Position numbers and translations under genes: made by a program
Notes under the pieces: model-generated
Seen by the model: only the letters and a program-made list of their open reading frames with translations
Told to the model about the DNA's origin: nothing
Database searches by the model: none
In this document: positions 1-64,000 of the stretch, piece by piece
Numbering within the stretch: the stretch's first letter is position 1
Layout of the letters: the number at the start of each line of letters is the position of its first letter
IMG/VR virus record: IMGVR_UViG_3300034061_006011
Reading direction: 5' to 3' (one strand)
DNA from: a virus
Taxonomy: Duplodnaviria; Caudoviricetes
DNA length: 64,000 nucleotides

Positions 1-507
1 GCCGCCGCCGCCACCAGCATCACCTCCAGTATATTTATCATATATTTTTTCGACTTTTCTTTTGCTCATCAATTTAGCATCTGTTGCTTTGCCTTGCATT
101 TGCAACATGATGTTTTTCAACAGTCTGTGTGACACAATGTCAGCTACATAAATACTACCTTTTTTCAATCCATGCTTTACCAGTTCTTTCATGTCTTTTA
201 AAGCACCATCACCACCTGATTTTCTAAAGTTTTGTTTATCTCTTTGAGCCAATCTTTCATTTAAAGTAAGAAGCTCTTTCATTATTCTGTTTTGTGATTT
301 ATCAGATGAAAAATAAGCTTTAATTGCAGCAAGCATTTTTTCAGTTGCTTTTAAATTTTGATCAAATTTAGCAGACATTTTAGACAAAAGACCAGCTAAT
401 TCATTTTCTCCGCCTTTTTCTGTGCCTTTAACAGTTTTAACGCTTCCAAGCATATCAGCAGCACTAGGTGCTGCTGAATATTGTTTACCAAGATTGTCTA
501 TTGCCAT
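1..507 (-). CDS. Hypothetical helical protein, runs off the window (MAIDNLGKQYSAAPS...); possibly tail/tape-measure associated
   Basis: ATG at 507 immediately after the stop of 509..1006; frame open to position 1 by manual translation. Confidence 0.6.
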   Translation of the reverse strand, partial: MAIDNLGKQYSAAPSAADMLGSVKTVKGTEKGGENELAGLLSKMSAKFDQNLKATEKMLAAIKAYFSSDKSQNRIMKELLTLNERLAQRDKQNFRKSGGDGALKDMKELVKHGLKKGSIYVADIVSHRLLKNIMLQMQGKATDAKLMSKRKVEKIYDKYTGGDAGGGGG

Positions 508-508
508 G

Positions 509-1006
509 TTAAACCTTTTTTATCATATCACTAACAGAGGCATTTACTAAATTCGAAATTTGACTTTTAATGTTATCTCTAATTGCTTCTGATTCTTGCG
601 GATCTAAAGCTCTTGCACTACCCATTGCATTTAAAATCAAATTGCAATCTAGAATCTTTAGACTTTTCAGTCCACCTCTCTTATAAGTTCTGTAAGCACT
701 AATTATATATTTATAAGATTTAACATTTTGATAATTAAAATCAGGACGACACGCATTTATTCCACTTCCTTGTAAAATAAATTTGACATCATTAAATGTT
801 AAATAATGTAAGTTCAATCCACTTATGTAGTTATTGCTAACATTTGTTAAAATAACTAAAGGATAAACATCATGTTTTGCAAAAGAATATTGAAATGTTA
901 CCAAAGCTCCACGAGAAACAGTTTTTAACGAAGGACCATATTGATTAGATCTTACGTTGTTGGTAACAAGATCTTTAAATAAACTACCATAAGTGTTACG
1001 AGCCAT
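509..1006 (-). CDS. gp2: T4 gp2-like DNA end protector protein
   Basis: Motifs D-x-YPLVI, GLNLHYL, AYRTY recalled from the gp2 family; T4-like context. Confidence 0.65.
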   Translation of the reverse strand: MARNTYGSLFKDLVTNNVRSNQYGPSLKTVSRGALVTFQYSFAKHDVYPLVILTNVSNNYISGLNLHYLTFNDVKFILQGSGINACRPDFNYQNVKSYKYIISAYRTYKRGGLKSLKILDCNLILNAMGSARALDPQESEAIRDNIKSQISNLVNASVSDMIKKV

Positions 1007-2384
1007 TCATCTTCTCTTTAATGGATTTATCTAATAGCATTTTCTTTGTATTATTAATTTCATCATAATCAGGAACTCTTCCAAGTAACTTAGTGTAAGA
1101 TGGGTTAGGACGTGTTTCTCCCATACTTCCGCCAACAAATTTCTTTGTTACATCAGAATAATCTTGCTTGAATACCTTCTTATAAAGGTCTCCCTTACCA
1201 AACAAATTTAGGAAATCAAGAATTTTGGAATGAGGAAGTCTGCTTGGCTTAGTAAGTAAATCATGAATTAAACTTGTTTCATGATTCCTTCCAGAACACC
1301 ATTGCCCAAGCTTCATAAAATTACCTATTTCTTCCACATCTCCTTTTGGATAACCTTGAGCTAAAAGGAGATTCTTAACCATTTCGACATCGTTGTTGTG
1401 CAACAAATATGCAGTTGTAAGAATTTTGTTATTAGGAAGATCGTTTATGATTTCTGTAATGTGACAATTTGGGAAAATTTTCTGTAATAAATTTATTTGT
1501 TTTAAATTTTTAAGAAATTGAGTTGGTGAAACATCTTGGTTATCAATACTTGCCAAGTAATAAGATTTAAGTATTTTCCCGTCATATTTTGCATCAACAT
1601 GTGTTTTCTTTAATACGTCAGCAAATTTTTCTGGGAAATTTTTCTGAGAAGAAAATCTACAAGCAAGATTTGCAATTCTAAAAGGAAGATAAATATCTCT
1701 TTTGAATGCTGTTTCTGGCAGCTCTATTGTAACAATTTCTCCTGTTTTGAGGTCATGGGCACCACCGACTGGATCAATTAATTCACCATTGTCTCCATCT
1801 GAACTTTTAAGTTTTAGATATAAAGCATTCATGGTGATGTCTCTTGTGTGAGCATCTTCTTCAATGTTTGTTGTAAATCTTGCTTCTGTTGGTGAAAGCA
1901 TTCTATTTTTTGTATTTTTATTCATTGTGGCAATGTGTGCTTTTTGCATGCCTTTTTGGACAGTTATTTCAATTGGATGATTTTTTTGATCAAATCTAGA
2001 TGGATAAAATACAAATTCTTTTTGATCAAATTGACCATGACCACTTACTTTTTTAATTGGTGTTTCTGAATTTTTCAGTATTAATATTATTTCATCAGGA
2101 GTTGCATCTGTGACTATATCAAAATTTTTGTATGTTTTACCTTTCAAATGATCTCTTAATGCTCCACCAGTCAAGTAAATTGACTTCCTTTTCATTGTTG
2201 GTTTAATCATTCCTTTACTTTTATCCATAGTGGTGTAACCAAGATGGACTTTATCGCTATTTTCAAAAGCATCTATAATAGGCTTTAGGAGAGAATTGAC
2301 AGTTGAATTTACTTTCAACGGTCTAAAATTGATTGATTCCTTGCTGTCTTTCAAGCGTATTTTAGATAAAATCTGTTCGCTCAT
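996..2384 (-). CDS. Class II tRNA nucleotidyltransferase / poly(A) polymerase family protein with altered catalytic motif
   Basis: YLTGGALRDHL..NFDIVTDATP (motif A), EEDAHTRDITMNALY (motif D region), LIDPVGGAHDL. Confidence 0.85.
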   Translation of the reverse strand: MSEQILSKIRLKDSKESINFRPLKVNSTVNSLLKPIIDAFENSDKVHLGYTTMDKSKGMIKPTMKRKSIYLTGGALRDHLKGKTYKNFDIVTDATPDEIILILKNSETPIKKVSGHGQFDQKEFVFYPSRFDQKNHPIEITVQKGMQKAHIATMNKNTKNRMLSPTEARFTTNIEEDAHTRDITMNALYLKLKSSDGDNGELIDPVGGAHDLKTGEIVTIELPETAFKRDIYLPFRIANLACRFSSQKNFPEKFADVLKKTHVDAKYDGKILKSYYLASIDNQDVSPTQFLKNLKQINLLQKIFPNCHITEIINDLPNNKILTTAYLLHNNDVEMVKNLLLAQGYPKGDVEEIGNFMKLGQWCSGRNHETSLIHDLLTKPSRLPHSKILDFLNLFGKGDLYKKVFKQDYSDVTKKFVGGSMGETRPNPSYTKLLGRVPDYDEINNTKKMLLDKSIKEKMNGS

Positions 2385-2770
2385 TATTGTTTAACCCCTA
2401 AAATGTATAAAATGTATGCTATTAAAACTGGTATGCTGATATTATAAATAATAACTGCAATATTTTTAATTTGGTTTTCTGTACCAGATTTAAATCTTTT
2501 TAAATCGTGTATAAAAGTTTCTAAATCAAAAGCTCTATTGTTAACTTCTTCAATGCTAGCATCAATTTCTTCAAACTTATTTTCAAAAATCATGATCTTT
2601 GTTTGCATTTCTATATTTTTTTCAATAATCTTTTCAAATTTATCGTAAATTTTTTCTTGATTCTCAAGTAGAATTTTAACTCTTTCATCAATTCTTGAGG
2701 TCATGTCGTAAAGTATCTTTACTCTAGACTCAAGTTCTTCATCAGCAGTTAATTTTCTTGCATTTACCAT
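2384..2770 (-). CDS. Coiled-coil protein with C-terminal transmembrane helix
   Basis: Heptad-rich body; hydrophobic IAVIIYNISIPVLIAYILYILGV; TAAATA 6 nt upstream of ATG. Confidence 0.6.
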   Translation of the reverse strand: MVNARKLTADEELESRVKILYDMTSRIDERVKILLENQEKIYDKFEKIIEKNIEMQTKIMIFENKFEEIDASIEEVNNRAFDLETFIHDLKRFKSGTENQIKNIAVIIYNISIPVLIAYILYILGVKQ

Positions 2771-2807
2771 TAATACTATTTAGAATTTCATACATAAAAA
2801 TAAAAAA

Positions 2808-2832
2808 AGAACCCCAATTTAAATGGGGTTCT
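2808..2832 (-). terminator. Rho-independent terminator
   Basis: AGAACCCCA / TGGGGTTCT stem with A-run on its left (T-run on minus strand). Confidence 0.7.
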
Positions 2833-2859
2833 ATAAAAATATAATTTTTATTTAACTTT

Positions 2860-2982
2860 TTAATTAATTTTCTTATTCGGAAAATTGCCAGTAATATAAC
2901 CAATTGCTAATGTAGCACCTATTGCAGGATTCATGACACTTACTGTACCAGCAATAAGCCACCAACAAGCGTTATTAAACAT
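2860..2982 (-). CDS. Small membrane peptide (40 aa, MFNNACWWLIAG...)
   Basis: Manual translation; AGAAGG SD-like upstream; lies between a sigma70 promoter and a terminator. Confidence 0.5.
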   Translation of the reverse strand: MFNNACWWLIAGTVSVMNPAIGATLAIGYITGNFPNKKIN

Positions 2983-3045
2983 GATCGTCTACCTTCTACA
3001 AAAAATGTGGATCTACATGTCACCTTTATTCAAGTTGACTCCTTA

Positions 3046-3073
3046 ATTATAGCATGTCACGCAAGAAAGTCAA
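3046..3073 (-). promoter_or_regulatory. Sigma70-type promoter with extended -10
   Basis: TTGACT-16-TATAAT, preceded by TGC, on minus strand. Confidence 0.7.
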
Positions 3074-3161
3074 AAAAATTTCATCGTTTTTTTTACTATA
3101 TAAGTGATTGGGGTATTTACCCCTAATCTTAAAAAGGCTGGGGTTCATACCCTGAAAAATT

Positions 3162-3590
3162 ATGAGTGACCAATCAATTATTCCGCCGCTTCCAATTGTT
3201 ATGCCTGAGAACAATCAAAGTTCACCAGTTTCTGATAATGATCTTCTCGATATATATAATGAAATATTAGATGATCTAAGAAATGACAGAAAGGAAGTAG
3301 ATTCAATTTTAGCTAACTTTGTTGAAATGGTCATGAACGAAGGCGATTCTACTTCATCAAGCAAAGAAGCATTAGTTAATTTGGCAAAATTAAAATCAGA
3401 TATCGCAATAGGAAAGACTAAAATTGCCGATCTTATGACATCTTTGAAACTTAAAGAAAAGCAAGGATCAAAAATTCAAGCAACACAAAACAATAATATA
3501 ACGATAACTGATAGAAGAAATTTGATTGATACCATAAATAAATTAACGAATAAGAAGGAAGCAAAAAATGCCGAATTTGATCAATCTTGA
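3162..3590 (+). CDS. Hypothetical protein, possible gp16-like small terminase subunit
   Basis: Helical body then TQNNNITI..L..L tail resembling gp16 C-termini; weak. Confidence 0.4.
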   Translation: MSDQSIIPPLPIVMPENNQSSPVSDNDLLDIYNEILDDLRNDRKEVDSILANFVEMVMNEGDSTSSSKEALVNLAKLKSDIAIGKTKIADLMTSLKLKEKQGSKIQATQNNNITITDRRNLIDTINKLTNKKEAKNAEFDQS

Positions 3591-4842
3591 AAGCTGGTTG
3601 TTAAAAGAACAAGAAAACCCAGCACCGGGACCGGAAGCATTGGCTGGATCAGATCCTTCCAGTCTTCCTCCCGAATCGTTTAATAAAACAACTCAGGTAA
3701 GTGTTCCACAGCAAAATCAGCCTATGGATCAACCAACTGCTAATCTTGAAGAACCTAAATCACCAGACATGCCCAAAAGCAAAGACGTGTCTGATTTTAG
3801 TTCATGGAAGAATAAATTCTTCAAAGAAAGTATTAAAAACGATCCCAACACATTATTACAAATGATAAATTCTATAAGAGATGGAGAATTATCTTCTTAT
3901 CAGAAAAAGTTTGTAGAAGACAATTTGCAAATTGTCTTCCTAAGACAAAATGCAAATATTAATAAAGCATCTGGAGAAATGAGAAAGAAAATACGAGATG
4001 ACTTGGATATGGCTAATCCCGGCACATCTCTTGCAAATCACTTTTCTTCTGTTCTAAGCACAATGCCAGAACTTATTAATACTTTTATAAGAATTTCTGG
4101 ACTGGGAAGTAACAAAGCTGATCTTCATAGAAAGTATATTGCATCTCTGATCGGAGCAATTCAAGTTGGATCTGGAGCACAACAAGAAGATATTATTTAC
4201 AACGAAAAAACATTTTCAATTAGAATTTCTACTAGATTTAATAGTAAATTTGGTTTGATTGATGTTGGTCGCTGGACCCTTCAACAAGATGATCCACAGA
4301 AGTATTTGGCTGAACCAGAATTAGAAAAATTAGACTCTGGAGCACCTGAAGAAAAAAGAGTTTTAAGGCATAGAATTATTGTTGAATCAATAGCAAACTC
4401 TTTTGAGAAGAGAGTTTTTGTGACCAATGTGCTTGCTGATAATGGCACTGTTTACTTTGTTGGAATGGATCTGTCAAATATTCTTAGAAGTGGATATGAC
4501 AACGGTGTTTTCAATGTTCAATCATATCAAAATGATGCATCAGAAGCATTATTTGATACAGATGGTAATTTGGTAACACTTCAAGATATAAAAATTCAGT
4601 ATGAAAAAGAAAGTGGAGAAATGGATGAGAACGGTAGTCCTGTGAAAGATAGGACTGAATTCTTAGTCAAGAAGGATGGTATTTTATTCATCAATGCTTC
4701 TCTTGAAACATTGATGGATGCTGCTGGCAATGTCAATGGATTAAATGTCAAAGAATTACCATTTAATGGCAATCCAAGTGATTTGGTTAGTCTAACACGT
4801 TGTGTTCCTTCAGCACCTGAAATTATTTTAAGGAACTGTTGA
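3568..4842 (+). CDS. Hypothetical phage protein with Pro-rich N-terminus
   Basis: 424 aa ORF overlapping the previous stop. Confidence 0.7.
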   Translation: MPNLINLESWLLKEQENPAPGPEALAGSDPSSLPPESFNKTTQVSVPQQNQPMDQPTANLEEPKSPDMPKSKDVSDFSSWKNKFFKESIKNDPNTLLQMINSIRDGELSSYQKKFVEDNLQIVFLRQNANINKASGEMRKKIRDDLDMANPGTSLANHFSSVLSTMPELINTFIRISGLGSNKADLHRKYIASLIGAIQVGSGAQQEDIIYNEKTFSIRISTRFNSKFGLIDVGRWTLQQDDPQKYLAEPELEKLDSGAPEEKRVLRHRIIVESIANSFEKRVFVTNVLADNGTVYFVGMDLSNILRSGYDNGVFNVQSYQNDASEALFDTDGNLVTLQDIKIQYEKESGEMDENGSPVKDRTEFLVKKDGILFINASLETLMDAAGNVNGLNVKELPFNGNPSDLVSLTRCVPSAPEIILRNC

Positions 4843-4843
4843 T

Positions 4844-5347
4844 ATGATATTATTCAATGAATATGTTAACAGGCATCATTTTATGGCGAAGAAAAGACTT
4901 CGCCTATTGAGGCGTGTATTAGAAAAAGACGGTCTTGAAGTTGAAGATTTTACTCATGATAATCAAGACCCTTATATATTTGTTTATTCCTATCCAGTAT
5001 CCACTACGTTCCAAGGTGTAAGATTTTACATGCATGGAGAAATATTAGCTTTCAGGACACAAAAGAAGCCCGAAACGCAACCATACGGCGAAGCTTACGA
5101 ACTTGATGTACAAACAATGTTGGTTGATGTATTTGAAACAGAAGATGACAAATCTGAAAAGCATATTACGAAAATTTTGATGAAGTTGATTAGCAGAGAA
5201 GTTAGAAATCATTTTAAGAAAGAAAAGGTTGCAGAAGAAGAATTATTGACAGGACAGATCAGTAATGCTAAAGATGCAGCTGGACAGATAGTGATTAGAA
5301 ACACAGGAACTGATTACAGTAACACGGTGTTCAGTAAATTCAATTAA
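4844..5347 (+). CDS. Hypothetical protein
   Basis: 167 aa ORF in operon; weak CTS-like start MILFNEYV. Confidence 0.65.
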   Translation: MILFNEYVNRHHFMAKKRLRLLRRVLEKDGLEVEDFTHDNQDPYIFVYSYPVSTTFQGVRFYMHGEILAFRTQKKPETQPYGEAYELDVQTMLVDVFETEDDKSEKHITKILMKLISREVRNHFKKEKVAEEELLTGQISNAKDAAGQIVIRNTGTDYSNTVFSKFN

Positions 5348-5355
5348 GGTGAGAA

Positions 5356-6213
5356 ATGATAAACTTTTTTGATTTTATTAATGAATCAATTCTTGGGAAA
5401 AAGCTTGATGATTTTTTATCAAGCTTTCCTTTTTCAAATAATACAATAATTGTTTTTGATGTTGAGACAACTGGATTTAATCCTCGTTTACCACATGTTC
5501 AAATTACAGAACTTTCTGCCATTCCTGTTGATTTAAAAACTGGCGATCTTGGAGATCCTTTCGTTAGAAATATCAAATTAAATCCTGAAACATTAAAGAA
5601 AATGGAACATGAGAAAGAAAACCCTGTTGTTCAAAAATCAAGAGTAATGTCAGTTGCGGATGTGTTAAAGTTTCAATCATACGATATTGAGTCGTCCACA
5701 CATGATGAAGTTGATGCTGCTGTTGATTTTAAGAATTATGTTGAGTCACATTCAAATGTAATTATGGTTGCTCACAATGCAACATTTGATATGAGTTTTA
5801 TTAATGGTTTATTGCAGAGAGAAGGGATTGATAGAATCAAAAGACCTGTTATTGATACTTTCAAGCTTGCCAAAGTTTATTTAGAACCAATTTTAAACAT
5901 TATGGCATCTGGTGGAGATGCTGCTGGTTTAGCTATTTTGGAGAAACTGAAAGATAAATCTGGATATGTTAGAACAACATTATCATCTTTAGGATCAGCA
6001 TTTGGAGTTGCAACGCAAGGCAGTCATGTGGCAATTAATGATGTAATACAAACTGCAATTTTGCTTAAGAAAATTATTGAATTTATACAGGAACATTACC
6101 ACAAATTGGATCAAGAAGTGGTTCAGTCAGCTTTTGATTCATCCAAACGAAATTGGCAAAAATTTAAAAAGAAAGTTAATCTTCAAAGAAGAGGAATTGA
6201 ACTAAAAAAATAA
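5356..6213 (+). CDS. DEDDh 3'-5' exonuclease (DnaQ/epsilon-like) with CTS-like N-terminus
   Basis: ExoI VFDVETTG, ExoII AHNATFD, ExoIII HVAIND; starts MINFFDFINE. Confidence 0.88.
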   Translation: MINFFDFINESILGKKLDDFLSSFPFSNNTIIVFDVETTGFNPRLPHVQITELSAIPVDLKTGDLGDPFVRNIKLNPETLKKMEHEKENPVVQKSRVMSVADVLKFQSYDIESSTHDEVDAAVDFKNYVESHSNVIMVAHNATFDMSFINGLLQREGIDRIKRPVIDTFKLAKVYLEPILNIMASGGDAAGLAILEKLKDKSGYVRTTLSSLGSAFGVATQGSHVAINDVIQTAILLKKIIEFIQEHYHKLDQEVVQSAFDSSKRNWQKFKKKVNLQRRGIELKK

Positions 6214-6228
6214 ATTTAAGGTAAATTT

Positions 6229-7137
6229 GTGATAAAAATATTAAGAGAAAATTCTTGTTACGAAATAAATAATAATATTCCTTTAGAATATCGTGCTCCT
6301 AAAGAAATTCTTTTAACTGGAGGAATTGGCGATTTAATTGCACTTGATAGTCATTTCCCAAGAATTTGGCATTTTTCTGTTGAAAAAATTGTTTTAGCAA
6401 CAAGGGTCGCCGATTTTGTTTTTAGTTTATACAAAAATAAACTTTTTGGTTTTAAGAATGCAAAAGTAGAAATTATTCGCACAAACTATGCTGATCCAAT
6501 TCATAATATTAATGAGTTAAGAAGAAAAACTAATTATAAAAATTCTCCTAATCTTTTAGATTGTAGCATAGCAAAAATATTTCCATTTATTAATAGAAAT
6601 CAGCTTCCTTATTTCAAAAGTTCTCTTTTTAATATTGAACAAAATTTGGATAAGTTTAATTTGCCAGAAAAATATATTGTTATTTGTCCTATTACAAATC
6701 ACGATAGTATTTGCTCTCGCTCTGGCTCAAATTTAATTCCCAAAAGACCACCAAGGAATTTTGAGAGTGAAGAATTAGAAGCAATAAATTTATTTTTAAA
6801 TAATAAAAAAATTAAAGGAGTTGTTTTGCATAATGATAAGATTGAAAATTTAGATGAAAATAATATAATTAATTTAACTGGTGAAACAAAATTCATAGAG
6901 AGCATAGGCATTATTAATAATGCATCTGGTTTTATAAGTATAGATTCTTGTTTAGCTGTTTTGGCTTGCCAAATATTTAACAAAAATGAAATATTAATTA
7001 AATCAAATAATAAACAATATTATGACAATATAAAACCATATACAAATCCTTTAAATACAAATGAAATGATTGTAAGAAATATTTGTGAAAATAATTTTAT
7101 TTATAAAAAGAGAAATGGACTAATAATAGTTCGATGA
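6229..7137 (+). CDS. GT9 (heptosyltransferase-like) glycosyltransferase
   Basis: GGIGDLI; PEKYIVICP; INLTGET; FISIDSCLAVLA. Confidence 0.7.
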   Translation: MIKILRENSCYEINNNIPLEYRAPKEILLTGGIGDLIALDSHFPRIWHFSVEKIVLATRVADFVFSLYKNKLFGFKNAKVEIIRTNYADPIHNINELRRKTNYKNSPNLLDCSIAKIFPFINRNQLPYFKSSLFNIEQNLDKFNLPEKYIVICPITNHDSICSRSGSNLIPKRPPRNFESEELEAINLFLNNKKIKGVVLHNDKIENLDENNIINLTGETKFIESIGIINNASGFISIDSCLAVLACQIFNKNEILIKSNNKQYYDNIKPYTNPLNTNEMIVRNICENNFIYKKRNGLIIVR

Positions 7138-7985
7138 TAAAATTAAAACATTGTAATTTTAACAGTTGGTATAATTGTTTGCAAAATAAAGAATTTATTT
7201 ATTCAAACGAAGGAATCGGAGATACAGTTATTAGTGTAAATTTCGCCAAACATAGAAATACAGGAATAATAAGATATTACGACAATGATTATAGAAATAA
7301 ATTTATTGATGAATATTGTAAATTAATCGGTGTTTCCTATTACTTGATTGATAGAAAAGAAACTGATGCAATAATAAAAAATAATAATTATAAAAAAATA
7401 TATCAATTTAATTTTCATAATCATTACAACATACCAAACAAAGACGAAATAATGAGTAGCATTTACATGATGAATCATGGATTCATTAAACAAAATGATT
7501 GCGATCCAAACACAATTTTTATTTGTCCTATGGGATCAACTAATATCGATATGAGAAATAGAAGATTTATGGATAAAAATTATTTTTATCCAATGGTTGA
7601 AAATTTAATAAGAAAAAACAATAAAATATATTTTGTTGGAATAGAAAAAGATATACAAGAGTACGGATTTATAGATGGAACTAAATGGATTAATACAAAT
7701 TATATTATTCATAATTCAAATGACAAAGAAAAAATAAATATTTCTACTTTTTTACAAATGGTTGCAAATGCTAAATTAGCAATTGCTGCACCAACATCGT
7801 TTCCATTAATTTCTTCAATGTTTGCTATTCCGACACTAACTCTGCATAGATACAATGCTTCCAATCACCCAGTGACAAGTAATGGAAACGATAATTTTCA
7901 TTATCATTTTTATAATACAAAATGGTATAAAACTTTAAGAATGGTTTCTTACCAAGAAATAATCTCTCATATAGACAATATGTAA
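7134..7985 (+). CDS. GT9-like glycosyltransferase
   Basis: EGIGDTV; IFICPMGS; LQMVANAKLAI...PTSFPLISSMFAIPTL. Confidence 0.55.
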   Translation: MIKLKHCNFNSWYNCLQNKEFIYSNEGIGDTVISVNFAKHRNTGIIRYYDNDYRNKFIDEYCKLIGVSYYLIDRKETDAIIKNNNYKKIYQFNFHNHYNIPNKDEIMSSIYMMNHGFIKQNDCDPNTIFICPMGSTNIDMRNRRFMDKNYFYPMVENLIRKNNKIYFVGIEKDIQEYGFIDGTKWINTNYIIHNSNDKEKINISTFLQMVANAKLAIAAPTSFPLISSMFAIPTLTLHRYNASNHPVTSNGNDNFHYHFYNTKWYKTLRMVSYQEIISHIDNM

Positions 7986-8002
7986 ATCAAGAAAGGTCTG
8001 TA

Positions 8003-8611
8003 ATGTTACTTATTAAAAGGAAAGAATTAAAAAGATTTGATCAAATTTTTAATAGTATTCAATCTGATTTTGAATTTTGCCTTATGGGAGAAGGTAAAAC
8101 AAAAACTGTATATGATGAATTTATAAGTATTGGCAAAAAAGGAATTACTGCTGAAATCGGCGTTTTCATGGGTTTTACATCAAAAGTCATAGCCCTTTCA
8201 AATGGCGGAAGTACACATTTTTGCTACGATACCTTTGAAGGAATAGCACATGTTAATTCCCAAATTGATGTCCACCAAAATGGAGAATTTTCTTGCAGTC
8301 TTGAAAAAGTAAAACAAAGTATTAATTTGCCAAATGTTATATACAAAAAAGGAACATTTCCAGAAACATTTGCAGAAAGCAATTTAGAATTTATATTTGT
8401 ACATAGCGATACTGATACTTATCATGGAACTAAAACAACATTTGATAATTTTGCAGAGATTATGTGTATGGGTGGTAAAATGTTATTTGATGATTATAAA
8501 TGGAAAAATTGTCCCGGCGTAGAAAAAGCTGTACATGAATTTCTAAATGTAAATAATAATTTTTCTTTTAAAGAATTTACGCACCAATGTGTCTTGACAA
8601 AAATCAAATGA
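8003..8611 (+). CDS. TylF/MycF-family O-methyltransferase
   Basis: AEIGVFMG, YDTFEG, KGTFPETF, FVHSDTDTY, LFDDY.W..CPGV.KAV.EF. Confidence 0.85.
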   Translation: MLLIKRKELKRFDQIFNSIQSDFEFCLMGEGKTKTVYDEFISIGKKGITAEIGVFMGFTSKVIALSNGGSTHFCYDTFEGIAHVNSQIDVHQNGEFSCSLEKVKQSINLPNVIYKKGTFPETFAESNLEFIFVHSDTDTYHGTKTTFDNFAEIMCMGGKMLFDDYKWKNCPGVEKAVHEFLNVNNNFSFKEFTHQCVLTKIK

Positions 8612-8659
8612 CAGAACTTTTAACATTCTGTCATTTGATTTAAAATTATAATTATCCAA

Positions 8660-8788
8660 CTATCCAGCTATCCAGCTTTTAATTTTTGTAACAGCAAATT
8701 CATACATCATTTTAACCCACATTGGCTGAGGAATAAGATTCCAACCAACCAACAAACCACAACCGAACCAAAACATTGCTTCCATCAT
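8660..8788 (-). CDS. Small membrane protein (42 aa, MMEAMFWFGCGLLVGWNLIPQP...)
   Basis: Manual translation; GGAGG SD 6 nt upstream. Confidence 0.6.
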   Translation of the reverse strand: MMEAMFWFGCGLLVGWNLIPQPMWVKMMYEFAVTKIKSWIAG

Positions 8789-8841
8789 GGTACACCTCCA
8801 AATGTATATATTATTACTCCTTTATTTTCTTCTCAAATCAA

Positions 8842-10251
8842 TTAACGGCTAACAGTTATTGAAAACGGTATTGCGACAGAATTCAAACTAGGATTTTGAT
8901 TAAGTTTTTCAGTTTCATTGACACCAATTTTGAAATTAGTAGTTTTATGAAATGGGGAATGAAACTTGTAATTTTGTTTGATATGAGAAAATAAAAATTC
9001 TTCACCAAATGATGGTCCGTCTGTCATATCTTTAGAAAAAGAATATCCTAATGCTCTATCAACTGCGTCTCCTATTCTATATTGATATAGGTCTGACCAA
9101 GACATTACATCTTCTTTGTTCATTGGTCTGTCATTTCTTGCAATTGTAACAAAGCCTGAAACAGTTACTTTGCCTGATTGATCATAATCTATTTTTTTGA
9201 AAATTATTTTTGACTGTTCAGCGTTTTGACCCCATGAAAGCGATGCACCCGTAAATCTGTTTTTAAATGCATTAATTGCTCTATTTTCTTGTGCGCTTTG
9301 TGATTGTACTTGTTGTACCTGTGCATCAGGTATAGCTGAATCACCAGCATTTTGAGGAAGCGCACCAATCGCACCAAGACCTAATGCTCCAGCAAGAGCA
9401 ATATTTCTTCCCTGCCTTGCAGCAAAACTAGCTAAATCACTAACCATATTCTTCAATGAAGAATTGGAAGATCTAGCTAAAGAATTGCTAAATATTTTCT
9501 TGACAGACTCGCCACCAGAAGAAAGAGCTTGTTTTACTTTCGGTTCAAGTTTAGTAGCAATGTCTTTCTCTTCATTGTCTAATAATCTAATTTCTATTTT
9601 TTTGTCAGCCTGATTAAGCTCACTTACGTTCCTTATAACTTCTTGTTTAAATATTTTAAAGAATGTCTTAGTAGTGTTTAAATCAAAACCTTTTGTAATT
9701 TCATCTTTAAAAGCATCGACGGCTTTTGATAAAACATAACCAGAATTATACATACGATAAACTTGGAGTGCTTGGTATGGAATTTCAAAATAATAGTTCA
9801 GAATGTCATTTATAGTATTCTTATCATACTTGTTTTGCTCAAACTGTTTTCTTAATGTTTCTTTCATGTGAATTAAAGATAAAGCATTTCGTGCAGAATT
9901 GGCAAATTCTTGTGTATCTTGTACTGTTTTTAATATCGTTACTATTCCTGTAAATATAGTTTTAGGACTAAAAGTAAGAGCAGCATCCACTAGTTCAACA
10001 ACATTGCCTCCCAATTTTTTTGCACCAGTACCAGCAGCAGCAGTTGTTATATCAGCAGCATCTCTACTTCCTGCGCTTGAACCTGTTAAAGCTCCAAATA
10101 CTGGTCGGAATCTGTCCAATAAAGATTCTTTCAAAATAGATTCTGATCTACTAAACCAGTCTACTATAGCTTCCATGTAAATGACATCTTCTGTCAATAC
10201 ACTAATTCTTTCCTGCTCTACAAAAAAACTCTTAAAAGATTTGGTTTTCAT
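8842..10251 (-). CDS. Hypothetical protein with CTS-like N-terminus and internal hydrophobic segment
   Basis: Start reassigned to 10251 (AAGGA SD; MKTKSFKSFFVEQE); IALAGALGLGAIGAL segment. Confidence 0.7.
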   Translation of the reverse strand: MKTKSFKSFFVEQERISVLTEDVIYMEAIVDWFSRSESILKESLLDRFRPVFGALTGSSAGSRDAADITTAAAGTGAKKLGGNVVELVDAALTFSPKTIFTGIVTILKTVQDTQEFANSARNALSLIHMKETLRKQFEQNKYDKNTINDILNYYFEIPYQALQVYRMYNSGYVLSKAVDAFKDEITKGFDLNTTKTFFKIFKQEVIRNVSELNQADKKIEIRLLDNEEKDIATKLEPKVKQALSSGGESVKKIFSNSLARSSNSSLKNMVSDLASFAARQGRNIALAGALGLGAIGALPQNAGDSAIPDAQVQQVQSQSAQENRAINAFKNRFTGASLSWGQNAEQSKIIFKKIDYDQSGKVTVSGFVTIARNDRPMNKEDVMSWSDLYQYRIGDAVDRALGYSFSKDMTDGPSFGEEFLFSHIKQNYKFHSPFHKTTNFKIGVNETEKLNQNPSLNSVAIPFSITVSR

Positions 10252-10259
10252 TGTTGTCC

Positions 10260-10535
10260 TTAAGTACATTCAATCATTTTTCTTTCGCCGTTTTCAATTA
10301 TTTCTATATATTCACGCCAACTTAAAGTTTTATGCCTTCTGATAATTTTTATTTGACCAGCATGAACTTTTCTATGACAGTTAGAACACAATAAAACGCA
10401 ATTTTCATGGTCATATGTGCCTTTATTTGCCCCTTCATGAATTCTATGAATGTCTAAGGTAGCAAGATTGCTCTCACCACATAAAACACATTTTCCTCTA
10501 GACAATTTGTATGTTTTTTTGTTTTTAATTCTCAT
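10260..10535 (-). CDS. HNH endonuclease
   Basis: CVLC..LDIHRI..N..LLCSNCHRKVH. Confidence 0.85.
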   Translation of the reverse strand: MRIKNKKTYKLSRGKCVLCGESNLATLDIHRIHEGANKGTYDHENCVLLCSNCHRKVHAGQIKIIRRHKTLSWREYIEIIENGERKMIECT

Positions 10536-10579
10536 AGTTTAACTAAATAAATGTATAACAATTTATTTATGGGTAAAAC

Positions 10580-11545
10580 ATGAAAAAAGAATTATTAGAT
10601 ATCATGGAATCAATTAAATCAAAATTGAATGAATTAGAATCGAAAATAAATTTAATTGAAGAAACACAACCAACTGCTATTGTTCCAGAACCAATTCCAG
10701 AACCAATTCCAGAACCTGTTCCAGAACCTGTTCCAGAACCTGTTCCAGAACCAATTCCAGAACCTGTAGTAGATCCATTATTGCCTTTGAAGAATTTTGT
10801 TAATTTACAAGAATGGGTTGAAGCTGTTCCTCCAGACCTTATTTGTGACGAAACAAGCCATGAAGACAAAATGGATAGAGCAAGAGGAATTAGAGATATT
10901 TTTTATTCTGGATATGCTTTTGAAGGAAAGAAAATATTGGATCTTGGGACAGGCTACGGTCATTTAGTAGAAGCAATCACAGAAAGAAATCCAGCTTTTG
11001 TTGTCGGATATGATATAAGAAATGAGTTTCAAGTTGGAAACAAAAGCAATTCTTTGCTCACAACTTCTTGGGACGATGTAGTTAACAATGGTCCTTATGA
11101 TTTGATTTATCTTTATGATGTTCTTGATCATGTGGAACATGATTCTCCAACAGGAGTAATGAACGCCGCAAAATCGGTTCTCGCTGATAATGGTGTTATC
11201 AGAATACGTTGCCATCCACTGATTTCAAGACATGGCGGTCATACTTACAATAAAGTAAATAAATCTTATGCACATCTAATTCTTACAAGAGAAGAATTGG
11301 CTTCATTAGGTCATGATTTTAAAAATTACCCAACACAAAAAGTTATATATCCAATGAAAATGTATCGAGGACTTATTGCTGGTGCTGGATTAAAAATGAT
11401 TTCAGAAAATGTTGTGACAGAACCAGCAGAACAATTTTTCCTTCAAGGAGAATCAGCCGAAAGAATAAAAAGAAACTTGGGAATTGGCAATCTTCTAATC
11501 CCACAAATGGGAATGCAATTTTTAGATTATACTGTAAGTAAATAA
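10580..11545 (+). CDS. Class I SAM methyltransferase with N-terminal coiled coil and (PEP[IV])7 linker
   Basis: ILDLGTGYG, VGYD, YDLIYLYDVLDHVE. Confidence 0.8.
   Translation: MKKELLDIMESIKSKLNELESKINLIEETQPTAIVPEPIPEPIPEPVPEPVPEPVPEPIPEPVVDPLLPLKNFVNLQEWVEAVPPDLICDETSHEDKMDRARGIRDIFYSGYAFEGKKILDLGTGYGHLVEAITERNPAFVVGYDIRNEFQVGNKSNSLLTTSWDDVVNNGPYDLIYLYDVLDHVEHDSPTGVMNAAKSVLADNGVIRIRCHPLISRHGGHTYNKVNKSYAHLILTREELASLGHDFKNYPTQKVIYPMKMYRGLIAGAGLKMISENVVTEPAEQFFLQGESAERIKRNLGIGNLLIPQMGMQFLDYTVSK
10684..10767 (+). repeat. 12-bp coding tandem repeat (CCAGAACCAATT / CCAGAACCTGTT / CCAGAACCTGTA), 7 units
   Basis: Seen directly; encodes PEPI/PEPV. Confidence 0.9.
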
Positions 11546-11583
11546 TTAATCACAAAAAGAGTATATAATACAAGGAGGACGCT

Positions 11584-12183
11584 ATGGCTGATATAGTCAC
11601 TGGTCTTGGAATACAGATATTTGACAAGACATATACCGGAAGCGACACTTCCAAAATAGCTAATGTTACTTCAGGAAAACTTCTTGTTGATGCAGGAATT
11701 GTTTCTGTTGTCAATTCCGGTACTCAATTAATAGCAGGCACACAAAATGCTGGTACAGTCTACACAAGTGGCTTAATAACCGTTCAAGGCACTACATCAG
11801 GCGTTCAACTACCTGTAACCATTGGCGAAATAACATCAAATACAATCGCTGTCTATAACACAGCAGCTAATGTTACAACTACATCAAGCTCAATCGTTAC
11901 CTATTATGACGTAACAGCGGGAACTACTTTTTACTTAAAAGAAATTATCGCAAGCGCATCTTCTGGTCCAGTTAAAGTGATTGTAGAATACGCAGCAGCT
12001 GCAACCGGAGCTTCTTCTGGAACTTATGCAGTTGGATTCTTCTCATCAGCAAATCCAACGATTACAATGCCATTTTACCAGCCTATAGCCGTAACTGGTC
12101 CAATATACCTAAGAGTAACAATGAAGAACGATTCAGCGTTTACTCAAGATCTTTATGCAACAATAATCGGTAGAACTATATAG
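11584..12183 (+). CDS. Probable virion structural beta-sandwich protein
   Basis: Thr/Ser/Gly-rich beta-type composition; AGGAGG SD; ends in TIIG like 34027..34668. Confidence 0.55.
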   Translation: MADIVTGLGIQIFDKTYTGSDTSKIANVTSGKLLVDAGIVSVVNSGTQLIAGTQNAGTVYTSGLITVQGTTSGVQLPVTIGEITSNTIAVYNTAANVTTTSSSIVTYYDVTAGTTFYLKEIIASASSGPVKVIVEYAAAATGASSGTYAVGFFSSANPTITMPFYQPIAVTGPIYLRVTMKNDSAFTQDLYATIIGRTI

Positions 12184-12187
12184 TTCT

Positions 12188-13204
12188 ATGTACATTCAAT
12201 ATCTCTTGAATTTAAACACAAGTGTAATCCGTTATAATGGTTCAGGTCAATTTGAACTAGTTGGTCAAGCATTAACAAATTTAGTAGATTCTTTCAATGG
12301 ATCTGGATCATTTGAAATGTTCGGCAGTGCAGCAGAACAAGCTCTTAAATTAAAATATATATCTGGAGGTTCTTTTGAATTATTTGGATCTGCTCCACCA
12401 AATATTCCAGTAAAATACACAGACGCAGTAAAATTCTTTATAAATCAATATGGAACCAATTACGCAAATCAAAAATTCAGAATTGTACAAATAGGCGGAA
12501 GTCCAACAAATCCTGTCTACGTTGCAGTTAACGAAGAAGGAGCACAAAGCTTTAGTAACAACACACTATTCAGCGATTCTGAAATAGTAAACGTATTAAC
12601 AAACAAATATGCAAATGATATTCAAAAATATCATGATAAAATTGATTATATCAACCAAAAACTTAACACCATTCCTCTGCCAACAGATGAAAATAACTTG
12701 ATGTCTCTTAAGTTCAATTTAAAAGATTACTTTACTGATAAACAAAATGAAAACAACCAAATAATATCCATATTTGGATTCTCAAATTTTCCTAATTATA
12801 ATAGTGAAAAACAAACAGCAACTAATTCGGAAGCTTTAACTCCAACAGAAAACGTAGGATATAGAACAAATGTTTATGATAAAGCAATAAATAAGTACAA
12901 CAATAAGATAAGCGAGATTAATCAAAGACTTTCTGGCTTGACTCCACCGACACCAGAAAACAATTATACAAATTTAAAATTCACAATAAATCAAGACCTT
13001 TTTGGATATAATAAATATGAACCAATAGAAGTGATTGCTGGAAATATAAATAACAAATATTATGTTACTGATCAATCAGTGTACACCCAAGAAAATGCTT
13101 TTGATCCTGTTGATAAGAATAAATATCTCAAAATTAAATATGAAAATTTGTTAGATACATACATAAACAAACTTGATAAAATAAATGGGAGGCTAGATGC
13201 CTAG
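12188..13204 (+). CDS. Hypothetical protein with internal duplication
   Basis: ORF track; two similar KI.EIN..L...P.PT.ENN...LKF segments. Confidence 0.6.
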   Translation: MYIQYLLNLNTSVIRYNGSGQFELVGQALTNLVDSFNGSGSFEMFGSAAEQALKLKYISGGSFELFGSAPPNIPVKYTDAVKFFINQYGTNYANQKFRIVQIGGSPTNPVYVAVNEEGAQSFSNNTLFSDSEIVNVLTNKYANDIQKYHDKIDYINQKLNTIPLPTDENNLMSLKFNLKDYFTDKQNENNQIISIFGFSNFPNYNSEKQTATNSEALTPTENVGYRTNVYDKAINKYNNKISEINQRLSGLTPPTPENNYTNLKFTINQDLFGYNKYEPIEVIAGNINNKYYVTDQSVYTQENAFDPVDKNKYLKIKYENLLDTYINKLDKINGRLDA

Positions 13205-13535
13205 TTATACTGCAAGCGGTGGTTTAAAAGTAGGCATTTGTTCAAAGTATTGGATGACTAAAAATTATCCATACAAATGGAGACCCGGAGATGTTTTATT
13301 CTCTAAACAAAAAGCATTAGTAGGTCAATTTGAAAAAGTTGCTATTAAAGATGTAAGAATTATTATGAATCAATCAACAGTTGGAAAATTGTTTTTCATT
13401 TATGTTGATAGCCTCAATTCTTTGTGGAATGAAAATGATCTTGTTCAAGAATATGATGCTTTGTTAATGGCTAAAATGTATTATGAAAAGAAAATAGCAG
13501 AAACAGTTAGCGCAAGCTATTGTTGCAATCTTTAA
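13197..13535 (+). CDS. Hypothetical protein
   Basis: ORF track; overlaps previous stop. Confidence 0.6.
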   Translation: MPSYTASGGLKVGICSKYWMTKNYPYKWRPGDVLFSKQKALVGQFEKVAIKDVRIIMNQSTVGKLFFIYVDSLNSLWNENDLVQEYDALLMAKMYYEKKIAETVSASYCCNL

Positions 13536-14626
13536 TCCATCATAACGATTTCTTCAACTGTTTTGACTTCTAGTTTTTCCCAAAGATCTTTATTAAGGAA
13601 TATGTGATCACATGGATCAGATCCAATAGGTAAATATCTACCTCTACATCTGTTATTGAAAACAGTTGTAGGGATGCCACAAAGTAAACTGTAAGACTTC
13701 AACCATGTGTCAGCAGATATTACTTTTTCTACGGAATGAAGTATCTTTAAGAATATTGATAAATCTATGGGAGTGCTAGATTTATTTCCTGTCATTCTAT
13801 TTGAGGTAAGAAACCAATTGTTTTCACGATTTGGTTTCCATTTATAGAATTCTTTATCACCATCAGATCCAGTTGTTATTACATTGTATCCAAGACCAAG
13901 ATATTTATTAACAATGCAATCGTATTCAAAAACTTCTAAATATCTTTGTCTGTTTGAATCTCTTACTGAGCCGCTTGGTTGAATTATTATTGATTTTTGA
14001 CTTTCAAAATGTGGATGCTTGCCAAACTTTTCAATCCAATTAGTTTTAAAAACCATTCTTTGTTTGTAATAGTTTATATCTCTGCCCCAGTCACCGTAAT
14101 CTAATCCTTTTGCAAGATGTCCGCTTGCTTTAAAATTAATCTTTTTTATCATATAGTCGTAAACTACATTTGCATTTTTTGAACCCATTAAGTTTCTTGC
14201 AACGTAATTATCAAGTCTGAAAAATTGTAAAAATTCTCTACAGAAATCCATACTGCCAGTATTAGCAAAAAATGCAACTTGTGCGTTGGGATCTTCATGA
14301 CAACATGCAAGAAGAAGAATTAAGTCGCCTGTACCACCAAAATTTAAATACCAATTTTTAGAAGGTAACAAAAATTCTTTCAAGCCTCTTACAGCATTGA
14401 AAGCAATATTCTCTTCTAAAAGTTTTCTTTTATTTGTAGATAACTGATCTCTTTTTATCGTGCTTATGATGGTGTGTTTATTAGAAACAGGGTTTCTCCC
14501 CACAGGGGGAGAAATTGTTTCATTCAGCTTTTCAACATTCTTGTTTTGTTTGAACTTGGCTTCAAACTGAGCTTGCTTGAGGAGTCTTTCAATATCTTCC
14601 CGCTTAATATTACTCTGGTGATTCAT
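13532..14626 (-). CDS. GT9-like glycosyltransferase
   Basis: GGTGDLILL; IIIQPSGS; VISADTWLKSYSLLCGIPT. Confidence 0.6.
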   Translation of the reverse strand: MNHQSNIKREDIERLLKQAQFEAKFKQNKNVEKLNETISPPVGRNPVSNKHTIISTIKRDQLSTNKRKLLEENIAFNAVRGLKEFLLPSKNWYLNFGGTGDLILLLACCHEDPNAQVAFFANTGSMDFCREFLQFFRLDNYVARNLMGSKNANVVYDYMIKKINFKASGHLAKGLDYGDWGRDINYYKQRMVFKTNWIEKFGKHPHFESQKSIIIQPSGSVRDSNRQRYLEVFEYDCIVNKYLGLGYNVITTGSDGDKEFYKWKPNRENNWFLTSNRMTGNKSSTPIDLSIFLKILHSVEKVISADTWLKSYSLLCGIPTTVFNNRCRGRYLPIGSDPCDHIFLNKDLWEKLEVKTVEEIVMMD

Positions 14627-14900
14627 CTGTTGGTCTGCTTTTTAAATATCTGTTTAATGCTGTCATAATTCTTCCTTTAATATCAGGATCATCCACAAAT
14701 GGAATCATTTTTTTAACAATTGATGCCAACTTTGTTGCATCTAAACCTTCGAAAGCAGTCATCAAAATATTTAGACCACCTGTTCCAGCAGTCCCAAGTT
14801 CTTTAGCTTTTGCTTTGTAGTCTGTAATTGCAGCAGAAGCACTTATGGGAACATTTTCATTAAACTGCTGACACCATTCGCCAAATTTCTTAATAGCCAT
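14610..14900 (-). CDS. Small protein with CTS-like start
   Basis: MAIKKFGEWCQQFNE. Confidence 0.6.
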   Translation of the reverse strand: MAIKKFGEWCQQFNENVPISASAAITDYKAKAKELGTAGTGGLNILMTAFEGLDATKLASIVKKMIPFVDDPDIKGRIMTALNRYLKSRPTDESPE

Positions 14901-15037
14901 TGTTAGCCTTTCATATTTTTACATATCTTGTTCAAAATCATCAGGTCTCATTATGTGACGCTTTTTTGGTCGTTCTTCAAATTCGTCATCACTACTATGA
15001 TATTTAGTAAGATATTTCTTTATTTTGCTACGCCAAG
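14896..15037. repeat. 142-bp direct repeat, copy 1
   Basis: Matches 15803..15944 with a few substitutions. Confidence 0.92.
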
Positions 15038-15060
15038 AAGAATATTTAATTTCCCAATAG

Positions 15061-15807
15061 CTAAAGATTAGTTTTGGGATAAAGTATTATGTCACAAGAA
15101 CTATGGTAAGGATATTGTTTAATCATTCTTTCTTTAGATATAGGTGTATTTTTTTGATCAAAAACATTGTAACCAAGTTCATATATGTGATCAATAAATA
15201 AAGGTATGCCTCCATGTTTAATATGATCAATGTAAAGAGAGAGTTCTAAAAGAATGATTGGTTTAAATTTATCAATTGTTTCTTTTGCCCCAAGAAGAAC
15301 TTTGTGTTCATAACCTTCAACGTCAATTTTCAATAAATCTACACGATTTAGATTCTTGCAGTAATCGTCAAGTGTAATTAATTCTGTATCAAAAACAGTT
15401 GGTTGTAATTCAAGAGCACCGGGACTTACTGGAAGATTTATTTCTTGTCCATCTCCACACATTACCCATGAATTGAGCAATTTAACATTTTTAAGAGAAC
15501 TCTTTGAATCGCTAATTCCAACTTGATTATAAACACATTTATCTCCAAATGATTCCAATAATTTCTTACTGCTTTCGATCATGCATGGAGATGGCTCAAA
15601 TAAATGAACTTTTGAATATCCTAGTAGAAGAAAAGAATGAGCCATTCCTCCTATGTTTGATCCTACGTCTAAAGCAACACTTTCATTGTCTTTGAGTGCT
15701 TTTTCCATAGCTTGTTGAAAAGCTGGACCATTTGAAGCCATTGATTGATTTTCAAGGGATTGCTGTGGTGGTTTGTTTTTTGAAGGTTTGTTGCCTGAAT
15801 ATGCCAT
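15061..15807 (-). CDS. FkbM-family methyltransferase
   Basis: ALDVGSNIG, FEPSP, LDDY..VDLLKIDVEGYEHKVLLGA. Confidence 0.9.
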   Translation of the reverse strand: MAYSGNKPSKNKPPQQSLENQSMASNGPAFQQAMEKALKDNESVALDVGSNIGGMAHSFLLLGYSKVHLFEPSPCMIESSKKLLESFGDKCVYNQVGISDSKSSLKNVKLLNSWVMCGDGQEINLPVSPGALELQPTVFDTELITLDDYCKNLNRVDLLKIDVEGYEHKVLLGAKETIDKFKPIILLELSLYIDHIKHGGIPLFIDHIYELGYNVFDQKNTPISKERMIKQYPYHSSCDIILYPKTNL

Positions 15808-15944
15808 TGTTAGCCTTTCATGTTTTTACATATCTTGTTCAAAATCATCAGGTCTCATTATGTGACGCTTTTTTGGTCGTTCTTCAAATTCGTCATCACT
15901 ACTATGATATTTAACAAGATATTTCTTTATTTTGCTACGCCAAG
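15803..15944. repeat. 142-bp direct repeat, copy 2
   Basis: Covers the 3' end of 15826..16158, the intergenic AAAGGC and ATGGC. Confidence 0.92.
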
Positions 15945-16158
15945 TAGCAACTTTTTGTTGATTAACATCAAGGATGGCAGAGAAACCCCTGCCATCCCCG
16001 ATTACACGAAGAAAATCATCCCAGAAAGAATCTCCACCAATATCAATACCCCGTGCTATTAGCTCCAGAGCTTGCTCATCGGTACGCTTTCTATCTTCTT
16101 CCTTATAAGATCGAATACTTTCATTTAAACTAGCAAAATTTGCCATTTCACCACTCAA
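15826..16158 (-). CDS. Hypothetical protein
   Basis: ORF track; its C-terminus is duplicated at 14896..15037. Confidence 0.65.
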   Translation of the reverse strand: MSGEMANFASLNESIRSYKEEDRKRTDEQALELIARGIDIGGDSFWDDFLRVIGDGRGFSAILDVNQQKVATWRSKIKKYLVKYHSSDDEFEERPKKRHIMRPDDFEQDM

Positions 16159-16459
16159 TGCTAACGACTTTTAACAAATCACTGGCGGTCCCAGCTGCAT
16201 ATGTTCTCTTTAAATAGAGTGCATTTAAACCATAAGCAACAACAGTATCCATGTTTTTTCCAGCAATATTAGCACCAGAACCTGTGCCACCTTCTGAACC
16301 ATTTGTCAAAGATGACAACCAAGATGATCTTGCATTAACTTGAGCAGAAGCTTCTGTCACAGTTTCATTACCAACCAAATTAATATTATATGGGAGAGAT
16401 GCACTCTCTGGATTAGCTAAATTTAATGTAAATGTAATTGTAGGTTTTGGATTAGCCAC
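16148..16459 (-). CDS. Small hypothetical (possibly structural) protein
   Basis: GTG start with AAGGAG SD. Confidence 0.6.
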   Translation of the reverse strand: MANPKPTITFTLNLANPESASLPYNINLVGNETVTEASAQVNARSSWLSSLTNGSEGGTGSGANIAGKNMDTVVAYGLNALYLKRTYAAGTASDLLKVVSIEW

Positions 16460-16667
16460 GGTTTCTCCTTTTTTTATTATGTTTTCTATATCTATCTTTC
16501 TTAGCGCAATTTATTCCTAAAAATTTGCAATCAGATACAGGAACCTCACCTAATGGTCTGGCTTCAACAGCTCCATATTTACTTTTTAAACCAGAATTTT
16601 GCATGATGGCATCATTGTAATGACTGCCTACAACTGGTCCACCTGCCCATTCCCAAAAAGTTAACAT
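16452..16667 (-). CDS. Basic micro-protein with CTS-like start
   Basis: Start reassigned to 16667 (TAAATA 4 nt upstream; MLTFWEW); C-terminus KKDRYRKHNKKRRNRG. Confidence 0.55.
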   Translation of the reverse strand: MLTFWEWAGGPVVGSHYNDAIMQNSGLKSKYGAVEARPLGEVPVSDCKFLGINCAKKDRYRKHNKKRRNRG

Positions 16668-16674
16668 GACATAT

Positions 16675-17277
16675 TTACTTGCGTAGAAACAAATTATTAT
16701 CCAAAACTTCATAATTTCTTTTTTTGAATTCCAATACCATACCACGTTTACTCAAAACCATGATATTTGAACTCTTAATTTTGTCTAAAAATTTAAAATC
16801 ATTCACATCTTTTAAGTTAAAAAATACAATCGCTTCTTTGGTATCAAATGTTTTTAATGCAATATCTATAGTATCATGCACTATAAACGCCTTGCTTAAT
16901 CTATTTGATATGGATTTTATATTATTAGAATATTCGTCAACATCAAGTTTAGTTAACTTCTGTTTTACTTCATTTCTTTTCTTGTTAAGATACATTTCCA
17001 AGTAATCATTAATAATTAAGTCTTGTTTGGTGAAATGATATTTCTTGATATAATCTATAAAAATATCTGGCTTATCTCTTAAATAACGAAGAAGCATGCA
17101 TTGTTCTTTATCAGAACAATGAATAATTTCTTCTTCTCTTTTTTCTTCAGGAAGATATATGTCTTCAGAAAAATTTAATAAAACAAATTCAGATTTATCA
17201 ATTTGCTCTTTTATTTTTTCACATGTTTTTTTGCTTATCTTCTTGAACTTGTTCCTGAAAATATTCTTAACAAACAT
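16675..17277 (-). CDS. Hypothetical protein
   Basis: ORF track. Confidence 0.55.
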   Translation of the reverse strand: MFVKNIFRNKFKKISKKTCEKIKEQIDKSEFVLLNFSEDIYLPEEKREEEIIHCSDKEQCMLLRYLRDKPDIFIDYIKKYHFTKQDLIINDYLEMYLNKKRNEVKQKLTKLDVDEYSNNIKSISNRLSKAFIVHDTIDIALKTFDTKEAIVFFNLKDVNDFKFLDKIKSSNIMVLSKRGMVLEFKKRNYEVLDNNLFLRK

Positions 17278-17282
17278 AATAC

Positions 17283-17471
17283 CTACTTTTTTACTTCATA
17301 TATGATCTTTTTGCAATTTTCACAGACAACGTCATATTGTCCATAACCTCTTTTGGAGCCTTGCCAAAAAAATTTGTTATCTTGATTATCTTTACAGCAT
17401 GGAACGCACTTGGCGCTCATCCTTTTTTTGCCATTGTCTGTTATAATTTCAAAAAAACAATCTTCATACAT
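17283..17471 (-). CDS. Small Zn-ribbon protein
   Basis: CxxC(C) and CxxC pairs. Confidence 0.55.
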   Translation of the reverse strand: MYEDCFFEIITDNGKKRMSAKCVPCCKDNQDNKFFWQGSKRGYGQYDVVCENCKKIIYEVKK

Positions 17472-17511
17472 ACAATAATTAAGTTATTTTGTTGAAAAAT
17501 ACAAACACTAT

Positions 17512-17519
17512 TATAAATA
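17512..17519 (+). promoter_or_regulatory. T4-type late promoter TATAAATA
   Basis: Exact T4 late consensus 4 nt before ATG 17524. Confidence 0.65.
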
Positions 17520-17523
17520 ATAT

Positions 17524-18828
17524 ATGAGACATTTTCATCCTACCACTGTACATCTAATGCGTGAATGTGCAACCTTGTTTTGCAAAACAAAAATAGACCC
17601 ATATCTTTACCTAGAAAGATTCATAGAAGTAAACAAGTCTTTCTTCGTAGAAAATGCACAAGTCAAATTCGCCACCCTACTGCTAGAAGCAGATGCAGCT
17701 GGTGGTAGAGACTGGGATCAATACATGAGACAAATGCATGCCTATTGGACAGGAGGACAAGCAGGCATGACTAAAGAAAAATCAGATATATCATATAGCT
17801 ACAATCAAGCTATGAAACATATAGGAAATATGTTAGAATTAGTTAATCAGAATCCAGAAGCTGATGATCCAGCTGTTTTAAGACAAGTAAAAAACAATCT
17901 TAATAAATTAAAATTAAGTTTTGATAATGTCAAACCAATGATTGACAATGTCAGAGACAGAATTATGAATGTCGCTGTTAATAAAATGCAAGGAACCGCT
18001 GCTCCTCTTGCTGGATCTGTTGATTTTAGCCAATTTAGCAATCTGAAAGATGAACAAGTTTTCCCAAAAATGGCAGATATAATCTCAAGGAATCCAGCTG
18101 CTAATACGCCTGAAGGTAAATTCTTGAATATGGTCAAAAACAATCCACTAAGATTCGGTGATACTGCAATAAATGATGCTAAGACACAGCTTCAATTTGT
18201 TGATGAAAGATTAGCTAAAAAAATAATAAAAGACCAAAGATTGATTAGAACCAATGTTATGAGGTCTGGATCGAGTGCTGGAAAAATAAAAATTTACAGT
18301 ATACTTAAAAACAGTTTATTTGGGGTGTTAACACCAGATATAAAATCAGTTTTGATAAAATTTTTCGGAGACGAAAATGCTGTGTTATTGGCATTCTTAA
18401 AGTTCAAAAATATTATGCCACAACAAGATGCACCAAGTAGAATGGAGACTAATCCAACAAAAATTCAAGAAAACAATCAGAACATTGATCGCATACAAAA
18501 TAAATTAACACCAATAATAACCAGTCTAAAATTAAGAATACCTGCAATTACAAACTTGAAAGATATTGTTAAATATGTAAATAACAATAATCCTCCCATC
18601 AATGATCCTACAAATATTATAAATAGAGTTGCAGTTGCAATGGGACCGGGTACAAACCCAGTAAATCTTGCAAATAGTTTTAAATTTGTATTAGATATAA
18701 TTAATAACTATGGTAACGTACCACCCGCTAACAGAAAGTTTTTTAAAGCACAAAACGAAAATTTTAAACTACTATATCAAATGTTAGATAATTTCAGTGC
18801 TGCCTTAGCTGGGTTGCCAACTCCTTAA
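17524..18828 (+). CDS. Hypothetical late protein
   Basis: 434 aa ORF behind the late promoter. Confidence 0.7.
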   Translation: MRHFHPTTVHLMRECATLFCKTKIDPYLYLERFIEVNKSFFVENAQVKFATLLLEADAAGGRDWDQYMRQMHAYWTGGQAGMTKEKSDISYSYNQAMKHIGNMLELVNQNPEADDPAVLRQVKNNLNKLKLSFDNVKPMIDNVRDRIMNVAVNKMQGTAAPLAGSVDFSQFSNLKDEQVFPKMADIISRNPAANTPEGKFLNMVKNNPLRFGDTAINDAKTQLQFVDERLAKKIIKDQRLIRTNVMRSGSSAGKIKIYSILKNSLFGVLTPDIKSVLIKFFGDENAVLLAFLKFKNIMPQQDAPSRMETNPTKIQENNQNIDRIQNKLTPIITSLKLRIPAITNLKDIVKYVNNNNPPINDPTNIINRVAVAMGPGTNPVNLANSFKFVLDIINNYGNVPPANRKFFKAQNENFKLLYQMLDNFSAALAGLPTP

Positions 18829-18977
18829 CGTCTCTTTTTCTTTTTCTTATTGCATCCTAAATCGGACATAGCACCCCAAACTTGGAAGTTTGGGTTGTTT
18901 TTGTCTTTACAACTAACAATAGCTCCAGTTCCAGCCATTTCTAATTTTAATAACCATTTCTTAAATTCGATATTCAT
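18825..18977 (-). CDS. Basic micro-protein with CTS-like start
   Basis: MNIEFKKWLLKLE...CNKKKKKRR; start reassigned from 19109. Confidence 0.55.
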   Translation of the reverse strand: MNIEFKKWLLKLEMAGTGAIVSCKDKNNPNFQVWGAMSDLGCNKKKKKRR

Positions 18978-18993
18978 GATCATATATATTCTC

Positions 18994-19254
18994 ATGAATT
19001 TAAACTTTAAAAAATGGCTCACTGAAGCCGCTCCAGCCGCTCCAGCACCAGCAGCGGCTACTGCTCCATCTGGTGGTGGAGGATCGCCCGGAGGCGGTTT
19101 AACAGGCACAGGAACGGCATTTAAATATACACCATCAAATAGTAATAAAAATAATTGGGCAAAGACACCAGATCAATGGTACAAAAGAGATATTGCAAAT
19201 AAATTTAACAAAGGATGCAGCGGATCACCTTGTCCCAAAAGTCTAACTGGTTGA
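18994..19254 (+). CDS. Low-complexity small protein with CTS-like start
   Basis: MNLNFKKWLTEAAPAAP...; start reassigned from 18850. Confidence 0.6.
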   Translation: MNLNFKKWLTEAAPAAPAPAAATAPSGGGGSPGGGLTGTGTAFKYTPSNSNKNNWAKTPDQWYKRDIANKFNKGCSGSPCPKSLTG

Positions 19255-19356
19255 TTCAAAATTTAATTCAACACGCATATATACAAATGTCAAATGTGTT
19301 AAAAAACAATTTATGACAAAAACACTAAGTATTTTTAATAAAATTTAGGAGGAAAA

Positions 19357-19686
19357 ATGGGAGCTACATCAGTAACAGGAGTTGGTCAAGGCAGCGCAGA
19401 ATCTGCATGCAAAGGCGCACCGGGTCGTCAGACCCTCGGAGTTGGTCATCTAATCGGACCACACGTTGTTAGCGCAGGAACAACTACACTAGCTGGCGGT
19501 ACAAAAGCACTTGAAATCGCACCACTAACAGGTGTTGCAGCTGATTATATCGTACTTGCTACAGACTATACCGCTGCTGCGGCAGTTAAAGCTGTTCTTA
19601 CAGTTTCTAGCGATATCTGGACTATTACCTTCACAGGCACAAGCACAGATGTTATTCAGTATGCAGTTGTAAGCGTTGGCAACTGA
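19357..19686 (+). CDS. Probable small virion structural protein
   Basis: AGGAGG SD; Ala/Thr/Gly-rich beta composition; followed by a terminator. Confidence 0.6.
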   Translation: MGATSVTGVGQGSAESACKGAPGRQTLGVGHLIGPHVVSAGTTTLAGGTKALEIAPLTGVAADYIVLATDYTAAAAVKAVLTVSSDIWTITFTGTSTDVIQYAVVSVGN

Positions 19687-19707
19687 ATTTAATAATTAAA
19701 TAAATAT

Positions 19708-19745
19708 AAAACCGTATTAAAGTTATTTTAATACGGTTTTTTTAT
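19708..19745 (+). terminator. Rho-independent terminator
   Basis: AAAACCGTATTAAA / TTTAATACGGTTTT stem plus T-run. Confidence 0.75.
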
Positions 19746-19872
19746 GTAAAAATAATTAGAAATATATGCCGCTGATATCGAACCTCATGAAGAAATCATG
19801 AATAAATAACATTAATCATTTGTAATAATTTTATTTTGTTCGGCACCTCTAAATATTGTTAGAGGTGCAAAA

Positions 19873-20823
19873 ATGATCAGCAAAACATTAGCTGCCAATT
19901 ATCAGGAAGATGCAAAACTCTATGTCATCACCCCAATAATTAACCCTCAAAGATACAACAGCAGATACAAACTATACAAAAAATTTGAAAAAATGGTCAA
20001 TGACTCTGGAGCAGTTCTGTACACAATAGAAGCTGCATACGGAAATAGACCATTTGAAGTCACTACATCAGACAACCCACAAAACATTCAAGTAAGAACT
20101 ATATCTGAATTGTGGCACAAAGAAAACATGATCAACGTAGCTGTACAAAGACTTCCATCAAATTGGGAATACGTTGCATGGATTGACGCAGATGTTGCCT
20201 TCGCAAGACCAGATTGGGTCGAAGAAACCATACATCAACTACAACACCACCCAGTAGTCCAAATGTTTAGCACTGCTGTAGACCTTTCTCCTAAACACGA
20301 AATGATAAAAGCACACAAAGGATTTGTTTATAGCTATCTCAACCGTGTACACCAAAAATGCGACAAATATGATCATTGGCACCCCGGTTTTGCTTGGGCA
20401 GCTACAAAATATGCCTTTAATTCATTCGGTGGACTAATAGAAGAAGCAATATTAGGTTCTGGAGACAGACATATGGCTTTTGGTCTAGTAGATAAAATTG
20501 AAATGACTATAAATAAAAAATTCACACAAGCATACAAACGTGTACTAAAAAAATGGGAAACTCTTGCAGTTGAGCATATCAAGAAAAATATAGGATATGT
20601 TGAAGGAACACTATTACATTATTGGCATGGAAAGAAAAAAGATAGAGGTTATAGCTGGAGAAGCAATGTTCTAGTCAAAAATAACTATGACCCAGATACA
20701 GACATAAAAAAAGATTGGCAAGGAATTTATGCCTTAACAGGAAATAAAATTAAATTTAGAGATGAATTGGTACAATACTTTAAATCAAGAAATGAAGATA
20801 GCATAGATGAAGAAATTTGTTAA
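19873..20823 (+). CDS. GT-A fold glycosyltransferase-like protein
   Basis: YVAWIDADV (DxD), WHPGFAWAA, LLHYWHG. Confidence 0.65.
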   Translation: MISKTLAANYQEDAKLYVITPIINPQRYNSRYKLYKKFEKMVNDSGAVLYTIEAAYGNRPFEVTTSDNPQNIQVRTISELWHKENMINVAVQRLPSNWEYVAWIDADVAFARPDWVEETIHQLQHHPVVQMFSTAVDLSPKHEMIKAHKGFVYSYLNRVHQKCDKYDHWHPGFAWAATKYAFNSFGGLIEEAILGSGDRHMAFGLVDKIEMTINKKFTQAYKRVLKKWETLAVEHIKKNIGYVEGTLLHYWHGKKKDRGYSWRSNVLVKNNYDPDTDIKKDWQGIYALTGNKIKFRDELVQYFKSRNEDSIDEEIC

Positions 20824-20888
20824 TATATAAATCATGAAAAAACAATTTTATTTGTAATAATTTTATTTAAAAAAGTATATATTTTAAT

Positions 20889-21752
20889 ATGATAAGCTTT
20901 ATTGAATATCTTGCAGAAGCTACTACTAATAATAACGACAAAATAAAAATTGTTGTTTTTCAGGGAAGCCCCAGAACAAAAGATTCTTGTTCTGGTGGAG
21001 ACAGTAAAACAAGTTTCTTAATGAACAAAGCAATAAAAGAAATAACAGAAGATGTCAAATTTACAATTGTTGATTTAAAAGTAATGAATGACGATCCACA
21101 AGTTCGTCCATGCAAAGGATGTGTTGGAACCAGTAATGGATTCCAATGCCATTACCCATGTGATTGTTATGCCAAAGATGATGGAACAAATGATCTCATG
21201 TCTGAAGAAGACGTTTATAAAAAAATGGAAGAAGCAGACGGATTTGTTGTTTTTACACCTGTTTATTGGTCAGGTCCATCCAGTCAAGTCAAATCATTGT
21301 TCGACAGACTTGTTTGCGTTAGTTTAACATTATCTGTCGAAGATGCGAAAAAGATTTATGGTAAAGATGTTAAAGATCCCAAGAAAACAATAGCAGCAGA
21401 ACAAAGTGGAAAATATCGTGATCTTTTAAAAAATCATTATGAGGGTAAAGTTGGAGCATTTTTCATACATGGAGACGATGGCGCAAATGATTATGTTGGG
21501 CGCAAGATGCCATTAGCTATGGCTGATTCTAAACCACAAGACTATATCAGCCCAAAAGAAGCTATTATGCCTATTGTTAATCAGTGTCGCTATAGTGGCA
21601 TTTTTGTTCCAGAAAATTGTATAGAAGGAAATGTTTTTGGATATAAAGAAAAATATAGTCAAAATAATATTGATGTTCGTAAAAGTGATTTAATTGACAA
21701 ATCAATTAAACTAATTAAAAATCTAATTAAAGAAATTAAGAAACGAAGATAG
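20889..21752 (+). CDS. NADPH-dependent FMN reductase / iron-sulfur flavoprotein with CTS-like N-terminus
   Basis: FQGSPR, CKGCVG..C.YPCDC, ADGFVVFTPVYW..PSSQVKSLFDRL; starts MISFIEYLAE. Confidence 0.88.
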   Translation: MISFIEYLAEATTNNNDKIKIVVFQGSPRTKDSCSGGDSKTSFLMNKAIKEITEDVKFTIVDLKVMNDDPQVRPCKGCVGTSNGFQCHYPCDCYAKDDGTNDLMSEEDVYKKMEEADGFVVFTPVYWSGPSSQVKSLFDRLVCVSLTLSVEDAKKIYGKDVKDPKKTIAAEQSGKYRDLLKNHYEGKVGAFFIHGDDGANDYVGRKMPLAMADSKPQDYISPKEAIMPIVNQCRYSGIFVPENCIEGNVFGYKEKYSQNNIDVRKSDLIDKSIKLIKNLIKEIKKRR

Positions 21753-21773
21753 CATCGACCATGAAGATTAATC

Positions 21774-22049
21774 TTGACAAAACGATTCAATATAGAGCAT
21801 TGGCAGAAATACCCCTTCCTTCACGCTGAAGCCGATCTTTTGCTCAAATTGGATGAGAAGCACCATAGCAAGAGAACTACGATCCTAAGCCTAAAAATCA
21901 ACCGGCATGGACGATTCAGATTGGCTAAACCATGTTATAAGTGTGAAATAGCTCTTTCTAGATCAAATCTCACAAACGTAATGTGGAGCTTGACAGATGA
22001 AAAAAATCTTTATATGCCAATTTTAGATAGCGCATTAATAAACAAGTAA
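21774..22049 (+). pseudogene. Cytidine/dCMP deaminase-like, apparently N-terminally truncated
   Basis: HAE and AKPCYKC zinc motifs; only 16 residues before HAE; in-frame stop at 21762; TTG start. Confidence 0.55.
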
Positions 22050-22050
22050 A

Positions 22051-22380
22051 TTAGATTTTAATTTTTATAATCAACAACCCTATTATCATTAAAATCAGTC
22101 CTACATATCCATTTTTTTCAAGTTTTATATCAAAAAATATTAATGGCAAGAAATAATAAATAGTAACAAATAAAACATCCCAAATAAGACTAAATGCATA
22201 TAATTTTTTCTCATCTTCAAAGTACTTAGTAGTTAAAATCCAAATGCTATTACTTGTTAATCCTAACAATAATGCAAGAGGAATGTACCACCATTTGTTA
22301 TGCAAAGATTTATCAAAACTAATATAACACATTAATGAACAAATTATTCCAACAAATATTAGTGTAATAAATTGGATCAT
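22051..22380 (-). CDS. Small multi-pass membrane protein (SMR/DMT-like)
   Basis: 109 aa, four hydrophobic segments. Confidence 0.6.
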   Translation of the reverse strand: MIQFITLIFVGIICSLMCYISFDKSLHNKWWYIPLALLLGLTSNSIWILTTKYFEDEKKLYAFSLIWDVLFVTIYYFLPLIFFDIKLEKNGYVGLILMIIGLLIIKIKI

Positions 22381-22498
22381 ACAATATTTATTCGATCTTT
22401 ATACAAAATTAGAATATATCAGTAAATTTTTGATTTTTCCTTCAGAAAGTTTTTACGCCAGACTAACTATTGCTAATTTTTACATGAATACAAACGAA

Positions 22499-22524
22499 GA
22501 AACCGCTTGTTTCCAAGCGGTTTC
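22499..22524 (-). terminator. Hairpin downstream of the major capsid gene
   Basis: GAAACCGCTTG-TTTC-CAAGCGGTTTC 11-bp stem. Confidence 0.7.
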
Positions 22525-22549
22525 AGCGAAGTTAGCAATGCTCAGAGCG

Positions 22550-24007
22550 TCATACTCTGAAATTTGCAATATTTAATCGGGCATAGAACTTTGCGCCTTC
22601 CCTTAATAACTTTTTTCCGTATCGAACAAGCAAACCACGTCTTGGGCAGAATGATTCTGGGTCAAGAACGACTGGGGTCTGGGTGAGTGGAACGTATGGG
22701 CAGTAGAAGTAACCGCTGTCCATGTAGCTGTCGCCCTTATAACCCATGAGCAACTGGTTGCTTGGGAAGAGTGGATCTTTGTATAGACGATAACGGTTAG
22801 CGACCGTACCGACATACTGAACGCCGAGTGAGCTTGTGAAGGTCTCAGAAGGTGCAGGAGCGAAACCAGCAGTTGCTGTTTCGAAGATTGAAGCAACTTC
22901 AGGTGAAGTCACGATGAAGTTTGCGCCGCCACGGAGGGTCTTCCTGTGGATCACGTTAGAAACTTCGATGATCTTAACATAAAGGGCTTCGTACTTTTCC
23001 TTGATGGTCTGACCGATTGCAGTTGAGAAGTCCCAAGCTGCGACAGTACCAGCGTTATTACGGAGGTCACCAAGAACTTCTCGGTCGATTTCGAGGTTGA
23101 TTTCCTGTGCAAGAACAGCGGTCAACTCAGCTTCAGCATCAAGATTGTGCTGACTACGGAGATCTTGCTGTGCTTCATAGGACCATACAGCCTTGAGCTT
23201 ACGGGTCTTAGCAACGATATCTTCTGATTCAATAACGAGGTTGATTTCAGGAAGATCCTGATTGCACTCCATATTGTACTCATAAGAGACTGTGCAGTTG
23301 TTTGAACCGGGTGCATTATCCCAAGTGAGTGTGAATTCGCCAGTGGTAAGATCGATGCTACCAGTTGTTGCTCTGTTAGCAGGTGAACCAATTGCGGTAA
23401 AGGTGAAGGTGCCGTTTGAAGAGACAACGAATGTCTGAACAGCGGTTGAACCATCATAAACAGTACCAGTAATGGTGCCAGCAAGGATTGGAGTGTGTTC
23501 AAGTGGGCTGAATACGCTAGTGGTGTCTGCGCCTGCATCAGTGCTGGTTGCTTCGTTGTTTACGAACTGTGAAGAGTAGTAAACGTCGAGGTTAGCAGTA
23601 CCATCAGCAAGCTGCTGGAGTGAATTAATATCATCTCCGGGGAAACCACCGTTGTTGCTAGCTCCACGAACGCTACCCTTGTTAGAGGAATAACGGAAAC
23701 GGAGATAGTACACCAAACCGGTTGGTCCGAGTAGTGGCTGAACGCTTACAATCTTATTAGCGATCAACTGTGGGTAAATTCTGCGGACGAGAGGAATTGA
23801 AATCCTCTTGAACTGTGCGACATCTGCGGTGTCGGTTGAAACTTCGTTAAATAGCTTTTCTCTTTCGAGCATTAGGCGTTGGTTCTCAAGAAGCACTGCG
23901 GTTGCAGCACGGGTATGAGTATCTTCGATACCCCTGAGAAGACCAGTTTTTGCCCAACGGCTCTCTAGTTCTTTAGCTTCGTTCAAATAAGTTGAATTGA
24001 GACTCAT
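22550..24007 (-). CDS. gp23: T4 gp23-like major capsid protein
   Basis: TAVLLENQ, VSVQPLLGPTG, TRKLKAVWS.EAQQDL, EINLEIDRE, YCPYVPL, RYG. Confidence 0.97.
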   Translation of the reverse strand: MSLNSTYLNEAKELESRWAKTGLLRGIEDTHTRAATAVLLENQRLMLEREKLFNEVSTDTADVAQFKRISIPLVRRIYPQLIANKIVSVQPLLGPTGLVYYLRFRYSSNKGSVRGASNNGGFPGDDINSLQQLADGTANLDVYYSSQFVNNEATSTDAGADTTSVFSPLEHTPILAGTITGTVYDGSTAVQTFVVSSNGTFTFTAIGSPANRATTGSIDLTTGEFTLTWDNAPGSNNCTVSYEYNMECNQDLPEINLVIESEDIVAKTRKLKAVWSYEAQQDLRSQHNLDAEAELTAVLAQEINLEIDREVLGDLRNNAGTVAAWDFSTAIGQTIKEKYEALYVKIIEVSNVIHRKTLRGGANFIVTSPEVASIFETATAGFAPAPSETFTSSLGVQYVGTVANRYRLYKDPLFPSNQLLMGYKGDSYMDSGYFYCPYVPLTQTPVVLDPESFCPRRGLLVRYGKKLLREGAKFYARLNIANFRV

Positions 24008-24034
24008 TGTAGTTACCTTTCTTTATTATAAAAC

Positions 24035-24916
24035 TTACTTAGATTTCTTAACTCCTGAAAGAACAAGAAGATCGTTGACTTCGTTTAGTGAGTTTGATTC
24101 AGAAATAACCTGAACATTCTCAGTTACTAACTGACCTCTCCCGCTTGCAACTCTTGCTTTCATTCCACGCTCTTTCTGCTCACTGATGACTTTCTTAGTG
24201 CGATCAACACGGTGTTCACCAATGACTTCGGAAGCTCTACGAACACTTTCATTCAACTTTGTATTCTCTGTTGAAAGACGAATGTTCCTTGCTTCCATGA
24301 TTCTTAACTGACCCTTAAGATCTTCTGATGACTTACGGGCTTCTTCAAGCTTGCCGGAAGTTGAGAAGAACTGTTCGTCGCCGGAAATGTAATCGGAAGC
24401 AATGTTTACGATCTTATCAAGAGCAACCTTGTGTTCGACCATTCTTGGATCAGCCATAAGGTCTGTCTTAGCTTGTTCGTAAATTTCTGCGCCCTTGATC
24501 TGGAGGAATTCGTCAACCTTGTCAACGATGTATTCCTTCATTTCCTTAAGCTTGCCATCATATTCTTCGTATAGGTCGCTTTCGACGCTATTCTTATTGC
24601 TTCTTTCAGCAAGAAGCATCTGATATGCTTCTTCGTAGCCTTCTTCAAGAGCAGTTTCAAATTCCTGCTTCTGATTGCCAATTCTTTCCTGAAGATCAGA
24701 AATAATTGCGTAGGCTTCGTTATAGCCATGATAGGCGGTCTTTTCAGCCTGAGAAAGTTCATTTGTAAGCTGAACATAAGCCTCTTCGAGATTCTTATTG
24801 TATTCCGCTTCCATTTCTTTCTTTGACTCTTCAATCATCTCAGAAACAGCCTGAGCAACCTCGTTGATCTGGTCTGCTGGAAGAAGATTCCTTAATGAGC
24901 TTAAAATCTTATTCAT
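24035..24916 (-). CDS. gp22: Prohead core scaffold (gp22-like)
   Basis: Acidic coiled coil between protease and MCP, as in T4. Confidence 0.75.
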   Translation of the reverse strand: MNKILSSLRNLLPADQINEVAQAVSEMIEESKKEMEAEYNKNLEEAYVQLTNELSQAEKTAYHGYNEAYAIISDLQERIGNQKQEFETALEEGYEEAYQMLLAERSNKNSVESDLYEEYDGKLKEMKEYIVDKVDEFLQIKGAEIYEQAKTDLMADPRMVEHKVALDKIVNIASDYISGDEQFFSTSGKLEEARKSSEDLKGQLRIMEARNIRLSTENTKLNESVRRASEVIGEHRVDRTKKVISEQKERGMKARVASGRGQLVTENVQVISESNSLNEVNDLLVLSGVKKSK

Positions 24917-24917
24917 C

Positions 24918-25562
24918 TCACAGTCTCCCTATTATGTTACTGGTTTTATTCTTAATTAGCCCGCCTAAACAAGCTATTACTGCGTCCTTATTAACACTAT
25001 GTATGCGTCTGCTTTCATTTTTTGCAGAAAAATTATCATAATTATAATTTTCTTTAGTAACTTTCTTCTGAAATGCCTGATAAGTAGACGGATCAGCAAC
25101 AGCATCGAATGTGATGAGCTTGTATGATTCTGTAATCATCAAGACACCTTTTTCATTTGTTGTACCGTTTCCGACACCTCTTGAAGAAATGCCGACACGC
25201 ACACCGTCATTAATAAGTGCTTTCAGTATTTTTCCATGTGGTGTATTTAGGATTTCGCCTTCACCCATTAGGGTTTTGCCTTCCCACCACAATTTTGTTA
25301 CAACATGAGAAGCTTTTTCAAAGTGAATAATTGAATCAGAAGGGTGATCCAATTCGCCAACCAAGCCTCTTGCGTTAACACAGTCCATCAGCTCCTGAAC
25401 ATTCTTGTCTAGGACGCTGAAACCATATGATCTATTGTTTTTATTGACTTCATCAGCCTGCTGGAATTTACCACGAAATTTTGTGAGTCCGCCAATTGCG
25501 GACTCATTTAAATTCATGACTATACCGCCGCTATTGCAAGAATCGACTAGCAGCATATTCAA
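24918..25562 (-). CDS. gp21: Prohead protease (gp21-like)
   Basis: KNNRSY, GELDHP, SHVVT, GISSRGVG, TFDAVADPS. Confidence 0.95.
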   Translation of the reverse strand: MNMLLVDSCNSGGIVMNLNESAIGGLTKFRGKFQQADEVNKNNRSYGFSVLDKNVQELMDCVNARGLVGELDHPSDSIIHFEKASHVVTKLWWEGKTLMGEGEILNTPHGKILKALINDGVRVGISSRGVGNGTTNEKGVLMITESYKLITFDAVADPSTYQAFQKKVTKENYNYDNFSAKNESRRIHSVNKDAVIACLGGLIKNKTSNIIGRL

Positions 25563-25563
25563 A

Positions 25564-27342
25564 TCAACCCCTTTCGCTACCCTTAAGTAGTTTAAAGCTG
25601 TTTGCTAAAGTCATGCCATTGGATGGAATATAAGGATTTTTCAACTTGTCCCAAGTGTCTGGACCATCATCTTGACCAAGGACATCACTGTCAGCGTCAA
25701 TAGTCTTTTCACCATGAATCTTGAAATCACCAGCCTTGGGTACATATGGGTTTCTGACATTTGGATAAACATCAGATCCGTCATGTGTAAGATAGCCCTG
25801 CTTGAGGTCTTCTATACCTTGTTTATCGTAAGACTTGCCATCACTAACGAATGGTGATCTTGTTGAAGCGTACTTGCCGGGAGCGCCATCAATCTTGGAG
25901 TACTTTGACATAGATTCGATATCACCTGTTACAGTGTGACCAACTTTGTCAGAAACCTGCCATTCACCGCTCATTGGAAGATTAGCTAATGCCTTTAGCA
26001 TAACAGCGGCTTCTTCTAGAACATCAAGATCAAAAGGCTTCTTTCCAGATAAAGAATGTTCAATGTCAGACATATAACCTGAAATTTCATGCTTAATACT
26101 TGCATCTCCGAAGTGTTCAGCAAGACCAGCAAGACTGTTCAAGGACTTGTATGCATCCTCAAAAGCCATTCTTTCGGTTCTCTTGACTTCTTCAAGCTTG
26201 TCAACCATGATTTCAGAAGCATACTTGAAACCTTCATAACTCTTTGATTCAAACATATCAGCAAGCTTGTAAATCTGGTTTACCTTGTCCTTATAATTGT
26301 CGTAGCAGGTTCTTAGTAAACCTTCTGCCAAGAACAAGCAGGTTTCGTCATCGAAATTCTTGACATTTTCGCTGATCAAAGTATCACTGATCAACTTAGC
26401 CAATTCATTTTCGGTCAAGTAAACAATGCTTGGGAAAGCAGCTACTACATTTTCAACAGTTTCCTGTAGCTTAGATGCATCACTCATTGCATTGCACTTC
26501 TTCATATCTTTGCAAGCAAGACCCCAGTGAGCATTGTGACCAAGAAGCCTCATAAGGTCTCTCTGGTGCATTACATCAGTGTTAAGAGTCTTCCAATTGA
26601 AAGAAAGGATCTTTGCTTCATTTCTTAGTTGAGCACGGGGAATAGCAACTGTGACAACATTACCAAGCTTGTCCTTAGCAACTTCATTGAGGCTAGGAAC
26701 ACCGTAAGTTCTGAAATCAACATAATCAAGAATATTCTTGGAAACAGCTGCCCATTCCTTCAAATTCTTTGAAGAAACTTTGCTGATAAAGTCCATCTTC
26801 TTCTTGCTCTTATGCTTGCCCATCTTCTCGTCACGCTTGTCGCTCTTCTTGCCCTTGCCCTTACCCTTCTTAGCTGCTTTCTTCTTAAGATAAGCTGCAA
26901 ACTGTGGAGGAATCTTACCCTTTTTGCTACCCTTTGCTTCGTTGATAACGCCTTCTTGTAGGCTAACACGAACGTAAGGAAGGTTAAAGTAGTTTGAGAA
27001 AAGGTCGCTGGCTGCATCCTTTTTGTCGTCAAGAATTGAGTCAACCATTCTATCGAGAATATTCTTGCCTTCATTGACCTGAGAAGACTCATCAACAACC
27101 AATTCTTCGATGTTTTCAAGCAAAAGCTTGGAATCATCAATAAGATAAGTTGCATGAACGAGTGTACCCTGATCTGTAGCAAAAGTGGCTTCATTTTCTG
27201 TGATGCCAAACAGAGCAATATTATCTTTGCCCAATGCGTTGGCAATGGAATCAGAAGCTTCTGTTAACTCTTTTTCTGCTGTTTGAAGAAACTTGCGCTC
27301 GATCTGCTTGAAGACATCATAGTCGATGAGTTTTCTCTTCAT
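25564..27342 (-). CDS. Large head-gene-cluster protein with Lys-rich insert; possible prohead core component
   Basis: Position between portal and protease; KKAAKKGKGKGKK tract; codon usage like head genes. Confidence 0.6.
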   Translation of the reverse strand: MKRKLIDYDVFKQIERKFLQTAEKELTEASDSIANALGKDNIALFGITENEATFATDQGTLVHATYLIDDSKLLLENIEELVVDESSQVNEGKNILDRMVDSILDDKKDAASDLFSNYFNLPYVRVSLQEGVINEAKGSKKGKIPPQFAAYLKKKAAKKGKGKGKKSDKRDEKMGKHKSKKKMDFISKVSSKNLKEWAAVSKNILDYVDFRTYGVPSLNEVAKDKLGNVVTVAIPRAQLRNEAKILSFNWKTLNTDVMHQRDLMRLLGHNAHWGLACKDMKKCNAMSDASKLQETVENVVAAFPSIVYLTENELAKLISDTLISENVKNFDDETCLFLAEGLLRTCYDNYKDKVNQIYKLADMFESKSYEGFKYASEIMVDKLEEVKRTERMAFEDAYKSLNSLAGLAEHFGDASIKHEISGYMSDIEHSLSGKKPFDLDVLEEAAVMLKALANLPMSGEWQVSDKVGHTVTGDIESMSKYSKIDGAPGKYASTRSPFVSDGKSYDKQGIEDLKQGYLTHDGSDVYPNVRNPYVPKAGDFKIHGEKTIDADSDVLGQDDGPDTWDKLKNPYIPSNGMTLANSFKLLKGSERG

Positions 27343-27442
27343 TTTGTTCTCCCAAAAAAAACAATGTTTAATTCACATAGAGTGCGAATTTTTTTAATTC
27401 TAACTCATATCTATGCAGGTGATTAAAAAAAAGAAGGATATT

Positions 27443-27775
27443 ATGCAAACATTTAGCGATTTTATTGGTAAAAGATTTGAATACAATGAAAACAGCGATT
27501 CAAATCCTCAAGTAGTTAGTCAAAAAAATGCAAAAAGTGCCAAAGATTTAGAAGATATTATTTCAAAAATTTTAAACAACACAAACTACCACAAAGAATT
27601 TTTAAATTTATTATCAGATTTTATCGAAAGCAAAGATGATCAAGGTTTGCAACAAATGATGAATCATTTTAAACAAAATAATAAAATAGATAATTTTAAT
27701 GATGATAGTGGACTTGGAACACTATCAGGCGTTCTTAATAGACCAAACAATCTACCACCAAATATGGGTGGCTAA
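27443..27775 (+). CDS. Hypothetical protein with CTS-like start
   Basis: AAGGA SD then MQTFSDFI (start reassigned from 27413). Confidence 0.55.
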   Translation: MQTFSDFIGKRFEYNENSDSNPQVVSQKNAKSAKDLEDIISKILNNTNYHKEFLNLLSDFIESKDDQGLQQMMNHFKQNNKIDNFNDDSGLGTLSGVLNRPNNLPPNMGG

Positions 27776-27794
27776 GATTTCTTGAGTCTTAGCC

Positions 27795-30308
27795 TTATTC
27801 TATGCTATAATCTTGGCTCTCCATGTCTTCTTCAGAAGCATAATCTTGAATGCTGAGATCATACTTTTCAATGTCTTCTTCACTTGGTTCTGGCAAAGGT
27901 TCAACAGATGTTGATGGTGCGCTAGGTTGAGGAGTTTCAGCGCCGCCCATGGCTGGAGGTGCGCCTTCTGGTGGTGCTTCAGACGGAACTTCAAGTTGTT
28001 TATTTGGTCCTTCTTCAGTTGCACCAACTTCTTCATCTTCTTGTGAAGGAATACCAACACCGAGAAGTTGTGGATTCTGTTGCAATACTTGCAATCTTGC
28101 ATCTTCAAGTTTCTGCAATTTGCTTCTTGCAAGAATATCTTTGGTTTCTTCTTCTGTGTAATGCATCCAATTACGCAATAAATCAAAGTCAGAAATAAGA
28201 CCAGCTGATTTCAAACTTGTTACATTTTGAATTCTATTGTTGACAATTTCAGCTCTACTAAGTTCTCTCCATTCAGATGGCGGTGTCATCTGAATCTTAA
28301 GATCATCATAAGTTTCAGGTGGAAAACCACGCATATGTAAATGTCTTTGTGCTATTTCAAAAATACCATCTTCCAAAGATGACTGATATCTTTCAACAGT
28401 TCTTGCAAATTTTACATCTTGTGAAGACAAAGTAATCTTTGTCTGTGCTGGATCATCAACATTCAAATAGTTTTTAGGGAAGTTTAAAGCTGTCAAAAGC
28501 TTAAGTCTAAAGTAGATTGCATCATCGATTTCACCAAGGTTCTGGGCACCCGGTAATGTTTCAATTTTTGTATTTGAATTTGGTCTTGTTGGAATCCAGT
28601 AATCTTCTTCAACTGCTGGTGGCTGATACCTTTCTTCAACAGAAGAAGATCCACCAAAGCCATTTTGGTTCAAGCTTACCTTTTTCTTTCTAAACTGATC
28701 TTTCATTCTTTCAATGAATGCTTCAGCTTTAAAACCGGGAAGTTGACCAACATCAATATAAAACACTCTGCGTTCAGGTGCTCTGGCAAGACGGTATGTT
28801 AACATACTGTCTTCCATCAATCTAAGCTGATAAGCTGGACCTCTTGCTGGTTCAATGATTGAACTGCCATAGGGATAGAATTGTCTTCTGTCTTCATTAA
28901 TTCTTATATGGGCAATTTGCTCAGGAGCGAATCTAATTGCCGTAGCCATCTGAATTTCTTGATCTGTAGCTACAGTTACAGGCGCTCTAACCAAGCTTTG
29001 GTAATCTGGTCCTTCTTTTGATTGTTGGAATTCAATTACTTTACCTTTTGTCGTTTCAATTCTGTAAATGCTTTCTGGGGGAAGCCTTTGAATTTTTAAA
29101 ATACCATCACTAGGGGAATCAAGGCTTGTAATTAGTTCGTAAAACAAATCCCCATAAACCATCAAACTCTTAAAGTCTGACCAAATTCTCTTATTAAAAT
29201 TAAGCATTTGTCTTGACATAAGAAGAAATTCAACTTCTTTTCTTACATCATCGTTAGATGCTTCAATCTTTAAAACATTTCCATGTTCATCTTTTTGGCA
29301 GTTATGAACAATTGTTTGGTCTGTAGCAAAATTGTGATGACCGTCTACTGTTAGGTCATACACATCTTGCATCGGTCCTTTAAATTTACCAATTACTTTT
29401 CTATGATCTGTTCTGCTTTTAGCAAGATTTTTTAGTTCCTTGTATGTAAATCCAAATCTCTTAAGTCTTTCTTTCACTGTAACCCAAGTTTCATCAATCA
29501 TGGACAACATTTGATCCATATTGAGACCTTGGTTGATTAGTCTTGCATAAAAATTAATTCTTTCATATTTTTGAATTGATTTACCTGCTCGCCATTCATC
29601 AACAAGTTGTCTTTCTGTTACCCAACCGTTATTGAATGTGAATACTCTTGGGAATTGTCCAGAGATTAAGCTATTATGTTCTGTATCGGGCTTTTCTCTA
29701 TAAAATGGCATTAGGTCATCGCCAACTTTAATATCGCCAGCTTGAATCCATTCTCCCGTCCTTAATAGGACTTTGTGATCTTCTGTGCATTCAAGCTTAC
29801 CACCATTATCAAAAATCAGTTCAACTGTTTCTGCTGTTTTAGTTTTTCTTGGATGATGACCCCATCCAAGTGTGTAATCTTTCTTTTGAAAATCGTAGCA
29901 ATACACTAAAAATTTATCTTCAGAATTATCTTCTGTTAAGCTTTTAATTGTTTTAAAGCCGAATGGAGTTGCAACTTTTGTATTACCTGAGACGCATGCT
30001 TCATCAGAGAAAATAGTTAAACATGTTTCAACTTCTGGTACAGCTCTTAATCTTTCATATTCCTTATATCTTGAAATTCTATTACTTACTGTGGACAGGT
30101 CAATAAAGTCCTGAGTTTCACGAAGTCTAATGAGTCTGTTATCTTGTCCGTTCCAATAAGATCCATCTGGAGAAATACTGGGAATAGAATCGGGGCTGAT
30201 AATACCAGCACCAACGAGTTCTTTAGGTTCTAGCTTACGGCTTAATGGATCTGCCGAAAAAGCATAGGTGAAAGTTTTGAAAATATCAGACCAAAGTGGC
30301 GTAGGCAT
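27795..30308 (-). CDS. gp20: T4 gp20-like portal protein containing an intein
   Basis: RLARAPERRVFYIDVGQLP, EEDYWIP.R, IETLPGAQNLGEIDD..YF, LNFP. Confidence 0.95.
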   Translation of the reverse strand: MPTPLWSDIFKTFTYAFSADPLSRKLEPKELVGAGIISPDSIPSISPDGSYWNGQDNRLIRLRETQDFIDLSTVSNRISRYKEYERLRAVPEVETCLTIFSDEACVSGNTKVATPFGFKTIKSLTEDNSEDKFLVYCYDFQKKDYTLGWGHHPRKTKTAETVELIFDNGGKLECTEDHKVLLRTGEWIQAGDIKVGDDLMPFYREKPDTEHNSLISGQFPRVFTFNNGWVTERQLVDEWRAGKSIQKYERINFYARLINQGLNMDQMLSMIDETWVTVKERLKRFGFTYKELKNLAKSRTDHRKVIGKFKGPMQDVYDLTVDGHHNFATDQTIVHNCQKDEHGNVLKIEASNDDVRKEVEFLLMSRQMLNFNKRIWSDFKSLMVYGDLFYELITSLDSPSDGILKIQRLPPESIYRIETTKGKVIEFQQSKEGPDYQSLVRAPVTVATDQEIQMATAIRFAPEQIAHIRINEDRRQFYPYGSSIIEPARGPAYQLRLMEDSMLTYRLARAPERRVFYIDVGQLPGFKAEAFIERMKDQFRKKKVSLNQNGFGGSSSVEERYQPPAVEEDYWIPTRPNSNTKIETLPGAQNLGEIDDAIYFRLKLLTALNFPKNYLNVDDPAQTKITLSSQDVKFARTVERYQSSLEDGIFEIAQRHLHMRGFPPETYDDLKIQMTPPSEWRELSRAEIVNNRIQNVTSLKSAGLISDFDLLRNWMHYTEEETKDILARSKLQKLEDARLQVLQQNPQLLGVGIPSQEDEEVGATEEGPNKQLEVPSEAPPEGAPPAMGGAETPQPSAPSTSVEPLPEPSEEDIEKYDLSIQDYASEEDMESQDYSIE
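29301..29996 (-). mobile_element. Intein (232 aa) in the portal gene
   Basis: Block A CVSGNT after DEA; block B CTEDHKVL; block F VYDLTVDGHHNF; block G IVHN followed by Cys. Confidence 0.93.
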
Positions 30309-30397
30309 AATGTACTTTTACTTCCTATCAATCTAATCAAGTTATTTAGTTGTTTTTTTAAAAATTTGCCATAACTTAAATCACTATTAACAATTTC

Positions 30398-30961
30398 TTG
30401 AAAATTAAACTAAATAATAACATGGAAAGTTTATTTGTTATAAGCTATCATGGTTCGTCATATGACAAATTAGATAAAACTCTTTCCAGTCATATCAAGC
30501 TGCAAAAAGTTCAAAAAAGATTAGATATCAAGACAGTATATCTCAATTGTCAGGATATTTTGGAACTGCATAAAAACCATAAATACAAGTTCGGTGGAGC
30601 TTGGTTCTATGATATTTGCCTTGAAAACTACGAATTAGCTTCTTTAGATATTTTTAAAAATTATTTATTTGTTTTTTATCTTGATGAAGTGTTTGCTGAA
30701 CAAAACTCTATGTATCTCAATTATAGACTTAGAAGAATTTACGAGATGATGCATCATTGTAAAAACTTTATTATATTTTTTAATAATACAAATAATTTTC
30801 CAAGATTGATGAAAACATTGGAAGAAAGACTTGAATTGGATATACCTTTAGTTGAAGCAAAAGAATATGTTGTAAGAATTGATCAAGGATTTGACAACAG
30901 CAACAATTATTACTTCAACTTAATTAAGAACAAATTTGCAGCTAACATATTAGCCGATTAA
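30398..30961 (+). CDS. Hypothetical protein
   Basis: ORF track. Confidence 0.5.
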   Translation: MKIKLNNNMESLFVISYHGSSYDKLDKTLSSHIKLQKVQKRLDIKTVYLNCQDILELHKNHKYKFGGAWFYDICLENYELASLDIFKNYLFVFYLDEVFAEQNSMYLNYRLRRIYEMMHHCKNFIIFFNNTNNFPRLMKTLEERLELDIPLVEAKEYVVRIDQGFDNSNNYYFNLIKNKFAANILAD

Positions 30962-31255
30962 AAATTGATCCGATTCTTTAGCCTTTTCTTTTATTGGTTT
31001 GTTTAAATTTTTATTTTCCATCTCAATCATTTTATCAATTTCTTTTAAAGCTAATTTGGCACTGTTGAGATCAAGAAAAGATTTTTCTTGTTGTTGAATT
31101 TGGGTTTCTCTTTTAACTCGTTTCTTTTGAGTTTCTTTCATTTCGTTAATTGCTTTACGACAAAAGAATCTTGCATCTTGCAAAGCAAAATCATCAGGGA
31201 TTTCTGTGTAGATTCGTTCTAGCTTGGCTATAGTTCCGCTTATGTCTTTTTTCAT
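30950..31255 (-). CDS. Hypothetical helical protein
   Basis: ORF track; overlaps upstream stop. Confidence 0.55.
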   Translation of the reverse strand: MKKDISGTIAKLERIYTEIPDDFALQDARFFCRKAINEMKETQKKRVKRETQIQQQEKSFLDLNSAKLALKEIDKMIEMENKNLNKPIKEKAKESDQFLIG

Positions 31256-32004
31256 ATTGCCCTTATGTTCAAAACATGAATTGGTTCATTGGTAATAGAA
31301 AATTCATTTCTACCATCACCAACTGTTTGATTACCGATATATCTTATTTTATACTTAGATGGTTTTGTTGAAAGAATTTTAACACCATGCAAAGGAATAC
31401 TCTTCATGAATATCATTCTTCTTTGACAGTCTTTTAAATGAGGGATTTCATCAGCATAAGCTGTCTTTAAAAACTTGCTAATCATTCTCTTATTGAAATA
31501 ATCTGCAAGATTTTCATTTCCACTTATCTTCAATCCACCTCTCACAATCTTTGCTTTACATTCACCATCATCATGAATCATCTTAAACTTATTAATTGGC
31601 ATATAAGTATCTTCTTCATTCTCTGGGAAAGGAATGATTTTATATGATTTGAACACTCTTGTACTCATTCCATATTCATTTAAAAGTTTTGCTAAAATAT
31701 TAGCAAAGTATGATGTCTTCTGAAATGTTTCATTCACATTCTGTAATAAAAAGTTTTTTTTATTTTCATTAAAATTCAAAACATTTTCATCAACATAAGA
31801 TAAATTATTTTTATTTTTATAGTTTATAACATCTTCAACAAGAATTTTATTCTTAACCACATCAATGTTTAGAGATGTTCCAAAGTATTCTTTAAATATT
31901 TCTGGATATTGAACAGAATTGGATATCCATCTGTCATCTTGAGCAGACTCCATCAAAGCCTGATGATATGAGTCCAAAACTATTTTTATTTGATTTTTTA
32001 ACAT
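31252..32004 (-). CDS. Hypothetical protein
   Basis: ORF track. Confidence 0.6.
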   Translation of the reverse strand: MLKNQIKIVLDSYHQALMESAQDDRWISNSVQYPEIFKEYFGTSLNIDVVKNKILVEDVINYKNKNNLSYVDENVLNFNENKKNFLLQNVNETFQKTSYFANILAKLLNEYGMSTRVFKSYKIIPFPENEEDTYMPINKFKMIHDDGECKAKIVRGGLKISGNENLADYFNKRMISKFLKTAYADEIPHLKDCQRRMIFMKSIPLHGVKILSTKPSKYKIRYIGNQTVGDGRNEFSITNEPIHVLNIRAI

Positions 32005-32007
32005 AAT

Positions 32008-33213
32008 CTATTTATTTACCGCATCAAATTGTTTACAAGCATTTAAAAAATCTTCTTCTGCTGTACCTTCAACATTGTCACTTATTCTATTTATATATAT
32101 CTTTTCTGCAATATCGTAAACTTCTTTTGGAAGATCAAGAGATAACATGCTAAGACTTTTAGTCAAAGTGTATCCCTGATTTTTAAATTCTGCCAACCTA
32201 ATCAATTGATCAAAGTTAACGCCTTTGACATATTTATTCCAAGGTTCAGGTATAAATCTATTGACTGTCTCGGTATTGGGATCAGGAAATTCTCTAACTA
32301 TCTTGAATCTTGATGGTCTGTGCTTAAGAGATTCATCTACCTTTTCAATGTCATTTGCTGTCAATATGAAAATAGTTTTATCAAATGAAGTATAAACTCC
32401 ATCAAGAGAATTAAGGATTGTATCAAAAGTGAATTTTGGAGCATTAATTCCAATTGATGAATTTTGCATTACACATGTTCTTTTATTAAAATATGAATCA
32501 AAATCTTCTAGAATGACAAGAGATCTGGCTGGAATTTGAGAAAACATTACCATCAAGTGAATATTGTCATATTCGGGAGAGAATGTTACATAATATGTTG
32601 GTAATTTGTATTTTTCAGAAACATATTTGATAAAGCTTGTCTTTCCATTTCCCGGTTTACCATGAAGGATAAGACCTAATTTCTTATCTTCTTCACTCAT
32701 GCAAAGTTCAATTTGTTCTTCAATATCTTTCCACACTTCTTTAGGTTGAATTGGAACAATTGATTTACTTTTAATCTTACCAATATTATCAACATAGTGT
32801 GGAGTTAACACATAAACGGGCATTTCTGTTCTGTGGTTGATTGTATAGTCACAAAGATCTCTCAAGAATTTTCTTACTTTGCCATATTGCCATCGCATGA
32901 AAGTTATTCTTGTTGTTTGATCTTTACCTTGCCATCCTGCATTAAGAAGTCTTTCGCCATGATTAACTAAGAAAAAAGGTGATTCTTTATATTTGAGAAG
33001 TGCTGAAAATTCTAAAGCTGACCTATTTTCAATTTTTATTTCTTCTGAAAATATTACTTTGAAAGTAGTAACATCAAGAGAACTGTATATGTGTCGGAAT
33101 ATTGCAGGTTCCAGACGCATTTCCATTGTTATTACATATTTGAAAAGTGCCCAGACACTTACAAATGCTGTTCCAAAAGCCAAAACCAATGTAAACAAGT
33201 TTTGTGTAAACAT
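32008..33213 (-). CDS. AAA+ ATPase (BCS1-like) with N-terminal membrane anchor
   Basis: GKPGNGKT Walker A, VILEDFD Walker B, LNSLDG, RPSRF. Confidence 0.85.
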   Translation of the reverse strand: MFTQNLFTLVLAFGTAFVSVWALFKYVITMEMRLEPAIFRHIYSSLDVTTFKVIFSEEIKIENRSALEFSALLKYKESPFFLVNHGERLLNAGWQGKDQTTRITFMRWQYGKVRKFLRDLCDYTINHRTEMPVYVLTPHYVDNIGKIKSKSIVPIQPKEVWKDIEEQIELCMSEEDKKLGLILHGKPGNGKTSFIKYVSEKYKLPTYYVTFSPEYDNIHLMVMFSQIPARSLVILEDFDSYFNKRTCVMQNSSIGINAPKFTFDTILNSLDGVYTSFDKTIFILTANDIEKVDESLKHRPSRFKIVREFPDPNTETVNRFIPEPWNKYVKGVNFDQLIRLAEFKNQGYTLTKSLSMLSLDLPKEVYDIAEKIYINRISDNVEGTAEEDFLNACKQFDAVNK

Positions 33214-33240
33214 ATATTAAATTAGTAACTAATTTAGATT

Positions 33241-33555
33241 ATGAATGAAACCAAACTAAAACAAAAACTTGAATCAAGTCTGCAAAATGATGAGAAATTA
33301 TCAGCTGTAGTTTTAATAACAGTTATATCAATTGCAATTGATATATTCGTTTTCATGTATCAAAACTGCAATACTGCAAAGGGTCTAATTAAAAGATCAG
33401 CAAAGAAACAAGGATTTTTATATCGTAAGTTTTTGAAGACACATGTGTATCCAAAACTTAACGAATCATCTTTGACAGATGAAGAAAAAGAAACATCTAT
33501 TGAAAAAATTAGACAATTGATTTTGAATGATCAATTAGACGAATTTATTCAGTAG
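33241..33555 (+). CDS. Hypothetical protein with one hydrophobic helix
   Basis: ORF track. Confidence 0.5.
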   Translation: MNETKLKQKLESSLQNDEKLSAVVLITVISIAIDIFVFMYQNCNTAKGLIKRSAKKQGFLYRKFLKTHVYPKLNESSLTDEEKETSIEKIRQLILNDQLDEFIQ

Positions 33556-34030
33556 GATCACTTTCGTCTGTTATTTTATAATTAATATCTTTGTCTGCAT
33601 ATTTTGCAGCTAAACTTGTTGCTCTTGCTAGCAAGCCACAAATAAATGTTGGATTGCCACTTGCTTCAAGAGTCATGTTGTTTGGCAAAGAATGATCATA
33701 CATCACAAAAGCAAAACTAATGTTTTCTCTAGTATTTAACTCTTCAATCATTTGTTTAACTGTAACAATTGAAAGATCTGGAATTCCTAAATCGTTTTTT
33801 CCAATAAAATGATTCATGAATTCTTTTAGCTTGTGTCTGTGCAAACAGAATAAAATCTTGTTTTCGTCTGCATGTAATGACAGAAAATTATCTGTACTAT
33901 CAGCAGATTTAGTTATTTTTACAATTAGTTTTTCTTCAGTAACGTAGAAATATAATCTATCAGCATCATATTTGCTGATAACAATTCCATCTACTTTAGA
34001 AAACCATTTAACAAATTCTTGTGTAGTCAT
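33545..34030 (-). CDS. Hypothetical protein
   Basis: ORF track. Confidence 0.55.
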   Translation of the reverse strand: MTTQEFVKWFSKVDGIVISKYDADRLYFYVTEEKLIVKITKSADSTDNFLSLHADENKILFCLHRHKLKEFMNHFIGKNDLGIPDLSIVTVKQMIEELNTRENISFAFVMYDHSLPNNMTLEASGNPTFICGLLARATSLAAKYADKDINYKITDESDPTE

Positions 34031-34668
34031 GTTGGAATTTCAAAACCTAATATAGTACCTTCAAAATCACAAGCCATTGAAGGGTTGCTACTATTATAGT
34101 AAATTACTTTTATTGTTATTACATCTGATGCAGATAATTCAAATGGAGGGATATTAAAGTATAAAAATCCATCTAAGTTTGTAGCAGTTGTTCTTAATGA
34201 ATAAAAAGTTGTAGCATTTACATTTACTGTATATTTTGCTGCTACATCACCACTTACTTTAATTCCAAGGAAAACAAATAATGTAGAAGATGGAACAGTA
34301 TAAGTAGTTACTGTTGTTAAACTATTAGGATTTACCGATGGCGCAGAATCAAATTCATTAACTGGATTATCAAAAGCTCTTATTGAATTTTTAATAACAA
34401 GACCGTACTCATCACCAATTAAATTTGCATTTTTAACCGATGTTATTTCTTCTAAATTTTGCCCAGTTACTACCGTTCTTGCTCTTCTTCTGTATACAGG
34501 CGCACCGGGAGCTAATGGGTATGGATTAGATACTGGAGCAACATCACCGTAATCTACGGCTGTTTCGTCCATTATCGAACCAGATTCACCAATATTAAGC
34601 GATGTGTAGTTATTTGGATCTATAGGCATGAATATATCTATTAAAGTTGTGGTCTTTTTATCAACCAA
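34027..34668 (-). CDS. Probable virion structural beta-sandwich protein
   Basis: Thr-rich beta pattern TYTVPS..; ends in TILG like 11584..12183. Confidence 0.5.
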   Translation of the reverse strand: MVDKKTTTLIDIFMPIDPNNYTSLNIGESGSIMDETAVDYGDVAPVSNPYPLAPGAPVYRRRARTVVTGQNLEEITSVKNANLIGDEYGLVIKNSIRAFDNPVNEFDSAPSVNPNSLTTVTTYTVPSSTLFVFLGIKVSGDVAAKYTVNVNATTFYSLRTTATNLDGFLYFNIPPFELSASDVITIKVIYYNSSNPSMACDFEGTILGFEIPT

Positions 34669-34684
34669 CGACTAAATAGTTTTA

Positions 34685-34909
34685 ATGTTTTCATTTAAAG
34701 AATTTTTAAACCTGCAAGAAATAGCCTCAGATTCATGGCTAACACCACCTCTTGAACCAACAAGTGGTTATATTGGTGTCTATGGTGGTCCGATTGAAGG
34801 CATTCACAGAAAAAATGAGGAGCCAATTGGATCAATGAAAACAAGACTTGACCCAGTTATGGCTCCTTCTAAAAGAATACGTCATAGCAAAAAGATGAAG
34901 AAGATTTAA
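34685..34909 (+). CDS. Micro-protein with CTS-like start and basic tail
   Basis: TAAATA 6 nt upstream; MFSFKEFLNLQE...KRIRHSKKMKKI. Confidence 0.6.
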   Translation: MFSFKEFLNLQEIASDSWLTPPLEPTSGYIGVYGGPIEGIHRKNEEPIGSMKTRLDPVMAPSKRIRHSKKMKKI

Positions 34910-35133
34910 TAGTGTCCGTATCTGTCTTCAAAACCATCATCATCTAATAAATCAGAATCATCACACTCATGTTGTCTGTACCATTCATCTTCTGGATCTT
35001 CTTCTGGTTCGTCATTGTCATGTAGACTGTGCCACTTATCTTCGTCATCTGGTTCTTCATTATCATTTGTGGACGAAAATAATTCATCCACAAATTCTTC
35101 ATCATCATAATCAACATAATCATCGTCATGCAT
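34906..35133 (-). CDS. Highly acidic small protein (DNA-mimic candidate)
   Basis: 35 of 75 residues D/E by hand count; GGAG SD upstream. Confidence 0.6.
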   Translation of the reverse strand: MHDDDYVDYDDEEFVDELFSSTNDNEEPDDEDKWHSLHDNDEPEEDPEDEWYRQHECDDSDLLDDDGFEDRYGHY

Positions 35134-35145
35134 GACTGTCTCCTG

Positions 35146-36681
35146 TTATCGTGAGCATGCGCTAGATCTTGTTTCAGCACACTTAATAACATAGTTTGGA
35201 GAGCAATAATTCTTAACAGGTGCTTCTACTTTCTTTTCAATTTCAGGACAGCCATAAGGACCACCACATCCACAACCACTGATTCTGTACTTCCAACATT
35301 TGCCGTATTCTGGCTGACCCGGAATTAAACAATTATCTTTAAATCCATCACAACGAACCATAATCCTCTTAAGAAGACCATCATCTGCAACTTTCCATGT
35401 GTTGTCAATTAAATCATTCTTCAAAATATACTTAGCAGCTTCCTGACCACATTTAATTGAATCATCCATGTCAGATAACATCATTCCTGAAAATCCCATC
35501 GCATCATCAACAAGATCATCAACAGGAAGTCTAATCTTCAAGTTTTTATATTTTTCATTAGTAATTTCAAGCAAATCATCAACTCTAACTTGATGCTCAT
35601 ATCTCATCATTGTGAAATTGAATTCTTTTTCTTCATTAATTTTCAACTTGTTCTTATTCTCATGCATATTCATCTTTGCAGAACCAACCATCATGTTCTT
35701 GCTAACAAATACATTCTGCGCTATTGTTGCCAATTCTGGATTGATTGTCTTACCAATATCAACAAAAACTTTAGCAAAAGCAGCATAGAACTTTGGTGTT
35801 GATGGCACAAGCTTGATACATTTGAATAAAGAATCTCTCACAAAATCTCTTGCCATCTTCAAAGATGCAACATTCTTGCCTTTAGCAGTATAAATTTCTG
35901 CAAATATTCGGTACAAAGCTCCACTCATAACCCTTGAAAAGTCATGTGGTTCTTTGCTTAACTTGCTTGGATCATTGTTATTATCTGGCAATGTTGCTGG
36001 ATCAACATAAATCAAATCATTGTCAACATTTCTTAAATAACCATTCATACCCAATCCATTGCCAAATTGTTCAGCTAATTTACTTATAATACTGCTTTGG
36101 AACAAATCACCTTTTGTTTCTGATAACATAAAATTTATCATGGTATCATGATGTAATGATGCCAAGAAAGCAAACACATCACCAAAAGCTTCATGAAAAG
36201 CCCAGATTTCCATACTGCCAACAGACCAAAAGTCTGGTCTATTATAATCTAAAACTGCATGACCTAATTCATGTGTGATAATCTCAGCAGACAATGCAGT
36301 AAATATTTTCTTGCCAGCTCCCATAAACCAAAAGAATTTAAGATTGGTTCTGTCGTAATAAGCATTAGGCATCTGCCCAGCACTTGGATAGATCGATAAA
36401 GTTTTTACCTTAGACCAGTTTGCTATTTTATTTGGTGAATAAGAATTGTAAAAATTATTCATGGCGAAATTTAATACGCCATTTACATTTGAAGCCAAAC
36501 CACCAGTAGTGGTAAAGTTTTCATTTGGCGCTGTATAACCAACCACGTTAAATAACTTACTTGGTGTAAATGTTACTGTTTCTACCAAATCTGGTGTTGT
36601 AGGATCATTTAAATAATATTTGATTGTTTGTTTTGCTACTTTAGCTCGAACTTGATTTATTAATTTTTTCTTTCTTGCCAT
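35146..36681 (-). CDS. Thermolysin-like (M4/M36) zinc metallopeptidase
   Basis: NAYY, IITHELGH, AFHEAFGD, EPHDFS; Cys-rich C-terminus. Confidence 0.85.
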   Translation of the reverse strand: MARKKKLINQVRAKVAKQTIKYYLNDPTTPDLVETVTFTPSKLFNVVGYTAPNENFTTTGGLASNVNGVLNFAMNNFYNSYSPNKIANWSKVKTLSIYPSAGQMPNAYYDRTNLKFFWFMGAGKKIFTALSAEIITHELGHAVLDYNRPDFWSVGSMEIWAFHEAFGDVFAFLASLHHDTMINFMLSETKGDLFQSSIISKLAEQFGNGLGMNGYLRNVDNDLIYVDPATLPDNNNDPSKLSKEPHDFSRVMSGALYRIFAEIYTAKGKNVASLKMARDFVRDSLFKCIKLVPSTPKFYAAFAKVFVDIGKTINPELATIAQNVFVSKNMMVGSAKMNMHENKNKLKINEEKEFNFTMMRYEHQVRVDDLLEITNEKYKNLKIRLPVDDLVDDAMGFSGMMLSDMDDSIKCGQEAAKYILKNDLIDNTWKVADDGLLKRIMVRCDGFKDNCLIPGQPEYGKCWKYRISGCGCGGPYGCPEIEKKVEAPVKNYCSPNYVIKCAETRSSACSR

Positions 36682-36724
36682 GATAGCTCCTTGAAAAAAA
36701 TGTTGCTATTACTTAATTATATAT

Positions 36725-37240
36725 GTGAGAAGCATTGAAGAAAAAATTATTGAGTTGAGACTCGCTGAAGCTGTCCAAAAAGACTTCTTCGGTCAATCTA
36801 GTATATTACACACAATTGTTAAATCGCTTGGTTCAGAAATAATACAAGATAATTTTCCAAATAGCACTTTAGACTTCATGAATGACGATTACCTTGAAGA
36901 AAAAGTAAGAGAATTTGATATAAATCATACAAGTACTATAATTGGATATCACTTTGATGGTCTAAGAATGGGATTTTCTCTTGAAATACTTTATAAAGAA
37001 AATTATGGTAGTTTAAAAGTTATTTGGCAAAATAGAACTGTTTATGAAGAATGTGACGGAGAATTAATTTCTTATAACCCATTGAATGAATGGGAAGATA
37101 AAATAAATCAGCTTTATAAAAAAGCTGAAATTAAAATTAAAAATATTGCAGCAAGTCAAGAAGAATTGCTGCAATCTCAAGCTAAAAAAGAAGAAGACAA
37201 AGAAATCAAAAGACTAAGAGAGAAGTGGGGCATCAATTAG
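36725..37240 (+). CDS. Hypothetical protein
   Basis: ORF track. Confidence 0.55.
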   Translation: MRSIEEKIIELRLAEAVQKDFFGQSSILHTIVKSLGSEIIQDNFPNSTLDFMNDDYLEEKVREFDINHTSTIIGYHFDGLRMGFSLEILYKENYGSLKVIWQNRTVYEECDGELISYNPLNEWEDKINQLYKKAEIKIKNIAASQEELLQSQAKKEEDKEIKRLREKWGIN

Positions 37241-38061
37241 GGAGGCGTGATTAAATCACCACTTGCAATAATATGTGGAATCTCACATATTCCAATTAAG
37301 CTTGAGCCAGTATATTGATAGGTAGTCTTGAATGCAGCATCACCTTCAGAAGCACCAGCAGGATATTTTATTTCGGCAGAAATAAGTCCGCTTGTATAAA
37401 CCTTCTTGGTGAACATATACTGATCATTACAACCCTTAAGAAGCTGCCAATCTGCACTTGGGGAAGATGAATTAAATCCAGCAGCATTTATGTAACCAGC
37501 TTCAATTGTATTGCTTGTGTCTAATAAAATAACTCTTTCTGATCCAAGATTAGTAAAATCAAATCTTTTAGCAATATCATATCTTTCAAAATAAGTTGGT
37601 AATTCTTGAATTGGTGCAAATTTATTGAATTGAATAAACCCTTCTGCACTTGAATTTACAACATGCGCCTTGAAATTAGACTTCGGCTTCTTAGACTTAA
37701 TAAGAACTTTATTGCCAGTTACACCAATAATGTTTGTCTTGAAAACAGATGCTGTAAAGAATGTGGAAAATAAATTGTCGGCATTTAATGCAGTTACAAC
37801 TTCAGCAGCAGTAGTTGCAGAAGCAGTACTACCAGATATATCAACAGTAACATTCGCATAATTGACTTGTTCAACATCATAACAAAAAGATATTGTCAAA
37901 TCAGTTTCAGATGAAAAATCATATGGCTCAGTGTTTCCACTAAGAATATAATCTGATCTGTTAGTATTCGCTTTAATTTTGAACGTCTGCTGATATTGTC
38001 TATCAGCAGATAACAAACTACCACGAAATTCAAAATCGTAAACATTCATGAAAAAAGGCAT
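37237..38061 (-). CDS. Probable virion structural protein
   Basis: TA.EVVTALNA helix and Ser/Thr-rich beta content typical of tail/sheath-associated domains. Confidence 0.5.
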   Translation of the reverse strand: MPFFMNVYDFEFRGSLLSADRQYQQTFKIKANTNRSDYILSGNTEPYDFSSETDLTISFCYDVEQVNYANVTVDISGSTASATTAAEVVTALNADNLFSTFFTASVFKTNIIGVTGNKVLIKSKKPKSNFKAHVVNSSAEGFIQFNKFAPIQELPTYFERYDIAKRFDFTNLGSERVILLDTSNTIEAGYINAAGFNSSSPSADWQLLKGCNDQYMFTKKVYTSGLISAEIKYPAGASEGDAAFKTTYQYTGSSLIGICEIPHIIASGDLITPP

Positions 38062-38071
38062 AGTTTTTTCC

Positions 38072-38575
38072 TCAATAGCTTAATAGTCTCTTATATCTAT
38101 CTACATCGCTGCGACTTTTTTCTATTTGTTTTTCATAAAAAACTTCTAACCACTTCCTAGTAACTGGATCTTCTTCTTTTTCAATTTCACTAATTCTAGT
38201 CACATAATTCTCTACAACTTCTTCTTCCATATGTAATGCATATTTCAAAGCATACTCAGTATTAAGATTAACATCAAATGGTTCAAAACCTTTTGCGTCA
38301 TTATCAAGTAAAGTACCGCCAACACCAACAATCATATCTTGAAATTCCTTTACATGCTTCATTTCTTCAGCAGCTTCTTCCGTGAAAATTTCTTCAACTT
38401 CTATTGAATCTAATCCTTGTACTGTACTTGCATTGGTCAAATAAAACATCATATGTTTGCGCTCATTACGCAAATCCATATACAATTTTTTCAAAAGCTC
38501 TTTGCTAACAGCTGGCATATTAAATCCCTCCATAAACATAAAATAGTATTGGAAAATAATCTTAAGATAAGGCAA
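38072..38575 (-). CDS. Ferritin/bacterioferritin-like protein
   Basis: E..HMMFY, EEMKH, E...VENY four-helix diiron pattern. Confidence 0.8.
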   Translation of the reverse strand: MPYLKIIFQYYFMFMEGFNMPAVSKELLKKLYMDLRNERKHMMFYLTNASTVQGLDSIEVEEIFTEEAAEEMKHVKEFQDMIVGVGGTLLDNDAKGFEPFDVNLNTEYALKYALHMEEEVVENYVTRISEIEKEEDPVTRKWLEVFYEKQIEKSRSDVDRYKRLLSY

Positions 38576-38605
38576 TTTTCAAAAAATGACTATATATTTA
38601 TATAG

Positions 38606-40372
38606 ATGGATAATTGGAAGAAAAAATACAAGTCTTTAAAAGACTACTATTTAAATCAATATGACTCAGAATTCTATTCAATAGATAACTATCAATTGGA
38701 AATTGATCCAAATGAAACTATTGATGATGTTTCTGCTTATAATCAACAAAGACAAGAAGAAGAAACATATAAATGCATGCAATCTTTTTCTTATTTTTGC
38801 CATAAATATATCAGAATTTTGCATCCAACAAAAGGCTTAGTGCCATTTATAATTTTCAAATACCAGCAAAGAGTAATTGATGATTATGAAAACCATAGAT
38901 TTAATATTATCTCAAAATTCCGTCAGGGTGGTTTAACAACAGTAACATTGCTTCACGGACTTTATAAAGCATTATTCACACTCGATTTTTCAATGATGCT
39001 TATATCAAAGTCTGACCGTGAAGCTGTAGAAGCTGGATACATCGTCGATAGAGCTATTGAACATTTACCAGAATGGCTTAAACCTAAAAAAGATGGTAAG
39101 TGGAATGACCACCTTAAACAAATTACTGAAACAGGTGGTAGCCTTAGATTTTATTCGCCAGAAGCCGCCCGTGGAAAGTCTGTGGCATTCATTTGTATAG
39201 ATGAAGCAGCATTCTTACCTAATATGGAAACGGACTGGAGAGCTTTGTATCCAGTTCTTTCAACAGGTGGTAAATGTTCAATTATTTCTACAGTCAACGG
39301 TACAGGTAACTATTATTACGAATTATATACAGGAGCAAAAGAAGGTAGAAACAAATTTAATATTATTGATATTGACTATCACGAACATCCTTTCTATAAT
39401 TCGAAAGTAAATCCAGAATGGGCAGATGAACAAAGAGCACAGCTTGGCGAAAAAGGTTTCTTACAGGAAATTCTTAGAGTATTCCTTGGATCTGGTGACA
39501 CATATATTCCCGGTAAAGAATTAGCAAGACTTGATGAAGAAGTAAAAAATGGTTTTCCTAAAAGGAAACTTTTTGCAAAATATCAAAATAAAACTAAAAA
39601 CGATGATCCAGATATGAAAGAAGAAAATAAAGGAGCATTGTGGATTTGGAAAGAACCAGCACCAGCAAAAGAATATATATTCGGTATAGATTGCTCAGAA
39701 GGAGTAATGGCTGATAACTCTTGTATTCAAATTGTAGATACAGAATCAAGAGAACAAGTTGCTGAATTTTATTCCAACAACATAACACCTTATGAATTTG
39801 CACAAGTAGTTTATGAATTGGCAATTTTATATAACAATGCTTTGCTAGTGATAGAAGATATGGCTGCTGGCATGTCAGTAATTAACACTTTGCAAAATGA
39901 GCTTTATTATGATAATTTTTATTATCACAATCCAGATTCAAGAAATGCTAGAATTGGAATTAAAACAACTGTCTCTACAAGACCGTTGATATTGACAAGC
40001 TTTCAAACAGCAATTTTGCAAAAATCATTAAAAGTAAATTCTGTAAGACTATTGCATGAAATGAAAACATTTGAATACAATAATACAACTAAAAAACCAG
40101 AAGCTCATAAAGGTAAACATGATGATGCAATTATGGCTTTGGCTTTATGTTTGTATGTCCTGTCAACTCAAAACAAATCTCAACCAGCAGGATATGATGG
40201 TAAAAAAGCTAAAGCATCAATACTGCTAGAAGATATAAAAAAAGAAATCAGCGAAAATATGAAAGCGAATTTTAAGTCAAAATTTAAACCAAAAGAAGAT
40301 AATAAAGATTATTCAGAAATGATTGCACTATATCGACCAAAAAATACACTCTTAAATGAGTTTGGGTGGTGA
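38606..40372 (+). CDS. gp17: Terminase large subunit (gp17-like)
   Basis: KFRQGG.TT, ICIDEAAF, ISTVNG, FGIDCSEG, HDDAIMA. Confidence 0.95.
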   Translation: MDNWKKKYKSLKDYYLNQYDSEFYSIDNYQLEIDPNETIDDVSAYNQQRQEEETYKCMQSFSYFCHKYIRILHPTKGLVPFIIFKYQQRVIDDYENHRFNIISKFRQGGLTTVTLLHGLYKALFTLDFSMMLISKSDREAVEAGYIVDRAIEHLPEWLKPKKDGKWNDHLKQITETGGSLRFYSPEAARGKSVAFICIDEAAFLPNMETDWRALYPVLSTGGKCSIISTVNGTGNYYYELYTGAKEGRNKFNIIDIDYHEHPFYNSKVNPEWADEQRAQLGEKGFLQEILRVFLGSGDTYIPGKELARLDEEVKNGFPKRKLFAKYQNKTKNDDPDMKEENKGALWIWKEPAPAKEYIFGIDCSEGVMADNSCIQIVDTESREQVAEFYSNNITPYEFAQVVYELAILYNNALLVIEDMAAGMSVINTLQNELYYDNFYYHNPDSRNARIGIKTTVSTRPLILTSFQTAILQKSLKVNSVRLLHEMKTFEYNNTTKKPEAHKGKHDDAIMALALCLYVLSTQNKSQPAGYDGKKAKASILLEDIKKEISENMKANFKSKFKPKEDNKDYSEMIALYRPKNTLLNEFGW

Positions 40373-40381
40373 GAAAAATAT

Positions 40382-40410
40382 TTGACATATTTTTTTGTTC
40401 ATGCTAGAAT
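40382..40410 (+). promoter_or_regulatory. Sigma70 promoter, probably giving a leaderless transcript
   Basis: TTGACA-17-TAGAAT with TG extension, 6 nt before ATG 40417. Confidence 0.75.
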
Positions 40411-40416
40411 ATCATC

Positions 40417-41121
40417 ATGAGAACCAATCATATAAAACGTGGCACTGTTCGTGAAGACGGTAAAGTATTTTGGGTTTACCGAAAAGGTAAAGAAGTTTGG
40501 GCAACAAAAGAACAATATGACAAAAGAGAGAATACAAGAAAAGCATATGTTCGTATGTGCCAACAAGAATATAGAAAATCACAAGCGAAAAAATTACCAC
40601 ATGAAAGAAATTATCTCGGTAAATATGATTGTTCCAAAAATTTATACTTCATTAGTATTTCTACCGCAGGTAAAGAAGTATGGGGAACCAAATTCCAACT
40701 TGAAAAACATAGAAAAAGACTGAACGATAGAAGAAAGGACATGACCAAAAGACTTAAAGAACTTCAAACTAATCTTAAATTTGGTGATCCCAATCCAAAT
40801 AACCCAAAAGAATTTGTTTGCTTCTTTATTGGTAAAAAACCATATTTTGGATCTGCCAAAAGATTGGAAGAAAGGAAAAAAAGCAGAGCAATATCTTACA
40901 GGAAATTAGACATGTTTTATAGAACGAAAAGAAAACTTGTATTGCAGTCTTTGGAAAAAAGAATTCGTAGAGGAACTGTTAATGAAGAAACAGGTTTGGT
41001 ATTCTGGGAATATAATGAAGCAGGTAAAGAAAAATGGTTTTCAAAAGAAGAATTTAAATTAAGACATGAAAAAGAAAAAGTAAGAAGAAATAAATATAGA
41101 AAGAAATCAGTAGACGCTTAA
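40417..41121 (+). CDS. Basic protein with 3-4 repeats of an aromatic G-x-x-FW-x-Y..GKE-x-W module
   Basis: DGKVFWVYRKGKEVW, NLYFISISTAGKEVW, TGLVFWEYNEAGKEKW. Confidence 0.65.
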   Translation: MRTNHIKRGTVREDGKVFWVYRKGKEVWATKEQYDKRENTRKAYVRMCQQEYRKSQAKKLPHERNYLGKYDCSKNLYFISISTAGKEVWGTKFQLEKHRKRLNDRRKDMTKRLKELQTNLKFGDPNPNNPKEFVCFFIGKKPYFGSAKRLEERKKSRAISYRKLDMFYRTKRKLVLQSLEKRIRRGTVNEETGLVFWEYNEAGKEKWFSKEEFKLRHEKEKVRRNKYRKKSVDA

Positions 41122-41167
41122 TCCTCGACCTTGTGTAAAGAAAGCCGAGGATTCAGCTTATAAACAT

Positions 41168-41593
41168 TTATCCAAAATATCCTTTATTTTTCAAGTTATC
41201 AATGATAATATCCAGATTTGGGACAAGATTTAATTTTTTGCAATCTTCATAATCACACCATTCGTATTTATCATGTTCAAAATTCAATCTTATTTTTGGA
41301 TTATCTACAACTGTTGCATGGACAAAATTAACATAATCATCTTCAACTCTTGTTTGAACCTTTTTTAATTCATATGGAGGAATATCAAGTCCTATTTCTT
41401 CTATCATTTCTCTTGATGCAGCATCTTCTGGAGTTTCTCCCTCTTCAACACCACCACCAGTAAGACAATAATATAAAGGCATCCATGGAGCAGTACTGCT
41501 TCTTCTTAACAATAATAATTTATTATTGTTAAAAACCGCTACTGTCGCAGACTTGGGCAATCTTCCTTTTAAAAAATCCTGAAAACTTTTCAT
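41168..41593 (-). CDS. Nudix hydrolase with CTS-like start
   Basis: Perfect Nudix box GGVEEGETPEDAASREMIEEIGL; starts MKSFQDFL. Confidence 0.92.
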   Translation of the reverse strand: MKSFQDFLKGRLPKSATVAVFNNNKLLLLRRSSTAPWMPLYYCLTGGGVEEGETPEDAASREMIEEIGLDIPPYELKKVQTRVEDDYVNFVHATVVDNPKIRLNFEHDKYEWCDYEDCKKLNLVPNLDIIIDNLKNKGYFG

Positions 41594-41708
41594 TTTTTTT
41601 CCTCTTTATTAACTTCATTTTTAACTTCTTTTTTAATCTTCCTGCTTTTACTTTTTGTTTTTGATTTTTTTGAAGGTCTTCCACAACACATTTTTGACTC
41701 CTATCTTA

Positions 41709-42353
41709 TTACGAGGATATGATTTTCTTCATTATCAAACAATCACCATTAACAATATCTTCTTTTTGACAATATTGAAGAAGAAAATTAATTGCTTTTC
41801 TTGTAGTAACATGTGAATCAACTTCATGCCAATGTATGTCATCAAAAAATATATAACCTCCAATTTTTACTTTTGAGAAATACAATGTTGCATCTTTATA
41901 AGCTAATAATTCTGAATGATTCCCATCAATATGCAATAAATCAATACTATCATCCTCAAATTGATTATAAACATTTTCTGCTTTATCTTTAATGATTTTG
42001 CTTACACCTTTGATATCAAATTTTTCTAAGTTAGCAAGAAAGTGTCTGTATACATAATCGATATCTAACTTGCTCCACCAATCAACATTTGCTTCATCTT
42101 GCATTTCTTCTAAAGCTGATTCATTAGACCAAGGATCAATACCTACTATTTCTCCTTTACCGTTTTCTTTAATTGCAAGAGCTTGTGGAATAAAAGAAGA
42201 ACCACCGAAAACGCCAATCTCTACGCACAAATCGGGTTTAATATCAGCTATGCAGTTGACAAGTTTAGTAGCTTTTTCTAAGCTACACCATCCCTCAATA
42301 GATTTTAAATTTTCCTGTACAATATCAATTACATTTTGCATTACCATCTCCAT
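41709..42353 (-). CDS. Class I SAM methyltransferase (Methyltransf_24-like)
   Basis: VEIGVFGGSS, GIDPW, IDLLHIDGNH, GGYIFFDD. Confidence 0.88.
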   Translation of the reverse strand: MEMVMQNVIDIVQENLKSIEGWCSLEKATKLVNCIADIKPDLCVEIGVFGGSSFIPQALAIKENGKGEIVGIDPWSNESALEEMQDEANVDWWSKLDIDYVYRHFLANLEKFDIKGVSKIIKDKAENVYNQFEDDSIDLLHIDGNHSELLAYKDATLYFSKVKIGGYIFFDDIHWHEVDSHVTTRKAINFLLQYCQKEDIVNGDCLIMKKIISS

Positions 42354-43405
42354 TCTTTGTTGTTTCTTAGTTGATCTCTTTCTTGTTTTAAATCAAAATT
42401 AGGAGTTCCTAACCATACATTTAACTTTTCACGATTAGATTCACTGAAAATATCAAAGTTTCTATATTTCAATGTTTCTCTTCTTATAATTTCTAAATGC
42501 TTGTCTGTAATTTTGTTGGAATTAGCTCGCATTTCATACAATTCTCTTCCACATATCAACATTCCATAATTTTCTATAGCAATAAAATTGTCAATTTTCT
42601 TTTTCATCTTAGTCACATCTTCACAATTTTGTTTTTGACAATCTTCTCCAACTTCCCAATTGGTTTTCTCTTTGTAATCTGTATAACTTGTGTGATCCAA
42701 AATATAAAGAAATCCATTTTCATCTAAAGTAAAATTAACTCCTAATTGAACTAGCCTATCACCAAAATCACAATCCTCTAAACTTTTGCAACCATCCATC
42801 TTCTCATTATAGCCATTTATAATCAAAGCATCTTTCAAGCTAAAACTAGTACCAGCAAAAGCCCAACTACCATTTCTATGATTATAAACAGCTTGAGATA
42901 GATTTTTTAACCTGTGATCATTGATGTAAATTTTACCACTTATAGGAAAATTAATTACTCCGTTAGAAGTATTTATGTTTTCCAATCTTTTGTGCATTCC
43001 GAGCATGAAATGCCCATTTTTATAATGATTCCAATATATTTGTAATAAATCATCAGGGAAAAACTCAGCATCATCGCAACTTATTACCAACTCACCATCA
43101 GCATACAATATCCCAGTATTCTTTGCGGCAGAAATATAGACATATCCTTTATCATACCAATATCTATGATTTGGATGTATGGGAACATGCTTGACAATAA
43201 AAGGTAATGTTGGAATAATTTTACTGAATTTTTCTTTGTTATCTTCATAAAATGTATCAACATAAATGAATTCAAATTCCTTTAATGTTTGTCTTTTTAA
43301 ATTTTCAACAACAGAAAAAAAATAACTATCTATTCCTTGACTTTCTAAAAAATTATCACAAGATGCCGTGTGTATTATAAAAGATATTTTGTGTACATAA
43401 TGCAT
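42341..43405 (-). CDS. GT2-like glycosyltransferase
   Basis: FEFIYVD, AAKNTG, VISCDDAEFF, GYNE..DG..LEDCDFG.RL. Confidence 0.75.
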   Translation of the reverse strand: MHYVHKISFIIHTASCDNFLESQGIDSYFFSVVENLKRQTLKEFEFIYVDTFYEDNKEKFSKIIPTLPFIVKHVPIHPNHRYWYDKGYVYISAAKNTGILYADGELVISCDDAEFFPDDLLQIYWNHYKNGHFMLGMHKRLENINTSNGVINFPISGKIYINDHRLKNLSQAVYNHRNGSWAFAGTSFSLKDALIINGYNEKMDGCKSLEDCDFGDRLVQLGVNFTLDENGFLYILDHTSYTDYKEKTNWEVGEDCQKQNCEDVTKMKKKIDNFIAIENYGMLICGRELYEMRANSNKITDKHLEIIRRETLKYRNFDIFSESNREKLNVWLGTPNFDLKQERDQLRNNKEWRW

Positions 43406-43552
43406 AATTAATCCTCACATTAATTTAGTTATAATCACAATAATGATTTAAAATCTTTATTGGGTTTTTTCCAGTTTTTTCTTAGTTCGTTTCTCTCTTG
43501 GTTCAAAAATATATTCTACACATTTTTCCTTCCTATCTTAATATATTAAGCT

Positions 43553-44215
43553 GTGAATCTATTAATTTCAACAATGCCCAGATCAGGCAGTACATTACTA
43601 TTTAATCTCTGCCGAATATTATTTGAAGAAGAATACGGCAAAGATAAGACTTATGCCACTTGGACTCAATTTTTCAAAGAGAATCAACAAAAAAAATATA
43701 ATATTATAAAAAATCATGATAGAGTGCAAAAGCTAATTGATTGGGCTGATTTAATCATCACAAGCGTAAGAGACCCAAGATACGTTATCGCAAGCTATTC
43801 TGATTTTAATCCAAAATTTAATGTCAATTCAGAATCACAAATCAAAAGCGTTTGCTCGTCTTATATAAAAACATTTGAAATCATGAAACCTCTATCAGAT
43901 TATACTTTCAGATATGAAAGCTACTTTAACGACAAAACAAAAATAATAAAAGAAATAATGAATGTTTTAGGAATAAATGAATCAAAAATAGATATAAATA
44001 AAATAATAAAAAATTTAGATGCAATTAAAAATACAAAATACGAAAAGCTTGATCGCACTGTCACACAAATGCATCCAAACCATATAAGCCCTAAAGCAAA
44101 TAAAACAATACATGAAAGATTAACCAAAGAACAAATAAGATTTATTGAATCTAATTTTTCTAAATTTATGCTTGATCATGGATACAAACCAGTCAACTTT
44201 ATAAAAATGTTATGA
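43553..44215 (+). CDS. Sulfotransferase-family protein
   Basis: MPRSGSTLL (5'-PSB loop), SVRDPR..IAS, FRYE. Confidence 0.8.
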   Translation: MNLLISTMPRSGSTLLFNLCRILFEEEYGKDKTYATWTQFFKENQQKKYNIIKNHDRVQKLIDWADLIITSVRDPRYVIASYSDFNPKFNVNSESQIKSVCSSYIKTFEIMKPLSDYTFRYESYFNDKTKIIKEIMNVLGINESKIDINKIIKNLDAIKNTKYEKLDRTVTQMHPNHISPKANKTIHERLTKEQIRFIESNFSKFMLDHGYKPVNFIKML

Positions 44216-44221
44216 GGAAAT

Positions 44222-44821
44222 ATGCATCTCGAAGGAAAAGAATTGTGCGGAAAAAATGTTTATTGTTTTGAAAAAGATAATAAAATTATAATGCATCACT
44301 TCAATAAAAAAGTCGCAGAATTACAATTTAACAATTCAGAAAATGTTACACATATAAAAATATATAAAAAAAGATATGTTAAAAACATTTTGCTATTCAT
44401 TGATCTTAAAAAGAATTTAACATTTGATGACATCATTGGTCTACCTATAGAATTTAAAAATGTTGACCAACTGAAAGAAAGATTGCCCTTAAATAAAATT
44501 CTTTACTACGGAACAATATTAAATTCCTTGACATTGGTAAAATATGCTGTTGACAGAGAAGTAGAAATGGATCATAATACTTTTGTTCATGCGGCGAAAC
44601 ACAGCAAATTTTCTCTGTTGTTTCACTTGAGGAATAATGTTTCATTCCCAGAAGAAGGAATGATTGCAGCTTTAGAGCACAAAAATTATGCAACAATTAA
44701 ATTATTATGTAAGAAAATAAAGTCAGTAGAAAAATATATAGAATTAATTAGCACCAAAGAAGATCACAAAAAAATAAAAGAAATGTTGATCAAAGAGTTG
44801 GCAACAAGATACAAAAGGTGA
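44222..44821 (+). CDS. Hypothetical protein with ankyrin-like C-terminal repeats
   Basis: LVKYAV.., AAKHSKFSLLFHL, AALEHKNYATIKLL. Confidence 0.45.
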   Translation: MHLEGKELCGKNVYCFEKDNKIIMHHFNKKVAELQFNNSENVTHIKIYKKRYVKNILLFIDLKKNLTFDDIIGLPIEFKNVDQLKERLPLNKILYYGTILNSLTLVKYAVDREVEMDHNTFVHAAKHSKFSLLFHLRNNVSFPEEGMIAALEHKNYATIKLLCKKIKSVEKYIELISTKEDHKKIKEMLIKELATRYKR

Positions 44822-44824
44822 ATC

Positions 44825-45316
44825 ATGAATCTCTTTCTTGAAGTTTCTTTATCAGATCTTTATAACAGCACAGACACTCACTTTCCTGAAAAGATTGTTA
44901 GATCTACTTCAGTTGAAATCGGTGATATTACATTCAACTTTTTACCACCAAGTACACTTCTAATTAGATCTGATGCACACGGAGAAGGCGTTTATCCTCT
45001 CACAATTCTTTTAAATAATGTAAAAAAAGGCAGAACAACAATAGAAACTGTAACCGGACCTGTTAAAATAGCCAAAATTAATCCAAGAAATGGCAATGCA
45101 CAAGTCTTCTGTGGTTGTACCAACTTTGCCTATACATGCAATAGACAAAATGATGCCGTCAATTCACTGTACGATAGTTCCAGAAACTTGCGCCCACCAT
45201 ACATAAAAACCACAAATAGAGCCTTCCTTAATGAAGGCAATCATCCCGGTTTATGCAAACATTTAATTAAATTAGTTCAAGAATTAAAAAACATGGGAGT
45301 ATTAACAAAACTATGA
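44825..45316 (+). CDS. SWIM-type Zn finger protein
   Basis: FCGCTNF...LCKHL. Confidence 0.65.
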   Translation: MNLFLEVSLSDLYNSTDTHFPEKIVRSTSVEIGDITFNFLPPSTLLIRSDAHGEGVYPLTILLNNVKKGRTTIETVTGPVKIAKINPRNGNAQVFCGCTNFAYTCNRQNDAVNSLYDSSRNLRPPYIKTTNRAFLNEGNHPGLCKHLIKLVQELKNMGVLTKL

Positions 45317-45337
45317 TAAATGTAAACAAACCTTATC

Positions 45338-46435
45338 TTACAAATCTACTGAGACCATAGTGTTAAGTAAATCTTGTAGTTTATATTCAGCAATTTTAAC
45401 TACAGAATCATTGTCGCCATAACTTATTATAATTTTATCTTTTTTTCTTACCATTCCAATAGGGAATATACAAGCAATTTCATTTTGTTTTCTAAAAGGC
45501 GTTTCACATGCTGCATCTGCTGGCAAATAAGTTCTATTAGCACATTTTAAAACATTAAATGGAGGCTCACCAGAAAACAAATAAACTCCATTGTCATAGT
45601 GATGTTTGTGACTATGAATCATTGATGTATGAAAAGTGCCAAGATAATTACCATCATCTAATCTAACAGCATTAGTATTTCCTCTCAAATGAGCATCTAT
45701 CTTCCATGGAGATACCCAAGAACTTTCAAAAACTTTCTTGCATTTAAAGTTGTTATCTAATTCATAAATCCCATGAGGACAAACAGAGTTTATAATATAT
45801 ATTTTACCATTATGATCAAAAGGCATCCAATTTTTCTGCCTTGAATTCATATGAGCAGGACTTATTCTAAAAGATGTATCTTCAATAAATTTACCAGAAG
45901 ATCTGTTATCCATTATAACAGTTCCTCTCATGTATTCTGTTTCATACTTGTCGTTTTCAATATAAGAATAAATCATCAACAACTGATTATCTTTAGTCCA
46001 AATTAATCTTGGATCAGCACATTTGTTTATATTAAATTTATGATAAGACTTTTCAACCACCTTGTAATTTTTGTCTAATATACAACCGACAAACTTTAGT
46101 TCATTTGGGCGGTATACACAAACATAATGATCATCATCTAATTCGACTAAACCAGCATTGAATGAACCTTTTTCTGGGATATCAATCTTGATAAATTTTG
46201 CATTTACAGTTGTTAAAAAGTCTTTATCTGGTCTAGGTTTCTCAGGAACAATATTATTTTTATTTCTTCCACCAATAGATTTTACAATTTTTTGTCCACT
46301 GCCTAAAGAAGAAGAAGCTAGTAAATTATTTTTGATTCTACTAGCCATGTCTCCCTCATTTATTATTTTGTTTAAACTGTTAAGATTAATTACAGCAGCT
46401 CTTCTTCTTGATGCTACATCTTTTTTTTTGTCCAT
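45338..46435 (-). CDS. Five-bladed beta-propeller glycosidase-like protein (GH130/GH43-like)
   Basis: DPRL, QKNWMPF, RGNT, IFPIGM..IIISYGDND. Confidence 0.7.
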   Translation of the reverse strand: MDKKKDVASRRRAAVINLNSLNKIINEGDMASRIKNNLLASSSLGSGQKIVKSIGGRNKNNIVPEKPRPDKDFLTTVNAKFIKIDIPEKGSFNAGLVELDDDHYVCVYRPNELKFVGCILDKNYKVVEKSYHKFNINKCADPRLIWTKDNQLLMIYSYIENDKYETEYMRGTVIMDNRSSGKFIEDTSFRISPAHMNSRQKNWMPFDHNGKIYIINSVCPHGIYELDNNFKCKKVFESSWVSPWKIDAHLRGNTNAVRLDDGNYLGTFHTSMIHSHKHHYDNGVYLFSGEPPFNVLKCANRTYLPADAACETPFRKQNEIACIFPIGMVRKKDKIIISYGDNDSVVKIAEYKLQDLLNTMVSVDL

Positions 46436-46532
46436 ATAAACCTATCCTTATACTATAATAGTTATTATATTCAATAGTAATTTTTAGGTTTAACCAATAA
46501 ACATCATAAATTAAAGACGAGCTTTTATAATT

Positions 46533-47348
46533 TTAATCCTCTATTACTTTTCCTCGACAATATTCCAATGATTTTTTTATTTCTTTTTCTATTTTGGTAA
46601 AAGCAATATTAACTGTTTTCTCAACAATATTTTCAGTATGGTTAATAGGAGAATTTTCATTACAAAACTTAGTCAATTTTTTGAAATCAGGACGTTTTAA
46701 TTTACCACCACCATATAAATAAGATACAAAAATTTCATATGCCAATTCGTCGGCATCTTGTACAGTTTTATTTTCCACAGTTGATTTTGCAGATGCAAAA
46801 TTAAACAATAAAGGCAATATTTTGTTTGGTTTAAATTCTACTGAAGGAAATTCATTGTTGTCATAGAATTTATTCACTGTTGTAAAAGGTATTTTGCCAA
46901 ATGTCAGATGTGTAACTAAATTGAAAACAGCCATCTTAATTGTATCTTTAGAAGACGAATTTCCCATTTCAAACACTGCATGACCCATATTGTGCAAAAT
47001 CATCCAAGGAGTTAGTAAATCTCCTTGTGATGATTTCTTAAGAAAAACTATATCCTCTTTTGGAATTTTATCAAAAAAGTATTTTTGAATATCTATGTCA
47101 TCTCTGTTATATTCACCAAAGTATATATGAAAATTAAAGCCTTTGACTCTTGCCAATACTGTGTCTAAAACAGATATTATGCCACCACGAAGCTTGCTAC
47201 GACTACTAATAACAAGCGGTCTTTTATACATGCCAGAAATATATTCAGTATCTTTTTCATTAAGAGATGGCTTAAATTCATCTCCATGTGGCATCGTAAA
47301 GCCACCATGACTCGATAAAGCTTCCAAAAATTGATAAAAACTTTTCAT
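46533..47348 (-). CDS. CTS-tagged protein, zincin-like HxxxH; paralog of 58550..59713
   Basis: MKSFYQFLE; LTPWMILHNMGH; ends CRGKVIED. Confidence 0.7.
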   Translation of the reverse strand: MKSFYQFLEALSSHGGFTMPHGDEFKPSLNEKDTEYISGMYKRPLVISSRSKLRGGIISVLDTVLARVKGFNFHIYFGEYNRDDIDIQKYFFDKIPKEDIVFLKKSSQGDLLTPWMILHNMGHAVFEMGNSSSKDTIKMAVFNLVTHLTFGKIPFTTVNKFYDNNEFPSVEFKPNKILPLLFNFASAKSTVENKTVQDADELAYEIFVSYLYGGGKLKRPDFKKLTKFCNENSPINHTENIVEKTVNIAFTKIEKEIKKSLEYCRGKVIED

Positions 47349-47430
47349 TGTACCTATATAGAAAAACCCCGGCGAAATATTTTAACTTCTCTACTAGCAA
47401 TTTATTTAAAATTATCACTAAATATACACT

Positions 47431-47997
47431 ATGAATACTTTCAAACAATTTCTAGAATCTAGAAACGATGAACTAAGAAAAGCATTAGAAGACATTACAG
47501 CCAATTTCGCTAAATATGGATCGCCAGTTCCTCCACAACCAATCGATACAGATCCAGATCTCCTAAAATGGGAACCAGAACTATTAGAATTTAACCCAGA
47601 ATTAGTTAAATGGACTCACGAACTACTCCATAAACGCAAAGATCAAAACCAAACAGCAAAAGAATTTAAAAAATGGATCGAAATGAGAACCAGAGCTGAA
47701 ATGAGAACCAAAGCATCAGCACCACCTCCTCAACCAAAACCACCATTGCCACCAATAGAAGACTTTATCAAAGAATATAAGCCAAAAAGACATCCCGAAA
47801 AAGACTACGGAGGATATAACGATGGAATGAAATACACTGTAGTATCTACATCAAAATCTGTACCACATGAATTAAGACAACTAATAGCAAGATCACTAGG
47901 AGAAGAATGGTCATACCGTCAAGAAGTTGATAGAAAACCTTCAGATAACAAAAGAAGACACTATTACCTCGTTTATTGCCCAAGCCTAAGCTTGTAA
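47431..47997 (+). CDS. CTS-tagged hypothetical protein
   Basis: TAAATA then MNTFKQFLE. Confidence 0.7.
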   Translation: MNTFKQFLESRNDELRKALEDITANFAKYGSPVPPQPIDTDPDLLKWEPELLEFNPELVKWTHELLHKRKDQNQTAKEFKKWIEMRTRAEMRTKASAPPPQPKPPLPPIEDFIKEYKPKRHPEKDYGGYNDGMKYTVVSTSKSVPHELRQLIARSLGEEWSYRQEVDRKPSDNKRRHYYLVYCPSLSL

Positions 47998-48050
47998 AAT
48001 AAATTGACATAAATACTAATTTATAATATAAAAATAGAGGCAACTATGTC

Positions 48051-48551
48051 ATGATCGAAATCCCTATCACAAAAATCATGCTAGATTATGCAAACCACAA
48101 AGCATACCAACTCGGAAAATTAAAAAACTCAATAACAAAAGGCGAAGGTAATATCGCCGGATTCCTTGGCGAAATAGCAACAAAAATGTATCTAAACATA
48201 CCATATAACAAAGAAGAAAACTCTATACACTACGATATAATACACAACAACATAAGAATAGATGTTAAAACAAAAAGAACCACAACTACTATAAAACCAT
48301 ACTACGAAACCAGTATCGCCAACCTCAATACACTACAAGATTGTGACGATTATCTCTTTACAAGAGTGTATCAACCTACATATTCAAATATGCCAATATC
48401 AGTATTCCTGCTAGGTATCTACCCAAAAGACCTATACTTCGAAAAAGCTAGATTTCTATCCAAAGGAGATATTGACGGAGATAATAACTATATCGTAAAA
48501 AGCGACTGCTGGAATATGACTATTGATGAATTATACAATATTAACTACTAA
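48051..48551 (+). CDS. PD-(D/E)xK restriction-endonuclease-like nuclease
   Basis: GFLGEIA, YDI..RIDVKTK; TTGACA promoter and GAGG SD upstream. Confidence 0.7.
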   Translation: MIEIPITKIMLDYANHKAYQLGKLKNSITKGEGNIAGFLGEIATKMYLNIPYNKEENSIHYDIIHNNIRIDVKTKRTTTTIKPYYETSIANLNTLQDCDDYLFTRVYQPTYSNMPISVFLLGIYPKDLYFEKARFLSKGDIDGDNNYIVKSDCWNMTIDELYNINY

Positions 48552-48652
48552 TCATCACACAAATCTTCATTAAAAATTCATCCCATTATGCCCCAAACTT
48601 CCATAAATATTATATGGAAGAAATTAATCATATAGTGAATCATATCACAACC

Positions 48653-48775
48653 ATGAACCCAGCACTACCTAATTCTCAACAAGAATTAATTAGCACCCTG
48701 TCATTCATTGCTATCGTACCAGCAACCACCATGTTCATCCTCTACGCAATCTATGAAGAATATTTTCACTGCTAA
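48653..48775 (+). CDS. Small membrane peptide (40 aa)
   Basis: Manual translation MNPALP..FIAIVPATTMFILYAIY. Confidence 0.4.
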   Translation: MNPALPNSQQELISTLSFIAIVPATTMFILYAIYEEYFHC

Positions 48776-48787
48776 TCTAAATATACC

Positions 48788-49270
48788 ATGATCACCTTCA
48801 AACAATTTTTAGAAAATAAAGAAGACTTAGAACTACCACCAGAAATGGGAACCGCTCCAATACCAGATGGATGCGTAAGACTCTATCATCAAACAAATCC
48901 AGAAAATGTTCCATCAATTAAACAAAATGGCATAACTAAATCTTTGTCAACAGGAAAATCGCACCACGAACCATCTGTAATCTGGGCTGCAAGAAAACCA
49001 TTCTATAACATCAAATCAGACCTAGCTACTATCGAATTCTTCATCCCAGAAGAACAATTCTCACCACCAAGCTACGTCTTGGTAGACGTAATACCACCAG
49101 AACAAATTATAGGCATACACGAAAGATGGACCGACCTCGCAAGACACCTAATAAAAGATTACCCAGAACCAAATCAATCAAAAATAGACTTCTGGATGTC
49201 TATCGACGATAATTACAAAAAAGCTACCCAATTTTATGTCAACTATATGAAATCAATAGATAAATTGTAA
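48788..49270 (+). CDS. CTS-tagged ADP-ribosyltransferase-like (Tpt1/KptA-like) protein
   Basis: MITFKQFLE; LYHQT..NV.SIKQNGI; IPPEQI. Confidence 0.65.
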   Translation: MITFKQFLENKEDLELPPEMGTAPIPDGCVRLYHQTNPENVPSIKQNGITKSLSTGKSHHEPSVIWAARKPFYNIKSDLATIEFFIPEEQFSPPSYVLVDVIPPEQIIGIHERWTDLARHLIKDYPEPNQSKIDFWMSIDDNYKKATQFYVNYMKSIDKL

Positions 49271-49289
49271 ATATTATCATAAATACAAC

Positions 49290-50603
49290 ATGACCACTTT
49301 CAAACAATGGCTGTTAACCGAAGCAATAATTGACAAAGAAGAATTTATTAAAGAAATTAATTCTACAGAACATTCTTATTTACACTTACAACTGTCCCCT
49401 AATGGAAAAATATTAATTACAAGCCCTCATATTGAAACCAATATAATAAAAATTGGGAAAAAATATAAGTCAATCGAAGCAACAGGATCATTACAACCAT
49501 TATCTAAAAATTTTGCTAATGTAATTAACACAATTAAAAAAATATATCCTGAAATATTAAACTATGTCGTTTCCGAGACAGGAGTTGCAGGATTTAGAAA
49601 TCCTTCAACAAAACATAGAACAGTACAATATTGGCTTGACCAACAAAGAACAGAACCAAAAGTAAATCTACCAAAATATTTTTATCACGGCACCTCTACA
49701 AACTTATATAATATGTTCATCAAAGAACAAGGATTGGTCCCAAGACAAATATCTGGAAGTTCTGGATCTTATGGTGCATCATCAGTCAGAGCCTTATCAA
49801 GAGGAATGTTTAATTATCTTACAATTCATCCTGATTATGCTACAAGAGAAGCAGCTACACAAGCAGCAAAAAATCATGGCGGTCTTCCACTCATATTAAA
49901 AATAAATTCATATGCAATAGATCCAACAAGACTTTTTCCCGATGAAGACGCAAGAGCAGAAACTTGGGAAGAATCCATGCACAAGATAGGAACAGTTGCC
50001 TATAAAGGCATTATCCAAAACTCAAGCATCATGCCATATGAAATTAGCAAAGATATCAATAGATTAAAATGGTTGCCTTATGAAGAAACACCAACAATGA
50101 ATCATCCCACATACGAAAAATTAATTACAACAAAAGAACATAGAAACAAAGATTCCGTATTCTTTGCACTTTATGATAAAGAAATAATTGATAGAAAAGG
50201 TAGCTTACTCAAACCAATAACCAGCGAAGAATTTAACGAAATAATAAAGAATGCAAAATGGGCAACTAATGCATGGTTAATTTGTGAATCAATAAACGAA
50301 GGTATATTGGAAAAGACAAGAAATTCTGTTATCAGCAGAAGTAATTTCGATAAAGAAGCACAAAAAATTGTACTTGATTTGTATAAGCATGATATTTTTG
50401 ATGAATATCTGCAAATGAAAAGCGAATACATTAGAATATATGATTACGCAATACAAGTAATAATAAAATATGCTAAATACCTTGGCAAAAATTCATGGAA
50501 AGAAATAGATCAAAAATTAAGAACTGTTTACTCAAGAAACAATAGAGATCAAAATGACCACTTATATTCCACTGAAGCTAAAGAAATATTAGGAATTAAA
50601 TAG
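49290..50603 (+). CDS. CTS-tagged ADP-ribosyltransferase-like (Tpt1/KptA-like) protein
   Basis: MTTFKQWLLTE; FYHGTS..IKEQGLVP; YLT..A...A; PLILKI; AYKGII. Confidence 0.72.
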   Translation: MTTFKQWLLTEAIIDKEEFIKEINSTEHSYLHLQLSPNGKILITSPHIETNIIKIGKKYKSIEATGSLQPLSKNFANVINTIKKIYPEILNYVVSETGVAGFRNPSTKHRTVQYWLDQQRTEPKVNLPKYFYHGTSTNLYNMFIKEQGLVPRQISGSSGSYGASSVRALSRGMFNYLTIHPDYATREAATQAAKNHGGLPLILKINSYAIDPTRLFPDEDARAETWEESMHKIGTVAYKGIIQNSSIMPYEISKDINRLKWLPYEETPTMNHPTYEKLITTKEHRNKDSVFFALYDKEIIDRKGSLLKPITSEEFNEIIKNAKWATNAWLICESINEGILEKTRNSVISRSNFDKEAQKIVLDLYKHDIFDEYLQMKSEYIRIYDYAIQVIIKYAKYLGKNSWKEIDQKLRTVYSRNNRDQNDHLYSTEAKEILGIK

Positions 50604-50715
50604 AAAGATTACCCGCAACTCCCGAAGAAGCAAGTATGTGGAAACTCAAAACTCTTAACCACCCATTCCATTTCAAATTCATTTCAGAAAATCCACAAGT
50701 AATCATAAATAATAC

Positions 50716-51867
50716 ATGACTAATTTTAAACAATGGCTACTTACAGAAGAAATTGACCGTAATGGCAAAACGGCAATAGTTTATCATAGAACCGACGAAA
50801 TTGAAAATGCACTTTCAATACTCCAATATGGATCTAAATCCGATTTTGATAAAGACCATCCTATGTTATCCGATTTTGATAAAGACAATCAACCGGGGCA
50901 GATGTTCTTCGTCTTTGATCTTGAAAGCACTATGGGAAAGGCAGAAACTTACGGAAATGCTATAATAAAATTCAAAGTCACTGATCTTGATAAATATCTT
51001 GTATTCCATACAAATATGGCTAAAAGAATTCATGGAGAGAATTACAAATTAAGTGATCAACTTAGAGAATTCAAAATTTCACAAAAATTCACACAAAATT
51101 ATCTTGATGATATAGACGAAAAACTAGTCACAAATCAATATAACCACATCACTGACGTTTATTCTTTTTTAATTGAAAACGAATGGATAAAAAGTAAAAT
51201 AAAAGGCGTTATTTATTGGGGATATGATGATGGATATTGCTTGCTTAAATTCCGTCCAGTAAATGACGGAACAATTACTATGATCGGATATGCAACCGAC
51301 CCACACAAAAATTATGAAAAAGATGGGATAATAAAAAGCAAAAATAGAATGAAAGATTTAGAAAAATCTCAAAATTGGACAACATCAACAGATATAGCCA
51401 AATTAAAATCTATTGATAAAACCCCATACGGACAAAGAGAAAAATATATTAAAATAAAAGAAAAAAATCCAACTGTCTTGGAAATAATCAAAAAACTAAA
51501 ACTAGAGAAAAATATTGAAAAAGATGAATTATTAAAAATAATGAATTCTGTTAAAAATAAAAACGCATTTGCAAAAATAATTATACAAAATAAAAAAGAA
51601 TTAACAGTTGATGATATTTCATTGTTAATGAAATATTCAACAGACTCATGGGAAATTTGTTCATTTATACTTAAGAATAGACCAGAATTGTCTGATTTTA
51701 TTTCTAGAGCTATGTTTCCTAAAACCTACAGACCAATGGACACTCAAACCAGCAAGGTATGGTCTGATTATACATCAGATCCAGACAGAAGACCAATAGA
51801 CACTAAAACCGGCGAAAGACCAGAATTGTCTGATTTTATTTCTAGAGCTATGCGTTCCCGTAAATAA
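50716..51867 (+). CDS. CTS-tagged PARP/ART-like protein, paralog of 54638..55720, with internal duplications
   Basis: MTNFKQWLLTE; VYHRT; YGNAIIKFKVTDLDKYLVFH. Confidence 0.68.
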   Translation: MTNFKQWLLTEEIDRNGKTAIVYHRTDEIENALSILQYGSKSDFDKDHPMLSDFDKDNQPGQMFFVFDLESTMGKAETYGNAIIKFKVTDLDKYLVFHTNMAKRIHGENYKLSDQLREFKISQKFTQNYLDDIDEKLVTNQYNHITDVYSFLIENEWIKSKIKGVIYWGYDDGYCLLKFRPVNDGTITMIGYATDPHKNYEKDGIIKSKNRMKDLEKSQNWTTSTDIAKLKSIDKTPYGQREKYIKIKEKNPTVLEIIKKLKLEKNIEKDELLKIMNSVKNKNAFAKIIIQNKKELTVDDISLLMKYSTDSWEICSFILKNRPELSDFISRAMFPKTYRPMDTQTSKVWSDYTSDPDRRPIDTKTGERPELSDFISRAMRSRK

Positions 51868-51910
51868 AATTTATTTAACAATTAATTAAATATACACCAA
51901 TAAATACAAC

Positions 51911-52561
51911 ATGATCAACTTTTATCAATTCCTTGAATTTGCTAGAGAAATCATCCCAATAGGTACTGTTACTGACCCAAATGTCAGAAAATCGCTGGCA
52001 GGAAGAAGAATTAATTCCGCTGATGCGAAAAAATATTTGGATCAAGGTTTCGTTTATGTCTATAGATTTGAAGGATTCGCACCACGTCTCAGGAAGTATT
52101 CAAGAGGAGTTTGGTATTTTATAGGAGATGAAAATGATACTAAACTTGATCTGGGCAAATGCTTATTAGCATGGAATAAAGTACATGCACTTCACCTATT
52201 AGGATTTCCCAACAATTATATATTGTTTTATATTAATCCTGCAAATTTTTTACGACTTGCTGCTGACCAAAATTTAAACAATAGATATATAAATCAAGTA
52301 ATAAAATCACACTTTAATGAAAATGGACCTACCAAAGATTTCAATTCTTATGATAAATTAGATTTTCCCATGACTGGTATCGCAAAAAGTCAGGGATATG
52401 ATACTATCATGTTAGTTGCAGAAGGTGATTCCAAATCAGCAGAATTAATCGATCTTAGAACAGAAGTAACTCCTAAATCATTAGAAGATTATTTAAAAGA
52501 AATAGATGTAGATGAAGTTATGAAAGATTTAAAGAAAAAAAAGGGGAAAAAATCTACATGA
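51911..52561 (+). CDS. CTS-tagged protein, possibly ART-like
   Basis: MINFYQFLE; VYRFEG, GVWYF, AKSQGYDTI. Confidence 0.55.
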   Translation: MINFYQFLEFAREIIPIGTVTDPNVRKSLAGRRINSADAKKYLDQGFVYVYRFEGFAPRLRKYSRGVWYFIGDENDTKLDLGKCLLAWNKVHALHLLGFPNNYILFYINPANFLRLAADQNLNNRYINQVIKSHFNENGPTKDFNSYDKLDFPMTGIAKSQGYDTIMLVAEGDSKSAELIDLRTEVTPKSLEDYLKEIDVDEVMKDLKKKKGKKST

Positions 52562-52617
52562 TCACTTTCAAATAATCACCGTAACAACTCCAGTTAATTC
52601 TAATAAAATTAATATAA

Positions 52618-53301
52618 TTATTCTGAATCTGAGGAATAAGTGCCTATACCATAGTACTCTTTAATCTTATCAATCGCATCATTGTAAAGAATTGTTGCAT
52701 AAGAAGGACGAATATTCAATTCTGCCGCAATATCTTTATTCATTACATCCTCAGACCTGCGAGTCAAAATAATCTTCTGCCTTGGACTCAAATTGGGAAC
52801 CCTTAACAAATCCTCTAATCCCATCTTTTCAGACGATGGATCATCAGCAAATGAACTAGGCTCATGAATAGTACCAACTGTGTTAAAACTCACATTTCCT
52901 TTCTCACTCTTCCAATTATTACGCCTTATAATGTCCACAACAGATGCTCTAATCATGTTTGTAATCAAACCACCAATTAAATTGTAATTCAATTTTCTAT
53001 TTCTTATTTTTTTTTCAACCGTATTGTGAACCCTCAGCAAAGTCCTGTTGATAATGTCCTCTTCATCAACAATGTTTCTTATAACCATTCTACGCTGATA
53101 AGGCAAAAGACTATTCCTAAAACAATTTCTTATATTATTGTCCAATCTATCATAAAACTTTTCCTTCTTACCCAAATTATCAGAATACCATAAAAATAAA
53201 TTCTCCAAATTCCTCTTACACTTAAAAATTATCTCGGCTGCTTCTGGATCTACAGATTCATGAAAATCTCTATTAATAACATATTCAAAAAATGTTTTCA
53301 T
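52618..53301 (-). CDS. CTS-tagged sigma70/ECF-like sigma factor
   Basis: Region 2-like EEDIINRTLLRV..LITNMIRASVVDIIRR; region 4 LSPRQKII..NKDIAAELNI..A..LYNDAIDKIK. Confidence 0.78.
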   Translation of the reverse strand: MKTFFEYVINRDFHESVDPEAAEIIFKCKRNLENLFLWYSDNLGKKEKFYDRLDNNIRNCFRNSLLPYQRRMVIRNIVDEEDIINRTLLRVHNTVEKKIRNRKLNYNLIGGLITNMIRASVVDIIRRNNWKSEKGNVSFNTVGTIHEPSSFADDPSSEKMGLEDLLRVPNLSPRQKIILTRRSEDVMNKDIAAELNIRPSYATILYNDAIDKIKEYYGIGTYSSDSE

Positions 53302-53381
53302 AATAAACTATATATTCCACTAAACAAAAAAATCACACCACATCTCTATAAATTAAATCCACAAATAAGCATAAATACTAC

Positions 53382-53762
53382 ATGATCACTTTCAAACAAT
53401 TCCTAGAATCCTACAGAATGGAAGACCAAACCTTCTCCGATAACAACGGCACCTACTCCGTACCACAAATAGTCAACTACGCAACAGAAAACAAAACAAT
53501 AAAAGAAATGCCATTAGAACCCCTACTACATAACCTAGAACCATCCCCACACGAAGAAGGTGATGAACTACCCGGTCATCCAGAATTTATCAAAAGAACT
53601 GAACTAACTGACCTCAAATACCCAATCATTATCGTCAAATACCCAGACGGTCTCTTTATCGCTGACGGTGTCCATAGACTAGCAAAAGCTCACTCCCTAA
53701 ACCAACAAACTATCAAAGCTTATGTCCTAGACCAAAATGAATTAGAACAATTCAAAATGTAA
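53382..53762 (+). CDS. CTS-tagged ParB/Srx-like domain protein
   Basis: MITFKQFLE; DLKYPII..IADGVHRLAKA. Confidence 0.8.
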   Translation: MITFKQFLESYRMEDQTFSDNNGTYSVPQIVNYATENKTIKEMPLEPLLHNLEPSPHEEGDELPGHPEFIKRTELTDLKYPIIIVKYPDGLFIADGVHRLAKAHSLNQQTIKAYVLDQNELEQFKM

Positions 53763-53768
53763 CATTCT

Positions 53769-54563
53769 TCAAGACTCAATCCAATCCTGTCCATTATGAA
53801 CTAAAATTTTAGTCACAGGTAAAGAACTTTCTCCTGTGTACTTCAAAGCCATAGGATTCTTTCCATAATTATTCTGGAAAAACCAAGATTCCAGTTTTTT
53901 ATGCAATTCTGGATTCCGATCCTGATGTCCATAATAAAAAGGAGCTATATTAGATGCTGCTCCTGCACTGTAATAAGGGTTATCATTCAACAAAGGATCA
54001 CGAACACTTCCTATTCTACCGGGAAATTTACCATACAAACTTCTGGCTACAGGATTCTTCTTGATAGTCGAAAATGGAATTGGCTCGGCATCAATACCAG
54101 TCAACTTTTCTCCAACTTCATCCTTTGACAAATATTCTTTTGTCTTGTCTGTTAAATTAACATCTCCCAACTTGTTCAGCTTTCCAACTCTTTTAGAAGC
54201 ATAAGTAAGAATGTCCTTCGCATGATTCTCAATGTCCAAATCCCATTCACCAAAATCAATATTTGGAACATCTATTACAACAACTATAGGATTACCCTCT
54301 AAAGAACCCTTCAAACCATACAATTCTCTGTTCATACGAGCCAAAGCATGAGTTTTTGCGCTTTCATCCGATGTCCAAAGAAATAAACCACCTCCCTGAC
54401 CATGACCGTATCCCGAAGACCTAGCACCATCCCTCTTAAATGAATTCAATACCTCATCGTTCTTTCCAGAACTAGTTCCATGATAAAACCTGAAAGGACC
54501 ATTAATAACAATATCATGTGAATAACCTTCATCATGTCGAAGCCACTCTTTGAAATTATCCAT
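53769..54563 (-). CDS. CTS-tagged PARP/ART-like protein
   Basis: MDNFKEWL; FYHGTS; GQGGGLFLWTS..A..HA; PIVVVI. Confidence 0.65.
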   Translation of the reverse strand: MDNFKEWLRHDEGYSHDIVINGPFRFYHGTSSGKNDEVLNSFKRDGARSSGYGHGQGGGLFLWTSDESAKTHALARMNRELYGLKGSLEGNPIVVVIDVPNIDFGEWDLDIENHAKDILTYASKRVGKLNKLGDVNLTDKTKEYLSKDEVGEKLTGIDAEPIPFSTIKKNPVARSLYGKFPGRIGSVRDPLLNDNPYYSAGAASNIAPFYYGHQDRNPELHKKLESWFFQNNYGKNPMALKYTGESSLPVTKILVHNGQDWIES

Positions 54564-54590
54564 AATGTTTATATATAAAAAATCCAGAAA

Positions 54591-54632
54591 AATATCAACC
54601 CTCTACACAAATTAAATCAACATACATAAATA
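54591..54632 (+). repeat. 42-bp intergenic late-promoter repeat, copy 1
   Basis: AATATCAACCCTCTACACAAATTAAATCAACATACATAAATA, identical at 55719..55760. Confidence 0.92.
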
Positions 54633-54637
54633 TAACC

Positions 54638-55720
54638 ATGAACTTTAAACAATGGCTCATCAACGAAGAAATTTATCCCAATAACACCGCTACGGTTTAT
54701 CATAGGACTGAACACGCTAGCAATATTGAAAGAATTCTACAATCTGGATACAAAACCGGTGGTGGTCAAATGTATGGTAATGGTCTTTACACTACCATCT
54801 CACTAGAAAGCCAATTTAAAAGTTATATGAGCATATATGGTAATTATGTTATCAAGTTTCATGTCACCGATCTTGATAAATATCTTGTATTCCACCCCAA
54901 TATGGCTAAAAAAATTCATGGTCAAAATTACAAAATCAGTGATCAATTGAAAAATTTTAATTTAGCAGGAAGCTTTACAGAAGATAAACTTAGACAATAC
55001 GATGAAGCACAAGAAAAAACCGGAACTGTTAATGGTAATAATGCAGTTAAATTTTGTAGAGAAAATATTGGGATACTGCATACAATAAAAGGCATTATTT
55101 ATTATGGAACAAATGATGGCTATTGTTTAGTAAAATATAAACCAGTGAACGATAATACAATAAAAATGCTTGGTTACGCAGAAGCACAAGTTGAAGATAT
55201 CAATAAAATGAACGAACTGTACGCAAATAAAGGATGGAATACATCAACAGATAAAGCTAACATCAAAGATATACAAGATTTAGAACCAGATCAAAGAGAA
55301 AAATACGCAACAATTACTCCAAATAATTTGAAATCTGTATCAGAAATTGTAACCCTTATAAAGGATGAAAAATCTAATTTTGAAGAAATATTCGAATACA
55401 TAAAGAGAAATAAATTAATAGATCAAAAATACAAAAATACTATTGTAAGACTTATATTAAAATATAAAAAAGAAATATCCGTGGAACAATTGCTAGAACT
55501 AGTAAAATACAAAAAAGAAATCTCCATAGAAGAATTAATTGAACTAATAAATTACAAAAAAGAAATCTCCATTAAACAATTACTAGAACTAATGAAATAT
55601 ACAAACATGTCCACATCAGAAAGAGAAAAATTTATTGCAACTTACTTACCAGAAAAAGTAAATTCAATTAAACAATATGTTAACGATCCATCAAACTTTA
55701 CTTCAACACATGATGATTAA
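54638..55720 (+). CDS. CTS-tagged PARP/ART-like protein with C-terminal 15-aa tandem repeats
   Basis: MNFKQWLINE; VYHRT; YGNGLYTT; KYKKEIS.EQLLEL-like x3. Confidence 0.75.
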   Translation: MNFKQWLINEEIYPNNTATVYHRTEHASNIERILQSGYKTGGGQMYGNGLYTTISLESQFKSYMSIYGNYVIKFHVTDLDKYLVFHPNMAKKIHGQNYKISDQLKNFNLAGSFTEDKLRQYDEAQEKTGTVNGNNAVKFCRENIGILHTIKGIIYYGTNDGYCLVKYKPVNDNTIKMLGYAEAQVEDINKMNELYANKGWNTSTDKANIKDIQDLEPDQREKYATITPNNLKSVSEIVTLIKDEKSNFEEIFEYIKRNKLIDQKYKNTIVRLILKYKKEISVEQLLELVKYKKEISIEELIELINYKKEISIKQLLELMKYTNMSTSEREKFIATYLPEKVNSIKQYVNDPSNFTSTHDD

Positions 55721-55760
55721 TATCAACCCTCTACACAAATTAAATCAACATACATAAATA
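55719..55760 (+). repeat. Late-promoter repeat, copy 2
   Basis: Identical to 54591..54632. Confidence 0.92.
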
Positions 55761-55766
55761 CACATC

Positions 55767-56048
55767 ATGAAACTTAAAGATAAAGCTACCATCAAAACAA
55801 ATTTTCCAGAAGCTGACTTTTGGATCGTTCGCAGAGGATCAGAATCAGACGTTGGTAAACCTACCAAAAAATTTAGCGAATATCACATAGGAATTAAAGT
55901 TACATCTGATGACCTATTACCAGATTATCTCTACTACGCAATGACATATCTCTACAACCAAGGATACTATAAACCATTAGCCACAGGAATGTCAAGCTTG
56001 GTAAACATACAAGTTAAAGATGTTAAAAATATTAAAATGGGCGAATAA
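55767..56048 (+). CDS. Small protein resembling a type I R-M specificity (TRD) half-domain
   Basis: LLPDYLYYAM..L...G..S.VNI...DVKNI pattern. Confidence 0.5.
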   Translation: MKLKDKATIKTNFPEADFWIVRRGSESDVGKPTKKFSEYHIGIKVTSDDLLPDYLYYAMTYLYNQGYYKPLATGMSSLVNIQVKDVKNIKMGE

Positions 56049-56061
56049 TAAAACCACACTA

Positions 56062-56111
56062 CCTCTACACAAATTAAATCAACATACATAAATATAACCA
56101 TGAACTTTAAA
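56062..56111 (+). repeat. Late-promoter repeat, copy 3, extending through ATGAACTTTAAA
   Basis: Identical to 54600..54649, including the first four CTS codons. Confidence 0.9.
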
Positions 56112-56693
56112 GAATTTATTTATAATGAAACATCAACAGCTAGCCTAGACCTCGTTGGCTATAACTGCCGTCAAATAGAACCAGACACAGATCCACACTT
56201 CGGTCAAGTACATGTCTCTGGTCCCAGCGAAGAAGACATGAGTGCTGAAGTATTCGTCAAAAGATATATCGAAAATATCATAGAAGAAAAGGACTACTAC
56301 GAATTCATAAAAGAATATGGAGACGATCCATATGAGAAAAATCAATCACTCACAACAGAACGCCAACAATGGATGGTAAAAGCTGCCAATTTTCTTAACA
56401 AAAAAGGATACAGAATGCTATTCTGCGGCGATAAACCAGAAAAAATCTATGGAGAAAATTGCTACGCAGTCTATATCGATAAAACAAAAATTATTAATAT
56501 CACACGTCGTGACTATTACCCAATGACAGACGAAATAGACGAAATCACAGAAGAAACTATCATCACTTGGAAAATACCATACAACCCAATCCTCGTAAAT
56601 ATCAAAACATTACCAACAAAATTACCAAAACCAATTCCACTCATCAGACCAAGAAGACGATCAGATCGAAATGGAGATCACGAATTCCTATAA
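56100..56693 (+). CDS. CTS-tagged hypothetical protein
   Basis: MNFKEFIYNE behind the repeat. Confidence 0.7.
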   Translation: MNFKEFIYNETSTASLDLVGYNCRQIEPDTDPHFGQVHVSGPSEEDMSAEVFVKRYIENIIEEKDYYEFIKEYGDDPYEKNQSLTTERQQWMVKAANFLNKKGYRMLFCGDKPEKIYGENCYAVYIDKTKIINITRRDYYPMTDEIDEITEETIITWKIPYNPILVNIKTLPTKLPKPIPLIRPRRRSDRNGDHEFL

Positions 56694-56721
56694 CCCAATA
56701 CCAGAAATATTACACACCACT

Positions 56722-56755
56722 TCTACACAAATTAAATCAACATACATAAATACAC
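56722..56755 (+). repeat. Late-promoter repeat, copy 4, with no downstream ATG (empty)
   Basis: TCTACACAAATTAAATCAACATACATAAATACAC followed by CTGAG. Confidence 0.88.
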
Positions 56756-56773
56756 CTGAGCAAATCATAACAC

Positions 56774-57682
56774 CTAATAAATCCGTTCTCCTCTGACGGA
56801 CTCACTCGTCCTCTGCTTCCATTGGTCCCTTAAAACATCTCTTCGCATCATAGCTGCCTTGGAAAACGGCTCAACAGCCAAATGTGCAGCCGGAAGGTCA
56901 AATGCCTGCTGCGGCGTTTCTCCCACCAATAAGTCCTTCACAGTCATAGTTGTTACTGATTTCCCACCCTTATCAAATGTATTTACAAAAATAGTTGTAT
57001 TCATAGTAGCAGGCTGATACAGGAGAGCTTCATCATCACTAGTTGACCTGACACGCTGATTCTTGGCACAAATAGCCTTAAGGCAATTTATCAATTTCTC
57101 CTTGTCATACGAATACATGTCGAAATTGTTGGCACCCCTCACAAGTATCATACCAGCATCCTTCATCGCCTCTACTTCAAGCTGCTCTTCTCCATGACCC
57201 ATAGCTATCTTCTGCAAAATTGATGAAGCCGATCCCAAAGCCTCATCCAACCCTTTAGCCATTATTTGCTCAATATAATTTTCACATTCTTTATCATTAT
57301 TATACACATCAGAGGATATCATGTCGCTAATTACCGAATACATCAAACCAAAATTTTCATGATTGATGTATGTCTTATCGGAAGGAGGAAAAAAGAAACC
57401 GGAAGAATGAACATGACCACGCCTGACATCTCTCTCTTCTCTCTCAAGCTTTTCCTTGTTAACACAAGGATTGTTCCTAAAATTAGTATAAAAATCAAAT
57501 AAAGCTTTTTTGTATTTCGTGACATAATATTGCGATATTAAATCTGTATGTCCTCTGGATCTGTCAGATCTTATGGCATTCTGCAACTTACCATTTGGAT
57601 AATATATCCATTCGCCCTTGATGCAGGACTCTCCTTCACTCTCATTTTCTCTCATCAAAACCCAATCCATAAAACGAATCAT
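56774..57682 (-). CDS. CTS-tagged hypothetical protein
   Basis: MIRFMDWVLMRENE; TAAATA upstream. Confidence 0.68.
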   Translation of the reverse strand: MIRFMDWVLMRENESEGESCIKGEWIYYPNGKLQNAIRSDRSRGHTDLISQYYVTKYKKALFDFYTNFRNNPCVNKEKLEREERDVRRGHVHSSGFFFPPSDKTYINHENFGLMYSVISDMISSDVYNNDKECENYIEQIMAKGLDEALGSASSILQKIAMGHGEEQLEVEAMKDAGMILVRGANNFDMYSYDKEKLINCLKAICAKNQRVRSTSDDEALLYQPATMNTTIFVNTFDKGGKSVTTMTVKDLLVGETPQQAFDLPAAHLAVEPFSKAAMMRRDVLRDQWKQRTSESVRGERIY

Positions 57683-57731
57683 ATAATCTCCAATATTTAA
57701 TTACCCATGTATATTTATTCCAAATAATTAA

Positions 57732-57941
57732 AAACCTCACCCAATAGAACAACTAAAAGCCAAAAGAATTAAAATAACCATCAACCCCGGAGATTGGGTC
57801 TGCCTCACAAGAAATTATGCAAAAGAACACGGAGAAGGAAGCCTGAATAACGTATTCAAAATAATATCCAAAACAGTACCAGCTAAACACCTATTCACTA
57901 ACGGTGACATGCTACAAGAATTCGGTTACGACCCTTCTTAA
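57732..57941 (+). pseudogene. Start-less fragment of an ART-like phage domain
   Basis: Manual translation INPGDWVCLTRNYAKEHG..ISKTVPAKHLFTNGDMLQEFGYDP; in-frame TAA at 57729 and no upstream ATG. Confidence 0.55.
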
Positions 57942-57948
57942 TACACAT

Positions 57949-58545
57949 TTATACCGCACGAATATTTTGTAAAAATTTCTTCTTTTCCAAAGGACTCGAC
58001 TCCATTGTCAAATTCTCTGGAATAGATGGATAACCCTTCGGAACATATTCCCTTTCATATATATCTCTCCTCATCCATTGATTTATTTTTACCGAAACAT
58101 ATGAAGGAAATAAACCCTTGATGGCAAAAATATCATACGCATCTCTGCGACCTTCAGGATTCGTTATTATTCCAGTAACAGGATTGGCAGTTTTTGTTTT
58201 TGACGGACTCCATATCAGATAATCAGGATTATTATTTTTGATAAACTCACCAATTGCATAAAAAACAGCACCAATCACCTTAATACCAACTCCACGCCTC
58301 TCATCCTTAGAATTGTTACTTCCCCTTTTAAACTCAACTTCATAACTATTCGATTTCAACTCCTCAAACCAGACCAAATAACACCACTTGGGACTACAAT
58401 CATCACCCTCAACATCGAAGTAAAACAAATCATTGCGACTCCACTCCGAATGCTTCGGCTTACCTCCATCAGTTCCCACAATAGTCATCTCGCTTAACCA
58501 CAAATAATCATCTGTTCGGTCCAAATATTCAAAAAATGTTTTCAT
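57949..58545 (-). CDS. CTS-tagged hypothetical protein
   Basis: Start reassigned to 58545 (MKTFFEYL); N-terminal DNA identical to that of the sigma gene. Confidence 0.68.
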   Translation of the reverse strand: MKTFFEYLDRTDDYLWLSEMTIVGTDGGKPKHSEWSRNDLFYFDVEGDDCSPKWCYLVWFEELKSNSYEVEFKRGSNNSKDERRGVGIKVIGAVFYAIGEFIKNNNPDYLIWSPSKTKTANPVTGIITNPEGRRDAYDIFAIKGLFPSYVSVKINQWMRRDIYEREYVPKGYPSIPENLTMESSPLEKKKFLQNIRAV

Positions 58546-58549
58546 AATA

Positions 58550-59713
58550 TCAACTGCCCCTTCTATCCATAATAACTTCACCCCTGCAACCATCTATAAT
58601 TGAATGGTAAGAGGCTGCAATTTCATTAAATCTACTGTCCAAACCATCTAGCAAACTATCAAAATTTTCCGGTTCCCTACCTGCAAATAATTTTTGCAAC
58701 TTTACTTTGTAATTAGGATCAACTATCGGCAACCTTCCTCCTTGAGTTAACCAAAATACAAATATCTCCATTTGTAACTCCCCAGAATTTAAAGCCTGTT
58801 GTAAATCCATTTTCGATTTTATAAATTGACCCGATCTGGCTCCAGATATTATCTTAAACGCTTCCTTTATACTCCAAATACTAGGAAACAAAATTGTTAG
58901 AAAATCTATAGTTATATTCCCTATTCTTTTTTGTATTTCTTCATCAGTATACAAAGCTTCTTTATTACCATCTTTCAACACATCAATCCAACCTTGATAA
59001 AACTGTGGATACATCGGACTAACCAAAAAGTCTTTCAAAAGTTCCTTAACTAAATTTTCAGCTCTAACACAATCCTCCTGAATTTTATTCATGTATGTGT
59101 TGCCATAATCTGCTGTACGAGCAAGTGACCCTCTATCAAAAATACCATGTGCAAATGTGTGAAGAATCAACCAAGGAGTCAAAGGATCAGCAGCAGTACT
59201 CGTCTTCATGTAAACAATATCATTCTCACTTATGTTCATTCCGTCACGACCATAAAAATAATTTTTTAATTGATTGTAGTTGTCTTTAGTTAACTCTTTA
59301 CTTATGGTAAATCCTGACTTAATATCATCTTTAGGATAACCAAAATAGAAATGTATGTTCACAATACCAAGCTTCTCTAACTTCTTTTCAAGACCAGACA
59401 TTATCAATTTAAAATTTCTAGGATTCTCTATAATTTTCTTGTCACCACCTTTAAAATTGTGATCCCAACCAGAACTACCATATCGACTACCAACATCATC
59501 AGAATCAATATCCTTGTCTGGAAAATGCTTTTTATACTCATCACCATAATTTGAACCAAATTGAGAAGACCAACCATAATCATTAGACGGCGGCTGATTT
59601 TGCAAACCCTGTGAAAGATTATGCTGAACCGGATAACCTCCAACTGACCCTAAAACTTCATCAATTGTAAATTTATTGTCATTAATCAAAAACCACTCTT
59701 TAAATCTTTTCAT
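58550..59713 (-). CDS. CTS-tagged protein, zincin-like HxxxH; paralog of 46533..47348
   Basis: MKRFKEWF; LTPWLILHTFAH; ends CRGEVIMD. Confidence 0.72.
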   Translation of the reverse strand: MKRFKEWFLINDNKFTIDEVLGSVGGYPVQHNLSQGLQNQPPSNDYGWSSQFGSNYGDEYKKHFPDKDIDSDDVGSRYGSSGWDHNFKGGDKKIIENPRNFKLIMSGLEKKLEKLGIVNIHFYFGYPKDDIKSGFTISKELTKDNYNQLKNYFYGRDGMNISENDIVYMKTSTAADPLTPWLILHTFAHGIFDRGSLARTADYGNTYMNKIQEDCVRAENLVKELLKDFLVSPMYPQFYQGWIDVLKDGNKEALYTDEEIQKRIGNITIDFLTILFPSIWSIKEAFKIISGARSGQFIKSKMDLQQALNSGELQMEIFVFWLTQGGRLPIVDPNYKVKLQKLFAGREPENFDSLLDGLDSRFNEIAASYHSIIDGCRGEVIMDRRGS

Positions 59714-59851
59714 AATACATATCTATCCCACAAAAACAAAAACCCTACCACCCCCAAAAAAATACCCCGGCGCATTTTTTTAAACCCCATACCTTCATAT
59801 ATTTTTAACCTATTACCACATATACACAATACCATGTCACAACATTTCTGT

Positions 59852-59975
59852 AAAATGAAATAAAATTATTCCAGATTTTTAGAAAATGAAATAAAATTAT
59901 TCCAGATTTTTAGAAAATGAAATAAAATTATTCCAAAATTTTAGAAAATGAAATAAAATTATTCCAAAATTTTTT
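59852..59975. repeat. AT-rich 31-bp tandem repeat x4
   Basis: AAAATGAAATAAAATTATTCCAGATTTTTAG units at 59852, 59883, 59914, 59945. Confidence 0.92.
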
Positions 59976-60156
59976 AAATAAATCAAGATGAACAACAAAA
60001 GGGAGCCATGATGGCGGGGGGATACCCCCCTACCCCACTCTCTTTTGGGGAATGTCAAGTGCAATTATGTTATGGCAACTTTGTAACATAATTAAAAAAC
60101 CCCTATAAAACAAGTGCGGCGCAATTGTGTTATCACGCCGCCTGCCTATTCTGTTA

Positions 60157-60327
60157 TCACCTTACCCACTTCATAGTTATGTTAGCCTGAACCTTTGGCT
60201 TATCCCCCTCCCATTCAGTATTGATATTCACTTCTGTTATCTGCCTTGTCGGCTTGCGGTCATGGTGTTGAACGTGTTGGCAACCTACCGACAACACCAC
60301 AACCAATAACATAATTAACCTTACCAT
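60157..60327 (-). CDS. Small lipoprotein-like protein
   Basis: Start 60327 (AAGGA SD); hydrophobic leader ending in lipobox-like LSVGC. Confidence 0.6.
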   Translation of the reverse strand: MVRLIMLLVVVLSVGCQHVQHHDRKPTRQITEVNINTEWEGDKPKVQANITMKWVR

Positions 60328-60470
60328 GGTCATCATCCTTGAATGCCGATTGATCCCCACACTACTATTATCGGCATTCAACCAACCAGACTTGAACCAA
60401 CCTAAAGATTCTTCCTAACCACATTTTAGTATCCTAAGTTTGTCCGCATTGTCTCAATTGAAATAACAAT

Positions 60471-60503
60471 AAAAAAACCCCCTTCTCCGGGTGGAGAAGG
60501 GGG
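60471..60503 (-). terminator. Rho-independent terminator
   Basis: CCCCCTTCTCC / GGAGAAGGGGG stem plus A7 (U-run on minus strand). Confidence 0.9.
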
Positions 60504-60524
60504 CTGTTGATTATTGTTAGCCTA

Positions 60525-61190
60525 TCATTCAGATAACAGAATCATTTCTAATTCCCCCCCACGGATTCCCATTGAAGGGAATCCCTTGGCTGAATAAATT
60601 CTTTCGATTGCGTCTTCGGACGTTAGCCCGAAGACGTTTTGCAATTGTTGGAACAGGCACTTCAAATGGCGATCCAGTGCCAACTTTGTTATCACAATAA
60701 CAAAGTTTTCAATGGTGCCGTTAACACGGCACGCCGTCCCAGTGGGACGGTTGATTTCAAAATTAACCGTCCCAAGACGGTTCACATCCCACTTATAACG
60801 CCCACTGGCGGATTGATCCGCCGGTGTTGGTAGTGGGTGTTGACAATTACAATAAGTATCCTGATCCGCATTGAAATAGTCCGCCCAATCAATGGGCGTT
60901 CCAATGCACGCCCAAAGATGCCCAAACGAATGGGCGATTTTACGGGACACCCGCAATTGTGCGGGTGTCATTTTTGAAGTCTCAAAACTGAATTCATCGG
61001 GATACCGAAGTGGCTCGCCACTCCAGTGGCGTGAACAGTCTCGCTTGCCCCGTAGGGCAAGCGATGCGATTTCAGCGGCATTGGGTGCCGCAGCGTTCTT
61101 CCTGATCCAGTGGTTGAGATACGCAACACGACCGGTTGCGGTTGCGGTTGCGGTTGCGGTTGCGGTGGCGGTGGCGGTTGAAATGGTCAT
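60525..61190 (-). CDS. Early hypothetical protein with (TA)n N-terminus
   Basis: Start reassigned to 61190 (GAGAG SD after structured leader). Confidence 0.65.
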   Translation of the reverse strand: MTISTATATATATATATATGRVAYLNHWIRKNAAAPNAAEIASLALRGKRDCSRHWSGEPLRYPDEFSFETSKMTPAQLRVSRKIAHSFGHLWACIGTPIDWADYFNADQDTYCNCQHPLPTPADQSASGRYKWDVNRLGTVNFEINRPTGTACRVNGTIENFVIVITKLALDRHLKCLFQQLQNVFGLTSEDAIERIYSAKGFPSMGIRGGELEMILLSE

Positions 61191-61269
61191 GTTCGATACT
61201 CTCATGCCCGTTTCAGGTACGGGTGGACCTTGGCTAAGGTGAACCACAACATGCGGTTCACCTACGACT

Positions 61270-61297
61270 ATCTTAACATCATCCCCAACTAGGTCAA
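61270..61297 (-). promoter_or_regulatory. Sigma70-type early promoter
   Basis: TTGACC-16-TAAGAT with TG extension. Confidence 0.75.
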
Positions 61298-61496
61298 GAG
61301 AAAATCCACCCAAGAGAAAAGATTCCTCCCATCCACATTTTAGTATCCTAGTGTTGTCTCAATTGTCCAGCAATAGGATTCCTCCCATCCACATTTTAGT
61401 ATCCTAGTGTTGTCCACATTGTCCAGCAATAGGATTCCTCCCATCCACATTTTAGTATCCTAGTGTTGTCTCAATTGTATCAATTCAGATAACAAT

Positions 61497-61529
61497 AAAA
61501 AAACCCCCTTGACTTGTCTGTCAAGGGGG
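61497..61529 (-). terminator. Rho-independent terminator
   Basis: CCCCCTTGAC / GTCAAGGGGG stem plus A-run; same at 61950. Confidence 0.9.
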
Positions 61530-61552
61530 TGGTTGATTAAGTTAGCCGATTG

Positions 61553-61759
61553 TTATTTAATTTTGTCGAGCCACATATCGATGATTCCAGAAACCAGTTT
61601 CCTTTCCTTTGGTTTCATTCTTAGAAACATTTTTAGATGTTCAACGATTTTCTCGAATCGTTCCAGCTCATTTTTGATTCTTTTAAGTTGTTTGTCTACC
61701 CTCTTTGGGCGAGAAACCTTTCCATCAACAATGCGGCTTGATTCGTTTTCAGTTCTCAT
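61553..61759 (-). CDS. Small early hypothetical protein
   Basis: Within a promoter/leader/terminator cassette. Confidence 0.65.
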   Translation of the reverse strand: MRTENESSRIVDGKVSRPKRVDKQLKRIKNELERFEKIVEHLKMFLRMKPKERKLVSGIIDMWLDKIK

Positions 61760-61833
61760 GGTATTCGATCCATACGGTTTTCAGGGGAACCGGGAACCTA
61801 GAAGCGGCACACTATGCGCCGCCTCATGCATTC

Positions 61834-61861
61834 ATTCTACCATCATCCCCAACTAGGTCAA
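61834..61861 (-). promoter_or_regulatory. Sigma70-type early promoter
   Basis: TTGACC-16-TAGAAT with TG extension. Confidence 0.8.
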
Positions 61862-61949
61862 GGGAAAAGAAAAGATTCCTCCCATACACATTTTAGTATC
61901 CTAGTGTTGTCTCAATTGTCCAGCACAATATCAAAATTGAAATAACAAT

Positions 61950-61982
61950 AAAAAAACCCCCTTGACTTGTCTGTCAAGGGGG
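61950..61982 (-). terminator. Rho-independent terminator
   Basis: Identical to 61497..61529. Confidence 0.9.
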
Positions 61983-62006
61983 CTGTAGTTTTGTTATCTG
62001 ATATTG

Positions 62007-62273
62007 TTATTTTGTGAACGCCTCCAGTATTGCCTTCATGGCAACGTCTCTTATTTCACTCTTAGGCAAACGCATGATTGCCCGCATACAAGAGATTTTA
62101 TTCTTGTAGCTTTTGAGTAGGTCATCCAATGGCGTTTTCTCCCTTGCGTGGGGTATTTCCGGCAGATTAAACCGCTGTGGCTTATCGCACTTAATGTATT
62201 CCTTGTATTCCTTTTCCCGCTTGTCGGCGGTTGGAGAAACGGTTGCGGCAACGGCGTTACGCTCAATTTTCAT
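62007..62273 (-). CDS. Small early hypothetical protein
   Basis: Within a cassette; leader nearly identical to that of 61759. Confidence 0.65.
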   Translation of the reverse strand: MKIERNAVAATVSPTADKREKEYKEYIKCDKPQRFNLPEIPHAREKTPLDDLLKSYKNKISCMRAIMRLPKSEIRDVAMKAILEAFTK

Positions 62274-62347
62274 AGCAGTCGATCCAACCGGTTTTCAGGG
62301 GAACCGGGAACCTAGAAACGGCACACTATGCGCCGCCTCATGAAGTC

Positions 62348-62375
62348 ATTCTAACAACGTCCCCAACTAGGTCAA
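62348..62375 (-). promoter_or_regulatory. Sigma70-type early promoter
   Basis: TTGACC-16-TAGAAT with TG extension. Confidence 0.8.
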
Positions 62376-62583
62376 GAGAAAATCCACCCAAGAGAAAAGA
62401 TTCCTCCCATCCACATTTTAGTATCCTAAAGTTGTCCGTATTGTATCTTAAGAGGAATTCCTCCCATCCACATTTTAGTATCCTAAAGTTGTCCGTATTG
62501 TATCGTAATAGGAATTCCTTCCATCCACATTTTAGTATCCTAAAGTTGTCTTAATTATCTAGAACGATATCAAAAAAGGGTGT

Positions 62584-62700
62584 AATAGTGTTAGCCGATA
62601 ACGAAATAGCGGAGATAACGAAATGGCGGGAATAGTGTTAGCCGATAACGAAATAGCGAAGATAACGAAATGAAGGTAATAGTGTTAGCAGATAACGAAA
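62584..62700. repeat. GATAACG / AATAGTGTTAGC array 1
   Basis: 5 GATAACG and 3 AATAGTGTTAGC copies. Confidence 0.88.
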
Positions 62701-62716
62701 TTAAAGATATGAAAAC

Positions 62717-62749
62717 AAAAAAACCCCGCAAGCCTTTCGACTTGCGGGG
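62717..62749 (-). terminator. Rho-independent terminator
   Basis: CCCCGCAAG / CTTGCGGGG stem plus A-run; same at 63785. Confidence 0.9.
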
Positions 62750-62770
62750 CAGATTGACCGGCAGGGGTTG

Positions 62771-63283
62771 TCATGTTGTCGTGTGTGATGTAATCTTGAT
62801 CACATTATTGGAAACACCTTGATAAACCGGAGACATCTTACCCGCATGAGTGAACTCAATTCCGTAATTGGCACCGACACGGAATTCGGTTTCCGTTCCG
62901 GGTTCATAAGCCACGAAACCGATATTCGTTGCCTCATGAACAAAGTTCACGATGCGAGTTGGTTTCCCATATCCCCAGCGTACTGGTGAAACCCCTACGC
63001 ATATCACTTCAATATTGTAATTACCCGGCTCAATCGCTTGAGTGATTGGCGTTGGCAATTTAATAGCTGCAATTGGTGCAAGTGGTGCAATTGGTGCAAT
63101 TGGTGCCACTGGTGGCACTTGCGCCACTGGTGCCACTGGTGGCACTTGCGCCACTTGCGCCAACGCTGCCCTAAGCGTTGCCAATTGTTCGGGGTTGAAA
63201 CCCCGAACAAGATCAAGCATCGACTGGCTTGCATCGATTGCCACTGGTGCGGAAACGGACTTGGCGTTCTTGCGGGGTGCCAT
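62771..63283 (-). CDS. Early hypothetical protein with Ala/Pro/Val repeat linker
   Basis: Start reassigned to 63283 (GGAG SD; MAPRKNAK). Confidence 0.65.
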   Translation of the reverse strand: MAPRKNAKSVSAPVAIDASQSMLDLVRGFNPEQLATLRAALAQVAQVPPVAPVAQVPPVAPIAPIAPLAPIAAIKLPTPITQAIEPGNYNIEVICVGVSPVRWGYGKPTRIVNFVHEATNIGFVAYEPGTETEFRVGANYGIEFTHAGKMSPVYQGVSNNVIKITSHTTT

Positions 63284-63362
63284 GGTCATAAACTCCATGC
63301 CAGTTTCAGGATACTGGCGGAACCGGTTAAGGTGAACCACAACATGCGGTTCACCTACAAGC

Positions 63363-63391
63363 ATCATAGGGAAACCGTTTCACTAGGTCAA
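63363..63391 (-). promoter_or_regulatory. Sigma70-type early promoter
   Basis: TTGACC-17-TATGAT. Confidence 0.78.
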
Positions 63392-63604
63392 GCGAATTCC
63401 CAAGAAAGTTTCCTTACAAATTCTTAAGATCCGCGGACCCCCCCCCCTCCCATCCACATTTTAGTATCCTAAAGTTGTCTCAATTGTCCAGTCTGGTAAC
63501 AAAAAAGGAATTCCTCCCATCCACATTTTAGTATCCTAAAGTTGTCTCAATTGTTTCTAAAAAAAACAAAATTAAATTATAATATTTAATTTCATAATTA
63601 AAAT

Positions 63605-63770
63605 AGTTATCAGATAACGAAAGTGGCAATAATGTTAGCCGATAACGGAATAGGGGAGATAACGGAAACGGTAATAGTGTTAGCGGATAACGTAAGTGGG
63701 AATAGTGTTAGCGGATAACGGAAGTGGGAATAGTGTTAGCGAATAACGGAATAGGGGAGATAACGAAATT
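63605..63770. repeat. GATAACG / AATAGTGTTAGC array 2
   Basis: 6 exact GATAACG plus 1 variant; 3 AATAGTGTTAGC plus 1 variant. Confidence 0.88.
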
Positions 63771-63784
63771 ACCGATATGAAAAC

Positions 63785-63817
63785 AAAAAAACCCCGCAAG
63801 CCTTTCGACTTGCGGGG
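63785..63817 (-). terminator. Rho-independent terminator
   Basis: Identical to 62717..62749. Confidence 0.9.
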
Positions 63818-63841
63818 CAGGATTGCCGATATGTTATTCGA

Positions 63842-64000
63842 TTATGCACCAAGCCAGATGATCTTGGTGTTCTTATTGGCAAGATGACGGGTGAGCAGGA
63901 AGACGAGATCAGTGTCTTCCTTTTTTGAAATCATCTTGATTACGTCACCGTTTCGATCAACGGTCAATTGAACCGAAGTTCCTTCAATCTGGTTCATTCC
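63842..64000 (-). CDS. 3' part of a small hypothetical protein (may start beyond the window)
   Basis: Open frame ...MNQIEGTSVQ..IIWLGA* ending just before the terminator. Confidence 0.5.
   Translation of the reverse strand, partial: GMNQIEGTSVQLTVDRNGDVIKMISKKEDTDLVFLLTRHLANKNTKIIWLGA

Follow-up and report, generated by a model that had tools for sequence, protein, structure and literature searches.

[quoted passage not shown] This is concluded from the sequence of one 64,000-nucleotide stretch of DNA, hereafter the window. We consider it likely that the shared N-terminus is a T4-type capsid targeting sequence (CTS) and that the island is a hypervariable store of cargo.

A short N-terminal tag shared by mostly unrelated genes

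The tag, M-x(1-2)-F-x-[Q/E/D]-[F/W/Y]-[L/I/V], opens nine island ORFs on the plus strand and five on the minus strand (Table 1; genes are cited by their first coordinate), which cannot be counted as 14 separate acquisitions, since the cassette described below spreads by recombination, and it is missing from three (48051-48551, 48614-48775 and 55767-56048). Both the proportion given in the preliminary description and every N-terminus that it quoted, on either strand, were recovered. When the expression ^M.{1,2}[FY].[QED][FWY][LIVF] was run on all ATGs in six frames, it gave 21 matches in the window, 20 of them at the start of ORFs 60 aa or longer, against none in a reversed-sequence control. 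The core motif lies in the first five residues of 21 of the 82 called proteins and occurs eight times at internal positions in 18,951 residues; from this internal rate ~0.14 N-terminal matches would be expected, so that the motif is seen at ~150 times that rate and the enrichment over background that had been supposed is real. The estimate of about ten more tags elsewhere in the window was roughly right, there being six matches to the expression, two small ORFs and some looser cases. Enrichment of the tag was also seen in a 595-kb relative (LR756511.1; 43 matches against 7 in the control), where the orthologue of gene 4844 is likewise tagged (MLEFKEFI), and in cyanophage S-SRM01 (12 against 1).

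The information content is highest at F4 (4.4 bits), followed by the aromatic residue at 7 (3.7), Q/E/D at 6 (2.5) and L/I/V at 8 (2.4). Conservation is at the amino-acid level, because all six Leu codons are used at position 8, together with ATT, GTT and TTT; F4 is written by both TTT and TTC, and position 7 alternates between F, W and Y.

Table 1. Features of the window discussed in the text
Position	Strand	Feature	Evidence or remark
4844-5347	+	Tag-like start MILFNEYV	
5356-6213	+	DEDD (DnaQ-like) exonuclease	Tag borne on ~24-aa N-terminal extension
18825-18977	-	Small ORF MNIEFKKWLL	Divergent from 18994-19254
18994-19254	+	Small ORF MNLNFKKWL	Divergent from 18825-18977
20889-21752	+	FMN-reductase/flavodoxin-like	18-aa tag extension
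22550-24007	-	gp23-type major capsid protein	PF07068 8e-87
24035-24916	-	Glu-rich helical protein, 293 aa, gp22 (scaffold) position	Between protease and capsid gene
24918-25562	-	gp21-type prohead protease	Pfam Peptidase_S77 7.7e-26; PDB 5JBL 1.6e-15
27443-27775	+	Tagged small gene MQTFSDFI, 110 aa	
27795-30308	-	gp20-type portal protein with intein	Portal_T4 2.5e-73; Intein_splicing 2.4e-13
34685-34909	+	Tagged small gene MFSFKEFLNLQE, 74 aa	TAAATA box 6 nt upstream
41168-41593	-	NUDIX hydrolase, tagged	No Glu after tag
46533-47348	-	Tagged, MKSFYQFLE, 271 aa	Paralogue of 58550-59713 (BLASTP 2.6e-14, tag trimmed)
47431-47997	+	Tagged, MNTFKQFLE, 188 aa, Pro-rich	
48051-48551	+	Untagged, 166 aa	Shine-Dalgarno-like site; TAAATA box 35 nt upstream
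48614-48775	+	Untagged small ORF, 53 aa	TAAATA box 4 nt before ATG
48788-49270	+	Tagged, MITFKQFLE, 160 aa	YHQT motif
49290-50603	+	Tagged, MTTFKQWLLTE, 437 aa	ADP-ribosyltransferase-fold domain ~aa 115-265; phrog_13493
50716-51867	+	Tagged, MTNFKQWLLTE, 383 aa	Paralogue of 54638-55720 (36% identity, 5.6e-57)
51911-52561	+	Tagged, MINFYQFLE, 216 aa	
52558-52575	+	Orphan tag start M-I-T-F-K-stop, no TAAATA box; likely recombination scar	Overlaps stop of 51911; repeat family D15
52618-53301	-	Tagged, MKTFFEYV...FHE, 227 aa	Sigma-70/ECF-like (regions 2 and 4)
53382-53762	+	Tagged, MITFKQFLE, 126 aa	ParB/Srx-like (DGVHR motif)
53769-54563	-	Tagged, MDNFKEWLRHDE, 264 aa	Related to 49290 ART-fold domain
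54602-54644	+	Cassette example ending in TAAATA box, then ATG and tag	Repeats D8, D11
54638-55720	+	Tagged, MNFKQWLINE, 360 aa	Three 45-nt C-terminal repeats (D14)
55730-55772		Further cassette copy	
55767-56048	+	Untagged, 93 aa	Upstream cassette as in tagged neighbours (D8, D11)
56064-56106		Further cassette copy	
56100-56693	+	Tagged, MNFKEFIYNE, 197 aa	
56722-56764		Orphan cassette copy	
56774-57682	-	Tagged, MIRFMDWVLMRE, 302 aa	Shine-Dalgarno-like start
57949-58545	-	Tagged, MKTFFEYL...LSE, 198 aa from tag ATG	
58550-59713	-	Tagged, MKRFKEWF...IDE, 387 aa	Paralogue of 46533

The upstream cassette and turnover between strains

TAAATA ending 4-6 nt before the ATG precedes 16 of the 82 genes against ~0.24 expected, most of the island cargo genes among them, and box and tag are associated (p = 1.3e-6). 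Box, ATG and tag together make up a repeated DNA cassette of ~35-56 nt, 64-100% identical before unrelated genes. Of the module of promoter and 'zip code' proposed in the preliminary description, the box is real and recurs with the tag, but it is not exclusive to tagged genes, as it also precedes the untagged genes 48614 and 55767. Tagged genes 5356, 41168, 27443 and 56774 have Shine-Dalgarno starts and no box, and the capsid, portal and scaffold genes have Shine-Dalgarno-type starts and lack the abutting box. A promoter role for the box, and its timing, are suggested by its resemblance to the T4 late-promoter core; 'late promoter' is an analogy only, since a gp55-type late sigma was not detectable by BLAST in the 595-kb relative. 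Neither sigma-70 promoters nor terminators are enriched here. A search of RNA runs found none that contained the locus.

A near-identical strain contig (L043) has four anchor genes in common with the window, at 71-98% identity, and between these it carries ~11 other tagged genes. Its orthologues of genes 46533, 53382 and 48788 stand at 98%, 89% and 71%, and a population variant lacks gene 48788 altogether (joint 48774->49276). The DNA match to this contig (window 48562-48807, contig 10748-10993) stops where a tag ends. In ORF 57949 the tag begins at an internal ATG (58545), 4 nt past the stop of the upstream gene, and the first ~24 nt from this ATG also open the sigma gene (52618-53301), without a difference.

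Strain breakpoints within the cassette, together with its identity before unrelated genes and a box so close to the ATG that the mRNA would begin with the first codons, are also what one would see if tag conservation were a DNA by-product, a mobile promoter and start cassette dragging along the first 8-9 codons of a peptide without function. We regard this as quite improbable, because the residues are kept through different codons (nine at position 8; F, W or Y at position 7), the tag is also found on the four Shine-Dalgarno genes without a box, the same box serves untagged genes, and the same peptide is written by different DNA in the 595-kb relative, S-SRM01, T4 and metagenomic homologues.

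Correspondence with the T4 targeting peptide and the head genes

The T4 genome (NC_000866) bears out the earlier statement that IPII and IPIII start with MKTYQEFIAE, and IPI starts with MKTFKEFT. Suppressor mutagenesis of T4 IPIII assigned residues 4 and 7 to targeting and residues 8 and 10 to processing (PMC9026906), and the best-conserved positions of the tag (4, 7, 8, then Glu) coincide with these. Of 20 tagged proteins, 17 have a hydrophobic-x-Glu site ending at residues 9-19, compared with 20 of the 61 that lack the tag (p = 6e-5), and in the island such a site follows the tag in 13 of the 14 proteins; the NUDIX protein (41168) and 4844 have no nearby Glu. Features that count against the CTS reading include the placement of Glu, mostly at 9 (F-L-E) as against I-A-E at 8-10 in T4, and the properties of the cargo proteins (15-51 kDa, pI 5-9), unlike the small basic IPs of T4.

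The phage is huge and uncultured, comes from a lake and has a T4-type head. Besides the head genes of Table 1, the window encodes TerL. The gp21 homologue that had been placed at 24918 was confirmed, aligns to T4 gp21 (5JBL), and is presumably the enzyme that cuts the tag; the protein at the scaffold position, for which a search gave no family match, is the presumed docking partner.

The tag might instead be a real peptide signal read by another partner, such as a modifying enzyme, a chaperone, a protease (as degron or zymogen lock), the tail or baseplate, or address another cellular location. Several tagged bodies are indeed ordinary enzymes (NUDIX, exonuclease, FMN reductase), and T4 gp61.1 (54 aa) also starts with MKTFKEFIKE and is, to our knowledge, not a virion component, so that the motif alone is no proof of packaging. 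We nevertheless hold this alternative to be unlikely, as the conserved positions are those mapped in T4 for head targeting and gp21 processing, a Glu site comes after the tag, every tag-carrying genome has a T4-type head, and no candidate for a dedicated partner gene was seen beside the island.

Protein bodies behind the tag

With the tag trimmed, BLASTP found only two paralogue pairs among the 14 island proteins (46533/58550 and 50716/54638), and in the NUDIX, DEDD exonuclease and FMN-reductase proteins the family profiles begin only past the tag. It is barely credible that the genes form one diverged paralogous family with the N-terminus as its best-conserved segment: no other pair is similar beyond the tag, the bodies differ in fold or family (sigma-70, ParB/Srx, ART, NUDIX, DEDD exonuclease, flavodoxin-like), and homologous domains occur elsewhere without the tag, against which stand the two pairs and an ADP-ribosyltransferase (ART)-fold domain common to 49290 and 53769.

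Every computable part of the capsid-targeting reading in the preliminary description held, and its list of cargo held in part. The sigma factor is supported by matches of 52618 to TIGR02937 (3e-6, under the curated cut-off but spanning positions 18-164 of the 165 in the profile), phrog_1740 (1.4e-7) and GerE (4.4e-4). The ParB-like protein is weakly indicated by a match of 53382 to phrog_33277 (ParB-like, 5e-5), next to one to phrog_17560 (4e-12). The zincin-like protein corresponds to a lead from the language-model atlas for 46533 (ATLF/M90, ~0.90), the one pointer to this possible fold. An ART fold is supported for at least two cargo proteins. The domain of 49290 has 216 relatives, members of which match Tpt1/PARP Pfam families; its profile matches Tpt1 and DarT in the PDB, and its model (pLDDT 88.7) has ART folds for all top Foldseek matches. 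Protein 53769 aligns to this domain by profile (hhalign 94%, 1.1e-7), its atlas leads are ART families only, and its homologues at 47-96% identity retain F4, W7 and E12. The ART call is a lead without support for 48788, whose relation is not significant despite the YHQT motif (hhalign probability 8.5%), and likewise for 50716, with no significant ART relation, and its paralogue 54638. A family search with 47431-47997 gave no match. When 150 proteins representing the ART-fold domain were compared, 37 had the tag; the closest 25 include 18 of these, the most distant 25 only 2. The tagged NUDIX, DEDD exonuclease and FMN-reductase proteins might just as well work in the cell that produces the phage.

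Proposed mechanism

On the CTS reading, the tag would be a short amphipathic propeptide whose aromatics at 4 and 7 dock the newly made protein on the prohead scaffolding core. The gp21-type protease would remove it past the Glu at residues 9-19, and the mature protein would remain inside the head until it is passed to the host along with the DNA, where it may contribute to host takeover or counter-defence. The predicted cargo comprises an ECF-like sigma factor, a ParB/Srx-like protein, at least two ART-fold proteins and several others. With a TAAATA box that ends 4-6 nt ahead of the ATG, the mRNAs would have no leader or almost none, and homologous recombination within the ~40-nt cassette would swap, delete and add cargo genes between strains.

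Comparison with known systems

The likeness to the T4 IPs extends from a tag that starts at Met1, in which residues 4 and 7 are aromatic, residue 8 is aliphatic and a Glu comes next, to its fusion to unrelated bodies and the presence of a gp21-type protease and a gp22/gp23-type head; by its start, MKTFKEF, T4 IPI would itself be counted in the tag family. IP repertoires vary among T4 relatives, and IPs counter host defence, as IPI* does against GmrSD. The present system, known from its sequence, differs in scale (21 tag starts over 64 kb, 14 of them within 13 kb, where the whole T4 genome has three IPs and gp61.1), in its larger cargo of mixed charge, often enzyme-like, in the Glu mostly at 9, and in a box abutting the ATG where T4 has a leader with a Shine-Dalgarno site. 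The CTS has already been proposed as the route by which T4-like phages package varied proteins, and in T4 itself the packaged proteins include the ART Alt and IPs that act against restriction (PMC9026906, PMC3012670). Alt, as would be the case for the ART-fold proteins here, is carried in the head, loses an N-terminal propeptide by a cut after Glu and is delivered together with the DNA, but its propeptide (MELITELFDE) is not an IP-type CTS, and the domains found here are nearer to Tpt1/PARP/DarT (H-Y-E type) by sequence profile.

In the phiKZ-like giants SPN3US and 201phi2-1, ejection and inner-body proteins are processed by a gp21-related protease (PMC5694885). In these phages, which include a virion RNA polymerase, many head-internal proteins likewise reach the host after a prohead protease related to that of T4 has cleaved them behind a Glu, but the propeptides are long (often >100 aa) and without one short consensus tag, and the phages are of another capsid lineage and another genome organisation. 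Phages and conjugative elements also encode polyvalent proteins, reportedly described by Iyer et al. in 2017, whose diverse effector domains, ART included, are said to be carried in together with the DNA. The 49290 domain likewise occurs within proteins of 2,000-3,700 aa, but here one effector is one gene with its own tag, not a domain of a giant fusion.

In the T4-type phages RB49 and phi1, PeSL cassettes are short promoter repeats that flank orphan genes in hyperplastic regions and act as homologous recombination sites, genes being inserted, deleted or replaced between near-identical phages (Arbiol et al. 2010, PMC2839356). The island cassette resembles them in its short conserved repeats and in gene turnover between near-identical phages. 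PeSLs, however, consist of sigma-70-like early promoters with a stem-loop terminator and end before the ATG, whereas the box here is TAAATA and the repeat extends into the coding sequence, so that the recombining unit also carries the address tag of the protein.

Results

The tag is enriched at protein N-termini

The preliminary description had listed 14 tagged proteins among the 17 open reading frames (ORFs) of the island (46533-59713), and we recovered all 14 N-termini as well as the ORF total. The tag pattern ^M.{1,2}[FY].[QED][FWY][LIVF], run on every ATG in six frames, gave 21 matches in the window against none in the reversed sequence; 20 of these begin ORFs of 60 aa or more, and 18 have no ATG before them in the frame. 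Among the 82 called proteins, 21 carry the core motif within the first five residues. The same motif occurs internally eight times in 18,951 residues, so that ~0.14 N-terminal matches would be expected, and the N-terminal enrichment is ~150-fold. The motif thus exceeded background, both against the reversed sequence and against internal positions, as had been proposed. Like the capsid targeting sequence (CTS) of T4, the tag lies at the extreme N-terminus, starting from Met1.

In the aligned tags the two most informative columns are position 4 (4.4 bits), which is Phe in 22 of 22 tags, and position 7 (3.7 bits), which is Phe, Trp or Tyr in 22 of 22; they are followed by Gln, Glu or Asp at position 6 (2.5 bits) and by position 8 (2.4 bits), which is Leu, Ile or Val in 21 of 22. 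In T4 internal protein III (IPIII) the first 10 residues suffice for incorporation, and suppressor analysis assigned targeting mainly to residues 4 and 7 (Tyr4 and Phe7) and processing to residues 8 and 10 (PMC9026906). The four positions mapped in IPIII are the four conserved in the window tags, which hold the targeting pair as well as the aliphatic residue 8 with its Glu, except that this Glu is found mostly at 9 and not at 10. A hydrophobic-x-Glu site, the context in which gp21 of T4 cleaves behind Glu, is present with its end at residues 9-19 in 13 of the island's 14 tags; of all proteins compared, 17 of 20 tagged and 20 of 61 (33%) untagged ones have it (p = 6e-5).

Head genes of the phage

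The window (GC ~33%) belongs to a very large uncultured phage, whose nearest record, that of a 595-kb uncultured phage (LR756511.1), has a 76% identical capsid protein; the exact capsid protein of the window is present on contigs as long as 0.2-1 Mb. Lake-water metagenome runs with island DNA number at least 20, none of them an RNA run, and neither a tRNA nor an Rfam family was detected within the window. The gp21 homologue that had been placed at 24918 was borne out by family and structure matches (Table). The same genome encodes an S77 protease, Gp23, Portal_T4 and a candidate scaffold at the gp22 position, the T4-type core and shell within which CTS-bearing head proteins are known. The portal gene holds an intein near its N-terminus. 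Between portal and protease lies a 592-aa protein, which is 33% identical to a protein of the 595-kb relative and without family match; the equivalent position in T4 is taken by gp67 and gp68, two small core proteins, and the product may be an enlarged prohead-core component.

Table. Features of the window, named by position.
Feature	Position	Strand	Observation
gp23-type major capsid protein	22550-24007	-	PF07068 8e-87
gp22-position protein, candidate scaffold	24035-24916	-	
gp21-type prohead protease	24918-25562	-	Peptidase_S77 7.7e-26; T4 gp21 structure PDB 5JBL 1.6e-15
592-aa protein	25564-27342	-	Lys-rich stretch; 18 [LIV]-x-E sites in first 450 residues
gp20-type portal with intein	27795-30308	-	Portal_T4 2.5e-73; Intein_splicing 2.4e-13, ~aa 120-336
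T4-type large terminase	38606-40372		
Glycan-modification cluster, left of island	41709-46435		Methyltransferase (Methyltransf_24), GT2 glycosyltransferase, sulfotransferase, GH130-like phosphorylase
Duplication in C-terminus of 50716	51679-51714, 51817-51852		Exact, 36 nt, encoding RPELSDFISRAM
Sigma-70/ECF-like tagged protein	52618-53301	-	TIGR02937 3e-6; phrog_1740 1.4e-7; GerE-type HTH 4.4e-4
ParB/Srx-like tagged protein	53382-53762	+	phrog_33277 5e-5; DGVHR motif visible
Repeats in C-terminus of 54638	55455-55589		Three 45-nt units, KKEIS-type helical repeats
Repeat-rich region, right of island	59813-64000		45% GC; seven copies of an 81-93-nt element; repeated hairpin terminators; eight copies of a 26-nt repeat containing GTTAGCCGATAACG, spacing 28 or 45-47 nt, iteron-like; common N-terminus VGEPHVVVHL on two ORFs
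Tandem repeats	59813-59998		Five 31-nt units
High-depth segment	60828-61428		Contig depth ~20-fold above flanks, as for an element common to many lake genomes
Untagged TAAATA-box genes	2384, 17524, 22051, 30422, 31252, 48614, 55767		

Codon variety in the tag, and the start cassette

TAAATA ending 4-6 nt before the start codon precedes 16 of the 82 genes (nine tagged, seven untagged) against ~0.24 expected, and a looser box accompanies 15 of 21 tagged and 8 of 61 untagged genes (p = 1.3e-6, for events which are not independent). Genes abutted by the box are without Shine-Dalgarno sites, in contrast to the capsid gene, the scaffold-position gene and gene 25564-27342. The core of T4 late promoters is TATAAATA, to which the box is similar; its spacing would place the transcript start at or beside the ATG, and the arrangement suggests mRNAs with little or no leader, made from a T4-late-like promoter. 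We infer the function and timing of the box, and since no gp55 homologue was found by BLAST in the 595-kb relative, the label of late promoter remains an analogy. Neither sigma-70-like promoter sites (59 against 67.6 expected) nor terminator-like sites (9 against 6.5 expected) were in excess in the island.

A stretch of 35-56 nt reaching from the box to roughly the ninth codon is 64-100% identical in front of unrelated genes (repeat families D3, D8, D11, D15 and D16), making up a start cassette which is repeated as DNA. Conservation of the tag might on this ground be a DNA-level by-product of a mobile cassette, an explanation we regard as improbable, because different codons encode the conserved residues and the tag is also carried by genes with Shine-Dalgarno-type starts (5356, 41168, 27443 and 56774). 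Position 8 is encoded by TTA, TTG, CTT, CTC, CTA, CTG, ATT, GTT and TTT, both Phe codons are in use at position 4, and position 7 switches among Phe, Trp and Tyr. Homologues of 53769 (47-96% identity) retain F4, W7 and E12, and the adjacent residues vary. Taken together, the variety of codons, the residues retained in these homologues and the tagged Shine-Dalgarno genes argue that selection on the tag acts at the level of the peptide.

Cargo proteins

That the tagged genes are simply paralogues is most improbable and was rejected, as only two pairs of island proteins, 46533/58550 and 50716/54638, are detectably related once the tag is trimmed. No homologues of island proteins were found in the 595-kb relative by tblastn, island DNA had no match among 50,697 phage records by megablast, and Pfam, relaxed thresholds included, returned nothing meaningful for most island proteins. 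Outside the island the tag is found, among others, on a DEDD exonuclease, a NUDIX hydrolase and an FMN-reductase-like protein; in all three the family profile starts after the tag.

The cargo list proposed earlier, comprising ADP-ribosyltransferases (ARTs), a sigma factor, a ParB-like and a zincin-like protein, stood in part. The central domain of 49290-50603 (aa 115-265) had 216 relatives among 1.84 billion representatives; members of the alignment match the Pfam Tpt1 and PARP families, and its profile matched Tpt1 (2.5e-4) and DarT (0.02) in PDB. The AF2 model of this domain had a pLDDT of 88.7, and its top Foldseek matches in PDB were all ART enzymes (TM-scores 0.43-0.51). Within the domain H19 and E105 are nearly invariant and G20, T21, R38, Y62, D104 and D106 invariant. 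The fold and the conserved His, aromatic and acidic positions of the ART superfamily were thus found for 49290; 53769 is linked to them by profile, its family aligning to the 49290 ART-fold profile with an hhalign probability of 94%. A shallow 8-sequence alignment of 53769 gave an unusable AF2 model (pLDDT 38) and chance-level matches only in a PDB profile search. The ART label was not supported for 48788, 50716 and 54638, which reached hhalign probabilities of 8.5%, 0.1% and 2.3% against the ART profile; their only sign of ART is a YH[QR]T-type motif in the sequence. By profile, the sigma-like and ParB-like proteins are candidate members of their families: the former covers positions 18-164 of 165 of TIGR02937, a candidate match to sigma-70 regions 2 and 4, at 27 bits, below the 42.9-bit cut-off, and PDB sequence searches with either protein gave no matches. 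The zincin-like label of 46533 comes from language-model neighbours only.

Among 150 representatives of the 49290 ART-fold domain 37 are tagged, including 18 of the 25 closest and 2 of the 25 most distant, and some relatives are domains in proteins of 2,000-3,700 aa without the tag. The unrelated bodies, the profiles that start past the tag and the partial tagging of the ART relatives together argue, at the sequence level, that the tag is a portable add-on to the cargo bodies.

Turnover of the island between strains

Orthologues of 53769 (96%), 53382 (89%), 48788 (71%) and 46533 (98%) were found on L043, a 45-kb strain contig of a different sample. Between these four it has ~11 different genes, nearly all of which start MITFKQFLES, MKSFKEYLKE, MKTFREYLEG or similar, most with a TAAATA-type box directly 5' of the ATG. 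Long blocks of homology between the window and this contig stop at the cassette; for instance, window 48562-48807 and L043 10748-10993 are 89% identical up to the 20th coding nucleotide, beyond which the bodies are unrelated. The window also holds an orphan tag start, M-I-T-F-K-stop, at 52558-52575 and an orphan upstream cassette at 56722-56764. In Logan contigs of four lake metagenomes, assemblies break at most island gene starts, and one run contains a well-supported variant without 48788 (joint 48774->49276, shorter side 99 nt); joints with sides below ~33 nt, which the repeated cassette can create, were left out of the structural variants.

Discussion

The best-supported reading of these observations is that a T4-type capsid-targeting propeptide is carried by a hypervariable set of cargo genes, and we consider this probable. 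By analogy with T4, the tagged proteins would dock to the core, be cleaved by the S77 protease, be retained in the head and be injected. When the gp22-position protein was modelled together with the first 40 residues of the tagged protein 47431, the complex prediction scored 0.00, which counts neither for nor against binding; that the tag peptide has another partner seems unlikely to us. More tentatively than the capsid-targeting reading itself, it is possible that huge freshwater phages of this lineage each load dozens of different proteins via one tag, to be injected before any phage gene expression, that several ART-fold enzymes and an ECF-like sigma factor are among this cargo, and that the cassette serves as an integron-type recombination site exchanging cargo among co-occurring strains, in a fast-evolving arsenal far beyond the documented set of T4.

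Should the tag act as it does in T4, the proteins injected by uncultured huge phages could be catalogued straight from sequence by their N-termini, and the catalogue would yield candidates for host takeover and anti-defence, mostly of no known family. With a sigma factor delivered in the virion, host RNA polymerase would be redirected at entry, a strategy that to our knowledge is not known from any studied phage. Joining the promoter-like box to the address tag in one recombining cassette would explain how the arsenal diversifies between strains.

Both the CTS and the proposal that T4-like phages use it to package varied proteins have been published before. In the literature searched, papers with the phrase 'capsid targeting sequence' concern T4, P1, P22 or phiKZ-like phages only, and in them we found no dense strain-variable island and no tag-bearing recombination cassette, an absence that is not proven as many subscription papers lay outside the search. 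Similar gene shuffling is known for the PeSLs, mobile promoter/stem-loop cassettes of the T4-type phages RB49 and phi1 (PMC2839356). As in PeSLs, intergenic repeats occur at orphan genes and strain differences break in the repeats (families D3, D8, D11 and D15), but the cassette has no sigma-70-like early promoter with stem-loop terminator; its putative promoter, a TAAATA box abutting the ATG, is of another type and the repeat runs into the coding sequence.

In T4 itself, read directly from the genes, ipII and ipIII begin MKTYQEFIAE and ipI begins MKTFKEFT; the tag pattern retrieves only IPII, IPIII and gp61.1, IPI failing solely at position 8. Gp61.1, a 54-aa hypothetical protein (gene 61.1, NC_000866 18966-19130), begins MKTFKEFIKE, which with its Glu at position 10 comes close to a perfect IP-type CTS. 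Its packaging is apparently not recorded in the literature searched. It stands as a caveat, as a CTS-like start alone is no proof of packaging. The propeptides of T4 Alt, gp24, gp67 and gp68 are other than the IP-type CTS. The island proteins, at 14.6-50.6 kDa and pI 5.0-9.0, differ from T4 IPI-III, which are small, basic and DNA-associated (~8-20 kDa); because T4 packages foreign proteins via the CTS, we take the small basic character as a trait of its three IPs and not of the mechanism. The tag is similar enough to the CTS for testing in T4.

The pattern count showed no tag excess in LR756508.1, Xoo-sp13 and S-SSM5. The 595-kb relative has 43 matches against 7 in the control, of which ~28 are convincing (e.g. 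MKTFNQWLE, MKTFSEWLE), many with a TAAATA- or TATATA-type box directly before the ATG; a 1,076-aa protein ~3 kb from its capsid gene (LR756511.1 520135, minus strand) has the tagged start MEFREWFRSAE. The freshwater cyanophage S-SRM01 (MW015081.1), a cultured Synechococcus phage, has 12 matches against 1 in the control, with ~7 tagged gene starts (MKSFQEFL, MITFRQFL, MKSFKQFI, MKTFQQFI; e.g. at 47292, 64285, 126582, 157606, 165428 and 176324), and could provide a culturable test system for the tag. Tags are ~6 times as dense in the window (0.3 per kb) as in the 595-kb relative, and more than 10 times as dense as in T4.

Follow-up and report, generated by a model that had tools for sequence, protein, structure and literature searches.

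Tagged ADP-ribosyltransferase-fold proteins, probably delivered with the DNA, in an uncultured giant phage

Gene content of the island

Five genes encoding an ADP-ribosyltransferase (ART) fold domain, 48788, 49290, 50716, 53769 (minus strand), and 54638, are gathered within ~7 kb of an uncultured giant phage with a T4-type head. They belong to an island of small genes at ~46.5-59.7 kb of the window (the whole 64,000-nucleotide stretch analysed), each with its own promoter-like motif and nearly all opening with a 9-12-residue tag, M-x-x-F-K-Q/E-W/F-L-x-E. In its strict form, the tag pattern starts 16 of the 70 ORFs of at least 100 residues, vs 2 of 397 internal Met positions, and ~20 genes of the window are tagged. 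The tag codons vary synonymously (TTC/TTT, CTG/CTA/CTT/TTA), and M1, F3, K4, W6, L7, and E10 are invariant in relatives of 54638 and 50716 from other phages (alignment A1) that are only 45-59% identical. This tag fits the positional logic of the T4 capsid targeting sequence (CTS), in which residues 4 and 7 serve targeting, and residues 8 and 10 processing (PMC9026906).

A late-promoter-like motif (TATAAATA-like) lies 4-6 nt ahead of the ATGs, and each ART-fold gene stands alone behind such a motif and a CTS-like tag. The repeated upstream cassette TCTACACAAATTAAATCAACATACATAAATA, exemplified by the copy at 54602..54637 (plus strand), ends 5 nt before the ATG, and its [CT]ATAAATA motif is also found upstream of 47431, 48788, 49290, 50716, 53382, 55767, and 56100; the cassette repeats form families D1, D3, and D4. 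The MCP (phrog_138, E 4e-87) has gp23-type matches, and a prohead maturation protease (24918..25562, minus strand; phrog_207, E 1.6e-46) is presumed to be the enzyme that would take the tags off. A tagged Nudix hydrolase of 141 residues (41168..41593, minus strand; MKSFQDFL...; phrog_1198, E 2.9e-20), announced by an earlier, sequence-only reading of this DNA, is indeed present, outside the 48788-55720 stretch. An untagged 93-residue ORF (55767..56048, plus strand) resembles the target-recognition domain of Type I restriction-modification specificity subunits (HsdS), with a weak PADLOC match (Specificity_I, E 4e-4). A fusion protein of another phage connects it with the 48788-type ART: at locus L010, a single 603-residue protein combines a Nudix domain and a 48788-like ART module, and its C-terminus shares 48% identity with the 55767 ORF over 92 residues.

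The sequence-only reading had assigned Y-H-x-T first-strand motifs to the five genes; all five ORFs exist as stated and carry the motif, as RLYHQT in 48788 (residue 33), FYHGT in 49290 (residue 132) and 53769 (residue 27), and VYHRT in 50716 (residue 23) and 54638 (residue 21). Among the window ORFs of at least 100 residues (18,162 residues in total), Y-H-x-T occurs seven times, vs 0.87 expected from composition. Five of these seven instances fall in the ART-fold genes, and the remaining two ORFs, 8003 and 16675 (minus strand), have no similarity to any ART profile. The first-strand His is invariant in every ART-fold family, within H22-R23-T24 for 54638/50716 (A1), FYHGTS for 53769 (A2), R31-L32-Y33-H34-Q35 for 48788 (A3 and A5, the smaller and larger alignments of its family), and H-G-T for 49290 (A4). 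Second motifs had been claimed for most of the genes: they are found in 54638 (GNGLYTT), 49290 (NYLT), and 53769 (GGGLFLWT), but not in 48788 (VIWA, with IYA in distant relatives) or 50716 (MFFVF, devoid of both Tyr and GxG).

ART-fold domains of at least three families

The assignment of the five domains to the ART NAD-binding fold, in at least three families, is supported by AlphaFold models searched with Foldseek and VIA for 54638 and 48788, by paralogy for 50716, and by profiles for 49290 and 53769. Both models match structures of the ART superfamily alone. Foldseek gives modest E-values (1e-4 to 5e-3), and VIA itself calls Z scores in the 7-8.6 range common; the case is built on uniform match lists, not on any one score. 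None of six proteins (the five and 51911, see below) is above threshold with the curated models of Pfam, NCBIfam, and PADLOC, all their Pfam and PDB sequence matches being sub-threshold, and tblastn against deposited phage genomes gives no match for three of the six. Candidate catalytic residues are kept invariant among diverged relatives in the alignments of all families.

The first family comprises 54638 and 50716. The former (54638..55720, plus strand) encodes a tagged protein of 360 residues (MNFKQWLINEE...) with an ART-fold domain at residues ~15-198 (nt 54680-55231), in which H22-R23-T24, GLYTT, and D160 are invariant, and a C-terminus bearing 3.2 copies of a 45-nt (15-residue) repeat (55458-55605). 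Its AF2 model, obtained with A1, has a pLDDT of 79.4. The best 50 Foldseek matches in the PDB are all ART-fold, MbcT being first (E 4.9e-3, prob 0.97), and VIA returns MbcT (Z 8.6), ParT (7.0), a diphtheria-like toxin (6.2), and PARP1/2 (5.8), together with the RES-type VPA0770 and NatT. AFDB matches (E 1e-4 to 1e-2) include toxin C-termini, DUF3990, ART-PolyVal-like, RES, and PARP proteins, and the ESM Atlas places 54638 near ART-PolyVal clusters. Its tagged paralogue 50716 (50716..51867, plus strand; 383 residues; 37% identity over 378 residues, BLASTP E 1e-66) has its ART-fold domain at residues ~17-215 (nt 50764-51360) and an exact 36-nt repeat at its C-terminus (family D8). It keeps His-Arg-Thr and DDGY, shares its variant second motif with relatives P0019 and P0020 (A1), and may be inactive, judging from the missing Tyr and GxG. 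With their H-R-T / GLY / D motifs, the two proteins are, according to the 54638 model, nearest to RES/ParT and diphtheria/PARP enzymes. The label "PARP/Tpt1-like" given by the sequence-only reading fits 48788, 49290, and 53769. For this pair, assignment to the His clade is tentative, because its best structural neighbours are Arg-type RES/ParT proteins and the Arg adjoining the His is invariant in A1.

The second family associates 49290 and 53769. The 437-residue tagged product of 49290 (49290..50603, plus strand; MTTFKQWLLTE...) holds an ART-type domain at residues ~125-255 (nt 49662-50054) with the motifs YHGTS...GLxPR, NYLT, and PDEDA, and matches phrog_13493 (E 8e-9). This domain has 203 relatives at E<=1e-3 (phmmer), aligned as A4; of 40 tested against Pfam, 27 give Tpt1 or PARP matches below the cut-offs (PTS_2-RNA, i.e. 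Tpt1, in 18 and PARP in 9), and sub-threshold matches to Diphtheria_C and Arr-ms are also observed. In the PDB, the A4 profile retrieves Tpt1 structures (E 8e-4). The 264-residue tagged product of 53769 (53769..54563, minus strand; MDNFKEWL...) has a homologous domain at residues ~22-136 (nt 54156-54500), with FYHGTS, GQGGGLFLWT, and LDIEN. Using hhalign, A2 aligns with A4 over 98 columns (prob 93.7%, E 1.9e-7), the single 53769 sequence with A4 at 94.1%, and A1 with A2 at a prob of 66% (E 5e-5). The ESM Atlas locates 53769 near ART-PolyVal and AcrIF11 clusters. With its YHGT / (V/N)YLT / (P)DED motifs, this family is closest to Tpt1 and PARP.

The third family is represented by 48788 (48788..49270, plus strand), a tagged protein of 160 residues (MITFKQFLE...) in which a compact ART core (residues ~27-113, nt 48866-49126) precedes a C-terminal helical bundle; R31, H34, the aromatic residue 66, and E83 are invariant. 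Its AF2 model (alignment A5) has a pLDDT of 86.7. Tpt1/KptA structures occupy the first 18 ranks of the Foldseek search of the PDB (best E 1.9e-3, prob 1.00), PARP10 and DarT1 coming next, and VIA returns TkoKptA (Z 7.5), TreX (Z 7.2), and mouse Tpt1 (Z 6.7); ART toxins are also matched, and the best AFDB match is a DUF4433 (DarT family) protein (E 4.1e-4). In profile searches of the PDB, DarT1 is the best match with A3 (E 7e-4) and the sole match with A5 (E 4e-3). The model suggests a minimal ART core of ~85 residues with H, Y/W, and E, nearest to Tpt1/KptA and DarT.

The tagged 216-residue protein 51911 (51911..52561, plus strand; VYVYRFEG...GVWYFIG) is devoid of Y-H-x-T, and is therefore indeed the weaker candidate it had been taken for. 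Only the language model of the ESM Atlas hints at an ART, linking it to an ART-PolyVal cluster (feature score 0.92, 178 shared features), and its Atlas model (pLDDT 0.43) has a TM of 0.45 to an ART-PolyVal cluster. No match was found in Pfam, PHROG, NCBIfam, or PADLOC, no similarity to A1, A2, A4, or A5 with hhalign, and no relative in IMG/VR. The "expansion" proposed earlier is not one by duplication: paralogy is recognisable for the pair 50716 and 54638 alone, 49290 and 53769 have a domain in common, and the locus is an accumulation of at least three separate families.

Putative delivery and function

Since each of them begins with a T4-like head-loading tag, the ART-fold proteins are probably enzymes that enter the host along with the DNA. 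The tagged genes would be transcribed late from TATAAATA-like promoters, and the tag would dock the proteins into the prohead scaffolding core, like the T4 CTS, before a gp21-like protease cuts it off after Glu. Once they have left the head along with the DNA, the mature enzymes would draw on host NAD+ and, during the first minutes of infection, attach ADP-ribose to proteins or nucleic acids of the host, such as components of defence or of transcription and translation. The tagged Nudix could process ADP-ribose products. Packaging, injection, catalysis, and targets are what we infer for the five proteins, injection being suggested by the N-terminal tag and by fusions in other phages. At locus L009, a portal protein carries a fused 48788-type module, a module that is also found within proteins of 900-3200 residues carrying ART-PolyVal, while a 49290-type module resides in a 2220-residue protein with ART-PolyVal, NUDIX, and DarA_C. 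As these two families are elsewhere modules of giant virion-delivered proteins, the island may be, in effect, an unbundled polyvalent protein. Related phages (L001, L005) have clusters of ART genes as well, and a wide occurrence of head-packaged ARTs and Nudix proteins among myoviruses has been predicted (PMC9503650). We consider the whole reading, of accumulated tagged ARTs that are head-packaged, injected, and act on the host via NAD+, to be likely.

It is unlikely that these proteins merely consume NAD+, as NADases, RES/MbcT-like NAD+ phosphorylases, or NAD-signal processors, instead of modifying macromolecules. The nearest neighbours of 54638, MbcT, VPA0770, and NatT, are NAD+ phosphorylases and NADases, not transferases, its Arg beside the His is invariant, and Tpt1/KptA, nearest to 48788, moves ADP-ribose to a phosphate, not to a protein side chain (PMC9503650). 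However, the R-E-S signature is absent, Pfam RES gives no match, and a His, an aromatic, and an acidic residue are retained in the families, as in transferases of the H-Y-[EDQ] clade. Moreover, early wholesale NAD+ depletion would hurt a long-cycle phage, and the same modules adjoin other macromolecule-directed domains in polyvalent proteins.

Some or all of the proteins could also be catalytically dead ART folds, serving as internal head proteins or as stoichiometric inhibitors or decoys of host defence, much as T4 IPI* inhibits GmrSD; this we hold to be quite improbable. The MFFVF of 50716 and its closest relatives in place of GxGLYTT, the missing His motif of 51911, and pseudo-PARP domains (TASOR, PARP13) among the structural matches are in its favour, as are the T4 internal proteins, which bear the same kind of tag and are non-enzymatic (PMC9026906). 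Yet His, aromatic, and acidic residues are invariant in four of the five genes, among relatives down to 30-35% identity, which is the usual pattern of an active site that selection maintains.

Just as doubtful is that the shared N-terminus is a by-product of a DNA-level translation-initiation or recombination cassette, the proteins acting only in the infected cell. The conserved upstream cassette does extend into the first codons (families D1, D4, and D6), and two orphans, a tag start reading M-I-T-F-K-stop (52558-52575) and a copy of the promoter (56722-56764), suggest cassette shuffling at the DNA level. Nevertheless, the amino acids of the tag are kept despite differing codons and in the diverged relatives from other phages, and they match functional positions of the T4 CTS.

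Finally, that 48788 and 49290 are unpackaged Tpt1/KptA-type RNA 2'-phosphotransferases expressed in the cell for tRNA repair is very improbable: Tpt1/KptA ranks first for 48788 with Foldseek and VIA, is the commonest Pfam and PDB match of the 49290 family, and is known in jumbo phages (PMC9503650), but only the NAD lobe is matched (chain residues ~90-180), 48788 has no N-terminal RNA-binding lobe since just 27 residues precede its ART core, Tyr or Trp stands in the second motif where the H-H-h clade has His, no match reaches the PF01885 cut-off, and the tag and the portal/polyvalent fusions indicate the virion.

Relation to known systems

Delivery of head-packaged effectors is a known strategy, which would here be unusually rich and unbundled. 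Like Alt and the internal proteins of T4, the tagged proteins have an N-terminal tag of ~10 residues in which positions 4 and 7 are aromatic, position 8 is aliphatic, and Glu lies at 9-11 (PMC9026906). A gp23-type capsid and a head protease are found in both phages, and here, as in T4, an ART would be part of the packaged cargo encoded in a variable, "hyperplastic" locus (PMC9026906). In contrast, the packaged ART of T4, Alt, is a single one of the R-S-E clade, while the present system has five first-strand-His ART-fold genes of at least three families amid the tagged genes of the window.

Another close parallel is provided by the ART modules described in polyvalent proteins of phages (Iyer et al. 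2017, PMC5512222; Iyer et al. 2022, PMC9503650; PF18760 ART-PolyVal). Domains related to those of 48788 and 49290 occur as modules of phage proteins of 900-3700 residues, in company with ART-PolyVal, NUDIX, DarA_C, or portal domains, and the ESM Atlas puts 54638, 53769, and 51911 near ART-PolyVal clusters, the PF18760 model itself matching none of the six proteins even at E<=1. Unlike them, the genes described here are small and separate, with their own tag and promoter-like motif, and are not strung behind a MuF or portal anchor.

The NAD lobe of Tpt1/KptA (PF01885) is the best structural match of 48788 (76 residues at rmsd 3.5 with VIA), and its "LYHGT...I...GL.P" motif is also found in the 49290 family; the phage proteins differ by an invariant acidic residue, in addition to the missing RNA lobe, the second motif, and sequence matches under the Pfam cut-off. 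With the ssDNA ADP-ribosyltransferase DarT (PF14487/DUF4433; E. coli DarT1, PDB 8baq), the 48788-family profile matches collinear stretches and shares the first motif xLYHxTxxxNxxSIxxxG. However, 48788 has no counterpart to DarT1 residues ~44-89 and 114-154, is outside any toxin-antitoxin pair, and none of the 28 family members tested matches Pfam DUF4433. The 54638 model has its best structural neighbours in the RES/ParT toxins (MbcT, 6fkg; ParT, 6d0h), and AcrIF11 (6kyf), a phage-encoded ART disabling a defence complex (PMC12421852), ranks fourth with Foldseek. Compared with these, 54638 shows 9-16% identity, has neither the R-E-S signature nor an antitoxin partner, and possesses a helical insert of ~60 residues and a repeat-bearing C-terminal extension.

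Predicted ART folds of the island genes

The Y-H-x-T motif expected on the first strand of His-type ADP-ribosyltransferases (ARTs) occurs seven times in the long ORFs of the window (18,162 residues) versus 0.87 expected. Five of these copies lie in 48788 (RLYHQT), 49290 (FYHGT), 50716 (VYHRT), 53769 on the minus strand (FYHGT), and 54638 (VYHRT), ORFs named by their coordinates. The five genes that the sequence-only reading had listed between 48788 and 55720 are all present, each with its motif. All four alignments of relatives retain the first-strand His without exception, and Y-H-x-T is equally invariant among the relatives of each gene. The second motifs, given as G.GLY or YLT in most of the genes, are found as described in three of the five. 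The candidate aromatic position of strand 2 reads GLYTT in 54638, NYLT in 49290 (VYLT in its family), and LFLWT in 53769; 48788 instead has VIWA/IYA, with the aromatic in IWA/IYA, and 50716 has MFFVF. The two ORFs with the motif outside the island (~46.5-59.7 kb), 8003 and 16675 (minus strand), are without similarity to the ART profiles and are ruled out.

Scans of these five proteins and of 51911, a sixth candidate, with Pfam (E ≤ 1), PHROGs, NCBIfam, and PADLOC return nothing meaningful except phrog_13493, of unknown function, for 49290. As curated libraries are silent, relatives, profiles, and models were used instead. PDB searches with single sequences or profiles give nothing for 53769, nor for the profiles of the 54638/50716 family (alignment A1) and of the 53769 family (A2). 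Against GenBank phages, blastn with region 48788-55720 finds no DNA match (50,697 records), and tblastn with the ART domains of 49290, 48788, and 54638 finds none at 1e-3.

Residues 1-215 of 54638 have 16 relatives with 45-94% identity, and the AlphaFold2 model built with this alignment (A1) reaches a pLDDT of 79.4. The best 50 Foldseek matches of this model in the PDB are all ART-fold proteins, among them MbcT (4.9e-3, probability 0.97), diphtheria toxin, AcrIF11, pertussis-like toxins, ParT, PARP14/15, and DarT1. Exhaustive structure comparison with VIA ranks MbcT first (Z 8.6, 141 residues, rmsd 4.0), followed by ParT (7.0), a RES toxin (6.4), a diphtheria-like toxin (6.2), cholix and exotoxin A (6.0), and PARP1/2 (5.8). 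Matches to AFDB clusters, at E 1e-4 to 1e-2, comprise toxin C-termini, DUF3990, ART-PolyVal-like, RES, and PARP proteins. The individual scores of these structural matches are not strong; the match lists are uniform. Invariant in the family are H22, R23, and T24, then GLYTT, then D160 directly ahead of strand 161-167. A pre-ejectosome protein of cyanophage A4 (9k3a_B, 1071 residues) also matches the model (Z 6.0, 121 residues); it is not counted as evidence, since no ART domain is mentioned in the paper on that structure.

Protein 50716 is a paralogue of 54638 (BLASTP, 37% identity over 378 aa, E 1e-66). In 50716 and two close relatives, MFFVF, devoid of Tyr, replaces GxGLYTT. The C-termini of both proteins contain repeats: 3.2 copies of a 45-nt (15-aa) unit, KKEIS(V/I)EQLLEL, at 55458-55605 in 54638, and an exact 36-nt repeat, RPELSDFISRAM, with copies 138 nt apart, at 51679-51852 in 50716.

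The relatives of 48788 were gathered in a smaller (A3) and a larger, 28-sequence alignment (A5). The A3 profile finds Escherichia coli DarT1 as its best PDB match (E 7e-4, three collinear stretches), and DarT1 is the sole match of A5 (4e-3, two collinear stretches). The AlphaFold2 model built with A5 (pLDDT 86.7) displays an ART core of only ~85 residues, with a helical bundle after it. Its best 18 Foldseek matches in the PDB are Tpt1/KptA structures (E 1.9e-3 to 5e-2, probability 0.85-1.00), after which come PARP10, DarT1, PARP13/15, and Rhs ART toxins. By VIA, TkoKptA leads (Z 7.5, 76 residues, rmsd 3.5, model residues 27-111 on chain residues 91-180), followed by TreX (7.2) and mouse Tpt1 (6.7), and among AFDB clusters DUF4433, to which DarT belongs, comes first (4.1e-4). 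Residues R31, L32, Y33, H34, Q35, A67, T81, E83, H111, and W114 are invariant in A5.

A phmmer search of 1.8 billion representatives yields 203 relatives of 49290 at E ≤ 1e-3, most of them covering only residues ~125-255. The 40-sequence alignment of this domain (A4) carries the motifs YHGTS..I...GLxPR, VYLT, PDEDS, and VAYxG. Taken singly, its members reach Pfam models below cut-off in every case: Tpt1/KptA for 18 of the 40, PARP for nine, and Diphtheria_C and Arr-ms for one each. The A4 profile matches Tpt1 structures best in the PDB (8e-4 to 4e-3), then DarT1 and PARP10. The 53769 family aligns with A4 by hhalign over 98 columns (93.7% probability, E 1.9e-7), through FYHGTS, GLFLWT, and PIVVVIDVP to LDIEN facing PDEDS; the single sequence of 53769 scores 94.1% against A4, and A2 scores 66% against A1. 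These profile comparisons support a predicted ART fold for both 49290 and 53769.

The fold that the sequence-only reading had proposed, with a split beta-sheet as its NAD-binding core, is supported in different ways: the 54638 and 48788 models give only ART proteins among their top matches, 50716 is reached by paralogy, and 49290 and 53769 are reached via profiles only. Gene 51911, already set down as a weaker candidate, lacks the His motif, has no relative in IMG/VR, and shows no similarity by hhalign to A1, A2, A4, or A5. Its sole support comes from the ESM Atlas, where it falls with an ART-PolyVal cluster (feature score 0.92, 178 shared features) and has a TM of 0.45 to an ART-PolyVal cluster; the Atlas model behind this has a pLDDT of 0.43. 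As an ART, 51911 is a lead only. An orphan tag start, ATGATCACTTTCAAATAA (M-I-T-F-K-stop), lies at its 3' end (52558-52575).

Clades and families

The 2022 survey (PMC9503650) distinguishes three ART clades, H-H-h, H-Y-[EDQ], and R-S-E. Candidates for the acidic or Gln residue that the H-Y-[EDQ] clade has on strand 5, facing the NAD pocket, are E83 of 48788, invariant and located in model strand 80-87, the invariant D-E-D of 49290, D108/D110/E112 of 53769, and D160 of 54638. With their His, an aromatic residue in the second motif, and an acidic residue that never varies, 48788, 49290, and 53769 appear to fit the H-Y-[ED] clade. Despite this fit, the solved structure nearest to 48788 is the NAD lobe of Tpt1, an H-H-h enzyme. 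For 54638 and 50716, an invariant Arg follows the His and the nearest structures are the Arg-type RES and ParT enzymes; they may therefore use an Arg-type mechanism and need not belong to a His clade. The reading as ART folds with a His motif is supported for all five genes, subject to reservations about the clade of 54638/50716 and about the activity of 50716.

Judged by the models of Tpt1, DarT, PARP, and ART-PolyVal, none of the proteins belongs to these families. Tpt1/KptA (PF01885), an enzyme of two lobes of which the N-terminal one binds RNA, dominates the structural matches of 48788, which are confined to its C-terminal lobe (chain residues 91-180); no window protein matches the Pfam model at E ≤ 1, and family members reach 7e-4 at best. 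DarT (PF14487/DUF4433), whose full domain spans ~200 aa, supplies the best profile matches of 48788. The alignment to DarT1 in the PDB is interrupted, with long parts of DarT lacking a counterpart, and none of the 28 A5 members matches DUF4433. The likeness holds at the level of fold and motif only. For PARP (PF00644), nine of the 40 members of the 49290 family give sub-threshold matches (best E 1.6e-4), and the window proteins give none. ART-PolyVal (PF18760), suggested by language-model and structure leads only, is matched by none of the six proteins at E ≤ 1; its model does recover true members in other phages (L019, 4.7e-32; L021, 2.2e-18). The ART families described here are unclassified and have no curated model.

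The word "expansion" used in the sequence-only reading does not hold if it means paralogy. BLASTP of all proteins against all joins only 50716 and 54638 among the ART genes, and profiles join 49290 and 53769; 48788 stands apart (62% over 29 columns against A4 by hhalign). At least three predicted ART families have thus accumulated side by side in the island. They also cluster elsewhere: one phage locus (L001) has a relative of 48788 immediately followed by a pair of 54638 relatives, and in another (L005) a 48788 relative adjoins a 49290 relative. BLASTP also joins a non-ART pair of tagged paralogues that flanks the island, 46533-47348 and 58550-59713, both on the minus strand (25% identity over 340 aa, E 3e-15).

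Tagged cassettes and predicted delivery

The window, which derives from an uncultured giant phage, has genes for a portal and a large terminase and, on the minus strand, for a major capsid protein of gp23 type (22550-24007; phrog_138, E 4e-87) and a gp21-like head maturation protease (24918-25562; phrog_207, E 1.6e-46). In tblastn searches, the capsid protein comes closest to LR756511.1, a 595-kb unannotated "uncultured phage" record (76% identity), and next, at ~30%, to jumbo Xanthomonas and Stenotrophomonas phages and T4-like cyanophages. A contig of 237.8 kb is on record as carrying the 54638 protein, and contigs of ~302-303 kb carry a 59% relative. The capsid protein starts with MSLNSTYLNE (aromatic at 7, Leu at 8, Glu at 10), which fits the L-x-E processing pattern of the tags, and its propeptide is apparently very short compared to that of T4 gp23.

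The tag, an N-terminal peptide of ~10 residues, obeys M-x(1,2)-F-x-[QED]-[FWY]-[LIVM] and starts 16 of the 70 ORFs of at least 100 aa versus two of 397 internal Met positions. Its codons vary synonymously, and it is invariant in relatives from other phages. The tagged Nudix mentioned in the earlier reading does exist (41168, minus strand), and two further tagged proteins lie inside the ART cluster: one sigma-factor-like (52618-53301, minus strand; phrog_1740, 1.4e-7; GerE/region 4, 4e-4) and one ParB-like (53382-53762, plus strand; phrog_17560, 4e-12). Other tagged ORFs (46533, 47431, 56100, 56774, 57949, 58550, and others) are without ART similarity by hhalign against A1, A2, A4, and A5.

Almost every island gene is preceded by [CT]ATAAATA, ending 4-6 nt upstream of the ATG in nine of them (47431, 48614, 48788, 49290, 50716, 53382, 54638, 55767, and 56100; window 47394-56106) and found also before 53769 on the minus strand. 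The motif resembles the T4 late promoter, TATAAATA. Its position so close to the ATG, together with the lack of a Shine-Dalgarno sequence ahead of these genes, suggests that they are individually promoted as late, almost leaderless transcripts. A cassette of 43-75 nt, TCTACACAAATTAAATCAACATACATAAATA, is repeated upstream of three island genes, and an orphan promoter-like cassette with no gene downstream is located at 56722-56764. This orphan cassette and the orphan tag start look like remnants of cassette turnover.

In other phages, the same modules are built into larger proteins. The 48788-type module is found within phage proteins of 900-3200 aa, some of which start with ART-PolyVal (L019, L021), and at locus L009 it is joined to a portal protein. 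A protein of 2220 aa combines the 49290-type module with ART-PolyVal, NUDIX, and DarA_C, and further proteins, 1700-3700 aa long, contain this module as well. A 603-aa protein (L010:3391-5199) combines NUDIX, a 48788-like module, and a C-terminal module 48% identical to window ORF 55767-56048, an untagged plus-strand ORF of 93 aa resembling a Type I R-M specificity-subunit target-recognition region (PADLOC, E 4e-4). It is a Rosetta-stone fusion that ties together three separate window genes. Such fusions lend independent support to delivery: polyvalent proteins are regarded as embedded in the virion and injected, and frequent packaging of ARTs and Nudix proteins is predicted for myoviruses (PMC9503650). 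We infer that the ART-fold proteins may be packaged, cleaved, injected, and active; injection as claimed at first exceeds the evidence.

Head-delivered ARTs are already known as a concept from T4 Alt, polyvalent proteins, and the 2022 survey (PMC9503650). As far as searches show, five stand-alone ART-fold genes that each bear a tag like the capsid targeting sequence (CTS) of T4 are an undescribed combination. The locus supplies five compact proteins of 160-437 aa, each with a seemingly portable head-loading tag. To our knowledge, next to nothing is known experimentally of head-packaged ARTs past the Arg-type enzymes of T4. If active, these proteins would broaden the set of virion-delivered NAD-using effectors, offer small tractable representatives of domains otherwise found within polyvalent proteins of 2,000-3,000 residues, and indicate that giant phages can assemble an injected arsenal out of tagged cassettes. 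The phage being uncultured, synthetic genes are the necessary starting point for such work. The fullest reading seems rather unlikely when taken as a whole: it would have the phage deliver a mixture of ART families, three or more in number and none of them classified before, with a different class of host target for each and with 48788 as a minimal DarT/KptA-like enzyme that ADP-ribosylates nucleic acid. The array of CTS-tagged cassettes would then be a modular way, driven by recombination, to build up an injected arsenal in place of polyvalent proteins.

In the T4 CTS, residues 4 and 7 serve targeting, and residues 8 and 10 processing after Glu (PMC9026906). The tag repeats these functional positions on proteins that are otherwise unrelated: positions 4 and 7 are aromatic, position 8 is aliphatic, and a Glu follows at ~10. 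Compared to polyvalent proteins, the island would be their unbundled counterpart, in which every module carries its own tag.

Follow-up and report, generated by a model that had tools for sequence, protein, structure and literature searches.

To our knowledge, injected head proteins are the first weapons of a phage against host defences, and we know of their renewal only from the small IP loci of T-even phages. In these loci, conserved regulatory motifs flank variable genes for injected proteins that bear a capsid-targeting sequence (CTS) (Repoila, 1994; Comeau, 2007; both as cited in PMC2839356), the elements themselves being described as built on early promoters with AT-rich stem-loops. The CTS of T4 is MKTYQEFIAE (PMC8442874), aromatic at positions 4 and 7 and aliphatic at position 8; targeting depends on residues 4 and 7, whilst processing is directed by residues 8 and 10, and T4 Alt is an ADP-ribosyltransferase packaged in the capsid (PMC9026906). 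A second related system is formed by the promoter-early stem-loop (PeSL) elements, mobile regulatory cassettes of T4-type phages (Arbiol, 2010, PMC2839356; Comeau, 2014, PMC4122927), which have a strong sigma70-like early promoter, a terminating stem-loop and mini-circles between neighbouring elements (PMC2839356; PMC4122927). The T4 late-promoter box lies at −13 to −6, with a poorly conserved first T (PMC1524935), and boxes of the T4 family read TATAAATA in T4, NATAAATA in S-PM2 and CTAAATA in Aeh1 (PMC1524935; PMC2984593).

Here we describe an array of about 15 tagged genes in 13 kb, found in a 64-kb window (the whole stretch of DNA analysed) from a huge uncultured lake phage that is known from sequence and for which packaging is predicted. 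The array resembles the T-even IP loci in having a tag like that of T4 together with a gp21-type protease, in the unrelated gene bodies that stand behind a shared 5′ module, and in a gene content that differs among close relatives with exchange at regulatory joints. It differs from them in size, the T-even phages having 1–3 genes at two small loci, and in its late-type box that abuts the ATG without leader, SD or stem-loop. With PeSL elements it has in common a short conserved regulatory element beside single non-essential genes, a hyperplastic setting in which near-identical phages differ by insertions, deletions and replacements bounded by the element, and the lack of an evident dedicated recombinase. 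However, the joint described here belongs to the late type and can extend into the first codons of the gene, and identity with PeSL elements was rejected, as both the sigma70-like early promoter and the terminator stem-loop are missing at the cores. Shuffling of genes is known in T4-type phages, and the linker of predicted promoter and, in places, tag is a new form of this IP-locus/PeSL-type plasticity.

The phage and its tagged genes

The window is that of a huge T4-like phage, with gp23, gp20 (Portal_T4 family), TerL and a gp21-type protease all present (Table 1). In T4 the gp21 protease is the enzyme that removes the CTS. The tag motif occurs within the first 10 residues of 18 of the 74 ORFs of the window, compared to 0.23 expected, and 13 of these 18 lie in the array. 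After the tag, the (L/I)xE cleavage motif is irregular, with IxE or LxE at residues 8–11 in some proteins (MNFKQWLINE, MT.FKQWLLTE) and FLE or no clear cleavage site in others. The tagged products are probably loaded into the phage head and, judged by their tag, would be packaged and injected. The tag also offers a simple listing of candidate injected effectors in huge phages, which in this case comprises ART-like proteins, a sigma-like factor, a NUDIX hydrolase and a ParB-like protein.

Neither blastn with positions 53300–57700 nor tblastn with gene 1 gave a match among 50,697 phage records, and no relatives of the 302-aa gene were found in viral_contigs. In LR756511.1 (595 kb), the major capsid protein of which is 76% identical, neither gene 1 nor the 302-aa gene has a homologue and there is no syntenic array; this genome is too distant for cassette comparison.

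The three genes that follow the first three joints (genes 1–3, Table 1) are mutually unrelated. For gene 1 a Pfam search gave no hit, whilst its predicted structure (pLDDT 84) reached a VIA Z of 8.0 to MbcT (139 residues, rmsd 4.0), 6–7 to cholix/ExoA and ParT and 5.6–6 to PARPs, with Foldseek E-values of only 0.03 or weaker. It has 78 homologues with a near-invariant N-terminus, and H22, Y51 and E57 are at least 90% conserved. The N-terminal domain is thus modelled, as a moderate match, with an ADP-ribosyltransferase-like fold. Like T4 Alt, gene 1 joins a CTS-like N-terminus to an ART-like fold, but it has no sequence similarity to Alt and its fold, a moderate match (Z up to 8), is nearest to H-Y-E/MbcT/ParT-type enzymes. 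A paralogue of gene 1 with 37% identity lies at 50716–51867 and has a different upstream region.

The model of gene 2 (pLDDT 93.5) matched 1ydx (Foldseek TMq 0.72, prob 1.00) and 7eew (TMq 0.70), followed by 8w0p and 7vs4, and its Pfam match to DUF6943 was below threshold; on this model its fold is that of a type I R-M HsdS target-recognition domain. There are 183 homologues of 55–65% identity in Proteobacteria and phages. Being an untagged, HsdS-TRD-like protein widespread in bacteria, gene 2 is probably not head cargo. Gene 3 gave no Pfam, PHROG or Atlas lead. The proposal that a cassette receives promoter and tag together therefore holds for copies 1 and 3 and for a 464-aa gene of a related contig (L036), and does not hold for the untagged gene 2.

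Table 1. Coordinates, in the 64-kb window, of the features of the array and its joints.
Feature	Position	Strand	Remarks
gp21-type prohead protease	24918..25562	−	PF03420, E 7.7e-26
Hyperplastic array, about 15 tagged genes	46533..59713	.	Tag M-x-x-F-x-E/Q-F/W/Y-L, T4-CTS-like; includes the core joints
Orphan tag start (MITFK, then stop)	52558..52575	+	Duplicates start of 126-aa gene
Diverged fifth joint copy	53335..53378	+	Precedes 126-aa ParB-like tagged gene (53382–53762)
264-aa tagged gene	53769..54563	−	Inside segment 53759–54637, with copy 1
Copy 1 joint	54591..54649	+	Left flank AATATCAACCC, core 54602–54632, spacer TAACC, then ATGAACTTTAAA (MNFK)
Gene 1, 360 aa, tagged (MNFKQWLINEE)	54638..55720	+	ART-like N-terminal domain (predicted), residues 10–197; helical C-terminal repeat
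Copy 2 core	55730..55760	+	Gene 1 stop codon within left flank; spacer CACATC
Gene 2, 93 aa, untagged	55767..56048	+	Stand-alone HsdS-TRD-like fold (predicted; DUF6943-like); presence varies among alleles
Copy 3 core	56064..56094	+	Spacer TAACC, then ATGAACTTTAAA
Gene 3, 197 aa, tagged (MNFKEFIYNE)	56100..56693	+	No family leads
Copy 4 core and spacer CACC	56722..56756	+	Core 56722–56752; orphan promoter (predicted), ATG absent
Last 14 nt of deleted 226-aa gene	56757..56770	+	Stop codon included; by comparison with L022
Convergent 302-aa tagged gene (MIRFMDWVLMRE)	56774..57682	−	Own leader and SD
Remnant of 203-aa tagged gene, 3′ third	57743..57943	+	Intact in L006, L012, L025 and L036

The repeated joint and its putative late-promoter box

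A 31-bp core occurs four times without mismatch in the window, each time on the + strand. Allowing up to 3 mismatches gave no further match in the window, and 100 shuffles gave none (expectation 0). Exact identity extends over 42 bp between copies 1 and 2, including the left flank AATATCAACCC, over 50 bp between copies 1 and 3, through ATGAACTTTAAA, and over 34 bp between copies 2 and 4, whilst the 59 bp at copy 1 are the same as the joint between the 360- and 197-aa genes in two related contigs (L006 and L012). The flanks form a mosaic. One left flank is common to copies 1 and 2 and another to copies 3 and 4, one right flank is common to copies 1 and 3 and another to copies 2 and 4, and all four left/right combinations are present. 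Copies 1, 2 and 3 stand 5, 6 and 5 nt, respectively, from the ATG of an ORF (360, 93 and 197 aa). The four exact cores, the identities of 42 and 50 bp and the single gene behind each of the first three copies all agree with the original prediction, as does a degenerate copy near 53335, which proved closer to the variant core (TCTCTATAAATT...) of other lineages than to the window's own core. Outside this locus the core was seen neither in the window nor in the metagenome scan, and scanning viral_contigs for exact copies yielded 0.

The 3′ end of the core, CATAAATA, present in all four copies, matches the T4-type late-promoter box, and from this match and its position 5–6 nt before the ATG we infer that it acts as a late promoter. 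ATAAATA lies 3–7 nt 5′ of 10 ORF starts (0.15 expected), and a late box 2–7 nt from the ATG was found for 12/16 ORFs of the array compared to 5/54 ORFs elsewhere in the window; conversely, an SD is present at 3/16 array ORFs and at 23/54 of the others. Neither SD nor hairpin occurs at the core joints, so the late mRNAs of the array are probably leaderless and, given the position of the box, each gene probably has its own late, leaderless or near-leaderless mRNA. Compared with the late promoters of the T4 family, the 8-bp box is the same, with a variable first base, but in the array it lies 4–6 nt from the ATG, implying leaderless mRNAs. With the late box next to the ATG, the joint would make up a minimal unit of expression and suggests that a T4-like phage has leaderless late mRNAs. 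The promoter scan called no sigma70-type site at any core, and interpreting the core as a sigma70 promoter (TCTACA, 17 nt, CATAAA) was rejected since the scan makes no such call. Scans of the window with Rfam and for tRNAs found nothing. Folding of the joints is no stronger than that of shuffled sequence, with the exception of a weak long-range pairing at copy 2.

Gene order among natural alleles

For comparison we used about 25 lake-metagenome contigs (L numbers) that are 96–100% identical to the window in the shared parts. Among them there are at least 8 gene orders and 16 distinct left/core/right combinations, and at least six distinct recombinant joints switch inside the core. The end of the 360-aa gene is joined via the core to four different genes: the 93-aa gene of the window, the 197-aa gene (L006 and L012, where the 93-aa gene is absent), a 203-like gene (L025) and a 464-aa gene (L036 and L038), which in L036 shares with the 360-aa gene only the promoter and the first ~13–28 residues. 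The end of the 197-aa gene likewise occurs in three states, followed by an orphan core (window type), a 226-aa gene (L012) or a 203-aa gene (L006). Identical junctions recur across independent samples and assemblers. The predicted cassette exchange at the repeats is therefore supported: in natural alleles cassettes are missing or replaced and the crossover falls within the core, so the relatives do not keep to one gene order, the finding that had been named as counting against exchange. In this 13-kb array of a giant uncultured phage, with its crossovers in one 31-bp joint, the renewal of putative effectors is seen in nature.

Copy 4 had been interpreted as an empty slot. It indeed precedes no ORF, as there is no ATG and the stop codon of the convergent 302-aa gene follows 21 nt on, but the slot as such was not upheld. 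The same joint leads to the ATG of a 226-aa tagged gene in L012, L022 and L024, and to a 203-aa tagged gene in L006, and the window lacks 667 bp of L022 (bases 4971–5637, oriented like the window) that begin exactly at the ATG of the 226-aa gene. On this alignment, copy 4 is the scar of a deletion of the 226-aa gene, which left an orphan promoter (predicted), and not a vacant acceptor. The module 56757–57741 is absent from L006 and L012.

Further upstream, the segment 53759–54637, with the 264-aa gene and copy 1, is missing in L006, L012, L020 and L021, contigs that have another joint, of 28 nt, upstream of the 360-aa gene. The orphan tag start (Table 1) and positions 53376–53400 bracket an inserted 227-aa sigma-like gene (52618–53301, − strand) that is absent in L012. 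Some breakpoints lie outside the core, namely that on the left of the 264-aa insertion, those of the 226-aa deletion, the left joint of L014 at the ATG and those of a 46-nt deletion in L021; the sites involved are start codons, tag codons and illegitimate joins. The direction given here for each event (insertion or deletion) is the presumed one.

In L014 a 981-bp block comprising the 93-aa gene, the core and the 197-aa gene is shared at 99.7% and the remainder of the contig has no nucleotide match, which indicates transfer between phages. Both core copies of L036 and of L038 bear the same 3-base variant, and L021 mixes variant and standard cores. By this comparison of alleles the core copies evolve in concert, and they have probably become identical by homogenisation among themselves.

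Probable recombination at the joint and alternative explanations

We consider it likely that the core is a locus-specific joint between the cassettes of a hyperplastic head-cargo array, and that genes are exchanged by recombination between its copies. Since the copies do not differ and their position is precisely that between a gene end and the next start, general homologous recombination, the putative mechanism, would delete, insert or exchange whole genes, either within one genome or between co-infecting relatives. The downstream gene would retain a working promoter after the exchange and often a tag, the identity at copies 1 and 3 continuing into ATGAACTTTAAA, the first codons of the capsid-targeting-like tag. 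Duplication of whole cassettes does not account for the identity of the joints, as genes 1–3 are unrelated and the paralogue of gene 1 has diverged to 37% identity with a different upstream region. In a distant relative (L001), two paralogues that are only 30% identical have an exact 46-nt promoter and first codons in common. Identical joints of 31–59 bp are short for homologous recombination; the T4 recombination system is reported to work with patches of <50 bp (Singer, 1982, as cited in PMC2839356). In tblastn searches of the window, T4 gp45, gp46, gp47 and gp49 matched nothing.

Misassembly is a classic problem at repeats, and four of the variant orders were each seen once (L014, L020, L021 and L025), so the variant orders might be metagenome assembly chimeras formed at the repeat. 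This is extremely improbable, given that the repeats (31–59 bp) are shorter than the final k of 141 (‘k141’ contigs) and than usual read lengths, that the joint of L006 type was recovered repeatedly, from JGI and ENA assemblies, that of L022 type from 3–4 JGI samples and that of L036 type from ENA, JGI and Logan data, and that the variants differ by 1–3% SNPs over their whole length. The precise cassette boundaries, with one gene per cassette, would also suit an integron-like site-specific system in which the cores are attC-like sites for a dedicated recombinase. However, the ORFs of 41.7–61.3 kb matched no integrase or recombinase family, the core has no dyad symmetry or fold (z-scores about 0), unlike the imperfect palindromes of attC, and the switch points vary within and beside the core; the integron reading was rejected for want of an IntI-type integrase in these ORFs and of an attC-like palindrome, and we regard it as scarcely credible.

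Constraint on the promoter could in principle keep the cores identical whilst illegitimate recombination unrelated to the repeats changed the gene content, as might be suggested by the events at non-core breakpoints and by other promoters of the array, which partly repeat the upstream half of the core (CACAA[AG]T.A). Against this, which we hold to be very unlikely, nine other array genes use the late box with a quite different upstream sequence, the core is limited to a single locus, its 3-base variant evidently serves another lineage, and the recombinant joints switch within it. It is also conceivable, though unlikely, that the G-free, A/C-rich stretch before the ATG is a translation-initiation leader on a polycistronic mRNA, in which case the shuffling would still be there. 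In favour of such a leader, no terminator or hairpin was found between the genes (0 terminator-like sites in 53200–57000) and a query with T4 gp55, the late sigma factor that acts with gp33 and gp45, found nothing in the window (tblastn) or in LR756511.1, this being a simple sequence search which distant homologues may escape. Nevertheless, the box fits the T4-family late consensus (PMC1524935), its fixed distance puts +1 on or beside the A of the ATG, and ordinary SD sequences serve other genes of the same phage, with a CTAAATAA box and an SD leader preceding the portal gene.

If exchange proceeds by recombination between core copies, the joint marks likely arrival sites of new effectors. More tentatively, and as a possibility that we rate below even chances, late box, start codon and tag might together be maintained as a ‘plug’, such that an ORF arriving behind it would be expressed late from a leaderless mRNA and loaded into the head; giant T4-like phages would then possess an integrase-free, integron-like platform for gaining and exchanging injected effectors, with joints kept identical, and thereby recombinogenic, by gene conversion.

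The repeated joint as a probable expression unit

The stretch comes from a huge T4-like phage, the closest record being the 595-kb uncultured phage LR756511.1, the major capsid protein of which is 76% identical. The motif [FY]x[EQD][FWY][LIVFMW] lies in the first 10 residues of 18 of the 74 window ORFs, against 0.23 expected, and 13 of these 18 fall at 46.5-59.7 kb. This N-terminal tag resembles the T4 capsid-targeting sequence (CTS), MKTYQEFIAE (PMC8442874), in which residues 4 and 7 govern targeting and residues 8 and 10 processing (PMC9026906), and the tagged proteins, amongst them an ART-like family, a sigma-like protein, a ParB-like protein, a NUDIX hydrolase and an FMN reductase, are probably packaged. 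CTS-like N-termini outside the array of tagged genes belong to a NUDIX hydrolase, an FMN-reductase-like protein and two unknown proteins. The T4-type portal gene contains an intein splicing domain (residues 120-336), N-terminal of the Portal_T4 domain.

A recount reproduced the four exact copies of a 31-bp core in the original prediction, with one gene behind each of copies 1-3 and no ORF behind copy 4, as well as the degenerate copy near 53335, a diverged fifth copy of the joint (core plus flanks). Copies 1 and 2 agree exactly over 42 bp, copies 1 and 3 over 50 bp (through ATGAACTTTAAA) and copies 2 and 4 over 34 bp. No further copies were found in the window at up to three mismatches, and 100 shuffles gave 0 matches.

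Coordinates of features in the window, unless a contig is named
Feature	Position	Strand	Remark
CTS-like N-terminus	4844-5347	+	outside array
CTS-like N-terminus	5356-6213	+	outside array
CTS-like N-terminus	20889-21752	+	outside array
Gp23	22550-24007		
gp21-type prohead protease	24918-25562		PF03420, E 7.7e-26
Portal_T4 protein with intein (gp20)	27795-30308	-	
TerL	38606-40372		
CTS-like N-terminus	41168-41593	-	outside array
Gene 1 paralogue	50716-51867		
Duplication arm	52558-52575		orphan tag start, MITFK-stop
227-aa sigma-like gene	52618-53301	-	
Diverged fifth copy of joint	53335-53378		precedes 126-aa gene
Segment with 264-aa gene (-) and copy 1	53759-54637		
Core copy 1	54602	+	5 nt before 360-aa ORF (gene 1)
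45-bp tandem units (three)	55455-55605		in gene 1
Core copy 2	55730	+	6 nt before 93-aa ORF (gene 2)
Core copy 3	56064	+	5 nt before 197-aa ORF (gene 3)
Deletion in contig L021	56100-56145		2431-2470 of L021
Core copy 4	56722	+	no ATG; 21 nt on, stop codon of convergent 302-aa gene
302-aa gene (-) module	56757-57741		
302-aa gene	56774-57682	-	called as 298 aa in most window-type contigs
203-aa gene remnant, 3' third	57743-57943		intact gene in L006, L012, L025
981-bp block of contig L014	4798-5778 of L014		

The 3' end of the core is CATAAATA. T4 late promoters read TATAAATA at -13 to -6, with the first T poorly conserved, and those of Aeh1 CTAAATA (PMC1524935); the late box of S-PM2 is NATAAATA (PMC2984593). 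ATAAATA stands 3-7 nt before 10 ORF starts in the window, against 0.15 expected; a late box lies 2-7 nt from the ATG in 12/16 array ORFs versus 5/54 ORFs elsewhere, whilst a Shine-Dalgarno sequence precedes 3/16 and 23/54, respectively. The core is thus a likely promoter and, as a 5-nt spacer would set +1 at the A of the ATG, the late mRNAs of the array genes are probably leaderless. Searches of the window and of LR756511.1 turned up no gp55 homologue.

Cassette contents and natural alleles

Residues 10-197 of gene 1 are predicted to form an N-terminal domain of ART-like fold (model pLDDT 84; VIA Z 8.0 to MbcT, 6-7 to cholix/ExoA/ParT; Foldseek E-values weak), followed by a C-terminal helical repeat encoded partly by the tandem units, which give 15-residue helical repeats (KYKKEIS.EQLLEL.). 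Its homologues are from ~200 to 630 aa long, the C-terminal repeat region making up most of the variation. For gene 2, a confident model (pLDDT 93.5) has the fold of a type I R-M S-subunit target-recognition domain (1ydx, TMq 0.72). Salmonella, Pseudomonas, Pantoea and phages have homologues with 55-65% identity, one of which carries the annotation restriction endonuclease S subunit, and the family (homologues P0103-P0198) is tightly conserved at ~95 aa on enterobacterial, pseudomonad and other chromosomes and on plasmids. Such conservation is unusually high for an accessory gene of a phage; that it acts in restriction, or against it, is only a guess. Gene 3 gave no lead in Pfam, PHROG or Atlas.

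Looking up the exact proteins and scanning metagenomes for the core gave ~25 distinct lake contigs, with 96-100% identity in the parts that they share with the window, and the comparison of cassette content proposed in the original prediction revealed differing gene orders.

Gene orders among lake contigs (numbers, aa lengths; (-), minus strand; c1-c4, core copies; core', 3-base variant)
Allele	Order
Window type (>10 contigs)	126, 264(-), c1, 360, c2, 93, c3, 197, c4 orphan, 302(-), 203 remnant, 214(-), 387(-)
L006	117, 360 (own different joint), core, 197, core, 203, 214(-), 387(-)
L012	216, 129, 360, core, 197, core, 226, 203, 387(-)
L020	without 264 gene; 93 gene kept
L021	like L020; variant core at copy 2; 46-nt deletion of ATG and tag of 197 gene
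L022, L024, L027	360, c2, 92, c3, 197, 84-94(-), core, 226, 302(-)
L025	360, core, 203-like
L036, L038	264(-), core', 360, core', 464, 205, 214(-), 387(-)
L014	otherwise unrelated tagged array plus block (93, core, 197), 99.7% identical to window

The joint between the 360- and 197-aa genes in L006 and L012 combines the copy-2 left flank with the copy-3 right flank, so that alleles with and without the 93-aa cassette differ by a switch inside the core, in keeping with the predicted excision or import of cassettes at the repeats; the mechanism and direction of each rearrangement are those we infer. Across alleles the core connects four different genes to the end of the 360-aa gene, and three states occur at the core behind the 197-aa gene; distinct left/core/right combinations number 16 in all. 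The differing calls of the 302-aa gene point to differences in start or length amongst close variants.

The identity of the joints does not have its basis in the ancestry of whole cassettes. The products of genes 1, 2 and 3 are mutually unrelated, and gene 1 and its paralogue are 37% identical with differing upstream regions. The left flank is of one type in copies 1 and 2 and another in copies 3, 4 and the fifth copy, whilst the right flank groups copies 1 and 3 against copies 2 and 4; all four left-right combinations are present, a mosaic expected from exchange inside the core. Copy 1 and the L006-type 360|197 joint are identical over 59 bp. The identical variant core at both copies in L036 and L038 indicates concerted evolution. 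The 464-aa gene of L036 has only the promoter and first ~13-28 residues (103 nt, 92%) in common with the 360-aa gene, their bodies being unrelated, and in the distant contig L001 (35% aa identity) two paralogues, 30% identical, have 46 nt of promoter and first codons exactly in common. Promoter and tag had been predicted to be given together, which fits the identity of copies 1 and 3 but not gene 2, which follows copy 2 untagged.

The nearest known systems are T-even IP loci and promoter-early stem-loop (PeSL) cassettes (PMC2839356, PMC4122927), which likewise have a conserved regulatory linker on either side of single accessory genes, indels at the linker between near-identical phages and no evident recombinase (here, in the ORFs from 41.7 to 61.3 kb). 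Unlike theirs, the linker of the window is late-type and hairpin-free, abuts the ATG and can take in tag codons. No hairpin or terminator was found at the joints, which argues against PeSL cassettes and, together with the lack of a recombinase in those ORFs, against an integron.

Copy 4 and events away from the core

In L012, L022 and L024 a 226-aa tagged gene, beginning with its ATG, comes straight after the copy-4 joint and a CACC spacer. Of this arrangement the window retains the core, CACC and only the last 14 nt of the gene, a 667-bp deletion of which the first base is the A of the ATG. Copy 4 therefore lacks an ORF, as predicted, but the 'empty slot' is a scar and no vacant acceptor. The natural 46-nt deletion in L021, directly behind an intact core, is predicted to create a second kind of orphan promoter.

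The segment with the 264-aa gene and copy 1 stands in place of a 28-nt joint, with no homology at its left breakpoint. On either side of the sigma-like gene lies an arm of a 19-24-bp duplication, which repeats the start of the 126-aa gene; one arm overlaps the 216-aa gene at its stop codon. L012 lacks the sigma-like gene, and its 216- and 129-aa genes are coupled by an ATGA overlap. Both minus-strand insertions bring a predicted forward promoter, which would re-drive the downstream gene. The left joint of the 981-bp block in L014 lies at the ATG of the 93-aa gene, which has no core there and has an ATGA overlap with the preceding gene. The other tagged genes of this contig have no nucleotide similarity to the window, and the block looks like a recent transfer between divergent phages.

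At 60000-64000, G+C reaches ~45%, long ORFs are few and 60-200-bp internal repeats are many (blastn self-matches, 61.3-63.7 kb).
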